Shown here piece after piece: positions 1-64,000 of a stretch of 64,000 nucleotides of DNA. The position numbers and the translations under genes were made by a program. The notes below the pieces were generated by a model that was not told the DNA's origin, searched no databases, and saw only the letters and a program-made list of their open reading frames with translations. Source of the DNA: Patellaria atrata CBS 101060 (lineage: Eukaryota). Position 1 is the first letter of the stretch; each line of letters opens with the position of its first letter. The stretch covers positions 1,847,561 through 1,911,560 of the forward strand of contig MU006089.1 of assembly GCA_010093705.1 (NCBI GenBank), given 5' to 3'.

Positions 1-279
1 ATAAACCCTCTTAGCACATTCCGTCGAGCTGCATATAGCAGTGTTAAGGACAGTGGTCCCGTGAAACGGTCCGCACGGAAAGAGGAACAAACCTCGGGAA
101 ATCCGGAACTCCCATCCTTTAGCTTCAAAGATCTAGGTGCCACCAAGACGGTCAGATATGTTGTCATTGTAGCAATAGCTATTGGTGCTACGATTGAATC
201 GATATTCTGGGTTAAGGTCGGTTGGAGATGGTTATATCCTGCTCAGGAAGATATAACAGAGTCGGAGAGTGCATCATAG
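1..279 (+). CDS. 5'-truncated small conserved fungal membrane protein (possibly mitochondrial)
   Basis: Frame is open from base 1 (INPLSTFRRAAYSS...). It has an FSFKDLGATKTV motif followed by one hydrophobic helix (YVVIVAIAIGATIESIFW), and the stop is TAG at 277-279. Confidence 0.6.
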   Translation: MNPLSTFRRAAYSSVKDSGPVKRSARKEEQTSGNPELPSFSFKDLGATKTVRYVVIVAIAIGATIESIFWVKVGWRWLYPAQEDITESESAS

Positions 280-1910
280 ACTGAGTGAGGTGTAATATAG
301 GGAATGATTCAAGAGGGGGGAAGGGAGTGATAAGAAGCCGTCGTTCAACGATGGTAGAAATTGTTAGCATGGACGGATACCCAGGAGGTGCTTGGACCCA
401 GGAGGATGTCATTCGTTTGTTTGCTCATAGTCACAGTCGACTGTCTCATTCCGCTCCTGAACTTACACGTACAATGTATCTTCCAGCTTGCTGGAGCGAG
501 TTAAACATTATTTTCTTTTAGCTATTCGATCTCTTCTCTTAGCACCCTCTCTTCTTCTTCAAATATAGAGGTAAATCTCTACTCTAGAACAGGACAAAAT
601 GTGTTTTCTTTCAAGGATAATTTTGTAACATATCCTTGGAGCTTTATGTTAATGATCTCATCGTCTACCTCGTTTCTTGTGCGAAGCGAATCAAGATACG
701 CTTAAATATCTAATACAAACAAACTATCTAATTTGTTATATGAGATAAGAGATAGTTTCACCGTGGAATCCAATATACCGAAACACCTTGGGTGTCTGTT
801 CATGCCGACGGAAATCTGAAAGACCATGTCAAGTTGTAAATCCGTTGGTGTCCACAATGATTCTCTACTCCATCTAGACTAGTTGAACTATGAATTCCAG
901 ATACTCCGTATCTGCAATCCCCGAACTTGCCGCAGAAATTCTATTGAATTCGCCTTAAAATAGCGACATGGCGTCTAAGTTACCCAAAGCAGCGCCCATT
1001 GCGTTAAGTCAAGGGCGATCTATTGGCGAGTAAACAAAACCTTTCCGCGAGTATAGCTGAGGTATTCTCCTCAAATAGATACAATCAAGGGTTGCACGAG
1101 CGCCACTATTAGACTGCGCCGCCTAATACTGCAGCTCGGATTTTGATTGCTCTCGAACTTACCTTACAGAAGCAAACTTTAGGCGAATGCACGCTAAGTC
1201 AGTATCTCTTCGGACGTCGGAACTACAGTCTACTATCTACTTATTATCTGCTGAAATAATCTGCGTAGTTGAAGCAGAGTCACTTGTTCAAGTACATGTA
1301 CAGCCGATTTATGTTACTTTCGAAACACAGCTGTATTTGATACCACTAATTTTATCTCTTAAACGTAGGTTTTCATACAACACTTAATTTTTCGAATTAA
1401 TTACCCGTTTATCTTAAGAGATGTTTAGCTTTGTTGATGTTATAACTTAACGGCTGATATTCCGTACTTGGCATTGCGGCGCATGTGAATTCCTTTTCGG
1501 ATCCAACTGGTTGCCCAACTCAGCCTCACCCTAGAGAGACCACCAAGAACAAAAACCAACTGCGGCTCTGTCCGTAGCATTATCTTTTTCTCCATCGCGC
1601 AATTGGTTCCACAGCGCTACCAAAATACCATCTCAAGCTTGCCTGCTTCGCCATGTGTTTGTCCACCTATTTTGGGAACTTAGGAAATGATATAAAGGTA
1701 AGTGACTTTCTTTCACTATGAAGGTATCATTCTCATACAGCATCAATTCCTAACAATCAAATCACTTACCTTGAGCCACTTCGATTTCTACTGTCGCTTT
1801 TACCTCTTTCTTTTTCCTTGACACAATTGCTCTTCCGTTTTGAACCTTTCGAACATCTATCGTTTTCTTTATTCTTCAACGGATCTTATCGATTGTTTCA
1901 AATCAATACA

Positions 1911-2729
1911 ATGCGTTCCATCTCTTTCTCCAACGTACTCGTCTTCGGCGCCTCTTTCATCTCTTTCATCAGTGCCGCACCATTGACCGTCTCGGAGCGA
2001 AGTGCGACATGCTCTACCGGCCAAATCTACTATCCAGAGGGAAGCTGTACTAGCGGATTCGTTGGATGCAATTCAAACCCTGATCTTTGTACGGGCGAGA
2101 AGCGCTATTTCAGCGAGTGTCCAGGCGGGACGGGCATCTTCATGAACTGCAACGACTTCAAGGGTTGTACCTTGAACCGCAACATCTGCGATCCCATCCC
2201 AACCCCCGCATACAAACGACAAGCATCAGAAACACCAGTCCCGACAACATTCTGTCCCTTCGGACAAGAGTACTTCCGCCCAGGGGACTGCTCTAGCGGC
2301 TTCGTCGGCTGCAATTCTAACCCAGACTTTTGCTCCGGCCCCAAGCGATTCGTAGGAACTTGCCCCGGTGGGACCGGTGAATGGTACGAATGTGCTTCTT
2401 CCGGTTTCGTCGGATGTACATTCAGAACCAATATTTGTGATGCACACACCCTTCCTAGGCCAAACCCTCCCACGATAGATTCTCCCCCTACTGAGGGAGA
2501 CGAGAGCGGCAGCACTTCGACGGTTGGAAAATGCCCTGCTGGTACTAGCTTCATTCCGCAGAACTATTGCCCGAGCGGTTTTATTGGGTGTGTGGATGCC
2601 GCGAGGTATGAGGGCTTTTGTGCTGGGCCGAAGCGGTTCTTCAATGATTGCCCGGCTGGTAGCGGACTCGTGTTCCGGAGCTGTGTGACTGGCTTTGCGG
2701 GATGTACTTCAGATATCACTATCTGTTAG
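1911..2729 (+). CDS. Secreted cysteine-rich triple-repeat protein (effector- or antimicrobial-like), 272 aa
   Basis: ATG at 1911 begins a signal peptide (MRSISFSNVLVFGASFISFISAAP). Three ~60-aa repeats have 8 Cys each and GFxGC motifs. Single exon, with TATAAA near 1691. Confidence 0.85.
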   Translation: MRSISFSNVLVFGASFISFISAAPLTVSERSATCSTGQIYYPEGSCTSGFVGCNSNPDLCTGEKRYFSECPGGTGIFMNCNDFKGCTLNRNICDPIPTPAYKRQASETPVPTTFCPFGQEYFRPGDCSSGFVGCNSNPDFCSGPKRFVGTCPGGTGEWYECASSGFVGCTFRTNICDAHTLPRPNPPTIDSPPTEGDESGSTSTVGKCPAGTSFIPQNYCPSGFIGCVDAARYEGFCAGPKRFFNDCPAGSGLVFRSCVTGFAGCTSDITIC

Positions 2730-3914
2730 GAGCATAATCCTAGTGGGGAACTTTTTGGGGATAGATGAGAAGGGGAAATGATATTCGATATTTAGCATTA
2801 GCGATGGTTGGGGGTAATGGTTCTTTGCATCTTCTGGCGGTCATATGCATAGCACTGGCGTTCTTGTATTTTTGCTAGCTCTTTGGTATGTTTTAGAGAT
2901 ACTGTTCTCCAATAATACGAATTCTTTATTCATAATTTTAGATTGTGGAATGTTGAAGGAATTGATAATAGGATGGAACTACGTCATGAGCAAATTAGCT
3001 CCGCCAGGCTGACTGAAAATGATAGCAAGACGGATGCGACTACTTCCAAGACGGAGAAGAGGAAGGTGATACCTATATTTATGGAGACTACCTTCTTGAC
3101 TTGACATTCATATAAGCTTAATCTTGGATCCAAGCCGGATGAAGCGAAAGTTCGGAAGACTGCTGATCGATAGGGCTACGTAAGCTGTGAGAGCCCTTGA
3201 GCCATCATGAACCCGGATAGCGGAGAATGCTGGCAAATCCCGCTCCTGTCAAGCAATGTCATTTTCGGAGGCGAGCTCTGCTAAACATCATTGCAGCGGA
3301 ACTTAAATAGGAACCATCGAAGGGACACACAAGGGTTCTAAAAGTAGAAAGTTTCAAGGTGAGAGGTTGTGGGGATGAGAAATGCTTCTGCACAACTCTG
3401 ACGTCTTATTCATTAAGTGCAGTAACAATTTGCACTTGGATGGCATGGTGAGAATAATAGAGGTCAACAATAATGATTCTTCTATCTTTACAAACCTGCT
3501 ACGGTAAGCTGGCATGTGCCTGTTGTCTCTCATGAATTCTCCCCTCACGTGCTTGGGCATTATTAGTAGTTCTTTCGGCTTCCTTGCCTAATGCCTTGCA
3601 AAAACTGCCCTCCTGCAAGTATACGTCACGCCAAAATCACCCACCACCACCTTGGACGGCCTGCCCAACACAAAGGTGACCTCAAGAAGCTTTCCTAGCC
3701 ACGTCGGTTCACGCTTCTTCAGACTATTACACTTTCTCCCTTATTCTACTTCTTCCTTCTCGTTCCACCCTTCTTTCGCCTCGACGTTATTGTGAATTCC
3801 GCTTGAAACTCTCACATCAATTAATCCTCCAGCCTTTGACCCCGCCATTACATACACATCACCTTTTGCCTTGTGCCCGATCTCACTTTAGCCTCGAGTC
3901 TCCATTACACAAGA

Positions 3915-5763
3915 ATGGCTTCTCGTCGCTATCCGACCGCTGAGCTTTATGAGCAGCGTGATCGCGGTCCTCGCAGAGGTCGTGAGTACGAGGACATTGA
4001 TATCGACATTACCCGCAGAAGCGGCCCTGACTACGGTCCTCGTGGCAGCCAACCGGATTTCCTTCGTGAAGACTACGGAAGAACTTCAGCTGGACCACTC
4101 GTCCTTCGCGGCAAAGATAAGCCAGATTTCGATAGGCCGCCTTCTAGACCTCGAGAGATACGAAGAGAATCGAGGGACGACATCGGCATCCGCGATCGCA
4201 GTTCACGCGGTGGTGACCGAGATGACATAGTCTTCCGTTATGACTCCAGAGAAGACCGTCCTCGCCGAGGTCCTCGAGGAGATACCGAAGAGACCGACAT
4301 CAGTATTCGTCGAGAAGAGCGTTCAGGACCCCCACCACGAGCGAGAGAGTTCGAACGTGACGAAATTAACTACCGCCATGAAGAGTTCAGCAGACCAAGG
4401 CGCGCAGAAACTGTACGCGACGATGTCAGCTTTCGAAGAGTCTCTCCCCCACGTAGACCACCTCTAAGGGAGGTCGAGAGAGATGAACTTCTTATTCGTC
4501 GTGAGGAGCGCGAACGCCCAAGAGAGCGTGATGTTGATCGGGATGCTCTCGTAATACGGCAGAGAGAGCGCAGCATGCCCCCACCCCCACTTCAGCGCGA
4601 ACTTGTAGCCAGAGAGAGGGAAGAGTTCACACTCCGTCGCGATCCTCCACGACGCCAGCGGGAAGAGACGGAAGAGATTATCATCCGCCGCACTGAGAGA
4701 TCTCCAACTCCTCCGCCACCACCTCCTGAGCCCGAACCAGAGCCACCGATCATTGTAAGGCCGGCCATCCATCAAGATATAATCACCCATCATCACCACA
4801 TTGACCATGGTAAGACCAGCAAAGTCTAATAATCTATGACGATTCACTGATATTCGCTCTAGGCGTGATCAGAGCCAGGTCTCCTACCCCTCCACCTCCA
4901 CCACCTTCCCCTCCCAGAGAAGAGTCTTTGGAGATCGAGATCCGTCGACGGTATGTATCATCTATCAACCTATTTCCAACAATTACTGACAAATATATAG
5001 CGGCGGAAAATTTGTCGATGAGGATATCATCTATGAGCGTGAAACTCGCGAGAGGAAAGAACGAGATTCACAAGTAGACTTTAAACGCAGACGATCTCTC
5101 AGTGCCCCACGCCGTCGTCAGACAACGTCTGATCTCGATTTTGAAGCTGAAGCCGAGTTTTATCAACGTAAGACCAATGAGAGAGCATATATCGGCGAAG
5201 CATACAATGGTGCAACTAAAGATTGGGCTATTGTTGACGTTCCTCCAGGTACGGAACGGGTCAAAATGGACGGTGTTGGAGGCGCAAGTCAAGAAATCAC
5301 CTGGCAACGTTATAATGGTGTCCGCAGGGCGAAGTTTATCACTGACGACAACGTGTACGATTCCGGATTCGGAATCGGAAGGACTCCCTCAGCACCTCCA
5401 CCGAGGAAGGAAAAATCTTCTGAAATGTGGACGGAGATTACTAAAGATCTAGTCTTAAAGGAAGCGATCGAAGAGATGGGGTACAGTTATGAGGAGACTG
5501 ACTACTTCTTCTACGTTATGGAATATCTACGCTATGTAAGTCTTACGGATAGCTCATGACCAAGGATGTTTGCTGATAGCTACCAGGAGGATGTTTTGCA
5601 GCTTGTAGAAATCTCTGACGACATTCGCAGAGATCGACGTTCTCGCATACGCCAGATCCAGTATGAGCGGGATGAATTGGAACGTCGTGACAGACCACGC
5701 GGTGGTGAACGGGTCACGGAACGCGAAATCATTTACGACAGTCGACGTGCACGATATGGTTGA
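3915..5763 (+). CDS. Conserved fungal Arg/Glu/Pro-rich protein with C-terminal WTEITKDLV module (DUF8035-like, from memory); 4 exons
   Basis: Exons 3915-4809, 4863-4950, 5001-5535 and 5587-5763 are joined by GT-AG introns that keep frame. Conserved blocks are IGEAYNGATKDWAIVDVPPGTERVKMDGVGG and WTEITKDLVLKEAIEEMGYSYEET. Confidence 0.8.
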
Positions 5764-6185
5764 ATCTCCTTTCTTGGCTTTACGATAGTTTCAAACTTTC
5801 CTTCTCTTCCAGGGACGATCGGTTCGAGACTCATGTAATGGGAAGGGTGGGTGAGTCCGCGAGGACATGATAGGCAACGAGGTTATGGCTTCTTTGGAGG
5901 CAAAGGCTCTTTTCTTGTGGATGATCAACGGTTTACGAAGATTCGGGTTCATCAATGACTTGATGATTATGACGATTCTGAATGCATGAACGATGGTTCA
6001 ACTTTTGTTGCTCCAGGACGTGGATGCGTCTGATTGATTAAGTTAAGAAGCGGCATAATTCTATCAGGCTGGGAATTCTGGTTTTCATTTGTCTTTCTTG
6101 TTCGTAATAATGACTCTGAGGTACAATAGATGAACAAAAGTTTCCAAATGATAATCCCCTGAAAAGTACTACCTAGAATATGCTA

Positions 6186-6225
6186 GTCACGTGGTGATAA
6201 GGTTGGGACGGGAAGGGCACGTGAC
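6186..6225. promoter_or_regulatory. Paired inverted GTCACGTG / CACGTGAC bHLH (Cbf1/E-box-like) sites
   Basis: GTCACGTG at 6186-6193 and CACGTGAC at 6218-6225 lie about 130-165 bp upstream of the ATG at 6353. Confidence 0.4.
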
Positions 6226-6352
6226 CGAAATGAGGGTATGACGACTCCTTGAGCCGCAGCATCTCCCTGTGCCAACCTCAGTAGCCACTTTCACGCCATT
6301 ACTTCGAACAAGCCCTCATCTTTCTATTGACTTTACGACTTGATACGAAAAA

Positions 6353-7529
6353 ATGATGATTAAATCTACCGGCCTGAGCGCCATCTTCGCACTGGCCGCG
6401 AGCGCATTCATGATACCCCCGTCCATGTCCGCCGATTCTATTTCTGCTTCAACCTTGGAAACTGCAGGCGTTAACCCGCTTATTCAAACTGTCAGGCTCG
6501 ACACAGATGCGTCTGCTCTTATTCATGGAGTAGAGGGTACTCTCCCCTTGGTGAGTGGGTAGGATTACCTTTTTGTTACTTCAAATACTGACTGGACATT
6601 AGACATTCACCTTCGCTGTGAACCGACAGAATCCAACAGAACTACTATTGAATGGGGAACCTTTCTACAATCCAGGACACTTCTTCGATGCGCCTGTAAC
6701 AGAATCTGTGTCTGCTATCATCGAAGCAGCGGCAACACCCAACAGTGATATCGACTACGAACTCCGTGTTTCGAACTATGTCTTTTTGGTTGAGCCTGAG
6801 ATATCGACTCCTTCAGGGTCTCTCATCCCTCTCACGCTTCAGATTAACGGCTTCGGAAATACACCGGTCACTGGCCTACCGGCGTTGAAGGTGAACCTAT
6901 TCAAACAGAATGATAACAGCCTCCTCATAATCTCAGCCGAGGCTGGTGAAATTCGGGGCGAGACGTCATACCGCGTCGATGAAATTACTGGTAGCCTCGA
7001 ACAAGCGTGCGAGTCGTGGCCTTCCTTCTGCCGCTGGCGAGACATCGTCAGTGAGAAGTTCAAGGGCGTAAGTGAGACTGTCGGCAATAAGATAAGTGGC
7101 GAAAAACCTAAGAAGCATGGCGGATGCGGCGGGAGGAAGCCTAAGACTCATCGCCCCGGCCATGGTGATAGGCTACCTACCCATATTACTTATAGGCCTG
7201 GGAACCCTCATCCACACTACGGTCACCATCCTAAGGAGCAGAAATATAGCGTGCTCACCATAATAATTGTGTGGTTAGTTGTTCTCGGCCTTATTGGCAT
7301 TCCGTTAGGTGCCTTGGTCTGTCTTACGACCGCTGCCTTGATTAACAAGTGCTTCGGATGGAAACGTGTTGAGTATACGGAGGTGGCCCAGAATGAACAG
7401 GACGACGATGCTCCTCCATACGATGCTAGGTTTGATGATGAGGAAAAGCAAAAGTACGTCGTTGAGGCTGAGGAAAATGATGATCCCTTGCCTGTCTACG
7501 AGGCTGTCGAGAAGGAAGTAGTACAGTGA
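6353..7529 (+). CDS. Conserved fungal single-pass membrane protein (signal peptide, luminal domain, His-rich linker, TM, acidic tail); 2 exons
   Basis: Signal peptide ends ...ASAFMIPP. Intron 6551-6602 keeps frame. It contains a CESWPSFCRW motif, a GCGGRK/His-rich segment, a hydrophobic TM, and PPY/LPVY motifs in the tail. Confidence 0.8.
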
Positions 7530-8314
7530 GCGATATTATATGACAACGACCTACTATTCAAGGCTTATATGGTTATGGAGTTAATTGTTGGCCGTTGATT
7601 GTACGGCCACTCAGTGCATAGTCACTCATTACAAGGTGTTCTTGTGGATCCACTGTGTATACACTACAGTAGGGTTATATTAGTGTAAGACTGCTTTTAC
7701 TAAATATGATGTTCTTCTTTGTAATAAATCTGTCGTGTGGCCCTGACCGAGAAGACTCGGCCCGAGCGTCCTTCTGGATACCCGTCACCTCGGCCCGAAC
7801 ATTATCCGAAATTTTGCTATACAGCAATATCTCTTTCAAAGGGCTTGATTTTTCTTTTGGTCATTAGCTTCACAGTTGGTGATAGAATAAATCTATATAG
7901 TTATCTAATATTTCGTCAAAAAATCTCGTGGATTCGTGTGCTGTATGAATTTTTGGTATTGGGTGGTAGTGGAGGTTGGCAGAAGTGAAGTTTCCGAAAA
8001 TGCGACGTTGAACGAAAATCGGGCCTGTTTTCACCTGACGAGCAACCCGACCCGATAAACACCCGATCCAATATCTTCACAACTTTAGCAGGCAAATACA
8101 ATATTTCTCTCTGGTGTGGTTCAGTATCCCATCTCAACATGTGAGAGAGCGGAACCTTTCCGCCAGCTTACTTTCCGCCCCTCATTGCTGACCTCATTGT
8201 CAGCAGAATTTCCGCTCGTCCATGAGCTCTTATCGAGCATCCTTCCTCATATGAGGTTCGATCACCGTTTAACAATACGGGTATCTCCACCGCCTTGGAG
8301 AGACACGCCGGATT

Positions 8315-9598
8315 ATGACGGAAAAGCCGATTCATGAAGCTGGTACCGCTGATGGCTGGCATGGTGAAATTAAACAAGGTGGTCAATTCCCCCCAGAGAG
8401 GGAACGATACCATCTTTATATCGGTATGATCGTGACCTCCAACCTTTCCCTCCTGCACAATCTTTTCTCTCTCTGCTCACTTTACACCCAGGTTTATTTT
8501 GCCCCTTTGCTCACCGCGTGAACCTTGTTCGACACCTTGCGAATCTGACCTCGATCATCGATATATCAATCGTTAAACCATTTCCCAAAGGTGACGACAA
8601 GGGATGGCCCGGCTGGCGATTTCCCAAAACGGACGATGAGTATACCGGCGCAACGGTAGACAAGCTCTTCGGCAGTGAATACTTGCACGAGGTGTACTTC
8701 CGCGCAGACAAGGAGTATAAGGGCAGGTATTCGGTACCAGTGCTGTGGGACAAGAAGGCAGAAACGATCATCTGTAATGTGCGTTAGAGTTCCTTAGTGA
8801 CTTTATCTATAGGGTTCGCATTCCTTAGAATGATATAGAAAGGAAACTAAAGGGTTCTCTCTCTTCAATAGGAATCTGCAGAGATGCTCCGCTGGCTACC
8901 CACCTCTTTCGCCTCCCTTGGAACAGACGCCTCGCCCACGTCAATAGATCTTTATCCCGAACATCTCCGCTCCAGGATTGATGATATGTCGGGATGGATC
9001 CAAGAGGATATCAACACCGGCGTCTACAAAGCCGGTTTCGCATCCGAACAAGCGACTTACGATGAGCAAGTTCTTGATGTCTTCTATGCTCTGAACAGAC
9101 TCGAACGAGAAATCCACCAAAACAAAGGGCCGTACGTATTAGGTGCGGAGATGACGGAGCTAGATCTGCGATGCTACGCAACGATAATCCGCTTCGACGC
9201 GATATACGTCCAGCACTTCAAGTGCAACATGGGTACCATCCGACACGACTATCCAGTGATTCGACAGTGGTTGAGCGATCTGTATTTCAATGACGGCCTC
9301 GTCGCTTTCAAGAAGACGACGAACTTCAAGCACATCAAGGAGAATGTAAGTTTGATGATCTCGTCCCTTTACTTTCTTTCTTTTCGTTGGTTAACTTTAT
9401 TTCTTTTCGTGCTATATATGGGGGACGGAGAATACTAACGCTGAGAAAATTCAAAAGTACACCAAAAGCCATGCGGGTATTAACCCCAAAGCTATCACAC
9501 CACTAGGCCCCTATCCCCATGTGGAACAAAGTATCACGCCCTGGAAGGACTTGAAGGCCGGAGGACTCTATTTGCGGGAGTTTTGGAGGTTAGGATAA
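8315..9598 (+). CDS. Glutathionyl-hydroquinone reductase / omega-Xi-class GST (Ecm4/YqjG family); 4 exons
   Basis: Splicing joins RYHLYI|GLFCPFAHR (catalytic CPFA). Further motifs are YKGRYSVPVLWDKK, NTGVYKAGFA, TIIRFDAIYVQHFKCN and HIKEN|YTKSHAGINPKAITPLGP. Introns lie at about 8424-8491, 8779-8871 and 9346-9457. Confidence 0.9.
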
Positions 9599-10503
9599 AG
9601 AGTGAGTTGGGATATCGAAAGATATGAAGACTGTTCAAGTACAAAACCCATAAGTGGAATCTTTATCCATCTCCCTCTCCGAGACGTGTGAGTGTCTTGC
9701 CGATATTCACCTGAATTGAGACTACAATTTCCTTATTTGGACATTGGTGAGCATGAATGATCCTGGCCTAGGGTTCATGGTTAAGGTAAGGCTTAGCACT
9801 TTCTTACAAGCACCCAAGAATTCTAGTTGATTGAAAATTTGAGGTTATAATGAGCGTTTGTGTTTGGTCTTATTTCTTGTAAAAGGTGAAGAAGTAGAAT
9901 TCACTATTTATGGTCTATAGTATATGATTCGAGTATCACTTTTTACCATGTTGGGGTTCTCCTACCTTTGGGGACTATCGTGGTATGGATCATCACCTGC
10001 TATTCTCGTGGTCTCCGTTAGATTTGATGGTGTCACTCATTCTATGGCAGAAGTTCTCTATATACATCCGGGCGTGTTTTGTGCTGAAGTGTGTTTTAAG
10101 AAGTTTATTACGCATCTCGCTACCATCTATATTTTCCTGGAATTGATGTCCTTTTTCGCAAGGCCGTAGGTGCCGATAATTTATCATCGTTTGTCTTGGG
10201 TTGTGAGATCTACTGTTCATTCCACGTGACATCTGCCACGAGGATATAGACCGTTACTGATTTCCGCATGACGTCTCGTAGTTACCTATATCACATGCCG
10301 AACCTCTACAGCCTTTCATACCCCATTGCGTCTACAAACAACGTTTGCTACAGCAACACAACTAACACCACATATAAACCCCGCCGCGTGAACCTACTTC
10401 TACCTCCAAACATACTCGTCACCTAAGTGGCTACCAGCCCTTCTTTATAACTCTCATCCTCTCCCATCGTTCTTCTCAAACAACCACTCCCGCAACATCC
10501 AAC

Positions 10504-11798
10504 ATGGCGATGGAAATCAACCGTCCCGATTCCCGCTTCCCCAACTATCGCGACGGAGACGTGCGCATCATCCTCTCCAACACGCGCAAGTTCCAACTGC
10601 ACTCGGACACGCTTCGCAACAGCTGCAACCTCTTCCGCAAGCTGCTCACCGAGGACAGAGCCGCTCCACTCTCGACCAAGGCGAAGAAGGATGGTGTCGT
10701 CGTGCGCTACCGCCTTCATATGACTGAGCGCCCACCTGACGACAATGATGGAAATGCGAATACGGGAAGGTTGCAGTTGGTTGTGAGTATACCCTACCAC
10801 CATCGACAGGGTCTCTTAACGTAAATATTACGGCAACAAGGATTGCTGATGCTTATCGTGAGCAGGAACTCGACTCGAACGGCAAAATCGCCAGCAAGAA
10901 TACCTCAGTCGGCGTGCTGACCGAAAACGACAACGGCAAAGTTCCCAACGCACTCTTCGGGTACTACCACAACGTCTTCGCGGCCATCTACAACCAAGAG
11001 CTGAATATTGCGAGCGAGGACATCGCATCCGTGCTCACACAGTGCGTCGGCATCCTCGACATCGCCGAGTACCTCGGGTGCGTGTCTGCGGTGGCCAAGA
11101 TCATCGACGTGGCCATCATCTCGCACGGGCAGATCCTGTACCGGTCGATCGCAGACAAGCCGATCCCGTGGTTGCTGCTCAGCACACGTATCAAGAGCGA
11201 CGTCATCTTCAAGGAGAGCATGATCCACATCGTTGGCCAGTGGAACATGCTGGACGCGGACGAGAAGCTGGCCATGCCCGAGGACCTACACAACCGCTGC
11301 TGGAACAAGCGTCTCAATGTCATCAATTTCTGTCGCGACTACGAGGCTGGACTATTCGGCGTCTATGCAACCAGCATGCGTCGCGAGGCGGCTGTTGAGG
11401 ATATCTCTCGCTCGTCTTACGGTGGCGATATCTATCTCTGGCAGGCGTGTGACATCTTCAAGCGGTACCTGGGCGAGGCGCTGATCGGGCGCGAGGAGGG
11501 CTGGGTGTGCGAGGATGGTGGATACATGCTTTACAGCCGCTTGTCGAAGGGGGGGCAGAACTACCTTACGCGCGCCGAGCTCGAGGTCTTCCACCGCGAC
11601 TTCCCGATGAGCAACAAGGGACGTGGTAGTTTGGATAACACGCTGTTGAAGATCAAGGACCGCGTGAGGGTCTTCACGGCGAATAAGGGCGTCTTGAAGA
11701 ATAATTCCGCTCTTGACGTGGATAAGTTCCGCATTGAGTATTTGACTTGCGCGGAGGTGAAGCGTGAGGATGTGCCGTGGCAGGGAACGATTGGGTAG
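10504..11798 (+). CDS. Fungal BTB/POZ-like domain protein; 2 exons
   Basis: N-terminal FPNYRDGDVRIIL...FQLHSDTLRNSC resembles a BTB fold start. ILDIAEYLGC and SDVIFKESMIHIVGQW are typical of this fungal family. Intron 10783-10865 keeps frame. Confidence 0.75.
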
Positions 11799-12801
11799 AG
11801 GGGGATTTGATGTCTCCTTGGGTATTGGCATTGGGATATAAGCACACTTTTACGTGCTCTTGATATACATCCATAGGGTTGGGATTGCTGAACCTCACGG
11901 CAGAGGTTGGTTGGGTACTTGTATCAGTACACATTCCTACGAGGGTGGTGAGTGGGCATCTCATAATAAACGAAATTTGCAATCGAATTGAATGGACTGG
12001 TGAAAATGATCTACCCTGTCGAGTTCACCTATGTTGAATCACTTGTAGTTCACGCTAGGAATATGTTGATTTAGAGTAAGATGATAGCATGGTACCCTAA
12101 ACTCAAATCCGTACTAGCGAGCTATTGAATAAAGAAAGGGGTATCTCCAGCAATACACATAACAGACAACTGGGAAAAAAAAGTACGATTATCCCGTATA
12201 ATCAACGCGAGGTTAATGAAAAAACAGGTCACCAAAAGCGAAAGACTTTAACACTCAACTTCTCGGTTAGCGAACACTCGTTAAGACTTACGAGCAGGTC
12301 AGACGTTCTTTTTCAGCAGATACGGCTATATACGCACCGGCTCCCAATGGAGGCGTGGAGTCTCCGTTTCCTTGGGTTGCGCTGAGTAGTTCTACATAGG
12401 GACAGCTGAAGTGGAAAGGCTTCGCTGGTGTTCCCGTACAATCGTACATTTGGTATATGAGTCACAGGCTGGCAGAAGCTTCAGCTCTGTATGACGAACC
12501 ATCCTTGCCGGCTCGACGGATGTTGGGATATGGGTATGTTTGGATTCATGTGGTGGCATCAAAACGGGCGGGGGGAGAAGTCTCCGGTCTCTTGTTTGAA
12601 CGTCAAGCATGTGCTTCTGCCTGTTGAACCGGTGAACCATGCAACTACCCACATTGCAGCTGCGTTGTTCGTATCCCGTCATTGAGATTGTACTGCTGAT
12701 GTTGAATATCTTACTATTTGTCCTGAGGTGGCCGCAGTGATTCCGGTGAGTATGGAAGCATACAGGCATTCACAGGGCTATACGTATGACTCTGGTGAGA
12801 A

Positions 12802-12857
12802 TCTGTCGTTCTGTCGTTCTGTCGTCCTGTCGTTCTGTCGTTCTGTCGTTCTGTCGT
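12802..12857. repeat. 8-bp tandem repeat (TCTGTCGT)x7
   Basis: Seven copies are directly visible, one with a single substitution. Confidence 0.9.
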
Positions 12858-13717
12858 TCAATTTAAATGGCGGGCGAGCGGTTGTGGTGTCTGCACTCCA
12901 AGCACTGCCATGCTGGGCACAGATGCGGTTTCAATACGTTATCGTCTATACTCTGTATTGATGTTATGACAGAAGATTGGAATTGTACAGTATAGCACAG
13001 TATGGATGAGTAGTCGTCCTATAGATTAGTATAACAGAAGAACAGTATTCGAGAACGTTTCCCTTTGCTTAGAAGACGATAAGTGGGCTAGAAAGATTTA
13101 TCTGAAATAAGACTCTCAAACGCTTTACCTCTTTATACAAGCGAGAGTAGAATTAGAGAATTAGAGAACGCGATAACTTATGGGCTAGCTTGATCCCTTC
13201 ATCGCAAGCCTAACCGAACTGAGACAATCCGAAATCTCGATAGGGCAAAGTCACCAATGAGATTTCACCTTCTCTAACCGATCTTTAGCATCGCATTCGT
13301 CCCTTGTACCATCGTATCACCTTCTAACCGACATTTATAGATCCAACAGACCAATATCAAACACCATGACCCGCTCAAAGGTTTGTGCTGACCTCGTATT
13401 CATTTTCCTTTCTCCTACATCCCACATTTTGTCATTTTGCGTATTTTCTTCTCCCTGATATCAGTAGTACTTTCCTTTGATTCTCTTCATCATTATTCTT
13501 ATTCTTCAATATTGTCTCCTCGTCAAACCCTCCTCGTTCCGCTGTTCCACCCGCATCATAGATAGGATCTATCCCACGGTACCATATCCAAAACCCACAT
13601 TGACACGCTGTGAAAAGAACATTCAAACTATCCGACACGTGTCGAAGCAAACAAACATATAACCTACACAACCTACCAAATCGCTCAACGAAAGATCCCT
13701 TCCCAAACTCCACCACC

Positions 13718-14728
13718 ATGGCGGGCCACTTGCTCCCAAACATAGCAGACTGCTACTCGCGCAGCTACGAGCTCCGCAAAGCGTGCCGGGAAGCCTGCAC
13801 CCTCGACACGTGCCCCTTCGACCTCTCCTACTGGGGCTACCTCCCCTCCCTCTCCGCCAACGCCGCCTTCCTCGCCCTCTTCACCCTCTCCCTCCTCCTC
13901 TTCCTCTTCCAAGCCGCCCTCTCCCGCCGCTTCCTCGGCTTCACCTTCGCCATGGTATCCGGCTGCATCCTCGAAGTGATCGGCTACATCGGCCGAATAA
14001 TGAGCCACAACAACCCCTTCCAAGAAGCCGGCTTCCTAATGCAAATCGTGTGTCTCACCATCGCGCCCGCCTTCCTCGCCGCGGGCATCTACCTCTGCCT
14101 CTCGCGCATCGTGCTCACCTTCGGTGCCGAAAACTCCCGCATAAAACCCCTCTCCTATCCGCGCATCTTCATCCCCTGCGACATCCTGAGCCTCGTCCTC
14201 CAGGCCGCCGGCGGCGGCTACGCCAGCGCCCGCACCCACAACGACCAAGACCCCACGGCGGGGAACAATATCATGATCGCCGGTCTCGCCTTCCAGGTAG
14301 CCACGCTCTTCGTCTTCATCCTGCTCTCCTGCGACTTCGCCGTCCGGACTCACGGCCGCATCCGCTCGCTCGGCCGCGCGCAAGCCCTCGATCCCGCCCA
14401 CGCTAAACTCCGTGATAGCTGGGCCTTCAAAGGGTTTCTCGTTTCCCTCGCCCTTTCTACTTTGTGTATTTTTACGAGGAGCGTGTATCGTGTGGCCGAG
14501 CTGTCGGAGGGCTGGAATGGCCATTTGATCAATACGCAGAGGTATTTCATCGGCCTGGAGGGCGCGTGCGTCATTGCCGCCGTGTTGGTCCTGAATGCGT
14601 TTCATCCTGGCCTCTGTTTCAAGGAAGGGGATACCGCGGAACGAGGGTGTTTTGGGTTTGGGCGGAGGAGAAACAGGGGGGAGAAGGGTGGTGGGAGTGG
14701 TGCGGAGAGTCCGGTTGTTGCCTCGTAG
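13718..14728 (+). CDS. RTA1/RSB1-like lipid-translocating exporter (7-TM); 5' end uncertain
   Basis: Motifs are CTLDTCP...SYWGYLPSLSAN, LEVIGYIGRI, QIVCLTIAPAFLAAGIY, DILSLVLQAAGGG, AGLAFQV and RSVYRVAELSEGWNG. A short upstream exon near ATG 13366 is possible. Confidence 0.9.
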   Translation: MAGHLLPNIADCYSRSYELRKACREACTLDTCPFDLSYWGYLPSLSANAAFLALFTLSLLLFLFQAALSRRFLGFTFAMVSGCILEVIGYIGRIMSHNNPFQEAGFLMQIVCLTIAPAFLAAGIYLCLSRIVLTFGAENSRIKPLSYPRIFIPCDILSLVLQAAGGGYASARTHNDQDPTAGNNIMIAGLAFQVATLFVFILLSCDFAVRTHGRIRSLGRAQALDPAHAKLRDSWAFKGFLVSLALSTLCIFTRSVYRVAELSEGWNGHLINTQRYFIGLEGACVIAAVLVLNAFHPGLCFKEGDTAERGCFGFGRRRNRGEKGGGSGAESPVVAS

Positions 14729-15330
14729 AGAGTAGATTCGGTGACAAATGAAGTGGGTTGGCAAAGTCTGTGGTGGGTTTTTTGAAACGGTGTCCGGGAA
14801 ATCGACGCTTTTGTGCATATGGGATATGCTGGATGAGTTAGAGGCGCTTTTGGAATCGCTTTGTGCGGTCTCATCTTAGATATAGTAGAGATAACGCTCC
14901 TGTCTGTTGTAGACGTCTAGACGATATATTTCATCTCAATTTGATATCCCTAAATTTTTCCATCTCTTTCTCGTCATGAGATTCCTTGCCCTCTGTGCAT
15001 TCCACCAACCACTGCTCTGCGACCTTATTATACAGGAAAAGAGAGAATGTAGGGGGCATTCTTGGGCAATATAACCGTTGATAATAGTTTGCAGTACATT
15101 CCCTCTTGAACGTAACGCTTGGTTCTGACGTACAGGAAGGAAGAGAGCGTACAATACAAAGGCTCACAGTCGTACAATTAACTTAACCGTTTACGCTGTA
15201 CAAGTTCGTGGTCCACCCGGCTCTCTAATCCGTCAGTAATCGTTCAGCAAGCGTACAGAGGGGAAAGAGTACCAACGACGACTGAAATCAACCACATACC
15301 CTTCGCCAAACCAGCGTACCACTTCCAAAC

Positions 15331-17655
15331 TCATACGATCCGTACTTCTTGCCACCTCTCGACAGACTCTTTGGTCATGGCTTCTCCGAACATGAAACCA
15401 TGAACATACGCTTCTCCGACAATTTGCCAGGCATCCCCTTTTGGCCTCAGAATATGAAAGACCCTACTGCCGTCGAGGAGCCAAATCTGGTCGCCCTCCC
15501 CCAACGCGATGGAACCGATCCCGACATATCCTTTTGCCGTTACGAAAGCCCGTTTGCCAATCCAAACTTCGCGGCTGATGGATATCCAGAACCCCTTGAA
15601 ACCGGAGAACCGTCCGTCAAATCGTGACGGGAGTCCGGCAAGAGTTTCCTCCTCCAAGTCCTCCCACTCTTCGTCCGGGTTCTGTGCCGGCATGTACCTT
15701 CTCCTAGATGCTCTCCAGGAGCTTTCGAGCGCACGTTCCTCACTGGGAATCGCCTCTAGCAGAAACTCCAATGGTTCTGACCACCCCTTGGAGGGTTCAG
15801 TGTCTACGTACTTATCACGCTGTAATAGAATCTCAGTAGCCGTTATAAGATGCCGAAGATGTTCCGTATCGGCGCCTTTTTTGGTCATGACTTTGAGTAG
15901 AATTTCGTACGTCCACCTTAGAAACCTGACCAGGTATTGTACCTGGGGAGGGAACTTCCTCCAGCCACCGTCGGCAACTAAAGCTCCAGTTAGAGCCTCC
16001 AGTGGTGTGCTCCCGTCGACATACGGATATGCTATATTGGGGTACAGATTCAGTAATGACGTTATCTCCTCAGAATCAGTCGCGTAAGGTGTGAAAAGTT
16101 CAAGCGGGGCGGAAATATGACGGACTGTGTCTATTCTCAATCCGAGGACTGACAACACACTTCCGATTACTCGAGGGCGCCAAAAAGGACGTCCGACGTA
16201 GGAGGCGTCGAATCGTTCGCTGAAGCTGCTAAATACCAACAGGCTCTCCAAGAGGGGGCGAGAGAAATCCGGCACCCAAGACGGCAAGGTCTTATAGGTT
16301 TTCTCCGCTGTATTTCCAAGGAATGATAGCATGGACAAGGTGGGAAGATTTTCGACAAGCTGAGTGGCAACGGAGAGATACAATTCTTCAACAGGCATAC
16401 GATAATCTACCCTGATCTCTGCTCCTCCCGGCTTCTCGAAAAATTTGGAAGTGACTCCTAACGCCGCGTAGATCTTGTCATGTGGGAGAGAAAGATGTCT
16501 CCAGCGAAGCGTCCCCAGCAATTGCTCTAAACAAAGCCACCACGAATGATCCCCTGCTCCCAATGCGAGCCCGTGGATTTGTCTAGAATAGCTGTTATCA
16601 TGTTCTCTTAGGCCTCGAAGTGATTCCAGGTCTCTAATCGCATATCCCGATGATTTCTCGGGCGAAAATGGATATACCCATGGACCCATTGTGCTCTTGT
16701 CCCATGCTGTCCAATGAAGAAGGAAGGCAACGTCGACGAAGAGTGACCAATTTAGAGTATACGGACCATACATGACAGTTATTTCTTTTCCCAAAGCTAT
16801 CTCCTGAGCAATCCAGCCCCGATAGAAGTAGCTACAGGTTAGATAGATGTTGCTGTATATATCCCACACGTATCTCCAGTTCTCAAAGCTGGGAAATTGC
16901 CCAACTCTACGCAAATTATAATCCAGCTCTTTGGATGCCTGCGGGGGCCAGTCCTCACGCCGTTGCATTTCAGCCTTCATCGCCGGAACTGAGATAGTGT
17001 GAACCCAGATAAAGTCTTTGACTTCTGCGTTGTCTGAGTCACATTCTCCCAACCACGCGATCACCCGTGTGGCTGAAGCATATATATTCCCCATAAGAGC
17101 TACTTGCTGAGCTCTTTCGTCCAGGTCCTCTTGATTTATGCAGATTGCGTCAACCCATAGCTTGGGATACGTTTGGGTTTGATTTTCCCCTCTTGTCTTG
17201 AATAATCGGCCCAGCGCATTATAGAGATTGAGGCGTATCCATATGAGCTTTCCATCGCAGAGAATGGTAGACCGCTGTGCGTCTCTTTCCCTATCTCGTT
17301 CGGTAGGCGGACGATTTTTGTAACCTGAAGTGTACCAATGGCAGCCCCAAGTATAGGACAACGCTTCGTAAGACAGCAGCTCCGTATCAAGATCCACGAT
17401 CTGTAGAGAGCACTCGAATCCGGGTGGAGACGAGCTCTCTTTTAGTTCAAGAAGACGAATATGGTTACTAGACGGGAGAGGTTGGTAGACATACCAATCA
17501 CCCTGAATACCCGCACCAGGCGGGGGTGAAGGTAAGGGAGAGGGAGTTGGAGGGGGAGGATGATACGGCTGGTCATGTGGATGGTCGGGTGGAATTATTG
17601 GGTGTGGGCTGGGGTTGAGGTCTGGTGAGGGTTGATATCTAAAAGATAATGCCAT
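15331..17655 (-). CDS. Heterokaryon incompatibility (HET domain, HET-6-like) protein, intact, 774 aa
   Basis: Single ORF with YEALSYTWG, LWVDAICINQEDLDERAQQVALMGNIYASA, YFYRGWIAQEI, DKIYAALG, LPSWVPDF and the C-terminal GEAYVHGFMFGEA block. Confidence 0.92.
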   Translation of the reverse strand: MALSFRYQPSPDLNPSPHPIIPPDHPHDQPYHPPPPTPSPLPSPPPGAGIQGDWYVYQPLPSSNHIRLLELKESSSPPGFECSLQIVDLDTELLSYEALSYTWGCHWYTSGYKNRPPTERDRERDAQRSTILCDGKLIWIRLNLYNALGRLFKTRGENQTQTYPKLWVDAICINQEDLDERAQQVALMGNIYASATRVIAWLGECDSDNAEVKDFIWVHTISVPAMKAEMQRREDWPPQASKELDYNLRRVGQFPSFENWRYVWDIYSNIYLTCSYFYRGWIAQEIALGKEITVMYGPYTLNWSLFVDVAFLLHWTAWDKSTMGPWVYPFSPEKSSGYAIRDLESLRGLREHDNSYSRQIHGLALGAGDHSWWLCLEQLLGTLRWRHLSLPHDKIYAALGVTSKFFEKPGGAEIRVDYRMPVEELYLSVATQLVENLPTLSMLSFLGNTAEKTYKTLPSWVPDFSRPLLESLLVFSSFSERFDASYVGRPFWRPRVIGSVLSVLGLRIDTVRHISAPLELFTPYATDSEEITSLLNLYPNIAYPYVDGSTPLEALTGALVADGGWRKFPPQVQYLVRFLRWTYEILLKVMTKKGADTEHLRHLITATEILLQRDKYVDTEPSKGWSEPLEFLLEAIPSEERALESSWRASRRRYMPAQNPDEEWEDLEEETLAGLPSRFDGRFSGFKGFWISISREVWIGKRAFVTAKGYVGIGSIALGEGDQIWLLDGSRVFHILRPKGDAWQIVGEAYVHGFMFGEAMTKESVERWQEVRIV

Positions 17656-18881
17656 CCCGAAGCAACCTTACTTCGTTTTGATGGGGTGGATTCCTCTTTT
17701 CCAAAGCTTTGATTAGAAGTATCACTGGGCTCCACTATACAGGAATGGACTGAGCTGTACGAAGGACCTCGCTCATACAGTCTATGAAATCTCTAGGACG
17801 GGTGTTGTCGATCTTCCGAGGCCAGCATATGTTATGGAGAATTGAATGCAAGAAAAGGGCTAAAGGTTCATACATTTATTAATGGGACACGAACGAGAAC
17901 ATACTGGAAAACAAAATTCCAAGGTTAACGTGCTTGGGGAACAATATTGGTTACCGATATACTGGAGATCGTATACCGATAGTACACTGAATGCATTCCT
18001 TGGGGGCGAGTAAGATAGTTATGGGACGCCAACAAGGCTATCGACCTATGTGAGGTTGCCGTGCCGTCGTGAAAGTAGCAGACACCTGCAGAAGGGGCTT
18101 GATCTCCGCGCCTACTCAGCTGCGAGGCTGACCACGAACACAAGGCCTCGGCCTCTGAGATCTCTTCTTTGAAGTCAAGCTTTGTGTTTGCCCCATCGTC
18201 GTCTGAATTGATTTCTTTAAGTGGCGCGGAGAACAACCCTCACTCCAAATCAAGCTTATGAACTTTGCACATCAAGCATCGAGTCATTGCACAGCTGGAA
18301 CAGGACTCACGTTTGGTGACCCCAACCCGTATCGGCTGCTTCCCGTCTGATCCAAGGAGACCATGGAGCCTCGTTAAGCGCTGGGGTTCGGCGGCTAATT
18401 GTTTTAGATGACGCACTGTGCAACCGTTTGTGTGCAAACTTTGCGTGTGGTAAAGGTCAAGATTACAGTGCAAATGTTGGGGTTGACCGGATGCTTAGGA
18501 CATACCTATATGTACTATGTAATACACCAAACAAGTACGGCCCTTTTCCCGTTAACTCCCCAGTGGTGGATTATATTGCTAAGCCTTTGTACCTTTGCGG
18601 AATAACTACTGACCGGATCTTAAGCCCAGGAAATCGATAGGTTCCCGAATCGATATTTCTGGGTTACTCCTGGGCTTACTATCCCTTCGTCTGGCCCGAA
18701 CTTTTTCTACAGCAGAGTCAAGACTCTTCTTATATGAGCGTGAGATAAGCGGGAACGGCGTGGACGGAAACTCTACAACGTTCTATACAGGTGCGAGCAA
18801 GATCCAAGATCAACTGTTCTTTCAACGCTGTATAGATTTTCCCGTTCACCGTTTGTGTCATCTTGAGGGGTACTAAAACTG

Positions 18882-21098
18882 TTATCCTCTGCCAAAGGCT
18901 AATTTCTGTTGTCCTTTCTCTACTCGGCTCGAACGTTCAGAAGAAGTCGAGCCAGCATTGTTGGAAGGTCTTCCTCTTCCACCTCCTTTTGCTTTAGCTA
19001 TTTTGGGTCTTTCCAAGCTTGAGTGACTCCGGCCTGCTTGTTCCCCTTGAATCCTCTCATTATCACGGAGTTCTTTCGCCAAAGCTTTGGCAAAGTGCCA
19101 GTCTTCATGCTCTTCCTTTTGATGGATTGGGATAAGTGTTTCATTCGAACAACGGGAGCAAAGAAACGATTCAATAGTGAATTGATGCTGCGGTGGTATG
19201 ACAGTTTTCGTAGAGACAGTAAGGGGAACAGTCGATGCTTTATTTCGCTTCCTTAAATTGAGGGTAGAACTAGATTTATGGTTCGGATGCTCAGATGAGA
19301 ACGGATGATGTACCGAACCACAAGGGTCATGTTGAGCAGACGGAGGTATATTGTCGGAAACCGCTTCTTTACTGTTAACTGGCGAACGAATAGGAGGGGA
19401 TAATTTCTTCATAGTCACTTGTTCGTGACCTTGGTCCGTAGTCGAATATTCGGAATCAGTATGGCCTTCTATTCCTGAACCAGGAGATGCATCAGTTGCA
19501 GAGAAGAATCTATCAATTTTGAGCTTTTCGTCCTCACTAGATCTATGGGAGACCAGTTTTCGTTTCTTGTAAGGATGCTCGTATTCTTGTCGATCCGAGA
19601 TATGAGATGCTTCGCGTTCGCTATCTAACATTGCTTTTGCTTCGTCTCCGCGAACTAAGAATCCCCCGATGCTTTGATTACCCGTCACGCCCTCCTCCCA
19701 ACCACCGACACTCAGACTCAGATTAGAGCAAGGCCATGCTCGGCCGTCAGCAACTATTTGAGCCAGGAGCAGTTTGGAAGAATTGAGTAGCATTTCTTCG
19801 GAAAGAGTTTTGCTCATCGGCAAAGGCGATTGCTTGGATCGTGTCTGTTGTCCAGTTCGGTAATGCAAATTAATAGTTTTGGGACGTCTCCTATTCTCTA
19901 ATACGCCCTCTTCTACGCACCTACTAAATATATCTGCTGCAAAAATCCGTAGCCAGCGAACCGCGGTTGGAAAGTCGTTTATAGAAGGTCTGAAACTCTT
20001 TGCTGAAAGCATAGATTTGATTGCAACGCGTGGATTAACCTCGCTTTTGTCCTCTCCTCGGATAGTGTTATAAAGCCATGTCCCAGTCTCTTCCCCCAAA
20101 TTCTTAATGAATTGTTCTAGTGAAACACCAAGGAGATCAGACACAGTATCTGTGCTAAACATAGCAACAACTTCGTCTCCAAGTTTACCACCCAGATTTC
20201 GAATCTTGGTGAATTTGAAACTTGAAAGAAAGTGTGATACGGCACGATTGCGTATGACAGTCTGTGCATTAGGCTTTTGATGTCCGGAGCCCAGTTTAGC
20301 AAGCATTTTGTTGCGTGCAATGCCGCTACTACATGTGTAGTGGAGAAAATCATATATGTTCTTCCGGACATTTCTTACTATCTCAGAACCTATCAATATC
20401 GCAATATCATCCCAGTCGGGATCATCATCTTCAGATGCCGTTATATCAAGATCGATCAATGCATCTGTCTGCCAATCTAGTGCTGTGGTAGTGGGCCGAG
20501 GAAGATTTTCGGTGGCATCGTCATAAGGGGGTGGGCCCCGAAGCTCCGGATAGCGTTCTAGCAGTAGGTCGTAAACATGTTTCGATAAATCCAAGAATAC
20601 CTCATCAATACTAGCCTTTTCTACCCGTTGTGTGTCAGGTAGGCTATCTTTAATTGTCTTCAAGATCTTTCGAGATTCCATTCGATAAGGATCCAAAGAG
20701 ACCTTGTGTGTACCCATGTGTTTCCATGCGTCCTCATGGTACGCCCATTTCTCATCGCCCTCTTTCCACGTTGCCACGTGCTGCATTATCAGTTCTGGAC
20801 ATATCTTTCTGGCTTCCGTGGCGGTGACGTGCCTCGTTAGGCCGTATTTCCTGGCGGGGTAATTAATAGCTATAAGACCTTGCCATTGCTGAACAGCTAG
20901 AGGTTGATCGGGTTGTACATCCAGTCGCACCATCTCACATTGTGCGTAGAACGCATCGAGGTCGATATGAGCAACAACGCGTAGCGGAGAGGCAGTTGAA
21001 TATTGTGATAGGAGGGACAGATGTTTATAGGTGAATCGTGACTTCTGACCACGCGTCAGGGAGCAATGGGAGGACTCGAGGAACGGTGGTGAAGACAT
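18882..21098 (-). CDS. RAD30: DNA polymerase eta (Y-family translesion polymerase)
   Basis: Catalytic HIDLDAFYAQCE, IAINYPAR and KASIDEVFLD motifs; NKMLAKLGS; KSMLSAKSF little finger; C-terminal UBZ zinc finger CSRC...EHEDWHFA. Single exon. Confidence 0.95.
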   Translation of the reverse strand: MSSPPFLESSHCSLTRGQKSRFTYKHLSLLSQYSTASPLRVVAHIDLDAFYAQCEMVRLDVQPDQPLAVQQWQGLIAINYPARKYGLTRHVTATEARKICPELIMQHVATWKEGDEKWAYHEDAWKHMGTHKVSLDPYRMESRKILKTIKDSLPDTQRVEKASIDEVFLDLSKHVYDLLLERYPELRGPPPYDDATENLPRPTTTALDWQTDALIDLDITASEDDDPDWDDIAILIGSEIVRNVRKNIYDFLHYTCSSGIARNKMLAKLGSGHQKPNAQTVIRNRAVSHFLSSFKFTKIRNLGGKLGDEVVAMFSTDTVSDLLGVSLEQFIKNLGEETGTWLYNTIRGEDKSEVNPRVAIKSMLSAKSFRPSINDFPTAVRWLRIFAADIFSRCVEEGVLENRRRPKTINLHYRTGQQTRSKQSPLPMSKTLSEEMLLNSSKLLLAQIVADGRAWPCSNLSLSVGGWEEGVTGNQSIGGFLVRGDEAKAMLDSEREASHISDRQEYEHPYKKRKLVSHRSSEDEKLKIDRFFSATDASPGSGIEGHTDSEYSTTDQGHEQVTMKKLSPPIRSPVNSKEAVSDNIPPSAQHDPCGSVHHPFSSEHPNHKSSSTLNLRKRNKASTVPLTVSTKTVIPPQHQFTIESFLCSRCSNETLIPIHQKEEHEDWHFAKALAKELRDNERIQGEQAGRSHSSLERPKIAKAKGGGRGRPSNNAGSTSSERSSRVEKGQQKLAFGRG

Positions 21099-21834
21099 TG
21101 TTGATGATATCGCAAGATATAAACATCATACATGGTTATGCCATGGATATATCATTGCTTTATGTAGGTGTACTGTACTTTGTACAGTATAAGTGGTGTT
21201 GTTAAACGACTGGGGCGCGTCAAGTTTTCGCCAAATCACGTGTGTGCTTCTCACACGACGACATCACCTTAGTGACAGTAGTGACATCAAGGAAAGAGGT
21301 GATTCACTCTAGCTCTTCCTGCGAAGGTAGATGCATTACTAATAAAACTAGGACTTACTCTGCACCCGTAAATATAAGTATTTGCTGTGCGTAACAGCAT
21401 ACTATGAAAATGGTGTTTTAGGATATCAGTTCAACCGCTCTGTAAGGTAGTTCTACTTCCGTGCAGAAGTACAGACTTGAGCGCGTCCTAGTCCCTACCT
21501 CGGTCATACCTTTCAACATGTTCATGGAGGACCTGATATCGAACCTGCTATACGCCAAGGACCCCTAGATGCGTTTTGAGGGGTAGGGTACAGTAACATT
21601 AAATGTGCCTTATGTGCCGAGGTACTTAGTCCCCAGTTATGCACCAAAAGCGAATAATTATGCAGTTCAAAGGGCGTGGTTGGTATTGAACAGCGCTTAT
21701 AACCCTCTCCACGCTGCATTCCAAAGTCGGAGAGTTGCTATAATTTGTACGGAGTACAGGTAACAGTGGTGAAATACAGAGGTAATTATCTTCACGTCGG
21801 AAACCATAGAGTACTGTGCCATACGTACTGTACC

Positions 21835-22953
21835 ATGTCTGTTCCGAACAATATCATCTTGTTCCACTACCCGTATTCTCCCTTCGCGAGGAGAGTAACA
21901 TGGTATCTTACTCTACGTGGAATAGAATATGCCCAATGCGTACGACCCATACTTTACTACAATGAAAAACATGCAGGAAAACTGACCATATGGCCAGATC
22001 CAACCACCCATCCTGCCCAGGAAGGACCTCAGCGACCTCGGGATCTCATACCGTCGAATACCTTTGATGTCAATCGGTAGGGACGTGTATTTAGATAGTC
22101 GATTAATCCTCCGCAAGCTCGAGGCGAAATTTCCAGACGGCGCTCTTGGTGCAAAAAGTGGCGAGCAACAAGGCATTCAAAGATTGCTGGAACGCTACAC
22201 AATCGATAGTGGGCTTTTCGATCGTGCAGCTTCTCTTTTACCCTCAAGCTTGCCATTGATGCAAGATCCTAAATTCAAGAAGGACCGAGAGGAATTCAGT
22301 GGGCGCTCGTGGAGCGAAGAAGATTTAGAGAAAAGAAAACCAGAGTCCCTTGTGTACGTCAGGGATGCTTTCAACCTTTTGGAAACGACTTTACTAGCTG
22401 ATGGGAGAGACTGGATACTCAGGTCGGAAAAAGTTACTTTAGCAGATATTGAAGGTGAGTGTTTAGAGCGATCGACGCTTGGGAGAAGATTTTGAACTGA
22501 CTGTTTCCAGCCATTTGGGTATTTCACTGGCTTGTTGAATTGAATGCTTTGCCTCAGAATGTGGTCTCGGCAGAGACATATCCAAAAGTGTATGCCTGGA
22601 TAGCCCGATTTCGAGCTGCACTGAAGTCTGCAAAATCTTCCGCACCAAAGCCTGTCTCTATCCAGGGACCAGACGCTATTAAGCATATCATCAATGCTGA
22701 GTTTGCAGAACCTAGCGGGGGGGTGGATAAAAGTGATCCATTAGCACTGAATGAAGGAGATGATGTAGAACTCTGGCCGATCGACTCTGGATTCTCGCAT
22801 CATGACAGAGGGAAACTGGTGGTTCTTACACCAGAAGAGGTAACGGTGGCTTCTCGAAACAACAGCCATGGTAAGGAGATTCGCATACACGCTGGAAGAT
22901 GGGGCTTTCGAGTCGCGAGGGCAACCGGTGGTACGGAGTCCAGCAGACTGTAA
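21835..22953 (+). CDS. Fungal GST-N-domain protein with C-terminal PTS1 (SRL); 3 exons
   Basis: Motifs are LFHYPYSPFARRVTWYL, YRRIPLMSIGRDVYLDSRLI and LADIE|AIW. Introns are 21940-21997 and 22455-22510. The protein ends ...TESSRL*. Confidence 0.88.
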
Positions 22954-25048
22954 TATAAATATGCAGAGCCACCTAACGAGTGGAATCTTGTGACATTCTA
23001 GAAGCAGAACACCCGGTTGCAGGATAGAAATAAGGCCTGCTATCGATACGCAATAACACATCTTGCTCGTATAATGCTAAGTAACTAGCGTAACAGAGAC
23101 AACATGTGCAAATTCTACCATAATAGAATAGTAGTGTAGAGTGAAACGCACGTAAACATACTCTAACGACGTAAGGCGGTAATTTTTGCCACCTAGAGAC
23201 GTTTGTTAATTGTAGCAATCAGCAGCGAGGTTCTCTAGGAAATTTTATTGAAATTGATCCGATCGGAATAGTTTGAGGTACTCCGGGATATCAGATATAG
23301 TAAAGTAGTCACATTTGAACAACGGTGGCGGCAAGTTGCAAGCCTGTGCTACCACAGCACGTGCCGTAACCCTGTTCCAGATTGACTATTGTCCCAATTA
23401 ACCTCAATGAGGAACAAATACTGGATGAACGTAAAGAACCCCTTTCGACGTAGTCTAGTGACGCAGCTGTGCCCAAGTGCACTGGAGTCGGTTTGCTGGT
23501 CTGTGGAACCATACAGAGTAATCTTGAAGTATTACTAGAAGACAGCGCCAACAACGTAAGAGGTCGTTCCAAACCCAAAGTATGTGTTGTAAGTCGCATC
23601 ACCTTACAGAGTACAGATGCGTAAGATGGTAGGACTGTTGTGATTAAGGCATCGTATGTGCATGGAATAGAGCTATTAGACTTGTCTACCAGTGACTAAT
23701 AGCTGAGGTATATAAAGACGATCTGACGAAGGGAGCGGTGGAAGGGGTATCCGATCCGTAGAATCATGATGTTGCACGTACCTTTGGGTGATTATGGAGG
23801 TTGGGACGAAATGCTCCTTTCTGCTAGCAAGCATTGCTGCCCAATTTCGAACCCCTTTGCTCTCAGCCCAAGGTCATTGACAGCATCATTAGCTTTGGGC
23901 AGATACAGGAATATTTTCGTTTTCATCGCGAATGGTTCTGGCTTTTGATTTTCGTCGTAGCGTCCTCTTCTCGTCGTTCTCAAAGTTCGTCATGAGGTAT
24001 ATTTCTTAGAACTACCTTGGAGCTGCTTGGCCTCTAGTTCTAAGCGACGCAGAGAGCTGGAAACCAGGAACAGTGCGGTTCAGTACTGTATAATCAAATA
24101 ACTTTTATCCCATGAAAAGTGAGAATGGACTAAGGTAAAGGGACAGGACTGGGTTGCTGCCCGATTTCTTGCAGCCTCGCAGTGCAGTAACTTTTTAGTT
24201 CTATGTACTGCGTTCTGGCGCGGAGAAAGGCCAATCAACGGCGATAAAGGTAAGGTATACCGATGATTTTCGGGTCCCATCAAGCCCAAAGTAGCCAGAA
24301 CAAAGGCTGGTCCCAAAGGAGCCCCTAGAATTGTTGATAGAGGTGCTGTGTGTGGTCAGGCCGCGATGGTTTGTACTGTACAGCCGCGGTGCGAAACTTT
24401 TTTCTATGCCTACCTTAGTTCCACCCTTTCAGAACTAGTCGCCGCTAATCCGTTCAGATGGCAAGGGCAGCAAGAGAGGGGAGCCTCATACACCAACGTG
24501 TACCTTCGTCTTTTGTACTCTTCCAGTTCCTTTCCAATTAGAACATTCCCCTCTAATCTTGGACTTCTACCCACTGCAAAGAAATTTTCTTCTATACCAT
24601 AGGGCTCGTTTATCTTACTCCCTCACTCCCAAGTACTGCCACTAGCACATGCGAGAGTGTTAAACCCTCAGCCATTCTACCTTAGCTGTGGCCTGTCTGT
24701 GACATACTCCCTCTTTCTTCACATCTAATCTTTTCCTGAGTCTCCTGGCTCTTTCTTAGCTACAACCTATATCGTAGCCTTTGCAGTTCTATTTCCGTCC
24801 TGGTCAAGCCATCCGAATTATCTAGGGACGCCATACTGCCGGTATATTCACCCTGACGCACCCCCTCTCTCCCATCATTTTCCAGCTCCTGCCTCGCAGC
24901 TTCTTGATCCGTCCCTTCTCTAGTTTTCTGGAATACCATTCCTGGGCCTCCACCACCAGCACTGCATTTTCTTGGGTCAAACCGCCCCTTAGGGTGTATT
25001 CTCGCACCAAGACGTTGCCTCTTTCTCTGTGATTCACGGATTCACACA

Positions 25049-26409
25049 ATGGCCCCCCCTCGCCCTGAGGTGCCCTCAAAACTGCACCGTTGGTGGCAAG
25101 CCGAGGATGGTATTCATCCAGACGTCCTTAGAAATTCCATCAAATTACGTCTCGGTAAAACTGCGAAAATAGTAGAGCATTATACGGTATGTTAATGTCA
25201 TATTCTCAATGAATGAGACCTGACTCAGATATTGTAGGGAAATCCAAGAGGATACTGGATAGAATCGGATCGTCATTACTTCACCAAGGTAGACTACCCC
25301 AGAAATTTCTACGCTTTCTCGGACTGATGTATATTGTATCGCAGGATGAAATTGAAGATTTACAAAGGGATTCGATCAGGTTGTGGCCGCAGCGATCGGG
25401 GAGAGGTGGGCCGCACACTTTGTGATGGAATTTAGTGGATGGTCTCTGACAATTCGGTAGTTCCCCATGAGGACTCACCAACCTTTCAGGATAGGAACTC
25501 GCATTCAGACCCCCGAGCAGGTACCCGAGCAGGTACTCGACCTCCACCCCAAGATTATTCTCCAGTACCTTCCCAGGCACCCCACCGGGCTGGCCCTCGA
25601 ACTGCATCTCAAGCTAACTCTCAAGCAAACCCATGGCCAGAGGTTCGCTCCTCTCGAGTAGATTATCCAGCAGGCGCCCCAGCTGAGCACTCCTGGTCAG
25701 AGCCACCACGAAGACCAGAAACCCAGCTAGATCCACGAGCTCCCCCCTCATACACGGGCTATCATCTTCCTACAGCTTCAACTCCGACGTACACTCAACC
25801 CCCACAGACCTCATATTCTCAGCACTCTATACCTTATGGACAGCAAGGGTATACACATGCTCAACCCGCGCACGCACAACCTCCACATGTACAACCCCCC
25901 TATAGCCAGCCTCAACACCATCAACAAGCATATCTGGATCAATATGGCCAGCCAGGATACACAACGTCCAGGTCAGAGAGCCAGCCAGCTTATTCAGCAC
26001 CATCTAGGACGGATAGCCAGCCAGGATATAGACAATCCGGAATAGAAGGGCAGCCGGGTTATGTCCAACAACAACAACCCAGGACGACACCTTCATATGG
26101 CTATCCGGATATCCAAGATGCGCCACCATATCCTCAACAAGGTCATTACTCACACTACGCGCAATCAGCTTCAAGGGAACCAGTGTATTCACCTCCTGCT
26201 GTAGCGCAACCACCACCAAGGTATTTTGAATACTTCCCAGGACATTTATTGGTTATTCACTAATACCCGGTAGGAATACCCAGGTTTACTATACTACCGA
26301 TGGTCGAGGTAAGTATATGTTGGAGTTGTAAGTATCTAACACGGGAAAACTGACTGTTCCAGCTGTTCAATTCGCTCCTTCGCCTGGTGACCCTCGAAGT
26401 CGTCACTGA
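25049..26409 (+). CDS. RfeG-like protein with Q/P/Y-rich low-complexity tail; about 6 exons
   Basis: Spliced N-terminus WWQAEDGIHPDVLRNSIKLRLGKTAKI...GYWIESDRHYFTKDEIEDLQRDSIRLW resembles my recollection of the RfeG core (DGIxREVIQADICRYLG...GYFI...MIADLKADSARW). Frame-consistent GT-AG introns lead to TGA at 26407-26409. Confidence 0.7.
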
Positions 26410-27913
26410 TTAGTTGTCACCAAGCAATTCCCCGTTATACATTTCTTTTGTTTTACTTGGATTAGGAGTTGAACTTCTAGACCGCCGTACTTCACGTTGA
26501 CCAAATTTGGATCAACTAGTTTCCAGGAGCCGAGCGGTTGGCCGCTAGATGAAGGATCCGTTATGTATTTCACCCAGTGGATACCCCTTTGGTAGACTTC
26601 CTCTAATCACTTGAAATCTTGGTTCTGGTCATAGCGAAGGATCTCAGCATCCGTCCGAGTGCATGTTCCTTCCAAATGTGGATCCTAAGAAGCTCGCCAT
26701 ATTCTCACTGGATGGGTTCCACTTACGCTGGTCTACGGCTGATTTTTTTTGAATACCCCCTTTCCTCATTCTGGATATGCTGAACGTCTTGATTTCCTTG
26801 CTCTTCAATTCATTTCTTTGTCTTTCTTTGCCGGAATTCTATCAACACGAATGTTGTAAGGTAACATCCAACAACATGGTCCTGGAATGGAAATGCGCCG
26901 ACAGAAAAGATCCTCAGGCACGCCCAATCCAAATCAATTCTTTCCAGTTGCAGTCCACTAAGGGATGGATGTCACATTGTCATGCGTTTCCGGAACACTG
27001 GTAAAAGTGTAAATGATGATGCCTCGAGATTCCCCGAGTTTACTCTGGTGGCCTCTGGAGACTTGCTATCCAACTCATACTTTTTTCGATACCAAGGAGT
27101 ATCCCATGGTGGAACAAAGAATGATGCGCGTCTAGAGCCTTCCCAGTGCGTACATTTTGGATGCCGCTCCGGAGACACGTAATCTAACCCCTCTCGAGTG
27201 AAAATGGGATCAATACCGAATTCGATCTTTTAATGATCAATATCAATGGTCAAAAAAAGCTACAAGTTGCATTGCATCGCAGTTACTTCATCGAGTTGTT
27301 TCCCAGCTTATGGTCCAGGTACAGGACCCTTCCCCAGTGCCTACTTTTCTTTTCTCGAGTCTTCATCATCGCCGGGTCGCTGGTCTCCTCCTTTCGTTTG
27401 TAATTTTGTATATAACACGTACCGCATTCGCTTCGACGGTTTCAAGGATACCATGTTCTGTTCGCCGCTTGGGCGACTTTTGCTGTTGGTTGTTCTTGCA
27501 TAGCTTGCGGTTCGGGAAATTCCGTCACGGCGTGGTCTTCACATTGATTCTAGGATTATCTTGTCTTGAGGATTAATGAAAACACAAGAACCTCTGGGAG
27601 GTATGAAGGTACGGAATCAGGAGATGTTTGGTCGGAAAAAGAAGGATGTAACTACGCTAGTGTCTATGATTCACGGTTCTGGTTAGGTCAATGAGAAGGA
27701 TAAGTAATGTGACTCACGCTCGCTTCTTAGAGTCAGAACATGCTAAACTGTGAAAGTGATCCTATTTTGAATGTAAGAAAGAGTCAATGCTACTAAAGAA
27801 CAGAAAGCGGGTATCTTGGGAATGCAGAAAAACTCCTCCATGAAGCGCCTGCACAATCCAAAGCATATCAGCTGACCCCGATACTCTGAAAAGAACATGA
27901 ACATACCACAAAA

Positions 27914-30614
27914 TTATCCCAATCTCGCACGTTCCACTCCAACAAGTCGCTCAAAGGAAACCATTACCCACGCAAGAGCCTGGTCAACATCTCGCATATG
28001 ATCCCATCCAACAGGCCAAAGCCGAAGCATCCAACCTCCTGTTCCATACGCGCCGGTGCCGACCTTATAATTGCTTACGCCAGCGCCAAAATACTCGAGT
28101 ACGTTCCAGACTGGGGCGAGCAGATCCACAAGCGCAATTTGAAGGGGACCAGCTTCCGGGATGGAGTCATCGGTAGAGGCGAACGGGGAGAAGCCGGCTG
28201 GTACGTCCATCGCCGGGGCCGGACGATGTGCAAAGCTGAGAGCCTCCGTACGTGTGACGGAGTTGGCTGAACCCCAGGCGCGGCCGACAGACCGATTGGC
28301 TGCCATGGGGAAAAGCATCCAGCCAGCGAGGAACAGCATACAGGCGACTAGGATGAGTGGAGAACCGTAGGTCTTCCAGAAGGGGATGGGCTCTGCCTCC
28401 TTTACGATGTATACAGTGGTGGAGGGGGCTTCCACCACAAGGGCCGGATCTGTCTGGGTTGAGACGGACGCGACGGCAACGGAGCAGACCGTGGGCTCGT
28501 ACGAGAACACCTCCACGACGGGGGAGAGCTCGAGCTTCGGCGCAGCCGGAGCAGCAACGGTCTGCGTCCCGGATGAACTATACGGGACGGGATGGCCAAC
28601 GGGCTCGTACGACATGATCTCCTTGATACCGGAGAGAGAGATATCAATTACAGCCGGAACTGCAATTGTCTGCGTCCCACTTGAACGGTATGAGACGGAA
28701 TGCTCAACTGGCTCGTATGACATGATTTCCTTGATACCAGAGAGAGCGATATCTGGTACAGCCGAAGCTGCAATTGTCTGCGTCCCGGATGAATGGTACG
28801 AGACGGAACGCTCAACTGGCTCGTACGATATGATCTCCTTAATACCGGAGAGAGCGAGATCAGCTGCAACGGGAGCTGCAACTGTCTGCATCCCACATAA
28901 ACTGTAAGAGACATGGTGTTCAATTAGTTCAGAGGAAACAATTTCCTTGATCCCGGAGAATGCGAGATTGGTTACAGCAGGAACTAGATCTGCCTGCGTC
29001 CCAAACGAACTGTAAGAGACGGAGCGTTCAATGGGTTCAGAAGCAATCTCCTTGATACCGGTGAGAGTGAAAGCAGCTACAGCGGGAGCTGCAACTGTCT
29101 GCGTCCCGCATGAACTGTAGGAGACGGAATGTTCAACTGGTTCAGAAGCAATCTCCTTGATGCCGGAGAGAGCGGGAGCAGCTACGGCGGGAGCTGTAAC
29201 TGTCTGCGTCCCATATGAACGGTAAGAGACGGAGTCTTCAATGGGTTCAGAGGAGGCAATCTCCTTGATGCCGGAGAATGTGAGATTGGTTACAGCCGGA
29301 ACAGGTGCGACCTGCATACGTTCCGCATGTTCGTCTGTATCAGTCATGATCTCGTCCGCCAGTGATAGAGTCGGTATAGGTAATCCCGAAGCTTGCTGCA
29401 AGATAGCATACCGCTGGTGAATTTCTTCGAGATCAGCAGTGACTTTTTCAAGTTTCTCTTCCCGAGCGTTAAGTTCATGATAACACGCCTCGAGATTAGC
29501 GGTGAGAAGCCTAGAGTCTCTGTCCTGCGCGATGCGTTGGGTTTCGAGCATTTCGAACGCAGCGAGGTTCTCTCCGAGTCTAGCGATTTCCGCATCACGT
29601 TCATGGATTGCTACTTTGGCATCGTTTATGTCGCTTTGAAGTCGTTTCTCAGACACTTGAAGGTGATCAACCCGTACTCGGAGTTCATCGTGATGGATCG
29701 TCTTCTCATTGTTGGCTCGTCTCTCATTCTCAATTTGGGCCATGCACTGGTCGAGAAACTGTTTGGTCTCTTCATACGTCTTTTGTAAGTCTGTGAGTTT
29801 TTCCTTGGTCTCGCGAGCTTCGTTATGATGAACTGCGACATCTCGCTGGAGTCGCTGCGACAACTCCCTGTAGTCGCGGCTCTTCGTCCAGACTTCCTCG
29901 AACCTTTGTTCGCCTCGTTGAATTGATTCTTCGCTGAATTTAATTTGCTCTTGGAGTTCTTCCTTCTCGCCTTCGAGCTTAACAATTTCTACATGGAGCT
30001 CTTCGATCCGTTCATTGAGAGAGTAGTTTTCACCTTCAAGCTTCGTGATCTCTTGACCCGCTATCTGCAATTCTGTCTGCTCAGGAACCTCGCTCCCATC
30101 TTGATCATCCATGCCGTCTCTGTAGTGATCAGGATCCACGATTTGTATGTCTTGATTTATTGAGTACGCATCCTCCTCCTCGTCCATGCCGTCGCTTGAG
30201 CTGCCGCTGTCGCTTTTATTCTCGCCTGCGTTATCACCTGGTGCAATGTTCGAATTATTGAGCCTGGCTTCAATTTCATCTGATTCACCAGACAATACCA
30301 GCCATTTGTATCTAATAGCACGGCTGCCAGGTTGAGCGATTGGTCGATTATTTGCTTGAGCGAAGCTTGTTGGAGGTCCCTCGGGTCCGTCGAATCGCGC
30401 TGTACCGAAAACGGAATGATAAGCACAAAGACATAAAAAATCCCAACGACTCCAAAATCAACTTACCTTCTTGGTCAATGCCAAATTGGAATTTGGAGTT
30501 TCCAGCCGTTTCCGATTCGATTTCGTGGTAGTGCTCCTGGTCTTCTGCGTATGGACCTTGTTCGATCTCATCGCTTGGGCGCTTGATGTTTTTACCCTTG
30601 CCGTAATTACTCAT
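27914..30614 (-). CDS. Coiled-coil protein with tandem TQT-motif repeats and C-terminal TM segment; 2 exons
   Basis: ATG at 30614 (MSNYGKGK). Intron 30466-30400 (GTAAGT...TACAG) joins in frame to the 793-codon ORF. It has an E/K/Q/R-rich heptad region, eight repeats and a hydrophobic LILVACMLFLAGWMLF segment. Confidence 0.85.
28450..29297 (-). repeat. Coding minisatellite: about 8 units of 105-108 bp (35-36 aa)
   Basis: Units read LSGIKEIxSxEPVEHSVSYxSxGTQTVAAPA. At DNA level ctccttgat(a/g)ccggaga and tgtctgcgtccc recur. Confidence 0.9.
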
Positions 30615-32498
30615 GGTAATTGTTAGTTTGAATTTGTTCAGAGGTCGTAAATATGATTGATTGGAAAGAAGATGTAGGAAGTGTCTGAAGAATGAAGCTG
30701 TAGGATGTGTTGGACAAGAAAGCTGTTGGAAGTGTTGAAGAAGGAGGAAGGATTTTTGAGGACAACACAACAATAACATTGAATTTATTTTATGAGCCAG
30801 CGATAGACCGAAGTAACGGCTATTGTCACATGGTGAAGGGGCTGTCGCTACTGTTGGTGACAATAGTCGGGCGACTATTGTTTGATCAGTGTTCTTTGAC
30901 AGACTGTCACCAGTGTGAATGCCATAGACCACAATAGCTACGTAATGCTTCACACTATCCGCTCCCACTTCAAGCCGTCGACTCCGCCGTAGAGGTAAGG
31001 CGAGAACAGAAAAGAGATTCAAGGTATACAATCAACTGGCTATACCGATCTACGCTTATTATTTAGGTCGCCAATAGACTCCACCAATACCTATCATTCA
31101 CATGCCGCAGGTCAACGTGGTTATGCTTGGTGAATAGCTTAGTAGCTGTTGCTTGATGCAACTATCTAGTAGCTACTCAAATCTCAGTCACTTTTTCTTG
31201 TCGTATCTCATACTCCTTCTCCTTTCATGACGCTCTCTCAAACCGTCTCCAACCTCGCTACACTATAAAGATGAAACCACGGAGTTAAGTTATTTAATTG
31301 GATCAATTTGTATTGTCCAGTCACTTTATATAGTTCATCTTATTTGTAGAGTTCAGTCATTTTATACTACGAATGTCTCATAAGCGTATAAAAGACACTA
31401 AGATGCCAATCGCAACAGGAAAGGTGATGAATAATCTCATTTCTCATCAAGGCATCCTTCACATGTACGCTCGCTTTCAAAATGGTTCTGGACTTGCCGC
31501 ATAAAAGAGTTGAAAACCCGAATCACCTCCAATCGTATGTGGGACTTGACCAAACAGACAATAGAGATATGTTAACTCTGTGATATTGAGCACTCTCCCA
31601 GGAATGATTCGATAAGAGCAAAAAGGGTAATGAATATCAACCGTGGCGGGGACATCATACTTTGAGATGTGAGCAAACCTTACACTAGCCTCACTCTTTA
31701 CCATTTGTCACATCGCGCAGGCTATAATTTATAGTTCATTTCAAATACTTATGAAGACTAAAGTCGACAAATGTCACCATTGCTCGATTGATGCAGTGAG
31801 CTAGACAAAAGATTTCAAATGTGTAGAGCAAACTGACATGACAAGACTGTTATATACCTACATCAGACAATCTGTGCGAGGTGTCCACGGCAAACCTCGA
31901 AACACCTATCATGATCTATGTCTGACTTGTCCACTGAGAAGAGCGTGTCAAGTGTACAGCAATCAGAAAGTAAACTTAGCAAGGAGAGAGATATGACACG
32001 CCATATACCACAAGTCAATTTTTATAGTGCAGTCTAGTTCTGACTTCACCTCGGGGGTGTATAGTGGGTTCGAAGGCTCTTATTCAAAGCAGGCATACAG
32101 TACCCTAGAAATACCATTTCATACCAAGGAAAGGCGTTACTACAGAAATGAAAAAAAACTCTTTGCGATGGTATTCAGCAGTGAATCTATAGCAAAATAT
32201 TTACTCCTGGCTTGTGAGACGCGGTTCAACTGAGTCGTTTCCTCGTTGCGTCATACTGCATGAAGCCTAATGCAACTTACAACCTTACTTAAGACTAGGG
32301 GCAAGATCCCTGGCCTACGATAACTCCGCGCTTAGATACGGAGGTTCCCCTCTCATATACAGTTTCGTGATATTTTGGATAAAGACCACTAGAAACCATT
32401 GGCTCATTTGCTACTTTTCAGACTGGAGGAATCGAGTCCTCCCTCGGCCTGTACTGTACAGATACAAGTTCAAGTGGAGATACCAGAGGTAATCCAAC

Positions 32499-34136
32499 AT
32501 GACCGTCAAAGCTGATAGTAGTGATACGCCCGCAAGACTCCCATCTGAGCATCCAACGGTGTCATTCTGGCATAGTGAACCATCAGAGTTCCTCTTAGGT
32601 CACCACACAACCCCTGAGCTTCCAGAGTGCGCGGACATTGTGATTATTGGTAGTGGCATCACCGGGACGTCCATAGCGAGATTTCTGGCCGACGACTCCA
32701 GGAGCGATGGCAAAAGTATTGTCATGTTGGAAGCTCGAGAAGCTTGTTGGGGTGCTACAGGTCGAGTAAGACACTCACTATGAAAAGTTGCGCTGGGACT
32801 TTTTGAGCGAATTATGTCTGATGTGCAAGCAACTAGAACGGCGGTCACTGCCAACCCCTTCTTTTCGACCGCACACCCGAAATCGCGGAGTTCGAGCTCG
32901 CCAATATAGCGGCGGTGAAGTCGTACATCGAAGCGAACGAGATCCCATGTGAATGGCGGAGCGTGACGGGATGTCGTAGCTTCTGGTCCGAAGAGATCAT
33001 GAGCATGGCTGAGCGTGCGGTCGCAGCGCTCAAGAAAGCTCGACCAGATATCGGCAAGCTCATTACTATCACCCGCGATCCGGAGATCATGAAGCAGCAT
33101 CGGATTCAGGGTGCTGTGGGGATCACCTTGACGGAGGGCGCGGGACAGCTTTGGCCGTATAAGTATGTGGCGTATATATTGGAAAAACTAATTAAGAACG
33201 GCAGATTGAATTTGCAGGTTAAGACAACAGTTACAGCGATTGAGCAGATTCCGACGACAATGTTAGGGGATGCTCAGGGGGCAAGGTACGTGGTCCAGAC
33301 AAGATCAGGCAATATCAGAGCACGCCATGTCGCTCTGGCGACGAATGGATACACATCACATCTTCTTCCTGAGTTCACTGACCTCATTGTGCCATGTCGA
33401 GGGGAAATGTCAGCTCTGCTACCCCCTGAAGGGTCCAGCCGTCTACCAAACTCTTATGGTTTTCAAGGAGCTAAGGGACACAACATAAATCACGATGAAT
33501 ATTTGGTTCAACGCCCGTTCCAGGATGTTCCAAATCCAGCTGGACACCTAATGTTCGGCGGGGGTCGGGGAGTTGAGAAAGAGGAATCTTTAGGTCTTGA
33601 TGATGACTCCGTGATTGACGAGGATGCCGCAAAGTATTTGAGAAAAACATTACTCGAGTCACTCATTCTTGGGGGGAATGCGAAGGATTTGAAGGAACTG
33701 AAAGCTACTCATGAGTGGACGGGAATCATGGGATATTCGAGGGATGATACGCCTTGGTATGTGAAGAATACTGCTCTTTAAAGCCCCGCTGACAGTGTAG
33801 GGTCGGTCCTATCCCAGATAATCCCGGCCTTTGGCTAGCTGGTGGGTATACTGGTAGGTATATCACATATCATGGTTATAGACTTGGTAAGGCTAACAAC
33901 ATTCAGGCCATGGAATGCCAAATGGAACTCTCTGCGGAAAAGCTCTTGCCAACATGATACTTACCTGGGAGGAGGGACTAGACTTAGAGAATACGGAAGA
34001 CCTGCACAGAGCGGGTGGAGAGATGCCTCGGTCCTACTTAGTCACCACGGAGAGATTGAAACAAGCTCGGAATATGCCCACAGTAATGGAATCTGATCGA
34101 TTAGGGCTATTCCGTCTATATGTAGGTTCAGCATAA
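32499..34136 (+). CDS. FAD-dependent oxidoreductase (DAO family); 4 exons
   Basis: Dinucleotide-binding VIIGSGITG motif, EAREACWGATGR|NGGH, LATNGYTSHLLP, WTGIMGYSRD and GYT|GHGMP. Introns are 32766-32836, 33757-33800 and 33854-33906. Confidence 0.9.
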
Positions 34137-34297
34137 ACGCAAAACCAGAGACACCTAGGGAGATTGAAACTGCTACTCGTTTTTGTGATTGAGATTATTC
34201 TAGCATAATATGCTAGCTAGAAATCTGCCTCTCAGGAGTCCCATGATATCAAGTCACTTCCTAGTTTTTTCTCGAAAGCCACACTTGCCCTAGGCGC

Positions 34298-35369
34298 CTA
34301 AAGCTTCTGGTCTTCTACCCGGACCTCAACGATCTGGTCCAATCCTTCATACTGCGGAACATCGAGACCGTACTTCTCAGCCATGGCCGAACTTAGGAAC
34401 CTTGTCAATCGTTAGTTAGATGTGATAGATTTTACTATTTCTTGTATCAGAGAACGTTGAACTTACCGACCACCTACGAAGTGTCTTCCTTTGAACCACT
34501 TCACTAATGGCTTTGGCGCAGTCAAACTAATCAACGCATCGGGGTGGAATCCCTTTCCTGGGCCAGAGTCTGGGGGACCATCTTCAATGTTCCATGATGA
34601 GGGTGCGTCAACTGCTAGTACCGGGATCTTGGTGTCGCGCAACGCCTTAATCACCTTTGGAAAGGGCTCACGGACTTCACCAGAGAAGCTAAAGCCTGAA
34701 TGATGTAAGTTATGATAAGATTGGTCTTAGAAAAACAGGAGTAATGCAAAGGAGAGGTTAATAAACTCATCTTGGACGTACCAAAGATAGCGTCAACCAC
34801 ATGATCACTCTGTTTCAACGCAGCGTCGAAGTCCTCTGTGAAAGGAATATTAAGGTCTTTGAGTTGCTTTGCCAGCCTCTGGATCCTTTTAGAATTCCAT
34901 TCATGGTGAGGTCACAGAATACTCTCACCTGATAAAGTTCATTTTTGCTCTGCTTCGGGTAATACATCGTCGGCTTGTAACCATAGTGCCATAAGTGACG
35001 AGCTGCAACGAGACCATCGCCACCTATCGTAGATATTAGCATGCTATGAGACAATAGAGAACTATGTACGTACCATTATTTCCAGGTCCACAAGCTACTA
35101 AGATGCGGTTCCCTCTGCTAATAGGTTGAAGCTTGTATACTGTTTAAATTCTTTAGTTTCATGATATAGTATCAACATTCAAACCTTTGAAACCAACCTG
35201 CTTGAGATACAGAGAGTCCTGCAAGCTCCATCAATTGATCGATGGAGAATGCACCAGCACTCATCAACTCCTGATCTAGTGCTCCGGCATTCTTCGCTGA
35301 TAATGTCTATGAATATCCCAGTAAGAATTTGATTGTCACTAATTGAGCTTTACTAACTCTTAACGCCAT
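34298..35369 (-). CDS. NNR1: NAD(P)H-hydrate epimerase (YjeF_N); 7 exons
   Basis: Spliced product contains FSIDQLMELAGLSVSQA, CGPGNN|GGDGLVAARHL, DAIF|GFSFSG, VDAPSSW, LISLTAPKP and HFVGGR|F, and ends ...EDQKL*. Confidence 0.92.
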
Positions 35370-35749
35370 TTTTTGAGTGCGGGCTGAGTGTGGTGAAGAA
35401 AAGAAGTTGCATCCAGTAGGGAGCACAAGTCTGGTGAGTATTAAAGAGAGATTACATCACAGCTTTCCTTTAGAATAAGAGCTATGCATAAACATGAACT
35501 CAAGGCTGATATATGTCATTTGCAGGGTTGTAGTAAGGAATGATTCAGTCTCTACTTTAGTAACTAGTCTCTCAAATATATATTCTCACCAGCTATCTTG
35601 ATGAGACATTGATATCGCAGGTTTCATCTCATTAGGGTCAAAAACGAGGGCCAAGCTTCCGCCTCCCCAGACCGAACGACCAAAAAGTCCCAAAACCTCA
35701 AAACCGCGCTCTAGGACGAGAATCCCACGCAACCATCCTCAATTCCACG

Positions 35750-36458
35750 ATGGTCGTCAAGATCCGTCTCGCGCGCTTCGGCAAGAAGCATGCGCCGTTC
35801 TACAACATCGTCGTCGCCCACGCGCGGTACGTCCCATCATTCCAGCATTGAAAGCACGAACCTGCTGTTCATAGTATACCTTCTGGGAGAGACAATGCTG
35901 ACAACCACGGATGTAGAACGGCGAGAAACAGCAAGCCTCTCGAAGTACTGGGTATGATTCCTGATTTCAACCCCCATCCCTCACCCCCTACTAACCTCCA
36001 TACTTCATACCCTCAACAACGTCTCAAACCTCCCCATCCGCAACTTCTATCCCCCTCACCTCTCCCAACTTCCTTCAAAGTATTTTCCAACCGACTAACA
36101 CCACACGCCACAGGCACATACGACCCGATCCCCAAATCCCCACCCCCGAACGACCCGCACGCCCGGCCCTGGAAAGACATCAAGCTCGACCGCTCGCGCG
36201 CGAAGTACTGGCTCGGCGTAGGCGCGCAACCCAGCGATCCCGCATGGCGGCTTCTTTCCATGGTCCGTTTCATCTCGTGCTCACATCTTCAAACATTGCT
36301 ATCCGAGGACTTGTGCTGATATTTGAACGCAGATCGGGTTGCTGGAACCGAAATACCGGCCCTCCATGGTCGGAGGCAAAGTCGAGAAGGTTAATAAGAT
36401 GGCGATAGTAGCGGAGGGGGTTGAGGGAAAGAGGCAGGGAACTGTTGAGACGAGATAG
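35750..36458 (+). CDS. MRPS16: Mitochondrial ribosomal protein S16 (bS16m); 4 exons
   Basis: MVVKIRLARFGKKHAPFYNIVVAHAR|TARNSKPLEVL|GTYDPIP...RAKYWLGVGAQPSD. It is divergent from NNR1 across about 380 bp. Confidence 0.93.
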
Positions 36459-36915
36459 TTAGGGTGTAGCGGTGATATTGATGCATTGCGCGGCGTTTTC
36501 TGTGGGGTTGGGATTTAGAGTGGAAAGGGGCAGAACGGAAGCTCTGCTCACTGTAAAATATGTATACAAGGATGGTATTGATTGAGAGGTCGTTGATATA
36601 CGGTACCTAAGTGCGTCTTGCACAGCATTCCTCTATTGTCACAGTTAGCACTCTCCCCCGGCTGTACACAGAGTGACTATGGTACGAAAACGGCTTTTTC
36701 CAAACTTTTACATGTCTGTACAGTTAAGTCAGAGCTCTTCATATTAACACAAACGTACAGTGCTTCAGAGGATATATGTATAGTAAATACACCAGCGTAC
36801 TAAAGACAACACTCTTACTCCACCAGCCCCAGTGACGGGTTAGTATCTTTATTTTTGATAGGGTGTAAATGCCTCAACGCTAAATATGACAATATCGTGA
36901 CAATCTCTATACCCC

Positions 36916-38722
36916 CTAATGACTAGCAACCAAAAACGTATTCGTCCCCAAACAAACCCCCATAACAACGAACCCATAGATTGCTAATGCCAAGCTCAAC
37001 CGTCTTAGCAGCGTCTTCCTCCAACTCTTATGCCCCAATCCCAGCCTCCCCCTGAGGCCTGTGGCGAAGCCCTCAGGATCGCTATCATCTTCCTCGCTCT
37101 CCTCATCATCGTCCTCCTTCAACAAACGTTGATGATGTATCGAGTCTGGCGCCGAAATCTTGTAGTAAAACAGTCCCGGAAGGATGAAGCTGATAGCCGT
37201 GGACCCGGTGCTGCCGACGTATGCTAACACTTTCTCTAAACTAGACACTGTCATTGCGACAACGTAGCTTGCGATGATGACAATTGTTGTGATGGTTGCG
37301 AAGCGGAGTTCACCCATCTCGTGCTTGTGTATTGGGTGCTGGGGAGCTGCACCGAGGAGTGGAGCGCGTGGTGGTGAGACATCGGCGGATGAGGGCCGTG
37401 ATCTGTTGGGTCGCCATTTGAGTACCGCATCGATTGAGGCACGGCATGGATGTACTTGGAGGGGGTACGAAAACATGACGAGAATTACGATTGCGGCTTT
37501 ACCAATCGTGGATGCGATTGATGGCGCATCTGGTTTGGATTAGTGAGCGTGCTCCCCTGAAATGGACAATTTGAGGAAGGGGATGGGTACATACACATGC
37601 TGATGATGTTGCCTTTGATATTATCACCATATGAGAGGTAACCAGTGATAGCTACTAGAATATAAAGGGCACAGCCGCTTCCAATACTTGCTACAGCTAC
37701 TCCGGTGGTTCGAGAGTGAGTGTTGTTGTTTATTTCGTTGAGAATAGAGAACATCTTGCTGACCGTTAGAATGACTGAGAATGAAACTCATAACTGAAAA
37801 ACCTACATTTTGATGGCAAGTATAAGCAAAAATGATGATAGGAAACGATGCTAGAGCTGGAACTGGGCCTGCCCATCTAAACACACGGACTTCACCACGT
37901 TCCGTTATTGTATCTCCTTTGATAAAATGCGCCAGTACTAGAATAACGAGATATGCAATAGATATAAGCGCTATAACGCTAGTATATTTTAAGGAGTCGA
38001 GACGTCGAAGGAACGACAGTGGGATAACGACCAGCCTACGGGTCGTATATTGTCAGAACGGTAAGCAAGCAGTAAGAAGGAAGGATGAATTCTTACATAA
38101 ACGCTGTGATCCAAAAGTGCCTATCGACAAGAAAGCTCACATTGCCAGCATGCTTGCTGAACCCCATTGCTACACCGGGCATCAGGTCTCCAATGATAAT
38201 TAAGTAACTGATGCCGACTCCAAAGCATTTGATAGCAATTGCGGTGTCAAAGACGATGGAGGCATTTGGGTATGTCAATTTCGAAAGGGCAGCGAACGAG
38301 GAGGTCCCTCTGTCTAAGTATTTGGCACATCTTGTTTGCAGGTATAAACCAAAAACAGATGTCATGCCGGCCCAAATTATGACGAACACGCCGAGTACGA
38401 TGCCCATATGAGATAAAGCGGAGGGCATAGCGAGGATACCAGCACCGACAACTGCAATCGACATAGATTAGCTCCATTGCTCAAGTATAATCCAGTGAAC
38501 CCATACTAGTATTGAGTAGATTTATCACGCTGCTGACCCAGCTTGCTTGACCGATATGTCCCACATCTTTTCGTCCTCGAGGAGTCCTAGATCACTCCAT
38601 TAGTGTGAGATCATAAAAGACGCTCAAAGTACAAACCTTCTACCTCGCGACGACGAAGAAGAACTCCCGGGTCTACTATGTACATCATCCGAGTCGGCAC
38701 GAATGGCGGTATAACTGGCCAT
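36916..38722 (-). CDS. Vacuolar amino-acid transporter (AVT5/6/7 family, Aa_trans); multi-exon
   Basis: Motifs are GQASWVSSVINLLN, VGAGILAMP, AIAIKCFGVGISYLIIIGDLMP, IPLSFLRRLDSLKYTS, FAYTCHQN, FSYPLQVHPCR and VGSTGSTAISFILPG. Confidence 0.9.
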
Positions 38723-39081
38723 GTTGACCCAGGCTATGTGGCCGCAAGAATTATAAGGAGTCTAAGGTTGAACTCATAGAAGCGTCAGGTCGTTGGCGCG
38801 TACAATATGTGGCGGCAAAAGAGCGTTGTCGGTATGTATCTGGGATTATTAGTGATAGTAAATACAACTGGAGCGTATACCAGAGGGTCGAGAATGTATC
38901 TTTGGTTCAAAATACACTTAGATGTCACATAATGGGACGGGAAAGTCCGTGCGGTTGCCAAGCGTTTGTATCTATTTTGGGAAATAACCTTAAATTTGCC
39001 TTCTATCCGTGCGTAATTGAGCGTTGTAAGTTTCTTCGACACGACGCGAATTCATGTCTTTGAATCTAATTTTCCAGATTT

Positions 39082-39752
39082 ATGATCCCTATCATGGAAC
39101 AGAATCTTACACAAATTCTCTTGGAGACACTAGAGCTTCTTGAGATGCGATTGCGACGGATTGAGTTTGTGCTTCATGGTGACTCTGATCTGATGTCGAA
39201 CATACCAGTTAAGACGAGAATTGAGAAAGCGGAAGATACTTTGCGCAATCTGGGAGCAAAGTCTAGTGTAGTTTCAGATGTCGCTCATCTACGTGCGTAT
39301 AGCTCAGCCGTCTCTTGCTAATATTTTCTAATGATTCAAATTTAGACTCTCGCTTTCCGGATACGATAAGCCCCCAACTGGACTCAGACATTCCAAAAGA
39401 GGCAGACCTGTCCAACATTCTTGCAATTATTCTGACAGAAGCCCCATCGTTCCCAGCTACGGCATCACAGCTGACCTCGCTCAATGACACGCCAATTCCA
39501 CCTACCGAAGCATTTGCTTCTCTCGCAGCATTACAACCAAGGATCGCCCACGTAGATCGTCGCCAGACGAAGCAAGCTCTAGAGATATCGGATCTACGAA
39601 CGAGGACTGCGTTGTCCGTTCTACGATGGCATGAGATTATGATCCTCGGACAGGGTAGATGTTGGGCAGAGTTCGACGCCAAGATGAAACAAGCAGAACG
39701 AACAGTTAGACGAGAAGAGTTCCAAAGACAGAAAGCGGAAAATGAAGTCTAG
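39082..39752 (+). CDS. Nuclear distribution protein RO10-like (dynactin p24-related); 2 exons
   Basis: LETLELLEMRLRRIEFVLHG start, APSFPATASQLTSLNDTPIP, and a C-terminal coiled coil (EISDLRTRTALSVLRWHE). Intron about 39293-39345. The start could be the second ATG at 39094. Confidence 0.75.
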
Positions 39753-40023
39753 TCGTCTATCCACCAAATATGTGGGTACGGCAATCGCACTAGAACCCTG
39801 ATGATCTACGATGGGATGTCTACTGGTGCGAAAGTTGAACGAGTAGGAAAAAGAATACTGGGTAGCATCATCAACATATGCTCTTATACAGTCTATACGG
39901 TCGCACCATGATAAAAGGTACCGGTCAGTGAAGTATTAAGCAGTGTATTCATGACGATGCACAGCTTCACACTCGATCAGGTTTTACCATATGAGGAACT
40001 ATGCGCTGGAGATTATATTTAGC

Positions 40024-40123
40024 NNNNNNNNNNNNNNNNNNNNNNNNNNNNNNNNNNNNNNNNNNNNNNNNNNNNNNNNNNNNNNNNNNNNNNNNNNNNN
40101 NNNNNNNNNNNNNNNNNNNNNNN
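40024..40123. other. Assembly gap (100 N)
   Basis: Run of exactly 100 N, the usual placeholder for a gap of unknown size. Confidence 0.99.
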
Positions 40124-41779
40124 AGTTCCGAGTCCGATTGAGGCTCGAAACGAAACATCAGAATCCGGCGGAGCACATCATGATTGCATAGAGCGTCATA
40201 GGATTTATGGGATTGGAAAGGCACCGATAAGTTGATGAGATGACGGCCCTGACAGGTTTGGCGGGAGGATGACTGATCAACCGGTTCCTGAGATGCTCAC
40301 GCGGGTGCTGATGCTGTGATGCAGGAGACTTGCGCCGTTGGAGATGGGTTTCAGCTTTGTCTCACCTCGAGTGGGCTACGGTAGTACCGGCCTGGAGAAG
40401 GGAACATGGCCAGAATAATGGCCTGACAGGGTACTTTTTCAAACAACCGTTATACAAATTTGACATTTAGCAGTAATTATGATCGAATTGATGTAAGTTT
40501 CGTGGCTTTCCATAAGTGACTACTGCACAAGTTCGGCGTCTCCTATCATCAACCTTTTGAACTATCTTTTGGCGAGATCGGCACAGATGGTCTAAGAGAA
40601 CGTCAATCACTTCAGTGCCACAAATCGCCACATGTCGCCAGCGATGCGAAGCGAAGTTGATCATGTTATGCTTCAGAGGTTGATCTACTTCCCGAAGGTC
40701 TTCTCTGGGTAGGTGGTGGTCGATCGAGCCTCGTGTATCAACCTTCTATCCCGGGAGTTCATGATAAAAGTGCCAGGGCTCAGGGCTCCCCTCGGGTCTT
40801 CAAAGTGGGTCATAGGCACGAAGAGCGACGACTCGAGAGGCAGAAAGGCCCCAAAAGGTCAAAAATTCAGGAAACCGTTCCTGTCTTCCCCCGCCTTTTT
40901 GAGTGACGAGCATCCATATCCATATTCATATCGGCTGATCACTTGGCCAACCAAGAAAATAGATATTAAGATGACGATTTCACCGTGAACACTCTAGCCT
41001 TTTGCCTTCGAGTCGCTTTTCTTTGCGTGGCCCTTTGTCTTTGTGAGCAATTACTACAATAAACTTACCGTAACTGGTCGTCTAGTGGCCCCTACGTACC
41101 TTGGAGTACAATTTTGACGAACAAACATAATTCCCAAGAACCAAAGCGACAGCAAATTAGCAACAAGCCAGACTGGACAGACAATTGGCCGGTAAGGGGA
41201 GGATTGAAACTCGGAGATTCTCACAGCTACGGTAGCTTGGGTGCTTTTCTGGGGCACATGGGCTGGTCGAGGGGTGTCGTAGACTTTAAGCAGCCACGGG
41301 AACGACCAGAACAGCCTGCGCCTAATAAGCTCTAATCACCTATCGCCTCGTCTCCTTCCGAAACTCTCCCACCCCCAAGCGCCAACACCCACCACCTTTG
41401 AGACCTCCTCAGCAAACCGTTCATCATCCTCAACATCATTCTAATCCACTGCCAGTACCTTTCCCGAACATACTCTCGCTGGTCTTTCTTTTTCATTTCG
41501 TTTATTTTGGGGACGACGGCCGCTATCATCACGAAGACATCAAGACGAAAGCACCTCGCTGTCAAGTGTCGAATACCATTGATCGACCCCCTTTGGACCT
41601 TCTCCACAGCCAGGCGCTGAACCGTACCTCATTAATTCGCAACGACGCTTTAATCGCCCACAAGTAATCCTCTCGACCTTTTAGAAGCAGCTCGTTCACA
41701 AGTTACGGGTTGAGCGCTTCAAAAAAAGGCTCGTTCATTCCTTAAATCCATCTTCCCAGCCGCACGCACTTTGCCGTAC

Positions 41780-42880
41780 ATGCATCCTCCCTACGGTTCT
41801 CTTGGTTCACCATCACTACGCAAAATGGAAGGCAGATATGAATCACGAAAGAAATTTAGTCCTGGTTACATATTAGGGGATCCTTTCGCGCTGGCCACTA
41901 TTTCAATCGCCATTGTTTGTATTCCGTACTACAATCAACTCACTCAAGACTAATGTGTTCTCATAGCTTGCTTGGTTAATTGCCTTCGTCAGCTCAATTA
42001 TCGCTGCGATTCGAGGTGGCTTTCCGAATTTCGCTTGGTGGGCTCTGGTGTTCATGTTTATGTGCATCATTGGAGTGACTACTACTGTCGCAACCGATTC
42101 AGAACATACCTATCATGTAGCTGTTAGTGGTGTTTCTCACTCCTTTGCAAGTGCGCAATGTTGATATCGGATTAGATTGTGGGCTTTCTAGCAGCTGGCC
42201 TTGTCTTCACGACTTCTTCCGTCAATTCGCTCGTATACTCGTCCGATGGTGCAAGAGAGGCCGCAGCCGCGGGTTTCATTTTGCTTTCCATGGTAGCAGT
42301 AAGTTTTATTGGTTGTACACTTCTCTGGACTGCAAACTAATCGATCTAGATTGTATGGATCTTCTACTACGGTTCGCAACCCCAAGCCAGCCATCGTGCC
42401 TACGTCGATTCCTTCGCTCTGCACAAAGGCGACAGACAATCCTCGCAGAATTCCCGCCAAATGTCCTCCAACAACTATGCTTCCCGTCCCGAAGTTTCCT
42501 CCAGTAACCAAGCTCCTCAAATGTACACATCCGCACAATTGAACGGCTTCGAGACTTCCTCCCCAGTCTCGGGTTATCCAGGCGGACCCGTGGGCGCAGC
42601 TGCACGCAATTCATCGCAACCTCGCTTCGGAGATAACACACAATCACACACACCACCTGTTGCAGTTCAGAACGAACCCGAAGTAGCTGCTCCTACAGAA
42701 TACCCGTACCGTGCGAAAGCTATCTATAGCTACGAAGCCAACCCCGATGACGCCAACGAGATCAGCTTCAGCAAGCACGAGATATTAGAAGTCTCTGATG
42801 TGAGCGGCCGCTGGTGGCAAGCTAAGAAAGAGAATGGAGAGACAGGCATTGCACCCAGCAATTACCTCATTCTACTATAA
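41780..42880 (+). CDS. SHO1: High-osmolarity signalling protein Sho1 (4 TM + SH3); 4 exons
   Basis: [12 protein letters not shown] and four TM segments; SH3 domain [42 protein letters not shown]...GIAPSNYL. Exons are 41780-41914, 41967-42122, 42176-42298 and 42350-42880. Confidence 0.96.
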
Positions 42881-44330
42881 CCTTTTGCTACGACAGTACC
42901 CGTAACGGATGTATGATGCAAATTTTCTGCTTCTTTCTAGTCCAATATTCGTAGATCATGATCGGACCTTCTGAGCTACCTTCGGATTTGAACTTCCGGA
43001 TGACATTGGCTCAACTTTTGTTGTTACCATTCGACCCTGGGACAGACTGGAACTGGACCGAAGAAGAATTACTTCAACCCGAACGCCCAAAGATAAAGCA
43101 GAGACATAGAACTATGTTCTCCCGTTTGGATACCCGTTCTATTCCTTGTCTCGATGATCAGCCCTTTTGGATCCTCGAATAAAGAGCCTTTTTTTATTAT
43201 AACCTTTTTCCTTTCCTTTGTTATATGTACGGGTATATCATAGGCGTCCGTCCTACACGTGACCGGCGTCTTCGAGCTTTCTGTTTATGTGTGCTGGGTT
43301 ACGGAGATAACTGGATCTCCTTGTTTTTAGCCTCGCGGGGTTCGTTGTAAAAGAGAATTTGAAGAGGTTGACGTCTACATAGGCATATATGCCTGCTTAA
43401 AAGGCAATTAATGAATCAAAAATTGTTAAGATTACCCACTTTCCTCCTCAACCGTTTGAGTGACTTGCTCAAGATTGAGCTTCGGACAAGAAATACCTAC
43501 TCCCATGGTATCAGTGGGTGGGACTGTTTTGGATTCCTCCGAAGACACAGGTTAACCGACCAGGTGCTCAGCTATTCAGTCTCCACTCTTCACATACGCC
43601 ACTATCAGTTCCACCTTACTTGGACTACTCACAGGGTAATATATGAGACCGTGCTACGATCTGATTGTGCGGCTTGTGCAGGTTGTGGCTCTTAATGGCT
43701 GGCTGTGCGGTTCGGCTCGCACGACTCCACTTCATCTACCACCTCACCATGCGAGTCAAATATCTGCTTCACACACTGCTGACTTTTGCCGATAGGATGT
43801 TGCTGTTCAAACATAGGCCTGCTGAAATGCACACAAACGACCATGCAGAACCACTGCTTTCAAAGTGGGAGTTCATCTCACCTCTTTGCGCCTTGAATAT
43901 CTCGAACATGCTGACATGCAATCTTATTTCATTATATGGCATTGTGTAAGTTTATGGCGCTTGCTGTGACTTTCACTGACAAACTGCTGCTGTTATCTGT
44001 GCGAGAATCCATCAGCAAATTATAATGGAGACATTGCAACTTGACCGAGCTGGCTGGATGGTGGACGCACCAGTTCAATGTTTCTGGCGAATTAACACTT
44101 GCAGCAATGCACTGCACATAGTATCTATCACATGAACTGAGATATCGCTGGATGACTAGAACAATCATGCTACTACAATCTACATGTTCGGGCAAGCTAC
44201 GATCTGGAGATTCTTAAGACCTGAATGAGACCTATTCCCCTTCAGATGATTCAAAACCTCTTGTGTTATCATCATCGGACAATTCGCTTCCACTGCCCTC
44301 CACTATCATTCCATCCAAACAGCTTCCAAC

Positions 44331-46443
44331 ATGACAAGCGGACGATCCCTTCGTAGCGAATATGCTAGGCGTATCATGGTCGATGCTACCCTGGAAGAAT
44401 ATCATCGCCGTTATCCCGACCGAAACATAAAACAACTACCCATGAAGACTATCGGAGAACCTCCAGAAGCGAACGGTGTCGAAGGTCAGATGGAAGACTC
44501 CAGTTTACCCCCGGGCCGTGTCCACATTGTTGGTGCGGGTATTGCGGGCATGTTCCTCGCGATGCACTCGCTTGAACTCGGTTTCACAGACTTCGATATT
44601 TTTGAAGCTTCTAGTCGTGTTGGAGGAAGGGTATACACACACACTTTCGAAGGCGTGAACACTACACACAACTACTATGATGCTGGAGCAATAAGAATTC
44701 CTGACATGGCGGCTATTGAATCGTAAGCACTCTGATTTTTTTGGGCTCGAGATCACCTTTATAACTTCCATTGATCGTGCTCGAGATGTTCATACTTTCT
44801 TGTTACCCAATTCCAAAACGTTCCTTTGGTAGACATGTAGGATTTTGGGGCGGTCTTTGAGCAAAAGCTAACACGGGCGAAGTGCGTTCTGACTTATATC
44901 CAACCTACAGATTCCACTTGCAGAATACACTCAATAGTAGGCACAAACCTAATATGTATTGGTATTCCCCAAAAACTTCTCGGTGAGTTCTACCTCTAGT
45001 GCCGACAAATGGCCTGTTAGATAAGATCTCTGGCTAATGTTGGAAAGGGAGATTGGCAAAGAACTGGAACCGTTCGAGGATGAAGCCAAGAGATTTATCG
45101 AAGCTGCTCAAAAGAGTGACTGGTCTAAACTGATGGAGAAAGACAACATATCCACTAGACAATATCTCTATAATCGAGAGTAAGGAGGCGTTCCTATGGC
45201 CATTGACTATGGTAATGCTAATAATTCTCCTGTAGTATCGAATCCGCGAATATAACCGGATATAAAACCTTTGATACGTTAGTGAAGTTCTCTTTCATGT
45301 CCACAGAAACTGACTTTCAACAGAGCTACCGGATTATTTGATCAAGCGTTTACAGAGACCATTCTCCACTATAACGACTTCCGAGCCGCAGCCGACAAAC
45401 CTTGGCATAGACTTGATGGCGGGATGGAGACCCTCACCTAGGCTATGGAAACATACATTGAGAAACTCGGTGGAAAAATAGACCGAAACCACAAGGCTGT
45501 TTCAATGACGAATAATGACTGTACAGTCACCGTCAAGGTTGATGATGGTAGTGGTATCTCTAAGCTTGTTTCGCATGGATACGCCACGGTCTACAAAACT
45601 ACTACAATGGGTGCACTTCAGTGTATGGACCTTTCGGGATTGAAACTTCCCGAAGAGTTATTTACTGGCATCCGCTCGCTCTCATACGATCGTGCCTCCA
45701 AAGTAGTGATTGTTTTCTCTAATCCCTGGTGGATCAAGTACAAAGAGCCCGAGACTGGGGCACCCCTTATCTCTGATGGCGGCTTTTCGTGTACTGACCT
45801 CCTAATCCACACCGTCGTGTATCCTTCATGGAATGATTGGGAAGATAAACCCGCTGTTCCCATGGGATCTTATACTTGGACTCAAGATGCTACTCGGATA
45901 GGTTCACTGATACCTGATCACAACACGCATAAGCCCAGCGCTGATGACGAGCTGGTAACCCTTATGCTGCAGAATCTGTCGAAAATCTGGTCCTCGGTGC
46001 AGGGTGGGCCTACGTTCGAAACCTTGAAGAAGTGGTACGTAACGCATCCCGCCTACGCTTGGTCTCACGATCCCAACACTGCTGGTGCCTTCGCACTCTT
46101 CGGCCCTGGGTAATTTAGGAACGTCTATCCTAAGTTTGTTAAACCGCACTGTGACGGTAAGTTGTTCTTCGCAGGCGAATGTGTATCCACGCATCACGCA
46201 TAGATCTCAGGTGCCATAGATAGCGTGCCGAAACAGTTGCTGCGATAGCTCTATCATCATGTGAAGATTGGTACTATGCGGAAGATTTTCGCTAATCCTT
46301 GGAATGAACCGGAGGATGAATTCCCTGAGGAGATTGATGAGAGCACGTTGCTCTGGAGCGTTGAACTCGCAAGACCAGTGAAGAAGGAACCAATCGGTCC
46401 CCTCTCCTCTGAGAGAGCGGATAGTAGGGAAAGTGGACTTTAA
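44331..46443 (+). pseudogene. L-amino-acid oxidase / flavin amine oxidase pseudogene
   Basis: Motifs IVGAGIAG, EASSRVGGRVYT, YDAGAIRIP, AGAFALFGPG and FAGEC remain. In-frame stops lie at about 44890, 45439, 46111, 46201 and 46246. Confidence 0.85.
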
Positions 46444-46738
46444 AGACGTTTGCATATCGAAGATAATACTACTTCACTAGCACACGAGAATCATGCTAAA
46501 CTAAGTATTCAATGTTTGTATAGATATTATGTCGTTGAAAGATAATAATATACAAACATTCGTCGTCTCGTGATTGAAAGCTGTGAATGGTGCAGTGTTA
46601 CCCCGCCAACAATCGGGCTAGCCCAAAGCGGTTAAATGTATACACCTAAATGTCTTCCACTCAACTTCTACACTTTCATCACTCTCTTTTATCCAGACTC
46701 CGAGACCGCAATTGGAGTCCCACAATACACTTGTTGAT

Positions 46739-48640
46739 ATGCCTCGCAAACAAGTCTACGGAAAACGTGCCAGAACATTCGCCTACACCTCTCTCACTCC
46801 ACTGGGGGATTGGTCCAGTCCCGGCAAGTTGCCGAATGAAGATGAAAAAGTGCAGGATATCATCAAAGAGTTTGGTGCACTATCGGTGCAGCCAGATAAT
46901 AAACCAGACAAAGCTAGGGAAGAGAAGACAAGGAGGGTTCTAAAGGCGAAGGATACAAATATTCAGCCATGCTTGGATAAAGGCAAAAAGGATGGGAAGC
47001 TTAAGAAGAATACTATTTCCGTAGAAGAGGTTATTATTGTCCAAGGAAAGAATATAGATATAGAATCTTCTCATGATCAGAAAGGCGAGAATGAAGAAAA
47101 GAGTAAGGAGAAAAAGAATGGAGGACAGCATTGCGTAAGCCGAAAGTCCAAGGCATCCTGTAACAATACTATCGAGGAACAAGAGGGAGAGACAATCGCC
47201 GTAGCTCCAGATTTAAAGCAATCCGAAAAGAAGCCGCCATTACGGACGCCTGTCAGAAAATCTCAAGGCTCAACTCTCCCACCCCTTTCTAGACCAGACG
47301 ATCCTCTGACGAGGTATACCACTCCGTTACTAGACCTCTGCCGCGATCAAAAGGCAAGAATATGCCCACTACCATTTGCGGAGTCTCTCGCTGAGTTCGA
47401 GGATACAGTTCAGGTAGTCAAGCTTGCTGAAGCATCCTTTAGCGAGGTCTACCGACTATCAACTAAGGCACACATCGGGACAAAGTACGAAGGCGTCTGG
47501 AAACTGATGGCCTTAAAACCACCTCCCGAATGTATACCGAAAGATTTTTCAGAAAAGGAGGAGGACAAACTAGCATACATGAGTGCGGTGGATAATGTTC
47601 TCTCAGAGTTACGGCTGCTGAATCATATGACGGAAGTCCCTGGTTTTACCGTATTTCGAGATCTACGTGTCTTTCTGGGTCCACCCCCGAAACCGTTTGT
47701 GAGCGCCTGGAGAGCATACAACAAAGCGCAGCCGAAAGGAAAGAAGAGCGAGTTCCCAGATCCAGGAAAAAAGGGGAGCTACGGCCTAGACCAACTGTGG
47801 ATTGCCATCGAGATGGGAGACGCAGGCACAGACTTGGAGAAGATCCTCGAAAGAGGAAACAAACTCAGCGTATGGCAAGCATGGGACATCTTCTGGGGGG
47901 TAGCCATCGCCGTTGGCAAGGGGGAAGAAATAGCAGAGTTCGAGCACCGTGATCTCCACCTCGGAAATATATGTATCCGCTCGCCCAATCCATCAAACTC
48001 TCTCCATCCCAGCGATTCCATCAACTCTTCCCTCACTCTCGGCGCTACAGGTCTCAGTGTAACCATCATCGACTACACACTCTCCCGCGCTAAAATGCGA
48101 CCTTCGCGCCCCGACTCCTCCACGGATGCTGAGCAGATAGCGTTCTACCCCCTCTCCACCGACCCCGCTATTTTCGAAGGCGACGCCGCGGAAAACTACC
48201 AGTACGCGATGTACCGGCACATGCGCTCTCTCTTCCTCACCTCATCCGCCCTCACTACGCTCAACGGGCGCAAACTCAAGGCTGCAGAAGCGAAGAAGTC
48301 GTGGCGGGAGTTCTGTCCCGGCACGAATCTCGTATGGTTGCATTTCGTGCTCGACCAGTTGTTAGCGAATCTTGTGCCTGTGGATACGGACGAGTTGGAC
48401 ATTACTATACAGGAGAAGGGAAGAGAGTTGCATAAACGATTGAGGGAATTACAAGCATGGCTTGAACTGCAGAACCTTGGTGTCGAGGGTGGGTTGAGGG
48501 GCGCGGCGGATTTGGTGGGTGTCGCGGTTGAGGAGGGGTGGTTGACTGCTGAGGATGTGATTGGGGAGGTGGAGGGAGATGGTGTGAGGAGCGAGGGGAA
48601 GAGGAAGAGGAGGCGGCGGAGGATTGAGAAGGTGGAGTGA
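46739..48640 (+). CDS. Haspin-family Ser/Thr protein kinase
   Basis: MPRKQVYGKR start, KLAEASFSEVY, FEHRDLHLGNICI, the haspin-specific IIDYTLSRA, QYAMYRHMR and TNLVWLHF. Confidence 0.92.
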   Translation: MPRKQVYGKRARTFAYTSLTPLGDWSSPGKLPNEDEKVQDIIKEFGALSVQPDNKPDKAREEKTRRVLKAKDTNIQPCLDKGKKDGKLKKNTISVEEVIIVQGKNIDIESSHDQKGENEEKSKEKKNGGQHCVSRKSKASCNNTIEEQEGETIAVAPDLKQSEKKPPLRTPVRKSQGSTLPPLSRPDDPLTRYTTPLLDLCRDQKARICPLPFAESLAEFEDTVQVVKLAEASFSEVYRLSTKAHIGTKYEGVWKLMALKPPPECIPKDFSEKEEDKLAYMSAVDNVLSELRLLNHMTEVPGFTVFRDLRVFLGPPPKPFVSAWRAYNKAQPKGKKSEFPDPGKKGSYGLDQLWIAIEMGDAGTDLEKILERGNKLSVWQAWDIFWGVAIAVGKGEEIAEFEHRDLHLGNICIRSPNPSNSLHPSDSINSSLTLGATGLSVTIIDYTLSRAKMRPSRPDSSTDAEQIAFYPLSTDPAIFEGDAAENYQYAMYRHMRSLFLTSSALTTLNGRKLKAAEAKKSWREFCPGTNLVWLHFVLDQLLANLVPVDTDELDITIQEKGRELHKRLRELQAWLELQNLGVEGGLRGAADLVGVAVEEGWLTAEDVIGEVEGDGVRSEGKRKRRRRRIEKVE

Positions 48641-48917
48641 GAGGGTGTAGGGGTTGGAAGGTTGGATTGCATTGAGGGCGTTTTGGATGGTGGTGTGTGC
48701 ATTGGGTGGTGTTTTGGTTGGCTATGGAGGATGTTTTACTGTTTGGCTTCTTCTGGCTAAGTCTGTGAAATACATAAGATATCCGTTAATTCGTTGAAGA
48801 GTCTTTGACTTTACTATGCCCAATGAGTGAGTTGTACGAATTATACTATCTAATCTAACTATACGAAATACCTAACTTAAATACCTAAGATAGTTCTTTC
48901 AAATATCTAAAATCATT

Positions 48918-49053
48918 ATCTTTGGTATAACATCTAAACTTGGGATACAGTATCCTAGGTAGAGTAATTTATCCTAGGATACACCATCTTAGGTATAGCA
49001 TCTAAACTAAGGGTACATTATCATAGTTTGACATTTAAACCTAGAATACATTT
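48918..49053. repeat. Degenerate AT-rich 34-bp tandem repeat x4
   Basis: Units start at 48918, 48952, 48986 and 49020, with a consensus near atcttaggtatagcatctaaacctaggatacatt. Confidence 0.65.
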
Positions 49054-49412
49054 ATCCGTGGCTCCCTCCTCCTATGTCTTGATTATATAGTCTTTCGTAA
49101 TTCTGCTATTCTAGAATATTATAGTCAACCTTATATCTAGACCTCGCGGGATCACAAGCGGATCGGGTTAATGTTCGTGTACGTGATGACGGTTAAATGG
49201 ATGCATTAAAAGTCCGCAAGTTACAACGAATAGACAAAAAGTTGTGAGATAGTAAAAGTTTATACGTCCAAGAGTTAAGTGAATTTACTCCAGACTGGTA
49301 TCCTACTGCATTCTCACGTCCAAAGAACAAGCGTACCACCTTAAGCTGTAACTACCCCCCTTTCCACCCTTCACCACCTACGGTACCCTACCCACCAGAT
49401 CACCCAATCCGC

Positions 49413-51380
49413 TCACCAATTTTCCCACACCCCATCCGGCAATACCGTCCTCATGATATGCCAATGACTAACCGCACTCGCCTGATGATATTTCTCCACC
49501 TCCCCTTCGCCTCCTCTCTTCAACACCTTCGCCTCCTTCCCTTCCACCGTCGGCGGAAATTGCACCTCGAGATCCGGCTTCGGATACAGGAACTCTCTGC
49601 GCGACATGCTACCTCTGAAGTCGTTCTCGGTCGGGTAGCGGAAAGTCAGTGGTTCCGTAGATTTGGTGCAGAAGACGACCATGTTGATGAAGTCGGCTTG
49701 GGGTTTTGTTTTGGGGTCGGCGGAGGGGGGAGGAGTGGAAGGGGGCTGGTCGCGGAAGATGCGGCAGGTGGGGAAGACGGTACGGATGGTGGAGAGGATG
49801 AGGATTGTGGGAGGGAGGTGCATGTCGCCTGCGTAGTTCTACGTCACAAGATTCGTGTTAGTAAGGTTATATAACTAGAACAGTGCAGAGAGACAAGAAG
49901 GAAAAGCTCACAATCGCAACTACTCCATCATCTTTCAGTAGCGCCTTCAAACCTTCCAGGAATTCTAAGGTGAATAGGGAGGTGGGCTCGGCACCGCCGG
50001 TGAAGACGTCGTGGATGATGTAGTCGTATGCGCCGGGGGTTTCTTTTGCAGCGTTGTCGACGAATGGAATCGCGTTTTGAATGGCAGCGGTGTGGTTGGA
50101 GGGAAGATCAAAGTATTTGGTCGCGAAGTAGTGGACGACGGGGTCAATTTCCACGATTGTGGTGTTGATGCCATGGGAGATGAATGCTTTGGGTGCCGTC
50201 CCGATGCCGAGACCGCTGGATATTTGTTAGACATGGCGAATGATGCTTACTATATAGAAAAAGGGATGAAACAAAATCAAAAAGTAATAGTGCTGTCAGT
50301 AGGGAGAAACGGCACGTCGACATCTCCACTCAATATGGATGTCAATATCTACCTATACGAGCCTTGTACAACGTCTAGAAATTAAACTCACATGGTCAAC
50401 GCCTTCTTTTTACTATCAGGTTTAGTGTTACCAGTTTCGACAAGTCTGGCACTCTCTAGCATGGTAAACACAGAATATATTGTCTCTCTCATAACCTGGC
50501 CATCTTGTGCACGTTCAGGAGTAATGAGCCATTCACCCCCTAGGAGGCTATGATCACAACGCAAAAGCCGAAATTGCATGTCGTGTCCATCCAGGACGGA
50601 GATATAGCCAGTTATGGACTCCTGGCGCTCTAGGAGGGTATAATTATACGGTTGCAATCTACTTTCAAGGACTGCCAAAGTAGCATCCGACGTATAATGT
50701 GGATTAGCACGTATAGTGTGGAGCATCGCAGGGATGGCGAGGAAGCATAGTTTGGATGGGGACAAGGCTGCAGATGCTGAGGCTATCAGAAGCTGCAGTC
50801 CTGATCTATGAAGGAATATGTTCGTTCCTATAATCCTTGGGAGCCAGAAAGAAGTGGTTTTCTCAATGAAAGAGAATGATACGTAAGAACCAATAACCGG
50901 TAGAATCTCCCCGAGATTCGAACTGACCCCTTCAGGTTGAAAAGGTTCTAGCAATTCTCCTACGGTATAGAGGGCAAAAAACAGAAGTGGGAAATAGGTT
51001 ACAGCTTCTGTAATAACAGGTCCGTTGGTAGGGCCTAGTCGACCGCTGACTTGGAACAAAAGATACTGTATAGTAGGGATCCAGTATGCTAGAACGGGTA
51101 TATATTGATCCAAATTGGTTGGTAAGAACTTGTTCATTGCTGATCTTCCCATGAATGCTAGCAGGGCAGTCATTGTCATTCCTCTCTGATGGAATAGACT
51201 CGATGGGATGGATCCATACACAGGGGAAAGGCTCTGTTGTGATACTGGTGAAGAAACAGCGGCCAGTAATAGCAGACATGCTGCACGGATCAATGCTTTT
51301 GTCGATGCATCCTTGATAATTGTGTTATTAGCGGCCGCATTTGCTTGCGGCGGCTTTCGAGGTGCTGTTTTACGAGCCAT
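49413..51380 (-). CDS. Membrane-associated spermidine-synthase-like SAM-dependent methyltransferase; 3 exons
   Basis: Multi-TM N-terminus, then ESITGYISV, LRCDHSLLGGEW, LTI|GLGIGTAP, VEIDPVV and YDYIIHDVFTGG. Introns are 50391-50216 and 49911-49839. Confidence 0.88.
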
Positions 51381-52031
51381 TGCTCTATGTTATCATGTAG
51401 TAGTAGGATTTAAGGAAGAATACAAAGTCCCAGAACCAGCCGGTGATTTTTTTTATTTTACTTTGGAGGTGTTCAAATCCCTTTGTCTAGACATGGAATA
51501 TCCAATAGGACCTTTTTAAGGGGATGAGGCCACAGAATCTCGGTTGTATTCAGATTTGATGAACAACGGTCCACAAGACTTATCGATGGATCAAAATATA
51601 TCCGCAACAGTCAACATAATGATTGTCTAAAGGAATGTACGGTCAGATAAGTAATGCAAAGCGAGTGTGACTGGGTTATCAGGGACAGATGTCCTTACTC
51701 CTTAGGGATGAAGTCGAAACAAAGTTGTAACACGTGCTTGTTAACATGATGCTAAGAATATCAAAGGTCCCCCGTACCTCACCTTAAACTTAACATATTT
51801 CCTATCATCCTTGGCTACATTAGTTTCAGAGACAGAGATATCCGTACCAATACTGTACCTACTAGTGCTGTAAGATGAGGTGACATCCATCTCCGAATTC
51901 GCCTTTCGGCATCTTCATCCGTGACGGGCGTGACAAGCTCTTAATCCCACCAGCAGCCTATGCCATGATACTGCTGGAAACACAACGTCCACATCTCGCA
52001 GAAGAGCGAAGCTTCATGCCCTATCTTGAAT

Positions 52032-52689
52032 ATGACACCAGATAATACGCGAACATCTTCTGAAAATAATAATACCGATCTAGAACAGTTTCAACGGATC
52101 CGTGCCAAAAATCGGAGGAAGAGATACTTAGATACTCATCCCGAATACTTTGAAACGGCTCTTGAGCTTGCAGGTGAACTTTCACGCGACCATCAAGTTC
52201 ATTATCCCTCTAAATCTCTTAGATCCCCTCCTATATGATCGATTAATTCGTCGTTTTCAAACTCCCGCCGAACGCGAAGCGGAACGCCGTTCGAAGGGCT
52301 TTTCCGGCATCCTCGAGGCCGATCTCCTTCGATCTGAGGCCAGGCTCGATGCTTCCAAAGAGAAGTCTTCTACTGCATGCAAAGTTCGTCGAAAACCCTC
52401 CATTGCAAACACCATAGATGAGCACCCTGAAGATGCACCTAAGACCAAGGAAGAGGGTAAGGAGAGATGGCTTTACGAGATGACTATGCGTTTTATAAGA
52501 GGCGATGACGATGACTTTGATTACAAGGGCGTCGACGAGAGTGAGGAATTTGATGATCGAGATGAAGAGATAAGGGAAGAGGAAGAAAGATACTTCGAGC
52601 AGGAAGAGCCCGAATGGGTGCTTGAAGAGCCTGGCACCTCAGGAGAAAAGTCCAAACTCACTGGCGAGACGGGCATTCAGGATTTCTAG
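52032..52689 (+). CDS. CCDC97-like (DUF2052) protein; 2 exons
   Basis: KNRRKRYLDTHPEYF...LA|DPLLYDRLIRRFQT, MRFIRGDDDDFDYKGVD and terminal GETGIQDF. Intron 52174-52222. Confidence 0.85.
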
Positions 52690-53969
52690 ACAGACTCGAA
52701 GGATACATAATACATCCGTTCTTGGTGGAAATACTAAGCTGGTATTGACGAGAGAGTGTTATTGCAACCTAAACAATGATCAAGTGTCTACACTCTTGTG
52801 AAGGGGATATATGGTTTTGTTGTATGTCTTTCTGGTATTCTCTAAATGGTTCTAAGGTGGTACTAATATCAAAGCAGGCCACCACCAAGATAGGTACCGG
52901 AGTTAATCGGTAGCCTCAATATAGTGAAAGATCAATGGTGCGTGGATTTTTTTCAGATAATAGTCACCGGATACACCCAGCCCCCATGGCTTAGTCACAA
53001 ACGATATAAACACGAATCTTCCCATAACACTATATCATGAATCTTAGGTAACATGGTCTCAACAATACCTCTAAAACCGCATGATTCCTTTTTCCGCTAC
53101 ACTTTTGCGTAATTGTACATTTAGGAGATGTCATTTGACAAAGAGCAACAAACATTGAGTGTTCTCCGGGGAAGTTTTTGGCCTTGGTGAATGGGCAAGC
53201 TTCGTTATCCTCATCGTCTCTCATCTGAGTTGGTCTAACAAGACGACACTGGCGTCTGCTAGTCCTTGCACCTAAGGTAAAAAAATGTGTGAGTTGAGGT
53301 TGGACTGTAGGAGGTGCGTATAACTTGTCCTTGCAAAACTAGAGAAGTAAGAATTATCCAAATGTCAACATACCTATATGATATTTCTATTCAATGCATT
53401 CTCGTCGGCATCTCATTGTACAATCCGGTATGCAGAATCTATCTCCGGCTTCGCGTAGGTCTGTGAGCTGCACCTCGTTCAAGACGCAAGGCCGAAAACT
53501 TTACGCTCCATCCAGACCATCATGCAGTATTCCCAAACGAACAGTTCTCAGCCTATGCGTGGGCCAATTATCAGAACTGGAATTACCCTTTCACCGGTCT
53601 TTGCTGCAGCTCAAAAGATGAAAGATGGCACCAAAGCGCGCGGGGCTATTGTGTCGATCAGCCTTGTCTATGGGTCTCCAATTTGCAACTTTTCTTACCT
53701 GCAGTTGTCCTAAAGGATGTACCTGTCCCGGTTGGAAGGGGTAGTCGAGGAGCGCCTCCAGCCTGGGCGTTAAACTAGAAAATCAACTATAGTAACCGCC
53801 GATATGCGGCTATAACTGTACACAAAATACTATACTGAGCACCCCCCTAAAAAGATCCACAAACGTGAGTACTTCATTTGAATGGTACAGCCGAATCCAT
53901 ACTCCTTTCCGCGCAACGTACTGCTAGCGTACTGTATGCTCTCTCGGGTCATCTGCAGGGAGGGTAGAC

Positions 53970-55888
53970 ATGGATTTGTTCCAATATACGGAGCTTCCAA
54001 ATTCTCAGAGCATCCGGATCCTCACACTTCATCCGGGATCGTACCATGACGAGATAACATGTTCCCTCTCGGTATCCCAACTCGACAATCTGGAGAAATA
54101 TGAAGCTATCTCATACACTTGGGGTGATGCCAAGATAGCGGAAGAGATTTCGGTTGGTGATTCCAGACTGGCTATCACTACGAATCTAATCGGAGCTCTG
54201 CGTCGTTTTAGACTAGAAGACCGGGATAGAAAGCTATGGGCAGACGCGATCTGCATCAATCAACATAATCTTTCGGAGAGAAGTCAACAAGTTGGGATCA
54301 TGAGAGATATATTCCAAAAGGCATCAAGAACATTTGTCTGGCTTGGTGAAGAGTCCCCGTCAGATCTGCCACCAATTGAAGCAATAAAGAGAATTGAAGA
54401 AGCAATCGCCGAGAAAATAAAGGGAATTAAACGAGATTATATTGAAGAAGCGATAGATAAGGAAAGTACACAAGTCATCAAACGAATACTTAGCTTCATC
54501 CCAGCCGAGAAAACATTGTTTACATCCGTATTGACTGACGGCAGTCTCAGTCCATCCGAATCCTATAACTCAACAATGAGCTTAAGGGAAGCACCCAAAC
54601 ATGAATCAGATTTGCCCCCTCATGCTTCAACCAGTAAAAGTCCACTTACCATACCTCTCTTTACGTTGTTCAGCCGCCCATGGTTTGAACATGCATGGGT
54701 CATGCAAGAAGTTTCCATGAGTTCCGAATTACTTATGCATCATGGGCGTTTTCAGTCCCACTGGAATCTCTTCGCTCAAGGTGCAAATTGTATCCTCAAC
54801 CATCCTGCTTGGCCAGTTTCCAGGGGAAGAGGAGGTTTCTTGTCTACCGCATGTATCAATACTAGTTTACATGCCTACGCCCGACAACAAATTAGTACCG
54901 TTGCAAGATGCGATCTTAGCCTCCTTTTAGTTATGATGAGAGAAAATACCAAGGCAACAGATCCCCGGGACAAGGTCTTTTCGCTCCTCGGCCTTGTTAA
55001 GGAACAATTTCAGCAACAAATACCAATCGATTACGCCGCTCGAGTTGAAACAGTCTATACTCAAGCGACCATTTCTGCCCTTACCCCTAATACTGGTTTT
55101 CATATACTGCGTGCTGCTGGACAGAAGAACTTGAAAAACACACATTTGCCGCTACCATCATGGATCCCAGATTACTCTCTTGTAAATCAAGGAATACTGG
55201 GATTTGGGTGGAAGCCATATACTGCTGGGGGAACTGAACCTCCTTTATTCTGGCATGAAAAAGATATTTCCGTGTTGGGAATGTACGGCAGATTATGCGG
55301 TAGGGTTAACGATATGATACCCCCTAGGGGCGACAGGGACTGGGATCCAAAAGATAAATACTCTTTCTCAAACCTGGATGCACAACATTGGCAAAAGTCC
55401 TACCATTCGTATTCGATAAAAATCATATATACTTAGTTGAGAACATGGATGGTGTCTATTAGAGGTTAATGATCTGCGATATTAGTACGTCTGGAACGCC
55501 TCAGGGGCTTCTTTGGACGCAGAAGGCTCAGGACGTTTACAGAAACTTGTATCTTGACAATCGCGTTAGTGACAGTCACATGACCTCAAACAATTTATCG
55601 GATGACCCCGACGTCAGAGGAGCACAACTTCAATATAGATTCGATTATAGGCCAGATGGACTCTGTAATAATCTGTGTTGGTGCGATTCGGGGCATCTGG
55701 GATGGGTGCCCCTGGATACTCAAGTTGGCGATTATTGGGTACTCTTCAAAGGCGCGCCCAAGCCATTCATATTGAGGAAAAATGAGGATGGACATATGAT
55801 CTTGATCGGAGAGGCTTATATTCACGGTGTAATGTGGGGAGAGGCGCTAGTTGAAGGGTTGGAATGGGATACAATTACGCTTCATTGA
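53970..55888 (+). pseudogene. HET-domain (HET-6-like) gene disrupted by a frameshift and a premature stop
   Basis: YEAISYTWG, LWADAICINQ, DPRDKVFSLLG and LPSWIPD lie in one frame. The terminal GEAYIHGVMWGEA block lies in another frame preceded by TAG at 55460. No frame-restoring intron was found. Confidence 0.75.
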
Positions 55889-56913
55889 ACCCATATAGGA
55901 GTTCTTGAAGTAAGTTTGTAAGATTAAATATAATTTGTTCTTCTGACTTACCTAATCTAGGACTACAACTTGATCAGTACATTCACCTTTCTGTTAGACA
56001 TCAGTGCCATCTTCGCTTTCAGTACCATTTTGTCTTTTAGTAACACCATCTCTCCCAGTACCTTTTCTTTTCTCAGTACAACCTTTCTCTCAGCACAATC
56101 TTATGTCTCAACCTCGTCCTATATCCTCCCTAAGACCGAAAGGAGATCAAGGAGCCTACATCACTCACTGGAAAAACACCCCCATAACCCCCCTCCAGAT
56201 TTCATTTAATACTCCACCCACACATCATTCCCTTATCCACCCGCTTCCATATTACAAGAATACATTCTCTTATTTTGCAACACTCCGCTCTGGTTTACAA
56301 GAACTCTCAAACTAGATATAATATCGTCATATCACTATATCCCGACATGAATTTTGCGCCTAAGACGTGCTTTAGATCATACCGCACAAATGCTCCGTGG
56401 TGCTCTAGCGGATGTTCTAAGTCTGCACGATATCTGTGCAGGATCCTCTCTATGTATGAATATAAAGTGATCCAATGGGATACATGATACTCCCTACATA
56501 ATGATCTTAACATACCGCCATAGTGACTCTACTCTAAGATATCGTGCATCTCTGCCGCTCATTCGCAAACGCAGCATACTGTGCTAGTCACATAACCGCT
56601 TGATTGCCATCTGGATAGTACAGACGCCATTCTCGTAAACGTTATATTGAATCGAGAAATCCTGACAATAGTATACCTACAGACCTATATGCAAAAGGGA
56701 CATAATAAATCGACTATCAAACATCCGACCCACCACTCCAACCCAAATTACACATCCTCCCTATCTCCAAAACAATATACCCACTACATCCCACAATCCC
56801 ACACTATACCTCATCTCTTCCCCTCAGAAGCCTCCCTACCCCCAACACCCCCAAAGCAAAAAATAATGATAATGATAATAATAAAGTACCATAGGCAAAT
56901 AAAAGAGCGCAAA

Positions 56914-56999
56914 AGGTCGTGCTGGGACTCGAACCCAGGTTACCGGAAGCTTTCCTTTAAGATCAAAATCCGGAGTGATAACCACTACACTACACAACC
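56914..56999 (-). tRNA. tRNA-Gln(UUG) with 14-nt intron
   Basis: Acceptor stem GGTTGTG/CACGACC, anticodon stem CCGGA/TCCGG around TT-TTG-A, intron TCTTAAAGGAAAGC, T-loop GGTTCGAGTCC, followed by a T-run Pol III terminator. Confidence 0.93.
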
Positions 57000-57138
57000 C
57001 TGACAGGTTGAGGGGTGGCGGGGTTTTCAAATTGATCTCAGTGTTGTAGTGCTCGATGGGGATTTTAGTGGTGGGGGCCCGATGTCAGTGCGGGGTTACA
57101 TAATTCTTTGGTGGTACCCAACCGGTGGTCTACTAGTT

Positions 57139-57139
<1 letters not shown>

Positions 57140-57172
<33 letters not shown>
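57140..57172 (+). repeat. Poly-G tract (33 nt)
   Basis: Uninterrupted G run visible in the sequence. Confidence 0.9.
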
Positions 57173-57173
<1 letters not shown>

Positions 57174-57399
57174 GTCATGGGGAGATGGGGTTATATTGGA
57201 GATTCGGGTTTTGGGCTTTGGGGGAGTGGTATGGTATGTCTTATTGTGTGTGTATCAAGATGAGGAAGAGGGTTCACGTTTTTGTCACCCTTAAAGGGTT
57301 TGATAGGGTTGTTTGGATGTTTCTTTGGATTATTGTATATACTGACTATTTAAACCTAATGGTTGAATAGCTGACGTGGAAAAGTCTAGTTACTTTCAA

Positions 57400-57665
57400 T
57401 TCTGTAATGGCGCGTGAACTTGAGGAGCAGAATTTCTAAGAACCAGAGTGCTGAATAGATTACTGGCACACTGCATCCTTATCCCCAAATCTTGTAGAAG
57501 AGGCGACGGGAGGAACACTGGACGTTCAGGAGTTACTCTCTGTTCTGTAATAGAGCATGAACCGTGAAGAGCAGAATCTCTAAGAATCAAACTGCTGAAT
57601 AGATTACGGGGCCACTGCATCATCATCCCCAAACCTCTAGAAGAGGCGAAGGGAGGAACACTGGA
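57400..57665. repeat. Diverged tandem duplication, period about 143 bp
   Basis: ttctgtaat...gagcagaat.tctaagaa...tgctgaatagattac...cactgcatc...tagaagaggcga.gggaggaacactgga occurs twice, starting at about 57400 and 57543. Confidence 0.85.
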
Positions 57666-60600
57666 GTTTGCATTTGCTTCAGAGTTTGTTCTTGAAGATG
57701 AGTCAGTAGAGAGAATGGCCCGTAGATTGTCAAGACAAACATCAAAAGGTATAATTCAACTTCAGAGATACTCTTTGCACATCATGAGATCACTCTGAGC
57801 ACCTCTTTTGCATACGACAACCTATTTCCCTACCCAAGCGCGTGAGGTCCTACGGGAAGAGAGCCGGGGCAGGCATGTGCTGATAAACAGAACGAAATAG
57901 ACGGGTCCGTCGTGGTTGTGATACTGATGTTATCGAATTGGCTCTAGACCTTGTGGGACAAACCATGACGTCGCCTATTTTTGATAGAAACGCTGTCACC
58001 ACGCACTTCGGGAACAAATAATCTAAGGAGATGCGATAGTTCGTCCGTGTGATCGCTCGATAGTAGAGAACCGCGGAGGTATCTCAACTGGTGCGGTCAC
58101 TCTGGGCGCATAACAAAGTTCTACTCAAATTCTACGGTAATGACGACGGAACCAGAAACTAATTGATAGGACCGCGCCCGTGAGGTTAGGAAAAGTGCCT
58201 GTGGAGGTCTAGCCGTGGTATCAGATGTGTGATCGCACGGTGTCGGATTATTCATAGGTAGCACCACGTGGTTGTAAAGTTTCAGATTTGTTAATTGTGA
58301 GTAACATCAAGTTTCCTATCGATATGTTAGCTTCGAGAAACATAGCTGAGAATAAAGCACTGAAAGCTCGTAACACTATATCTGAGTCGTCTGACGATCA
58401 TATTTCAATAGGGTTGGACCAATTAGATACCAGGTACGATAGGTCAAAGGCCGATCAGATGTGATGAATTCAACGGGCGTTTAAAGAATCTGGTTTGACT
58501 TATGATGACAGATTTAGGACCTTATTTTTTACGCAAGACTTTGAGAAGGACTGAAAGGCCTGAAAGACACGCAAAGACATAAATTAAATGGTAGTTGAGC
58601 GGCTTGTTTCCCATTTTCGAAACGCCTGCAGTGGTCCTATTGAAAGTTGCACAGAGTAGACGGACTATGAACCACATTTGAGTTTGAAAACAAAGACTTG
58701 TAGATAATAATAATAAAAAAAAAAAATGAAACTAGCTTTAGTTATCTTGCTAGCTGACCAAGGCGTTCAATTCACGTGAGACGATTGTATTACTGAATCT
58801 GGGATGATTATTGTAGCAGTCAAAAAGTAGCCAGGATTCGTCAGCTCTAACATCTCCTTTTGAGGTGTGATATTCTGGGAAGGAAACATTTCTTTATCCT
58901 TCTCCTGTCTAGCTTCATGATCTTCAATGTTTTGACCCATGGTTCGCATACCTGTGATATTTTTGTGAAGCCAACTCAAGAGCTTATTTGCTCCCAAGTG
59001 GCCTCTGCGGCTAGGGGACGCCCTGTTAAACGGCCCTTTCAACGCTCGAGGGGAAGCTTCCCCGGACCTCGGGCAGACATAGTTGGCAGCAAGATATCAT
59101 TGCCGGCGTACAACGAGTGCACAACGCAAGATGATTCGTTGCCAGAGCAGAACAAAGACAGAAAACCGGAATCACTAGTGTAATGTAAGTGGTCGACTAA
59201 AGCGTTGAGAGAGGAGCAGGAGAGGAATGATACAGTCATGGAGGGGGCCGGATTGCTGGGGATACTGTAGAACTAAGCCAGTAGTGGGCGTCAAAAGGAC
59301 ATAGGACCGGAGTGAGACAGACCATGCAAGCGGGCGGACTTTTGGGAATTTAGGAACGTTGCGCGAAGGCTGTGAAGTACCATACGAAGACAAAGGAACG
59401 ATGCCACAGGTTGCAGTAAATACCTCTTTCCGTTGAGATGTGATTGGGTGTCTGAAGCGTTAAAGTGATTATTGGCAGATATGAAAATGCTTAGGTGCGT
59501 GTTGATTTATTGAAGTCTTGAAAAGCTGATGGTGCCGGGGGTTATCTCTTGTTGCGCATGAGTATCCAAGTGTATCCCTACCGATAGTGCAAGCCACGTA
59601 TGTCTGACGGTTCGACTTGCGATACAGAGGCGCCGGAGTATGGAGCGACGTTCTGATTGTGGGTTGGAAGTTCTGGAAGTTTTAAGAAAATTGGCGTGTG
59701 CGGGCAACTGGCCGGGGGGTATTGGAGGGTACTGTGCTGGAGCACTGGGGGGTAGACTTTGGGCTTAGATATGGATAAAGGAGCTTATCAGAGGCCGCTA
59801 TGTTTTAGTTCTAGGGAAGCTGATGCCCGCATTATTACCTTACTGCTCTGTTTGAACTTTAGCCCAACCCAACCCCCTCCCGAGTCCTCCAAGTGACTGC
59901 AGTATCAATAACCACCTTATTAGTGCTACCATTACAGTCAACCATGGTAGGTATGAGGGAACTTGCAACTTTGTCGTAACGGACCGAAGGAAAAGTAAGA
60001 TAAGGTAATAAAGTAGCAGTTCGCAAGAACAAAGAATGATACTTGCACCCAGTTATACGCACGTTACCTTAATCCTATCACCGAAGCTGGCAACGAGGGC
60101 TTTGGGAATCCACAAAGAGGAGCATTGGACGAGCAACCCAATGATATGGAAGACTAAAGATGGCTAACCTTACTGTACCTCTAACTAACCAAGGGAGAGA
60201 GAGAAGCATAAGTCGCCAGGACGCGCAGGCTTATATTACTATATTATGGGTTGTTGGTTGCAGTCTTCTGGATGCTTTCGATCATCAACCGGCTGCATTT
60301 ACTGGCAAATTCCCATAGTTGCAGGCATCACCAATTCTACCAACTATTTTCCCATTGCTTCCTATTGATTGTTACTTGACTCCTCTAATCCTGTATCTTG
60401 CTGTGTGTCTGTACCAGCCCCGGTCCCTTAATCTAACGGACAGAGAGCCAAAAGGTCACCTCTGATCGATCATCAACAGAGAGACCTCGTCCGCACCCCT
60501 ATCTATCGTCTGTATCGTCAATGAAATACATATATTTTTACGGGTAGCGGATGCAGCAGCAACTACAACGTCAAGCCGAGATTGTAAAGAGCTAAAGGAA

Positions 60601-61623
60601 AACAAGAAAGAAGGAAACACTTTTTGGATTTCTTATCTCCATTGTTGCTGTGTATTCCCTCAAAACTGCTTAGCACCGTTCAACCTTCTCACTGGCTGCA
60701 CGACAAACCCTTCGACTTCCTTGACCCGTTCAGAAGTTGAGAACCTCAGATGCGCCTCGATTCCTCCCCAAATCGATTGCTTTTTTCTCCCTCATCTTTC
60801 ACTCCCGAGTCTTCTTTTACAAACTCGGAGGAGTCTTATCGTCTGAAAACCGTACTGAGCCGCAATTCAATCGCTGAAGAGTTGCTCTAAGCTACCGCTA
60901 AGCGTCGGCACGAGCACGCGTTGCCGAAAGCAAGAGCCAACCCTTAGGTTTACCTACCCTTTTCCTCGAACCTCGAGTCGACCAGGGCTACCTAAACCTT
61001 ACAACCACTTGCAGTCTTGCGCGAAACCCAAGTGCGCGCCCACCACCTTTTTCCAGCACACCATCCGTCACAGACCACCCAGCAATCATTCATTGGCTTT
61101 TCTGCCTGTAAGTCGACCGCGCAAACTCCAATCACCTGCGCTGCACCAACTGCATGCGCCCGTCCTTTTTCTCAATTCCAATCTAGCGCCCGGTTTCAAC
61201 GCCAGTGACCTCTTATCCGACCGTCTTTTTTCTCATCGCGATACATACACTCACTTGTTCTACCCTCACTTACCTCACTCCGCCCTCTTCGCCATTCTCC
61301 GGACCCTTCGCGCGAGGCGTACAATATCCTTTTCATCCGTGTTGACCTTTCGCAATTCCTAGAGTCCGTGGTTCTCAACTCCTGGAAGCCCGTTTGGCGC
61401 TCGTTTTGGGTATTCCTTCCGCACCGATCTACCTCAGCCTCCCACCCTGCATAGTCTCCGGTTCTCGCGATTGAGAGTCTAGGGTCCGCAGTAATTCAAC
61501 ACTTGTATCGTGCGCTTCCTCAACGCGACAGCGACTCTTGGGAAGCTTATCCACCAAGGTACCACACGCGCGGTGCCTTTGTCTTAGATACTACCACCAC
61601 GAGAGTGGAACTCGAACAAAGAA

Positions 61624-63420
61624 ATGGCCGGTGGGCCGAGTCCGAGTAAAGGGTCACCACCTGGATTGTCCAACAGTTCTTTCCTCCACGGGTCGTTCAG
61701 TTCTTCGTCATCCTCCCCCCAAAACCACGCCTACCCCCCGCAACAGACGATGACAGCGGACGTTCTTGGATCAGGTCCAAATGGGCTAGGATATGGGTAT
61801 ACTCTATCTTCAATTGGAGATCGGAAGCCTTTAGAGAAGAGCACCTCGTCATTGCTCTCGTTCGGAGAGCTTGAACCGACTATTAGCAACCCGGACGTTA
61901 AATCCATGCCTACGATTCTCATGCGCAAATTGCCCCAGAACACAAGTGACGATACTCTTCGAAGTATGTTACTTTTTGCGAAAGATCTCATAGACGTTGA
62001 GCGCATACCATCGGAGTCAGCGTATCCTGAAGACCAAGGTTTCTCAACCGCCGTAGCACGCTTTAAGACTCTGGCCAGTGCACACGAAGCGCGAGATAGG
62101 TTGAACGGAAAGACAAATGCTGCAAACAATGCGAAAATGATTGTTGATGTTTGGCAACACGGCATCTCGCCTACGTTAGGTACACGACGCAACACCATCG
62201 ATGGAACTTCTACTGGGAATCGGCCAGGGTCCACGGCTGCTGTATCCGGAGTATCCACAAACGGATTAAGCAATCGTCAATCTTCCCGTTACAATGGAAC
62301 TTTTCAATCTATGGAGAAACTTTCCCCACCTAATGTGACCCCCAGCCTTGGCAACGGAGATTTTCCCGTGAGAGAACCAAATGTTCATCTTTCGAATCTC
62401 TTCTCGCCCAAATCTCCATTGAACAATTCCTTCAATGACGCAATCCGCGTATCTGGAAAGTCAATGATCAATGATGATGCTGGTGACGATGAGACAGGTG
62501 AGCTTCTTAAGGATCCTGTTGCCTATGCGAAGAATGGACAATCCGCCCATGTAGCAATGCCACGTCGGACTACCAACCCACAGATACCTGTATCTCGCTT
62601 TGCTAGTCTCTCACTCAACACGGCCAATGGTGCGAACGGTATGGCATCTCCGCCTATGCCGAATTACGTCTCACCACGGTCAGTTAGTTCCATGCAGTCA
62701 CCCAATTCAGCAATGTCGCCAAACACGATGCCTTCTAGCATGGCATCCCTTGGGCCGAATGCTAGCTATCAACTTGCAACTCAGCATTTTCAAAGACATA
62801 ATTATCCCCCGGTCAATCCTGCAGACCAGAATCCCCCTTGCAACACCCTTTACGTAGGAAACCTTCCCCTTGACACCTCAGAAGATGAACTCAAACAGAT
62901 GTTTTCCAAACAAAGGGGATATAAGCGACTGTGCTTCAGGACCAAGCAAAATGGCCCTATGTGTTTCGTGGAATTTGAAGATGTTTCTTTTGCTACAAAA
63001 GCATTGCATGAGCTTTATGGGCAACCTTTACATAATAGTGTTAAAGGTGGTATCCGTCTAAGCTTCTCTAAAAATCCCCTTGGTGTTCGTACGGGACAGA
63101 ATAGCTCCATGGGTCCTCCAACACCTCTGACGTCCCAAGCCGTTATGCCTGGGATGTCGAATGGTTTAGGTGCTCCCCCGGGTTTTTCTACTGCGACAGG
63201 ACCACCTCCAGGTCTTTCTGCGCCACCTGGTTTGTCTAGTCCTGTGTCTCTCAATGGCGGTTCTAGTTTTGGTATGTACTCTAGCGCTGGATTTGGCATG
63301 GCCGGTAATGGTATGGGTAATTTAAGATCACAAAATCTTGGAAGCGTCGCCTCGAGCGCTGCTGGTGGTGGCTTTTCCGGAATGGGCGGCTCTTACTCGG
63401 ATTACATGATGGGAAGATAA
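61624..63420 (+). CDS. Whi3/Whi4/Scw1-family RRM RNA-binding protein
   Basis: NPADQNPPCNTLYVGNLP...KQRGYKRLCFRTKQNGPMCFVEFED...GGIRLSFSKNPLGVR is the hallmark C-terminal RRM. There is also a degenerate N-terminal RRM and S/N/P-rich disordered regions. Confidence 0.92.
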   Translation: MAGGPSPSKGSPPGLSNSSFLHGSFSSSSSSPQNHAYPPQQTMTADVLGSGPNGLGYGYTLSSIGDRKPLEKSTSSLLSFGELEPTISNPDVKSMPTILMRKLPQNTSDDTLRSMLLFAKDLIDVERIPSESAYPEDQGFSTAVARFKTLASAHEARDRLNGKTNAANNAKMIVDVWQHGISPTLGTRRNTIDGTSTGNRPGSTAAVSGVSTNGLSNRQSSRYNGTFQSMEKLSPPNVTPSLGNGDFPVREPNVHLSNLFSPKSPLNNSFNDAIRVSGKSMINDDAGDDETGELLKDPVAYAKNGQSAHVAMPRRTTNPQIPVSRFASLSLNTANGANGMASPPMPNYVSPRSVSSMQSPNSAMSPNTMPSSMASLGPNASYQLATQHFQRHNYPPVNPADQNPPCNTLYVGNLPLDTSEDELKQMFSKQRGYKRLCFRTKQNGPMCFVEFEDVSFATKALHELYGQPLHNSVKGGIRLSFSKNPLGVRTGQNSSMGPPTPLTSQAVMPGMSNGLGAPPGFSTATGPPPGLSAPPGLSSPVSLNGGSSFGMYSSAGFGMAGNGMGNLRSQNLGSVASSAAGGGFSGMGGSYSDYMMGR

Positions 63421-64000
63421 ACGCATTATGCGCTGCGGTCACCCGCGCCATTACGTATCATGAGTTTCTGGAGTCTTGGGCGCAAACGCATTTTTGCTTT
63501 AACGCATTGTTTTGCGTTTCTTGAATCATCTTCTTTGTAGGACGTTCAAATCTTCTGGATGTCGTACTGCTCTAGTCTCTGTCGTTTCAGTTCATGGCGC
63601 GGTGTTTCGAGTCTTCAATTTCTTTTCTTCTTTTTTGTGGATTGCTTCTGTTCTTCTTTTCCGAGGGGCATGGATCACGGCGCTGAATGCTTTTCCTGGC
63701 TGGTCGTCACAGCCAAGCTGGCGGATGACTATATTTCAATAAGCATACGAGCGATGATTCCCCTTGCGCGTTTATATTGTCGATGGTAGTGTAAGGTGCT
63801 GGGGGCGCATTTATGATCGGCTAGGAGCTCTCTTTTTTGCAGAACGTTTTGAAAACTTCATTGCAGCATCTCGCGATCGGCAGTTGAGAGCAACCCAACT
63901 TCCCTGGGTAGGAAAAGCACATACTTCATGGGTTGCGTCCGGTAATTGGGTTGGGAGGATATTGTCGACTTTTCAACTTTGTCATATTGCGTCCATATCC

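Follow-up and report, generated by a model that had tools for sequence, protein, structure and literature searches.

A membrane-anchored coiled-coil protein of Patellaria atrata with an eight-unit array of TQT motifs, candidate LC8 docking sites of mixed quality

On the minus strand of a 64,000-nt window of the Patellaria atrata CBS 101060 genome (contig MU006089.1; the window is the whole stretch analysed) lies a gene for a protein in which an acidic head is followed by a coiled coil, an array of TQT repeats, a single transmembrane (TM) helix and a tail. Judged by their residues, the TQT motifs resemble the docking site of LC8, the universal dimer clamp, and are candidate sites of mixed quality; they may be clamped by LC8 or be incidental to a repeat unit with another role. 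If LC8 binds, this would be a client embedded in the membrane whose sites are spaced more regularly than in any other seen to date. It would then serve as a natural test case for the influence of linker length and weak motifs on how stiff and how long LC8 rods are, which is being actively studied in ASCIZ, Nup159 and KANK1, and it would show that fungi make organelle tethers by such means. Without LC8 binding, the array would be a caution that duplicated TQT motifs can mimic multivalent clients despite flanks like those of non-binders. The practical reach is limited for now, the protein being an orphan known so far from a single genome in a poorly sampled order.

Gene model, architecture and relatives

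The existing database protein model starts at 30187 and comprises a 757-aa open reading frame (ORF), but the same frame is open further upstream, to 30457 (847 codons). The start at 30614 suggested in the initial annotation is workable, in that the predicted removal of a 67-nt intron (30466-30400) yields an 877-aa frame with zero internal stops; inspection of this proposed intron by eye revealed no clear CTRAY branch site. We rejected a further in-frame ATG at 30779 as a signal-peptide start, as the hydrophobic run that follows it spans only 5-6 residues (best 10-aa Kyte-Doolittle (KD) value 0.94), its ATG context is poor, and it lies inside a CT-rich tandem repeat of a kind usual for promoters and 5'UTRs. 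Contigs from two sequencing runs of one study were identical to the window, contained no splice joints and probably derive from genomic DNA. The features of the locus are collected in Table 1.

Table 1 Features of the locus in window coordinates, with residue numbers of protein model P0001 and, for each candidate 8-mer, a likelihood ratio (LR) or the residue that departs from known binders
Feature	Position	Strand	Residues (P0001)	Remarks
Proposed exon 1	30467..30614	(-)		49 codons + 1 base; ATG at 30614, A at -3
Proposed 67-nt intron	30400..30466	(-)		GTAAGT...ACAG; plausible, predicted from sequence
Exon 2	27914..30399	(-)		holds 757-aa ORF 27914-30187; stop at 27914-27916
Acidic, low-hydropathy N-terminal region	30062..30397	(-)	1-112	net charge -17; AF2 pLDDT ~40
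Coiled coil	29390..30061	(-)	113-336	~224 aa; heptad score up to 0.72
Eight-repeat array	28451..29308	(-)	364-649	units of 35-36 aa
Unit 1 candidate 8-mer RSYGTQTV	29198..29221	(-)		LR ~1.1
Unit 2 candidate 8-mer SSCGTQTV	29093..29116	(-)		LR ~0.25
Unit 3 degenerate anchor SSFGTQAD	28988..29011	(-)		Ala at +1: 0/79 binders
Unit 4 degenerate anchor SLCGMQTV	28880..28903	(-)		Met at -1: 0/79 binders; Leu at -4
Unit 5 candidate 8-mer HSSGTQTI	28772..28795	(-)		LR ~1.2
Unit 6 candidate 8-mer RSSGTQTI	28664..28687	(-)		LR ~10
Unit 7 candidate 8-mer SSSGTQTV	28556..28579	(-)		LR ~0.25
Unit 8 candidate 8-mer ASVSTQTD	28448..28471	(-)		LR ~9.8; fits published rules best
Transmembrane helix	28301..28366	(-)	678-699	19-aa Kyte-Doolittle 2.3; AF2 helix 610-629 of P0002
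C-terminal tail	27917..28300	(-)	700-827	128 aa; carries W..AN..TR

The overall layout given in the initial annotation was borne out. Over residues 1-185 of the spliced model, Asp and Glu number 42 and Lys and Arg 15, in line with the acidic N-terminus that had been described. The coiled coil, previously put at ~230 aa, is supported at nearly that length both by its heptad pattern and by AF2, which places helices at residues 39-158 and 164-267 of P0002 (pLDDT 70-91); the 28-aa windows lying within the coil contain at most two Pro or Gly residues, and coiled-coil Pfam families gave weak, sub-threshold matches. The single hydrophobic helix was recovered as one strong TM segment, and the tail carries both of its reported elements, W..AN..TR and FERLVGVERARLG, the latter closing a terminal helix rich in Trp (last residues ...VERARLG), together with a second, weakly hydrophobic helix at P0001 749-772 (KD 1.39).

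None of three start models has a signal-peptide-like N-terminus (best 10-aa KD -1.04, 0.16 and 0.94), and the only strong TM helix lies behind the array, 128 aa from the C-terminus; for these reasons the array should be cytosolic, and we take this as its most likely orientation. A luminal or extracellular array, which had been named beforehand as evidence against an LC8 role, is thus not predicted. The charges flanking the TM helix, net 0 on the N-terminal side vs +2 on the C-terminal side, weigh weakly against an N-in orientation.

The initial annotation had further proposed a KASH-like or a Num1/ApsA-like protein. KASH proteins have a C-terminal TM helix followed by a short (~30 aa) luminal peptide with a conserved terminal motif, and the cortical dynein anchors Num1/ApsA combine an N-terminal coiled coil with a C-terminal membrane-binding PH domain. 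The defining features of both are absent here: the 11 Pfam matches at E<=10 included no KASH, PH, Num1-type or solenoid family, no KASH peptide closes the 128-aa tail, and attachment to the membrane is through a TM helix. Of the earlier interpretation, the architecture of acidic head, coil, TQT array, TM helix and tail is supported, while both family assignments fail and a recent expansion of the array is not supported (see below).

Searches for relatives returned essentially the protein itself. From a set of 5.8 billion proteins, the whole protein (7999 candidates scored) and the tail (8000 candidates scored) each retrieved only themselves, and phmmer against 1.84 billion representatives added three unrelated low-complexity repeat proteins to the self match. 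A search of the ESM Atlas by features gave no usable match, and its structure rows, with TM scores by query of 0.23-0.83, pointed to unrelated regions; across Pfam, the 5.8-billion-protein set and the ESM Atlas the tail had no family, homologue or structural look-alike. No match in a PDB sequence search with the complete protein fell below E 0.19, and we read its top row, the Swallow coiled coil, as coiled-coil bias; with the repeat profile, the sole PDB match was a bacterial lectin that has SSGTQTV in common (E 0.6). The lineage is poorly sampled, the nearest relative of a neighbouring kinase being only 46-48% identical. We take this to be a real, lineage-restricted gene of a Dothideomycete fungus.

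An array of eight units under purifying selection

The array consists of eight units with the consensus VAAPAVxDLALSGIKEIxSYEPVEHSVSYSSSGTQT, measuring 36, 35, 35, 36, 36, 36, 36 and 36 aa from first to last and ending in GTQT, GTQT, GTQA, GMQT, GTQT, GTQT, GTQT and STQT, exactly as first listed. At the DNA level, TRF scores a period of 108 at 625, with 7.1 copies and 74% matches, and a super-period of 216 bp at 714. The high DNA similarity from which a recent expansion had been argued was not confirmed: identity is 66-85% within units 1-7 and 46-59% between unit 8 and the others, and dS ranges from 0.23 to 1.45 within units 1-7 and reaches 2.3 when unit 8 is compared. C-to-T and G-to-A changes do not dominate the differences between units (38 of 121 changes, vs 38 for T-to-C and A-to-G). 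The dN/dS ratio lies below 1 in all 28 unit pairs and at or below 0.5 in 22 of them; hence selection acts on the array as protein sequence, and its units are under purifying selection.

This result bears directly on whether the gene might be non-functional, that is, an unexpressed or decaying ORF in which the repeats drift neutrally. Such a state would suit the lack of any homologue in the 5.8-billion and 1.84-billion protein sets and the presence of two HET-domain genes in the same 64-kb window, as HET-domain genes often mark variable regions. Against it stand an open frame of 847 codons, which cannot be chance, a dN/dS below 1 in every unit pair across a dS range of 0.23-2.3, and a coherent domain grammar of coil, repeats and a TM helix with a KD value of 2.3, and we consider a dead gene very improbable.

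Conservation within the unit extends well beyond the TQT motif. At least seven of the eight units are identical in 18 of the 36 columns, of which five fall inside the LC8 8-mer and 13 outside it, so that within this protein the motif is conserved no better than 13 other columns. The Gln of the anchor is invariant (8/8) and exact TQT occurs in six units; in unit 8, the most diverged, T-Q-T is kept though little else survives. The segment LSGIKEI..SYEPVE.SVSY is conserved to the same degree as the TQT motif, which implies that the rest of the unit must do more, for instance by forming structure or binding a second partner.

On one reading of this pattern the array would serve as a spacer, flexible or semi-ordered, whose conserved blocks, for example the Ser-rich SVSYSSSG or LSGIKEI..SYEPVE, dock or are phosphorylated by partners other than LC8, with TQT incidental. 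The 13 conserved columns outside the 8-mer and the abundance of Ser (46 of 286 aa) are consistent with such a spacer, as is the fact that the positional rules of LC8 docking, considered below, are only partly satisfied. The invariant Gln and the persistence of T-Q-T in unit 8 argue the other way, and neither Pfam nor the PDB repeat-profile search matched a known motif or family; on balance we judge an incidental TQT unlikely.

Quality of the candidate LC8 sites

We scored each candidate 8-mer (positions -5 to +2) against residue counts made by hand from Table S4 of PMC6607443 (79 binders, 32 non-binders), from which the per-unit likelihood ratios, themselves crude, were derived. By these published tables two sites are good (units 6 and 8), two are neutral, two are poor and two have unprecedented anchors. 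The anchor pattern [T/V/I]-Q-[T/V] at -1 to +1 is matched by six of the eight units, the exceptions being unit 3 (TQA) and unit 4 (MQT).

LC8 prefers a polar residue at -4, a large or basic one at -3 and Pro, Asp or Glu at +2, and it disfavours bulky aromatics at -2 (PMC6607443); hydrophobics at +2 are described as 'not well accommodated' (section 9, PMC6607443). Val or Ile nevertheless occupies +2 in six units, including five of the six with exact TQT, and Asp does so in units 3 and 8; among the tabulated peptides, Val or Ile at +2 is found in 2/79 binders vs 4/32 non-binders (Fisher p 0.056), and Asp, as in unit 8, in 20/79 binders. Units 5-7 carry Ser at -3, a small residue where a large one is favoured (4/79 binders, 4/32 non-binders). 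Gly at -2 (19/79) and Ser at -4 (20/79) are both common in binders, and Arg at -5, present in units 1 and 6, occurs in 12/79 binders vs 0/32 non-binders. Direct precedents point both ways: SVSTQT of unit 8 is common to the binder CDADC1 and the non-binder KMT2C, and the SGTQTV core of unit 7 is identical to that of the validated non-binder SH3RF2 (Table S4, PMC6607443). Alignment-free complex predictions of two LC8 copies with a 30-aa peptide centred on the TQT of unit 6 scored 0.01 and 0.04 against a mark of 0.34, in a setting outside the calibration of that mark, and so weigh neither for nor against binding; the LC8 used was a stand-in from another organism, a 97-aa intronless metagenome ORF (PF01221, E 1.6e-39).

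The same TQ dipeptides could alternatively make the array an S/TQ cluster domain, phosphorylated by an ATM/ATR-type (Tel1/Mec1) kinase in a protein of the nuclear envelope or ER. Such domains are defined by at least three S/TQ sites per 100 aa, a density that the array reaches because three TQ sites fall in any ~75-aa window (seven in 251 residues in all), and the two readings have been confused before in ASCIZ, whose S/TQ cluster overlaps its LC8 sites. The TQ sites of this array, however, all stem from one duplicated unit and are hence not independent, and the protein bears no sign of nuclear localisation; a kinase-substrate role seems to us a distant prospect.

Array structure and the LC8 clamp

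The composition of the array is hydrophobic and unlike that of an intrinsically disordered region (IDR): on a charge-hydropathy plot it falls on the folded side (H 0.529 vs a boundary of 0.433), as do all eight units individually. The near-fixed unit length of 35-36 aa likewise points to a repeat with a structural role more than to a carrier of motifs. Both features, with conservation spread over half of the columns, would suit a self-folding β-solenoid-like stalk, rigid without LC8, in which each 36-aa unit makes up a rung with some four short strands, TQT(V) being just one conserved strand among them. AF2, run on the array alone with no alignment, returned an all-β model of this kind (pTM 0.62, mean pLDDT 62.9), a β-solenoid with a strand pattern recurring every ~35 residues and strands at pLDDT 50-75. 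Its top VIA-align matches were right-handed β-helices of the SufD/SufB type, led by 9h78_B (Z 16.6, rmsd 3.3 over 240/303 residues) and followed by 1vh4_A (Z 15.8), 4dn7_B (14.6) and 5awf_A (14.4), with β-helical autotransporters and adhesins lower down (Z 9-11).

The resemblance to SufD/SufB lies in the shape of the model. Although the array model superposes on these proteins over ~240 residues (Z 14-17, rmsd 3.3-3.8), they share 4-6% identity with it, no SufBD Pfam match was obtained, and their biology, Fe-S assembly, is unrelated; the model itself is of low confidence and of a type that AF2 over-predicts. This known solenoid bias makes an artefact a real risk, the pLDDT never reaches 90, and the whole-protein model of the ESM Atlas is of low confidence (pTM 0.24, pLDDT 0.49). 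Foldseek gave 0/97 matches to the array model at E<=0.001 (TM 0.06-0.27), Pfam offers no solenoid family, and cytosolic β-solenoids are rare in eukaryotes. We therefore hold a self-sufficient solenoid stalk to be rather unlikely.

The reading that we put forward, tentatively and at somewhat less than even odds, is that LC8 zippers the TQT array. The protein would be anchored in the membrane C-terminally with its first ~730 residues in the cytosol, and the 224-aa coiled coil would form a parallel homodimer, bringing two membrane-proximal eight-unit arrays into register. LC8 dimers could then grip some of the paired TQT sites. The strongest candidates are units 8 and 6, with units 1 and 5 possible, whereas units 2 and 7 might bind through avidity only and units 3 and 4 are probably non-functional. 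By β-strand addition the clamps would fasten the two chains together, turning the stalk into a stiff rod that keeps the coiled coil and the acidic head at a distance from the membrane. This LC8 reading, whose logic is modelled on Nup159-Dyn2 and KANK1-LC8, is coherent and weakly supported. An elaboration, which we regard as quite improbable, is a transmembrane two-component ladder in which LC8 dimers would clamp the TQT strand of every 36-aa unit while LSGIKEI..SYEPVE folds onto LC8 or recruits a second partner at the 36-aa period, the whole forming a rigid spacer whose defined length fixes how far the coiled coil and acidic head stand from an organelle membrane.

To our knowledge, no LC8 client is both transmembrane and built on a regular structural repeat, and a literature search at the level of titles and abstracts found none. 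The closest fungal parallel is the Nup159 DID-Dyn2 system, in which an array of QT-type anchors lies beside a predicted coiled coil and five tandem sites allow several LC8 dimers to zip two chains into a stiff rod (PMC3995210), the arrangement proposed here. The Nup159 sites are, however, N-terminal to the coil and closely spaced within a disordered segment, the usual setting of LC8 sites (PMC3995210), whereas the candidate sites of this protein are C-terminal to the coil, exactly 35-36 aa apart, and embedded in a hydrophobic, fully conserved unit that is followed by a TM helix; the two proteins have no sequence similarity.

Weak motifs need not preclude clamping, as they can work when adjacent to a coiled coil or clustered (section 12, PMC6607443), and in KANK1, LC8 motifs are reported not to bind in isolation but to form rods when multivalent (10.1101/2025.07.16.665182). 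The KANK1 L2 linker resembles the present case as part of a membrane- or cortex-attached adaptor in which many weak motifs would turn a linker into a rod of fixed length, but KANK1 is peripheral rather than transmembrane, its motifs are irregular and lie in a true 600-aa IDR, and its LC8 binding is demonstrated, whereas the sites considered here are candidates by sequence. ASCIZ/ATMIN (7-11 TQT sites) likewise carries many TQT anchors of graded quality on one chain (Table S4, PMC6607443), but it is a soluble transcription factor with variable, unconserved linkers and without a coiled coil or TM helix. In Swallow and syntaphilin, LC8 binding adjoins a coiled coil and stabilizes the dimer, an effect that is a candidate one here; Swallow has its coiled coil first and then the LC8 site, the order seen here, where the candidate sites come directly after the long coil, and in Nup159 the sites lie beside the coil (PMC3995210). 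Swallow and syntaphilin differ from this protein in having one LC8 site each and in lacking both an array and repeat units. Like this protein, syntaphilin has a C-terminal TM helix as its anchor.

Domain architecture, gene model and topology

The minus-strand gene at 27914..30614 encodes a coiled-coil protein that is anchored at its C-terminus, is predicted to face the cytosol and carries, next to the membrane, a stalk of eight beta-prone 36-aa repeats. Every descriptive point of the initial annotation was confirmed, namely an acidic N-terminus, a coiled coil, eight repeats ending (units 1-8) in GTQT, GTQT, GTQA, GMQT, GTQT, GTQT, GTQT and STQT, a hydrophobic helix and the tail motifs. The anatomy was worked out on P0001, an 827-aa translation of 27914-30397. 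The protein-database copy of the gene is the 757-aa form; upstream of 30187 the frame is open as far as 30457, and a start at 30614, with A at -3, combined with removal of the putative intron yields 877 aa with zero internal stops, where the first 185 aa contain 42 D+E versus 15 K+R. The locus is covered by two sequence runs, both made up of DNA contigs that match the window exactly. Directly upstream of the proposed ATG is a CT-rich 25-bp tandem repeat (3.1 copies, 30664-30779, minus). Were translation to begin at the in-frame ATG at 30779, the protein would gain 55 residues that open with a weakly hydrophobic run; a reading of this run as a signal peptide was rejected, and we judge the 30664-30779 region to be promoter or 5'UTR.

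AF2 models the coiled coil as two long helices (pLDDT 70-91 in 10-residue blocks), and Pfam matched it to sub-threshold coiled-coil families only, the top one being the crescentin rod (E 0.001, 18.6 bits versus a cutoff of 100). KASH proteins have a characteristic KASH-type C-terminal end, and Num1/ApsA proteins use a PH domain for membrane attachment. Neither of these tethers, both proposed initially, is upheld: a Pfam search of the protein returned no KASH, PH or Num1 family at E<=10, the 128-aa tail is without a KASH-type end, and attachment to the membrane is via a TM helix and not a PH domain. No signal peptide was seen in three possible N-termini and the single strong TM comes behind residue 677; by established membrane-insertion logic the large N-terminal part, array included, should therefore stay cytosolic, leaving the array accessible to LC8 and the tail luminal or external. 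A luminal or extracellular array, which the initial annotation had held to speak against LC8, is thus disfavored, but the net charges flanking the TM, 0 N-terminally and +2 C-terminally, weakly favor the opposite orientation. As a further caveat, a second, weakly hydrophobic helix in the tail (P0001 749-772, KD 1.39) could form a hairpin. The Pol eta-like, haspin, RTA1-like, RRM and FAD oxidoreductase neighbors are ordinary, with nothing to tie them to the gene by function. The two HET-domain ORFs of the window identify the genome as that of a filamentous ascomycete.

Features of the repeat-protein gene, its product (residues of P0001) and its neighborhood
Feature	Position	Strand	Detail
ORF, 757 aa	27914-30187	minus	open reading frame
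Putative intron, 67 nt	30466-30400	minus	GTAAGT...ACAG; predicted from sequence
Acidic N-terminal region	P0001 1-112	minus	net charge -17
Coiled coil, 224 aa	P0001 113-336	minus	heptad score up to 0.72
Eight-unit array	P0001 364-649	minus	unit lengths 36, 35, 35, 36, 36, 36, 36, 36 aa
Strong TM helix	P0001 678-699	minus	KD 2.3
C-terminal tail	P0001 700-827	minus	contains W..AN..TR; last residues FERLVGVERARLG
RTA1-like protein	13604-14728	plus	
HET (heterokaryon incompatibility) domain ORF	15331-17667	minus	E 1.7e-23
Pol eta-like Y-family polymerase with UBZ finger	18882-21125	minus	
FAD oxidoreductase	32837-33781	plus	
Haspin kinase	46622-48640	plus	
HET (heterokaryon incompatibility) domain ORF	53928-55436	plus	E 5e-28
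RRM protein	61588-63420	plus	

Repeat history and sampling

The gene is real, long maintained and known from a single genome. The recent expansion that had been suggested from high DNA similarity between units is not supported, given pairwise dS of 0.23 to 2.3 and a unit 8 only 46-59% identical to the others (66-85% among units 1-7). The dN/dS ratio is below 1 in 28/28 pairs and <=0.5 in 22 of them. On these comparisons the array has long been maintained as protein, which argues that the gene is real, and we consider a non-functional ORF very improbable. TRF finds a 108-bp period (7.1 copies, 74% matches, score 625) and a higher-scoring (714) 216-bp super-period at 28543-29233 (3.2 copies); together with the DNA identity matrix, which groups unit 1 with unit 4, and unit 2 with units 3 and 5, the super-period suggests that the array grew by two-unit blocks. 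The 12 bases encoding GTQT are letter-identical in units 1, 2, 5 and 6 of the eight (28451-29308, minus), and the anchor Gln codon is CAG in all eight, unlike the 20-70% synonymous differences between units elsewhere; either codon preference or homogenization of the DNA where units meet could account for this. A 173-aa antisense ORF (28386-28907, plus) spans the repeats and is repetitive too; it seems to be a mere mechanical consequence of the array and not a gene.

Against a 5.8-billion-protein set, both the whole protein (7999 candidates scored) and the tail alone (8000 scored) retrieved only the protein itself; phmmer against 1.84 billion representatives added three unrelated low-complexity repeat proteins and no homologue, and an ESM Atlas feature search gave no usable match. 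The source lineage is isolated in databases: the next best relatives of the neighboring haspin-kinase ORF, e.g. Glonium stellatum, share only 46-48% identity with it. Over such a distance a coiled-coil/repeat protein would escape detection, so that "orphan" here means unsampled and is no proof of de novo origin, against which the age of the repeats also argues.

LC8 motifs and the fold of the array

We compared one candidate LC8 8-mer per unit (positions -5 to +2, TQT at -1 to +1) with the 79 binders and 32 anchor-containing non-binders of Table S4 of PMC6607443 (Jespersen et al. 2019), counting positions by hand. Six of the eight units have the exact TQT anchor. In that table Gly at -2 occurs in 19/79 binders and 6/32 non-binders, Ser at -4 in 20/79 and 5/32, and Arg at -5 (units 1 and 6) in 12/79 and 0/32; the unit 8 8-mer, ASVSTQTD, has the favored Asp at +2 and six residues in common with the binder CDADC1, while its SVSTQT also occurs in the non-binder KMT2C. 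Six units have V or I at +2, where hydrophobic residues are described as poorly accommodated by LC8 (PMC6607443); these occur in 2/79 binders (MAP4, 53BP1) versus 4/32 non-binders (Fisher p 0.056). Ser at -3 (units 5-7), small where large is preferred, is found in 4/79 and 4/32, SGTQTV of unit 7 recurs in the non-binder SH3RF2, and the 79 binders include none with the Ala at +1 of unit 3 or the Met at -1 of unit 4. Multiplying the binder/non-binder frequency ratios gives a crude score, based on small counts and indicative only: units 6 and 8 reach ~10, units 1 and 5 ~1.1-1.2, and units 2 and 7 0.25. Because weak motifs are reported to bind LC8 if multivalent or beside a coiled coil (PMC6607443; KANK1 preprint 10.1101/2025.07.16.665182), this mixed-quality array adjoining a 224-aa coil is a credible candidate LC8 client. 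Swallow has the same arrangement of coiled coil then LC8 site, and Nup159, with five sites adjoining a coiled coil, is comparable (PMC3995210).

LC8 sites are described within disordered segments (PMC3995210). The array is rich in hydrophobic residues, its 286 aa including 33 V, 35 A and 23 I; its mean hydropathy of 0.529 exceeds the boundary of 0.433 and all eight units lie on the folded side, a composition that does not appear to fit a simple LC8 motif array. AF2 without alignment predicts beta strands in it (pLDDT 50-67 inside the whole-protein model), and the array alone (mean pLDDT 62.9, pTM 0.62) shows ~4 strands per unit, TQT(V) being one short strand. The structures most like this model are SufD/SufB-type beta-helices, the first at Z 16.6 (rmsd 3.3 A over 240 residues) and the next at 15.8, 14.6 and 14.4, with other beta-helices at Z 9-11. 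We give real weight to a self-folding beta stalk, since units of fixed length that are conserved along their whole extent are in keeping with a structural repeat, but we rate it somewhat below LC8 zippering and do not prefer it, among other reasons because the whole-protein ESM Atlas model is poor (pTM 0.24, pLDDT 0.49); Foldseek on the array model gave zero matches at E<=0.001.

Conservation in the units is not focused on TQT: 18 of 36 columns are identical in at least 7/8 units, only five of these 18 falling inside the LC8 8-mer, and the five invariant columns are E16, S19, E21, V27 and Q35. That the array is a spacer carrying docking or phosphorylation sites of another kind seems unlikely, and that it is an ATM/ATR-type S/TQ cluster very unlikely. 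We tentatively favor, as the best single mechanism, zippering by LC8, which would clamp the paired stalk together at some of its sites. A scan of metagenome contigs for one conserved LC8 peptide pattern gave at least 121 loci, and among those listed about 50 have uninterrupted 80-102-aa ORFs over the motif, the majority encoding full-length LC8.
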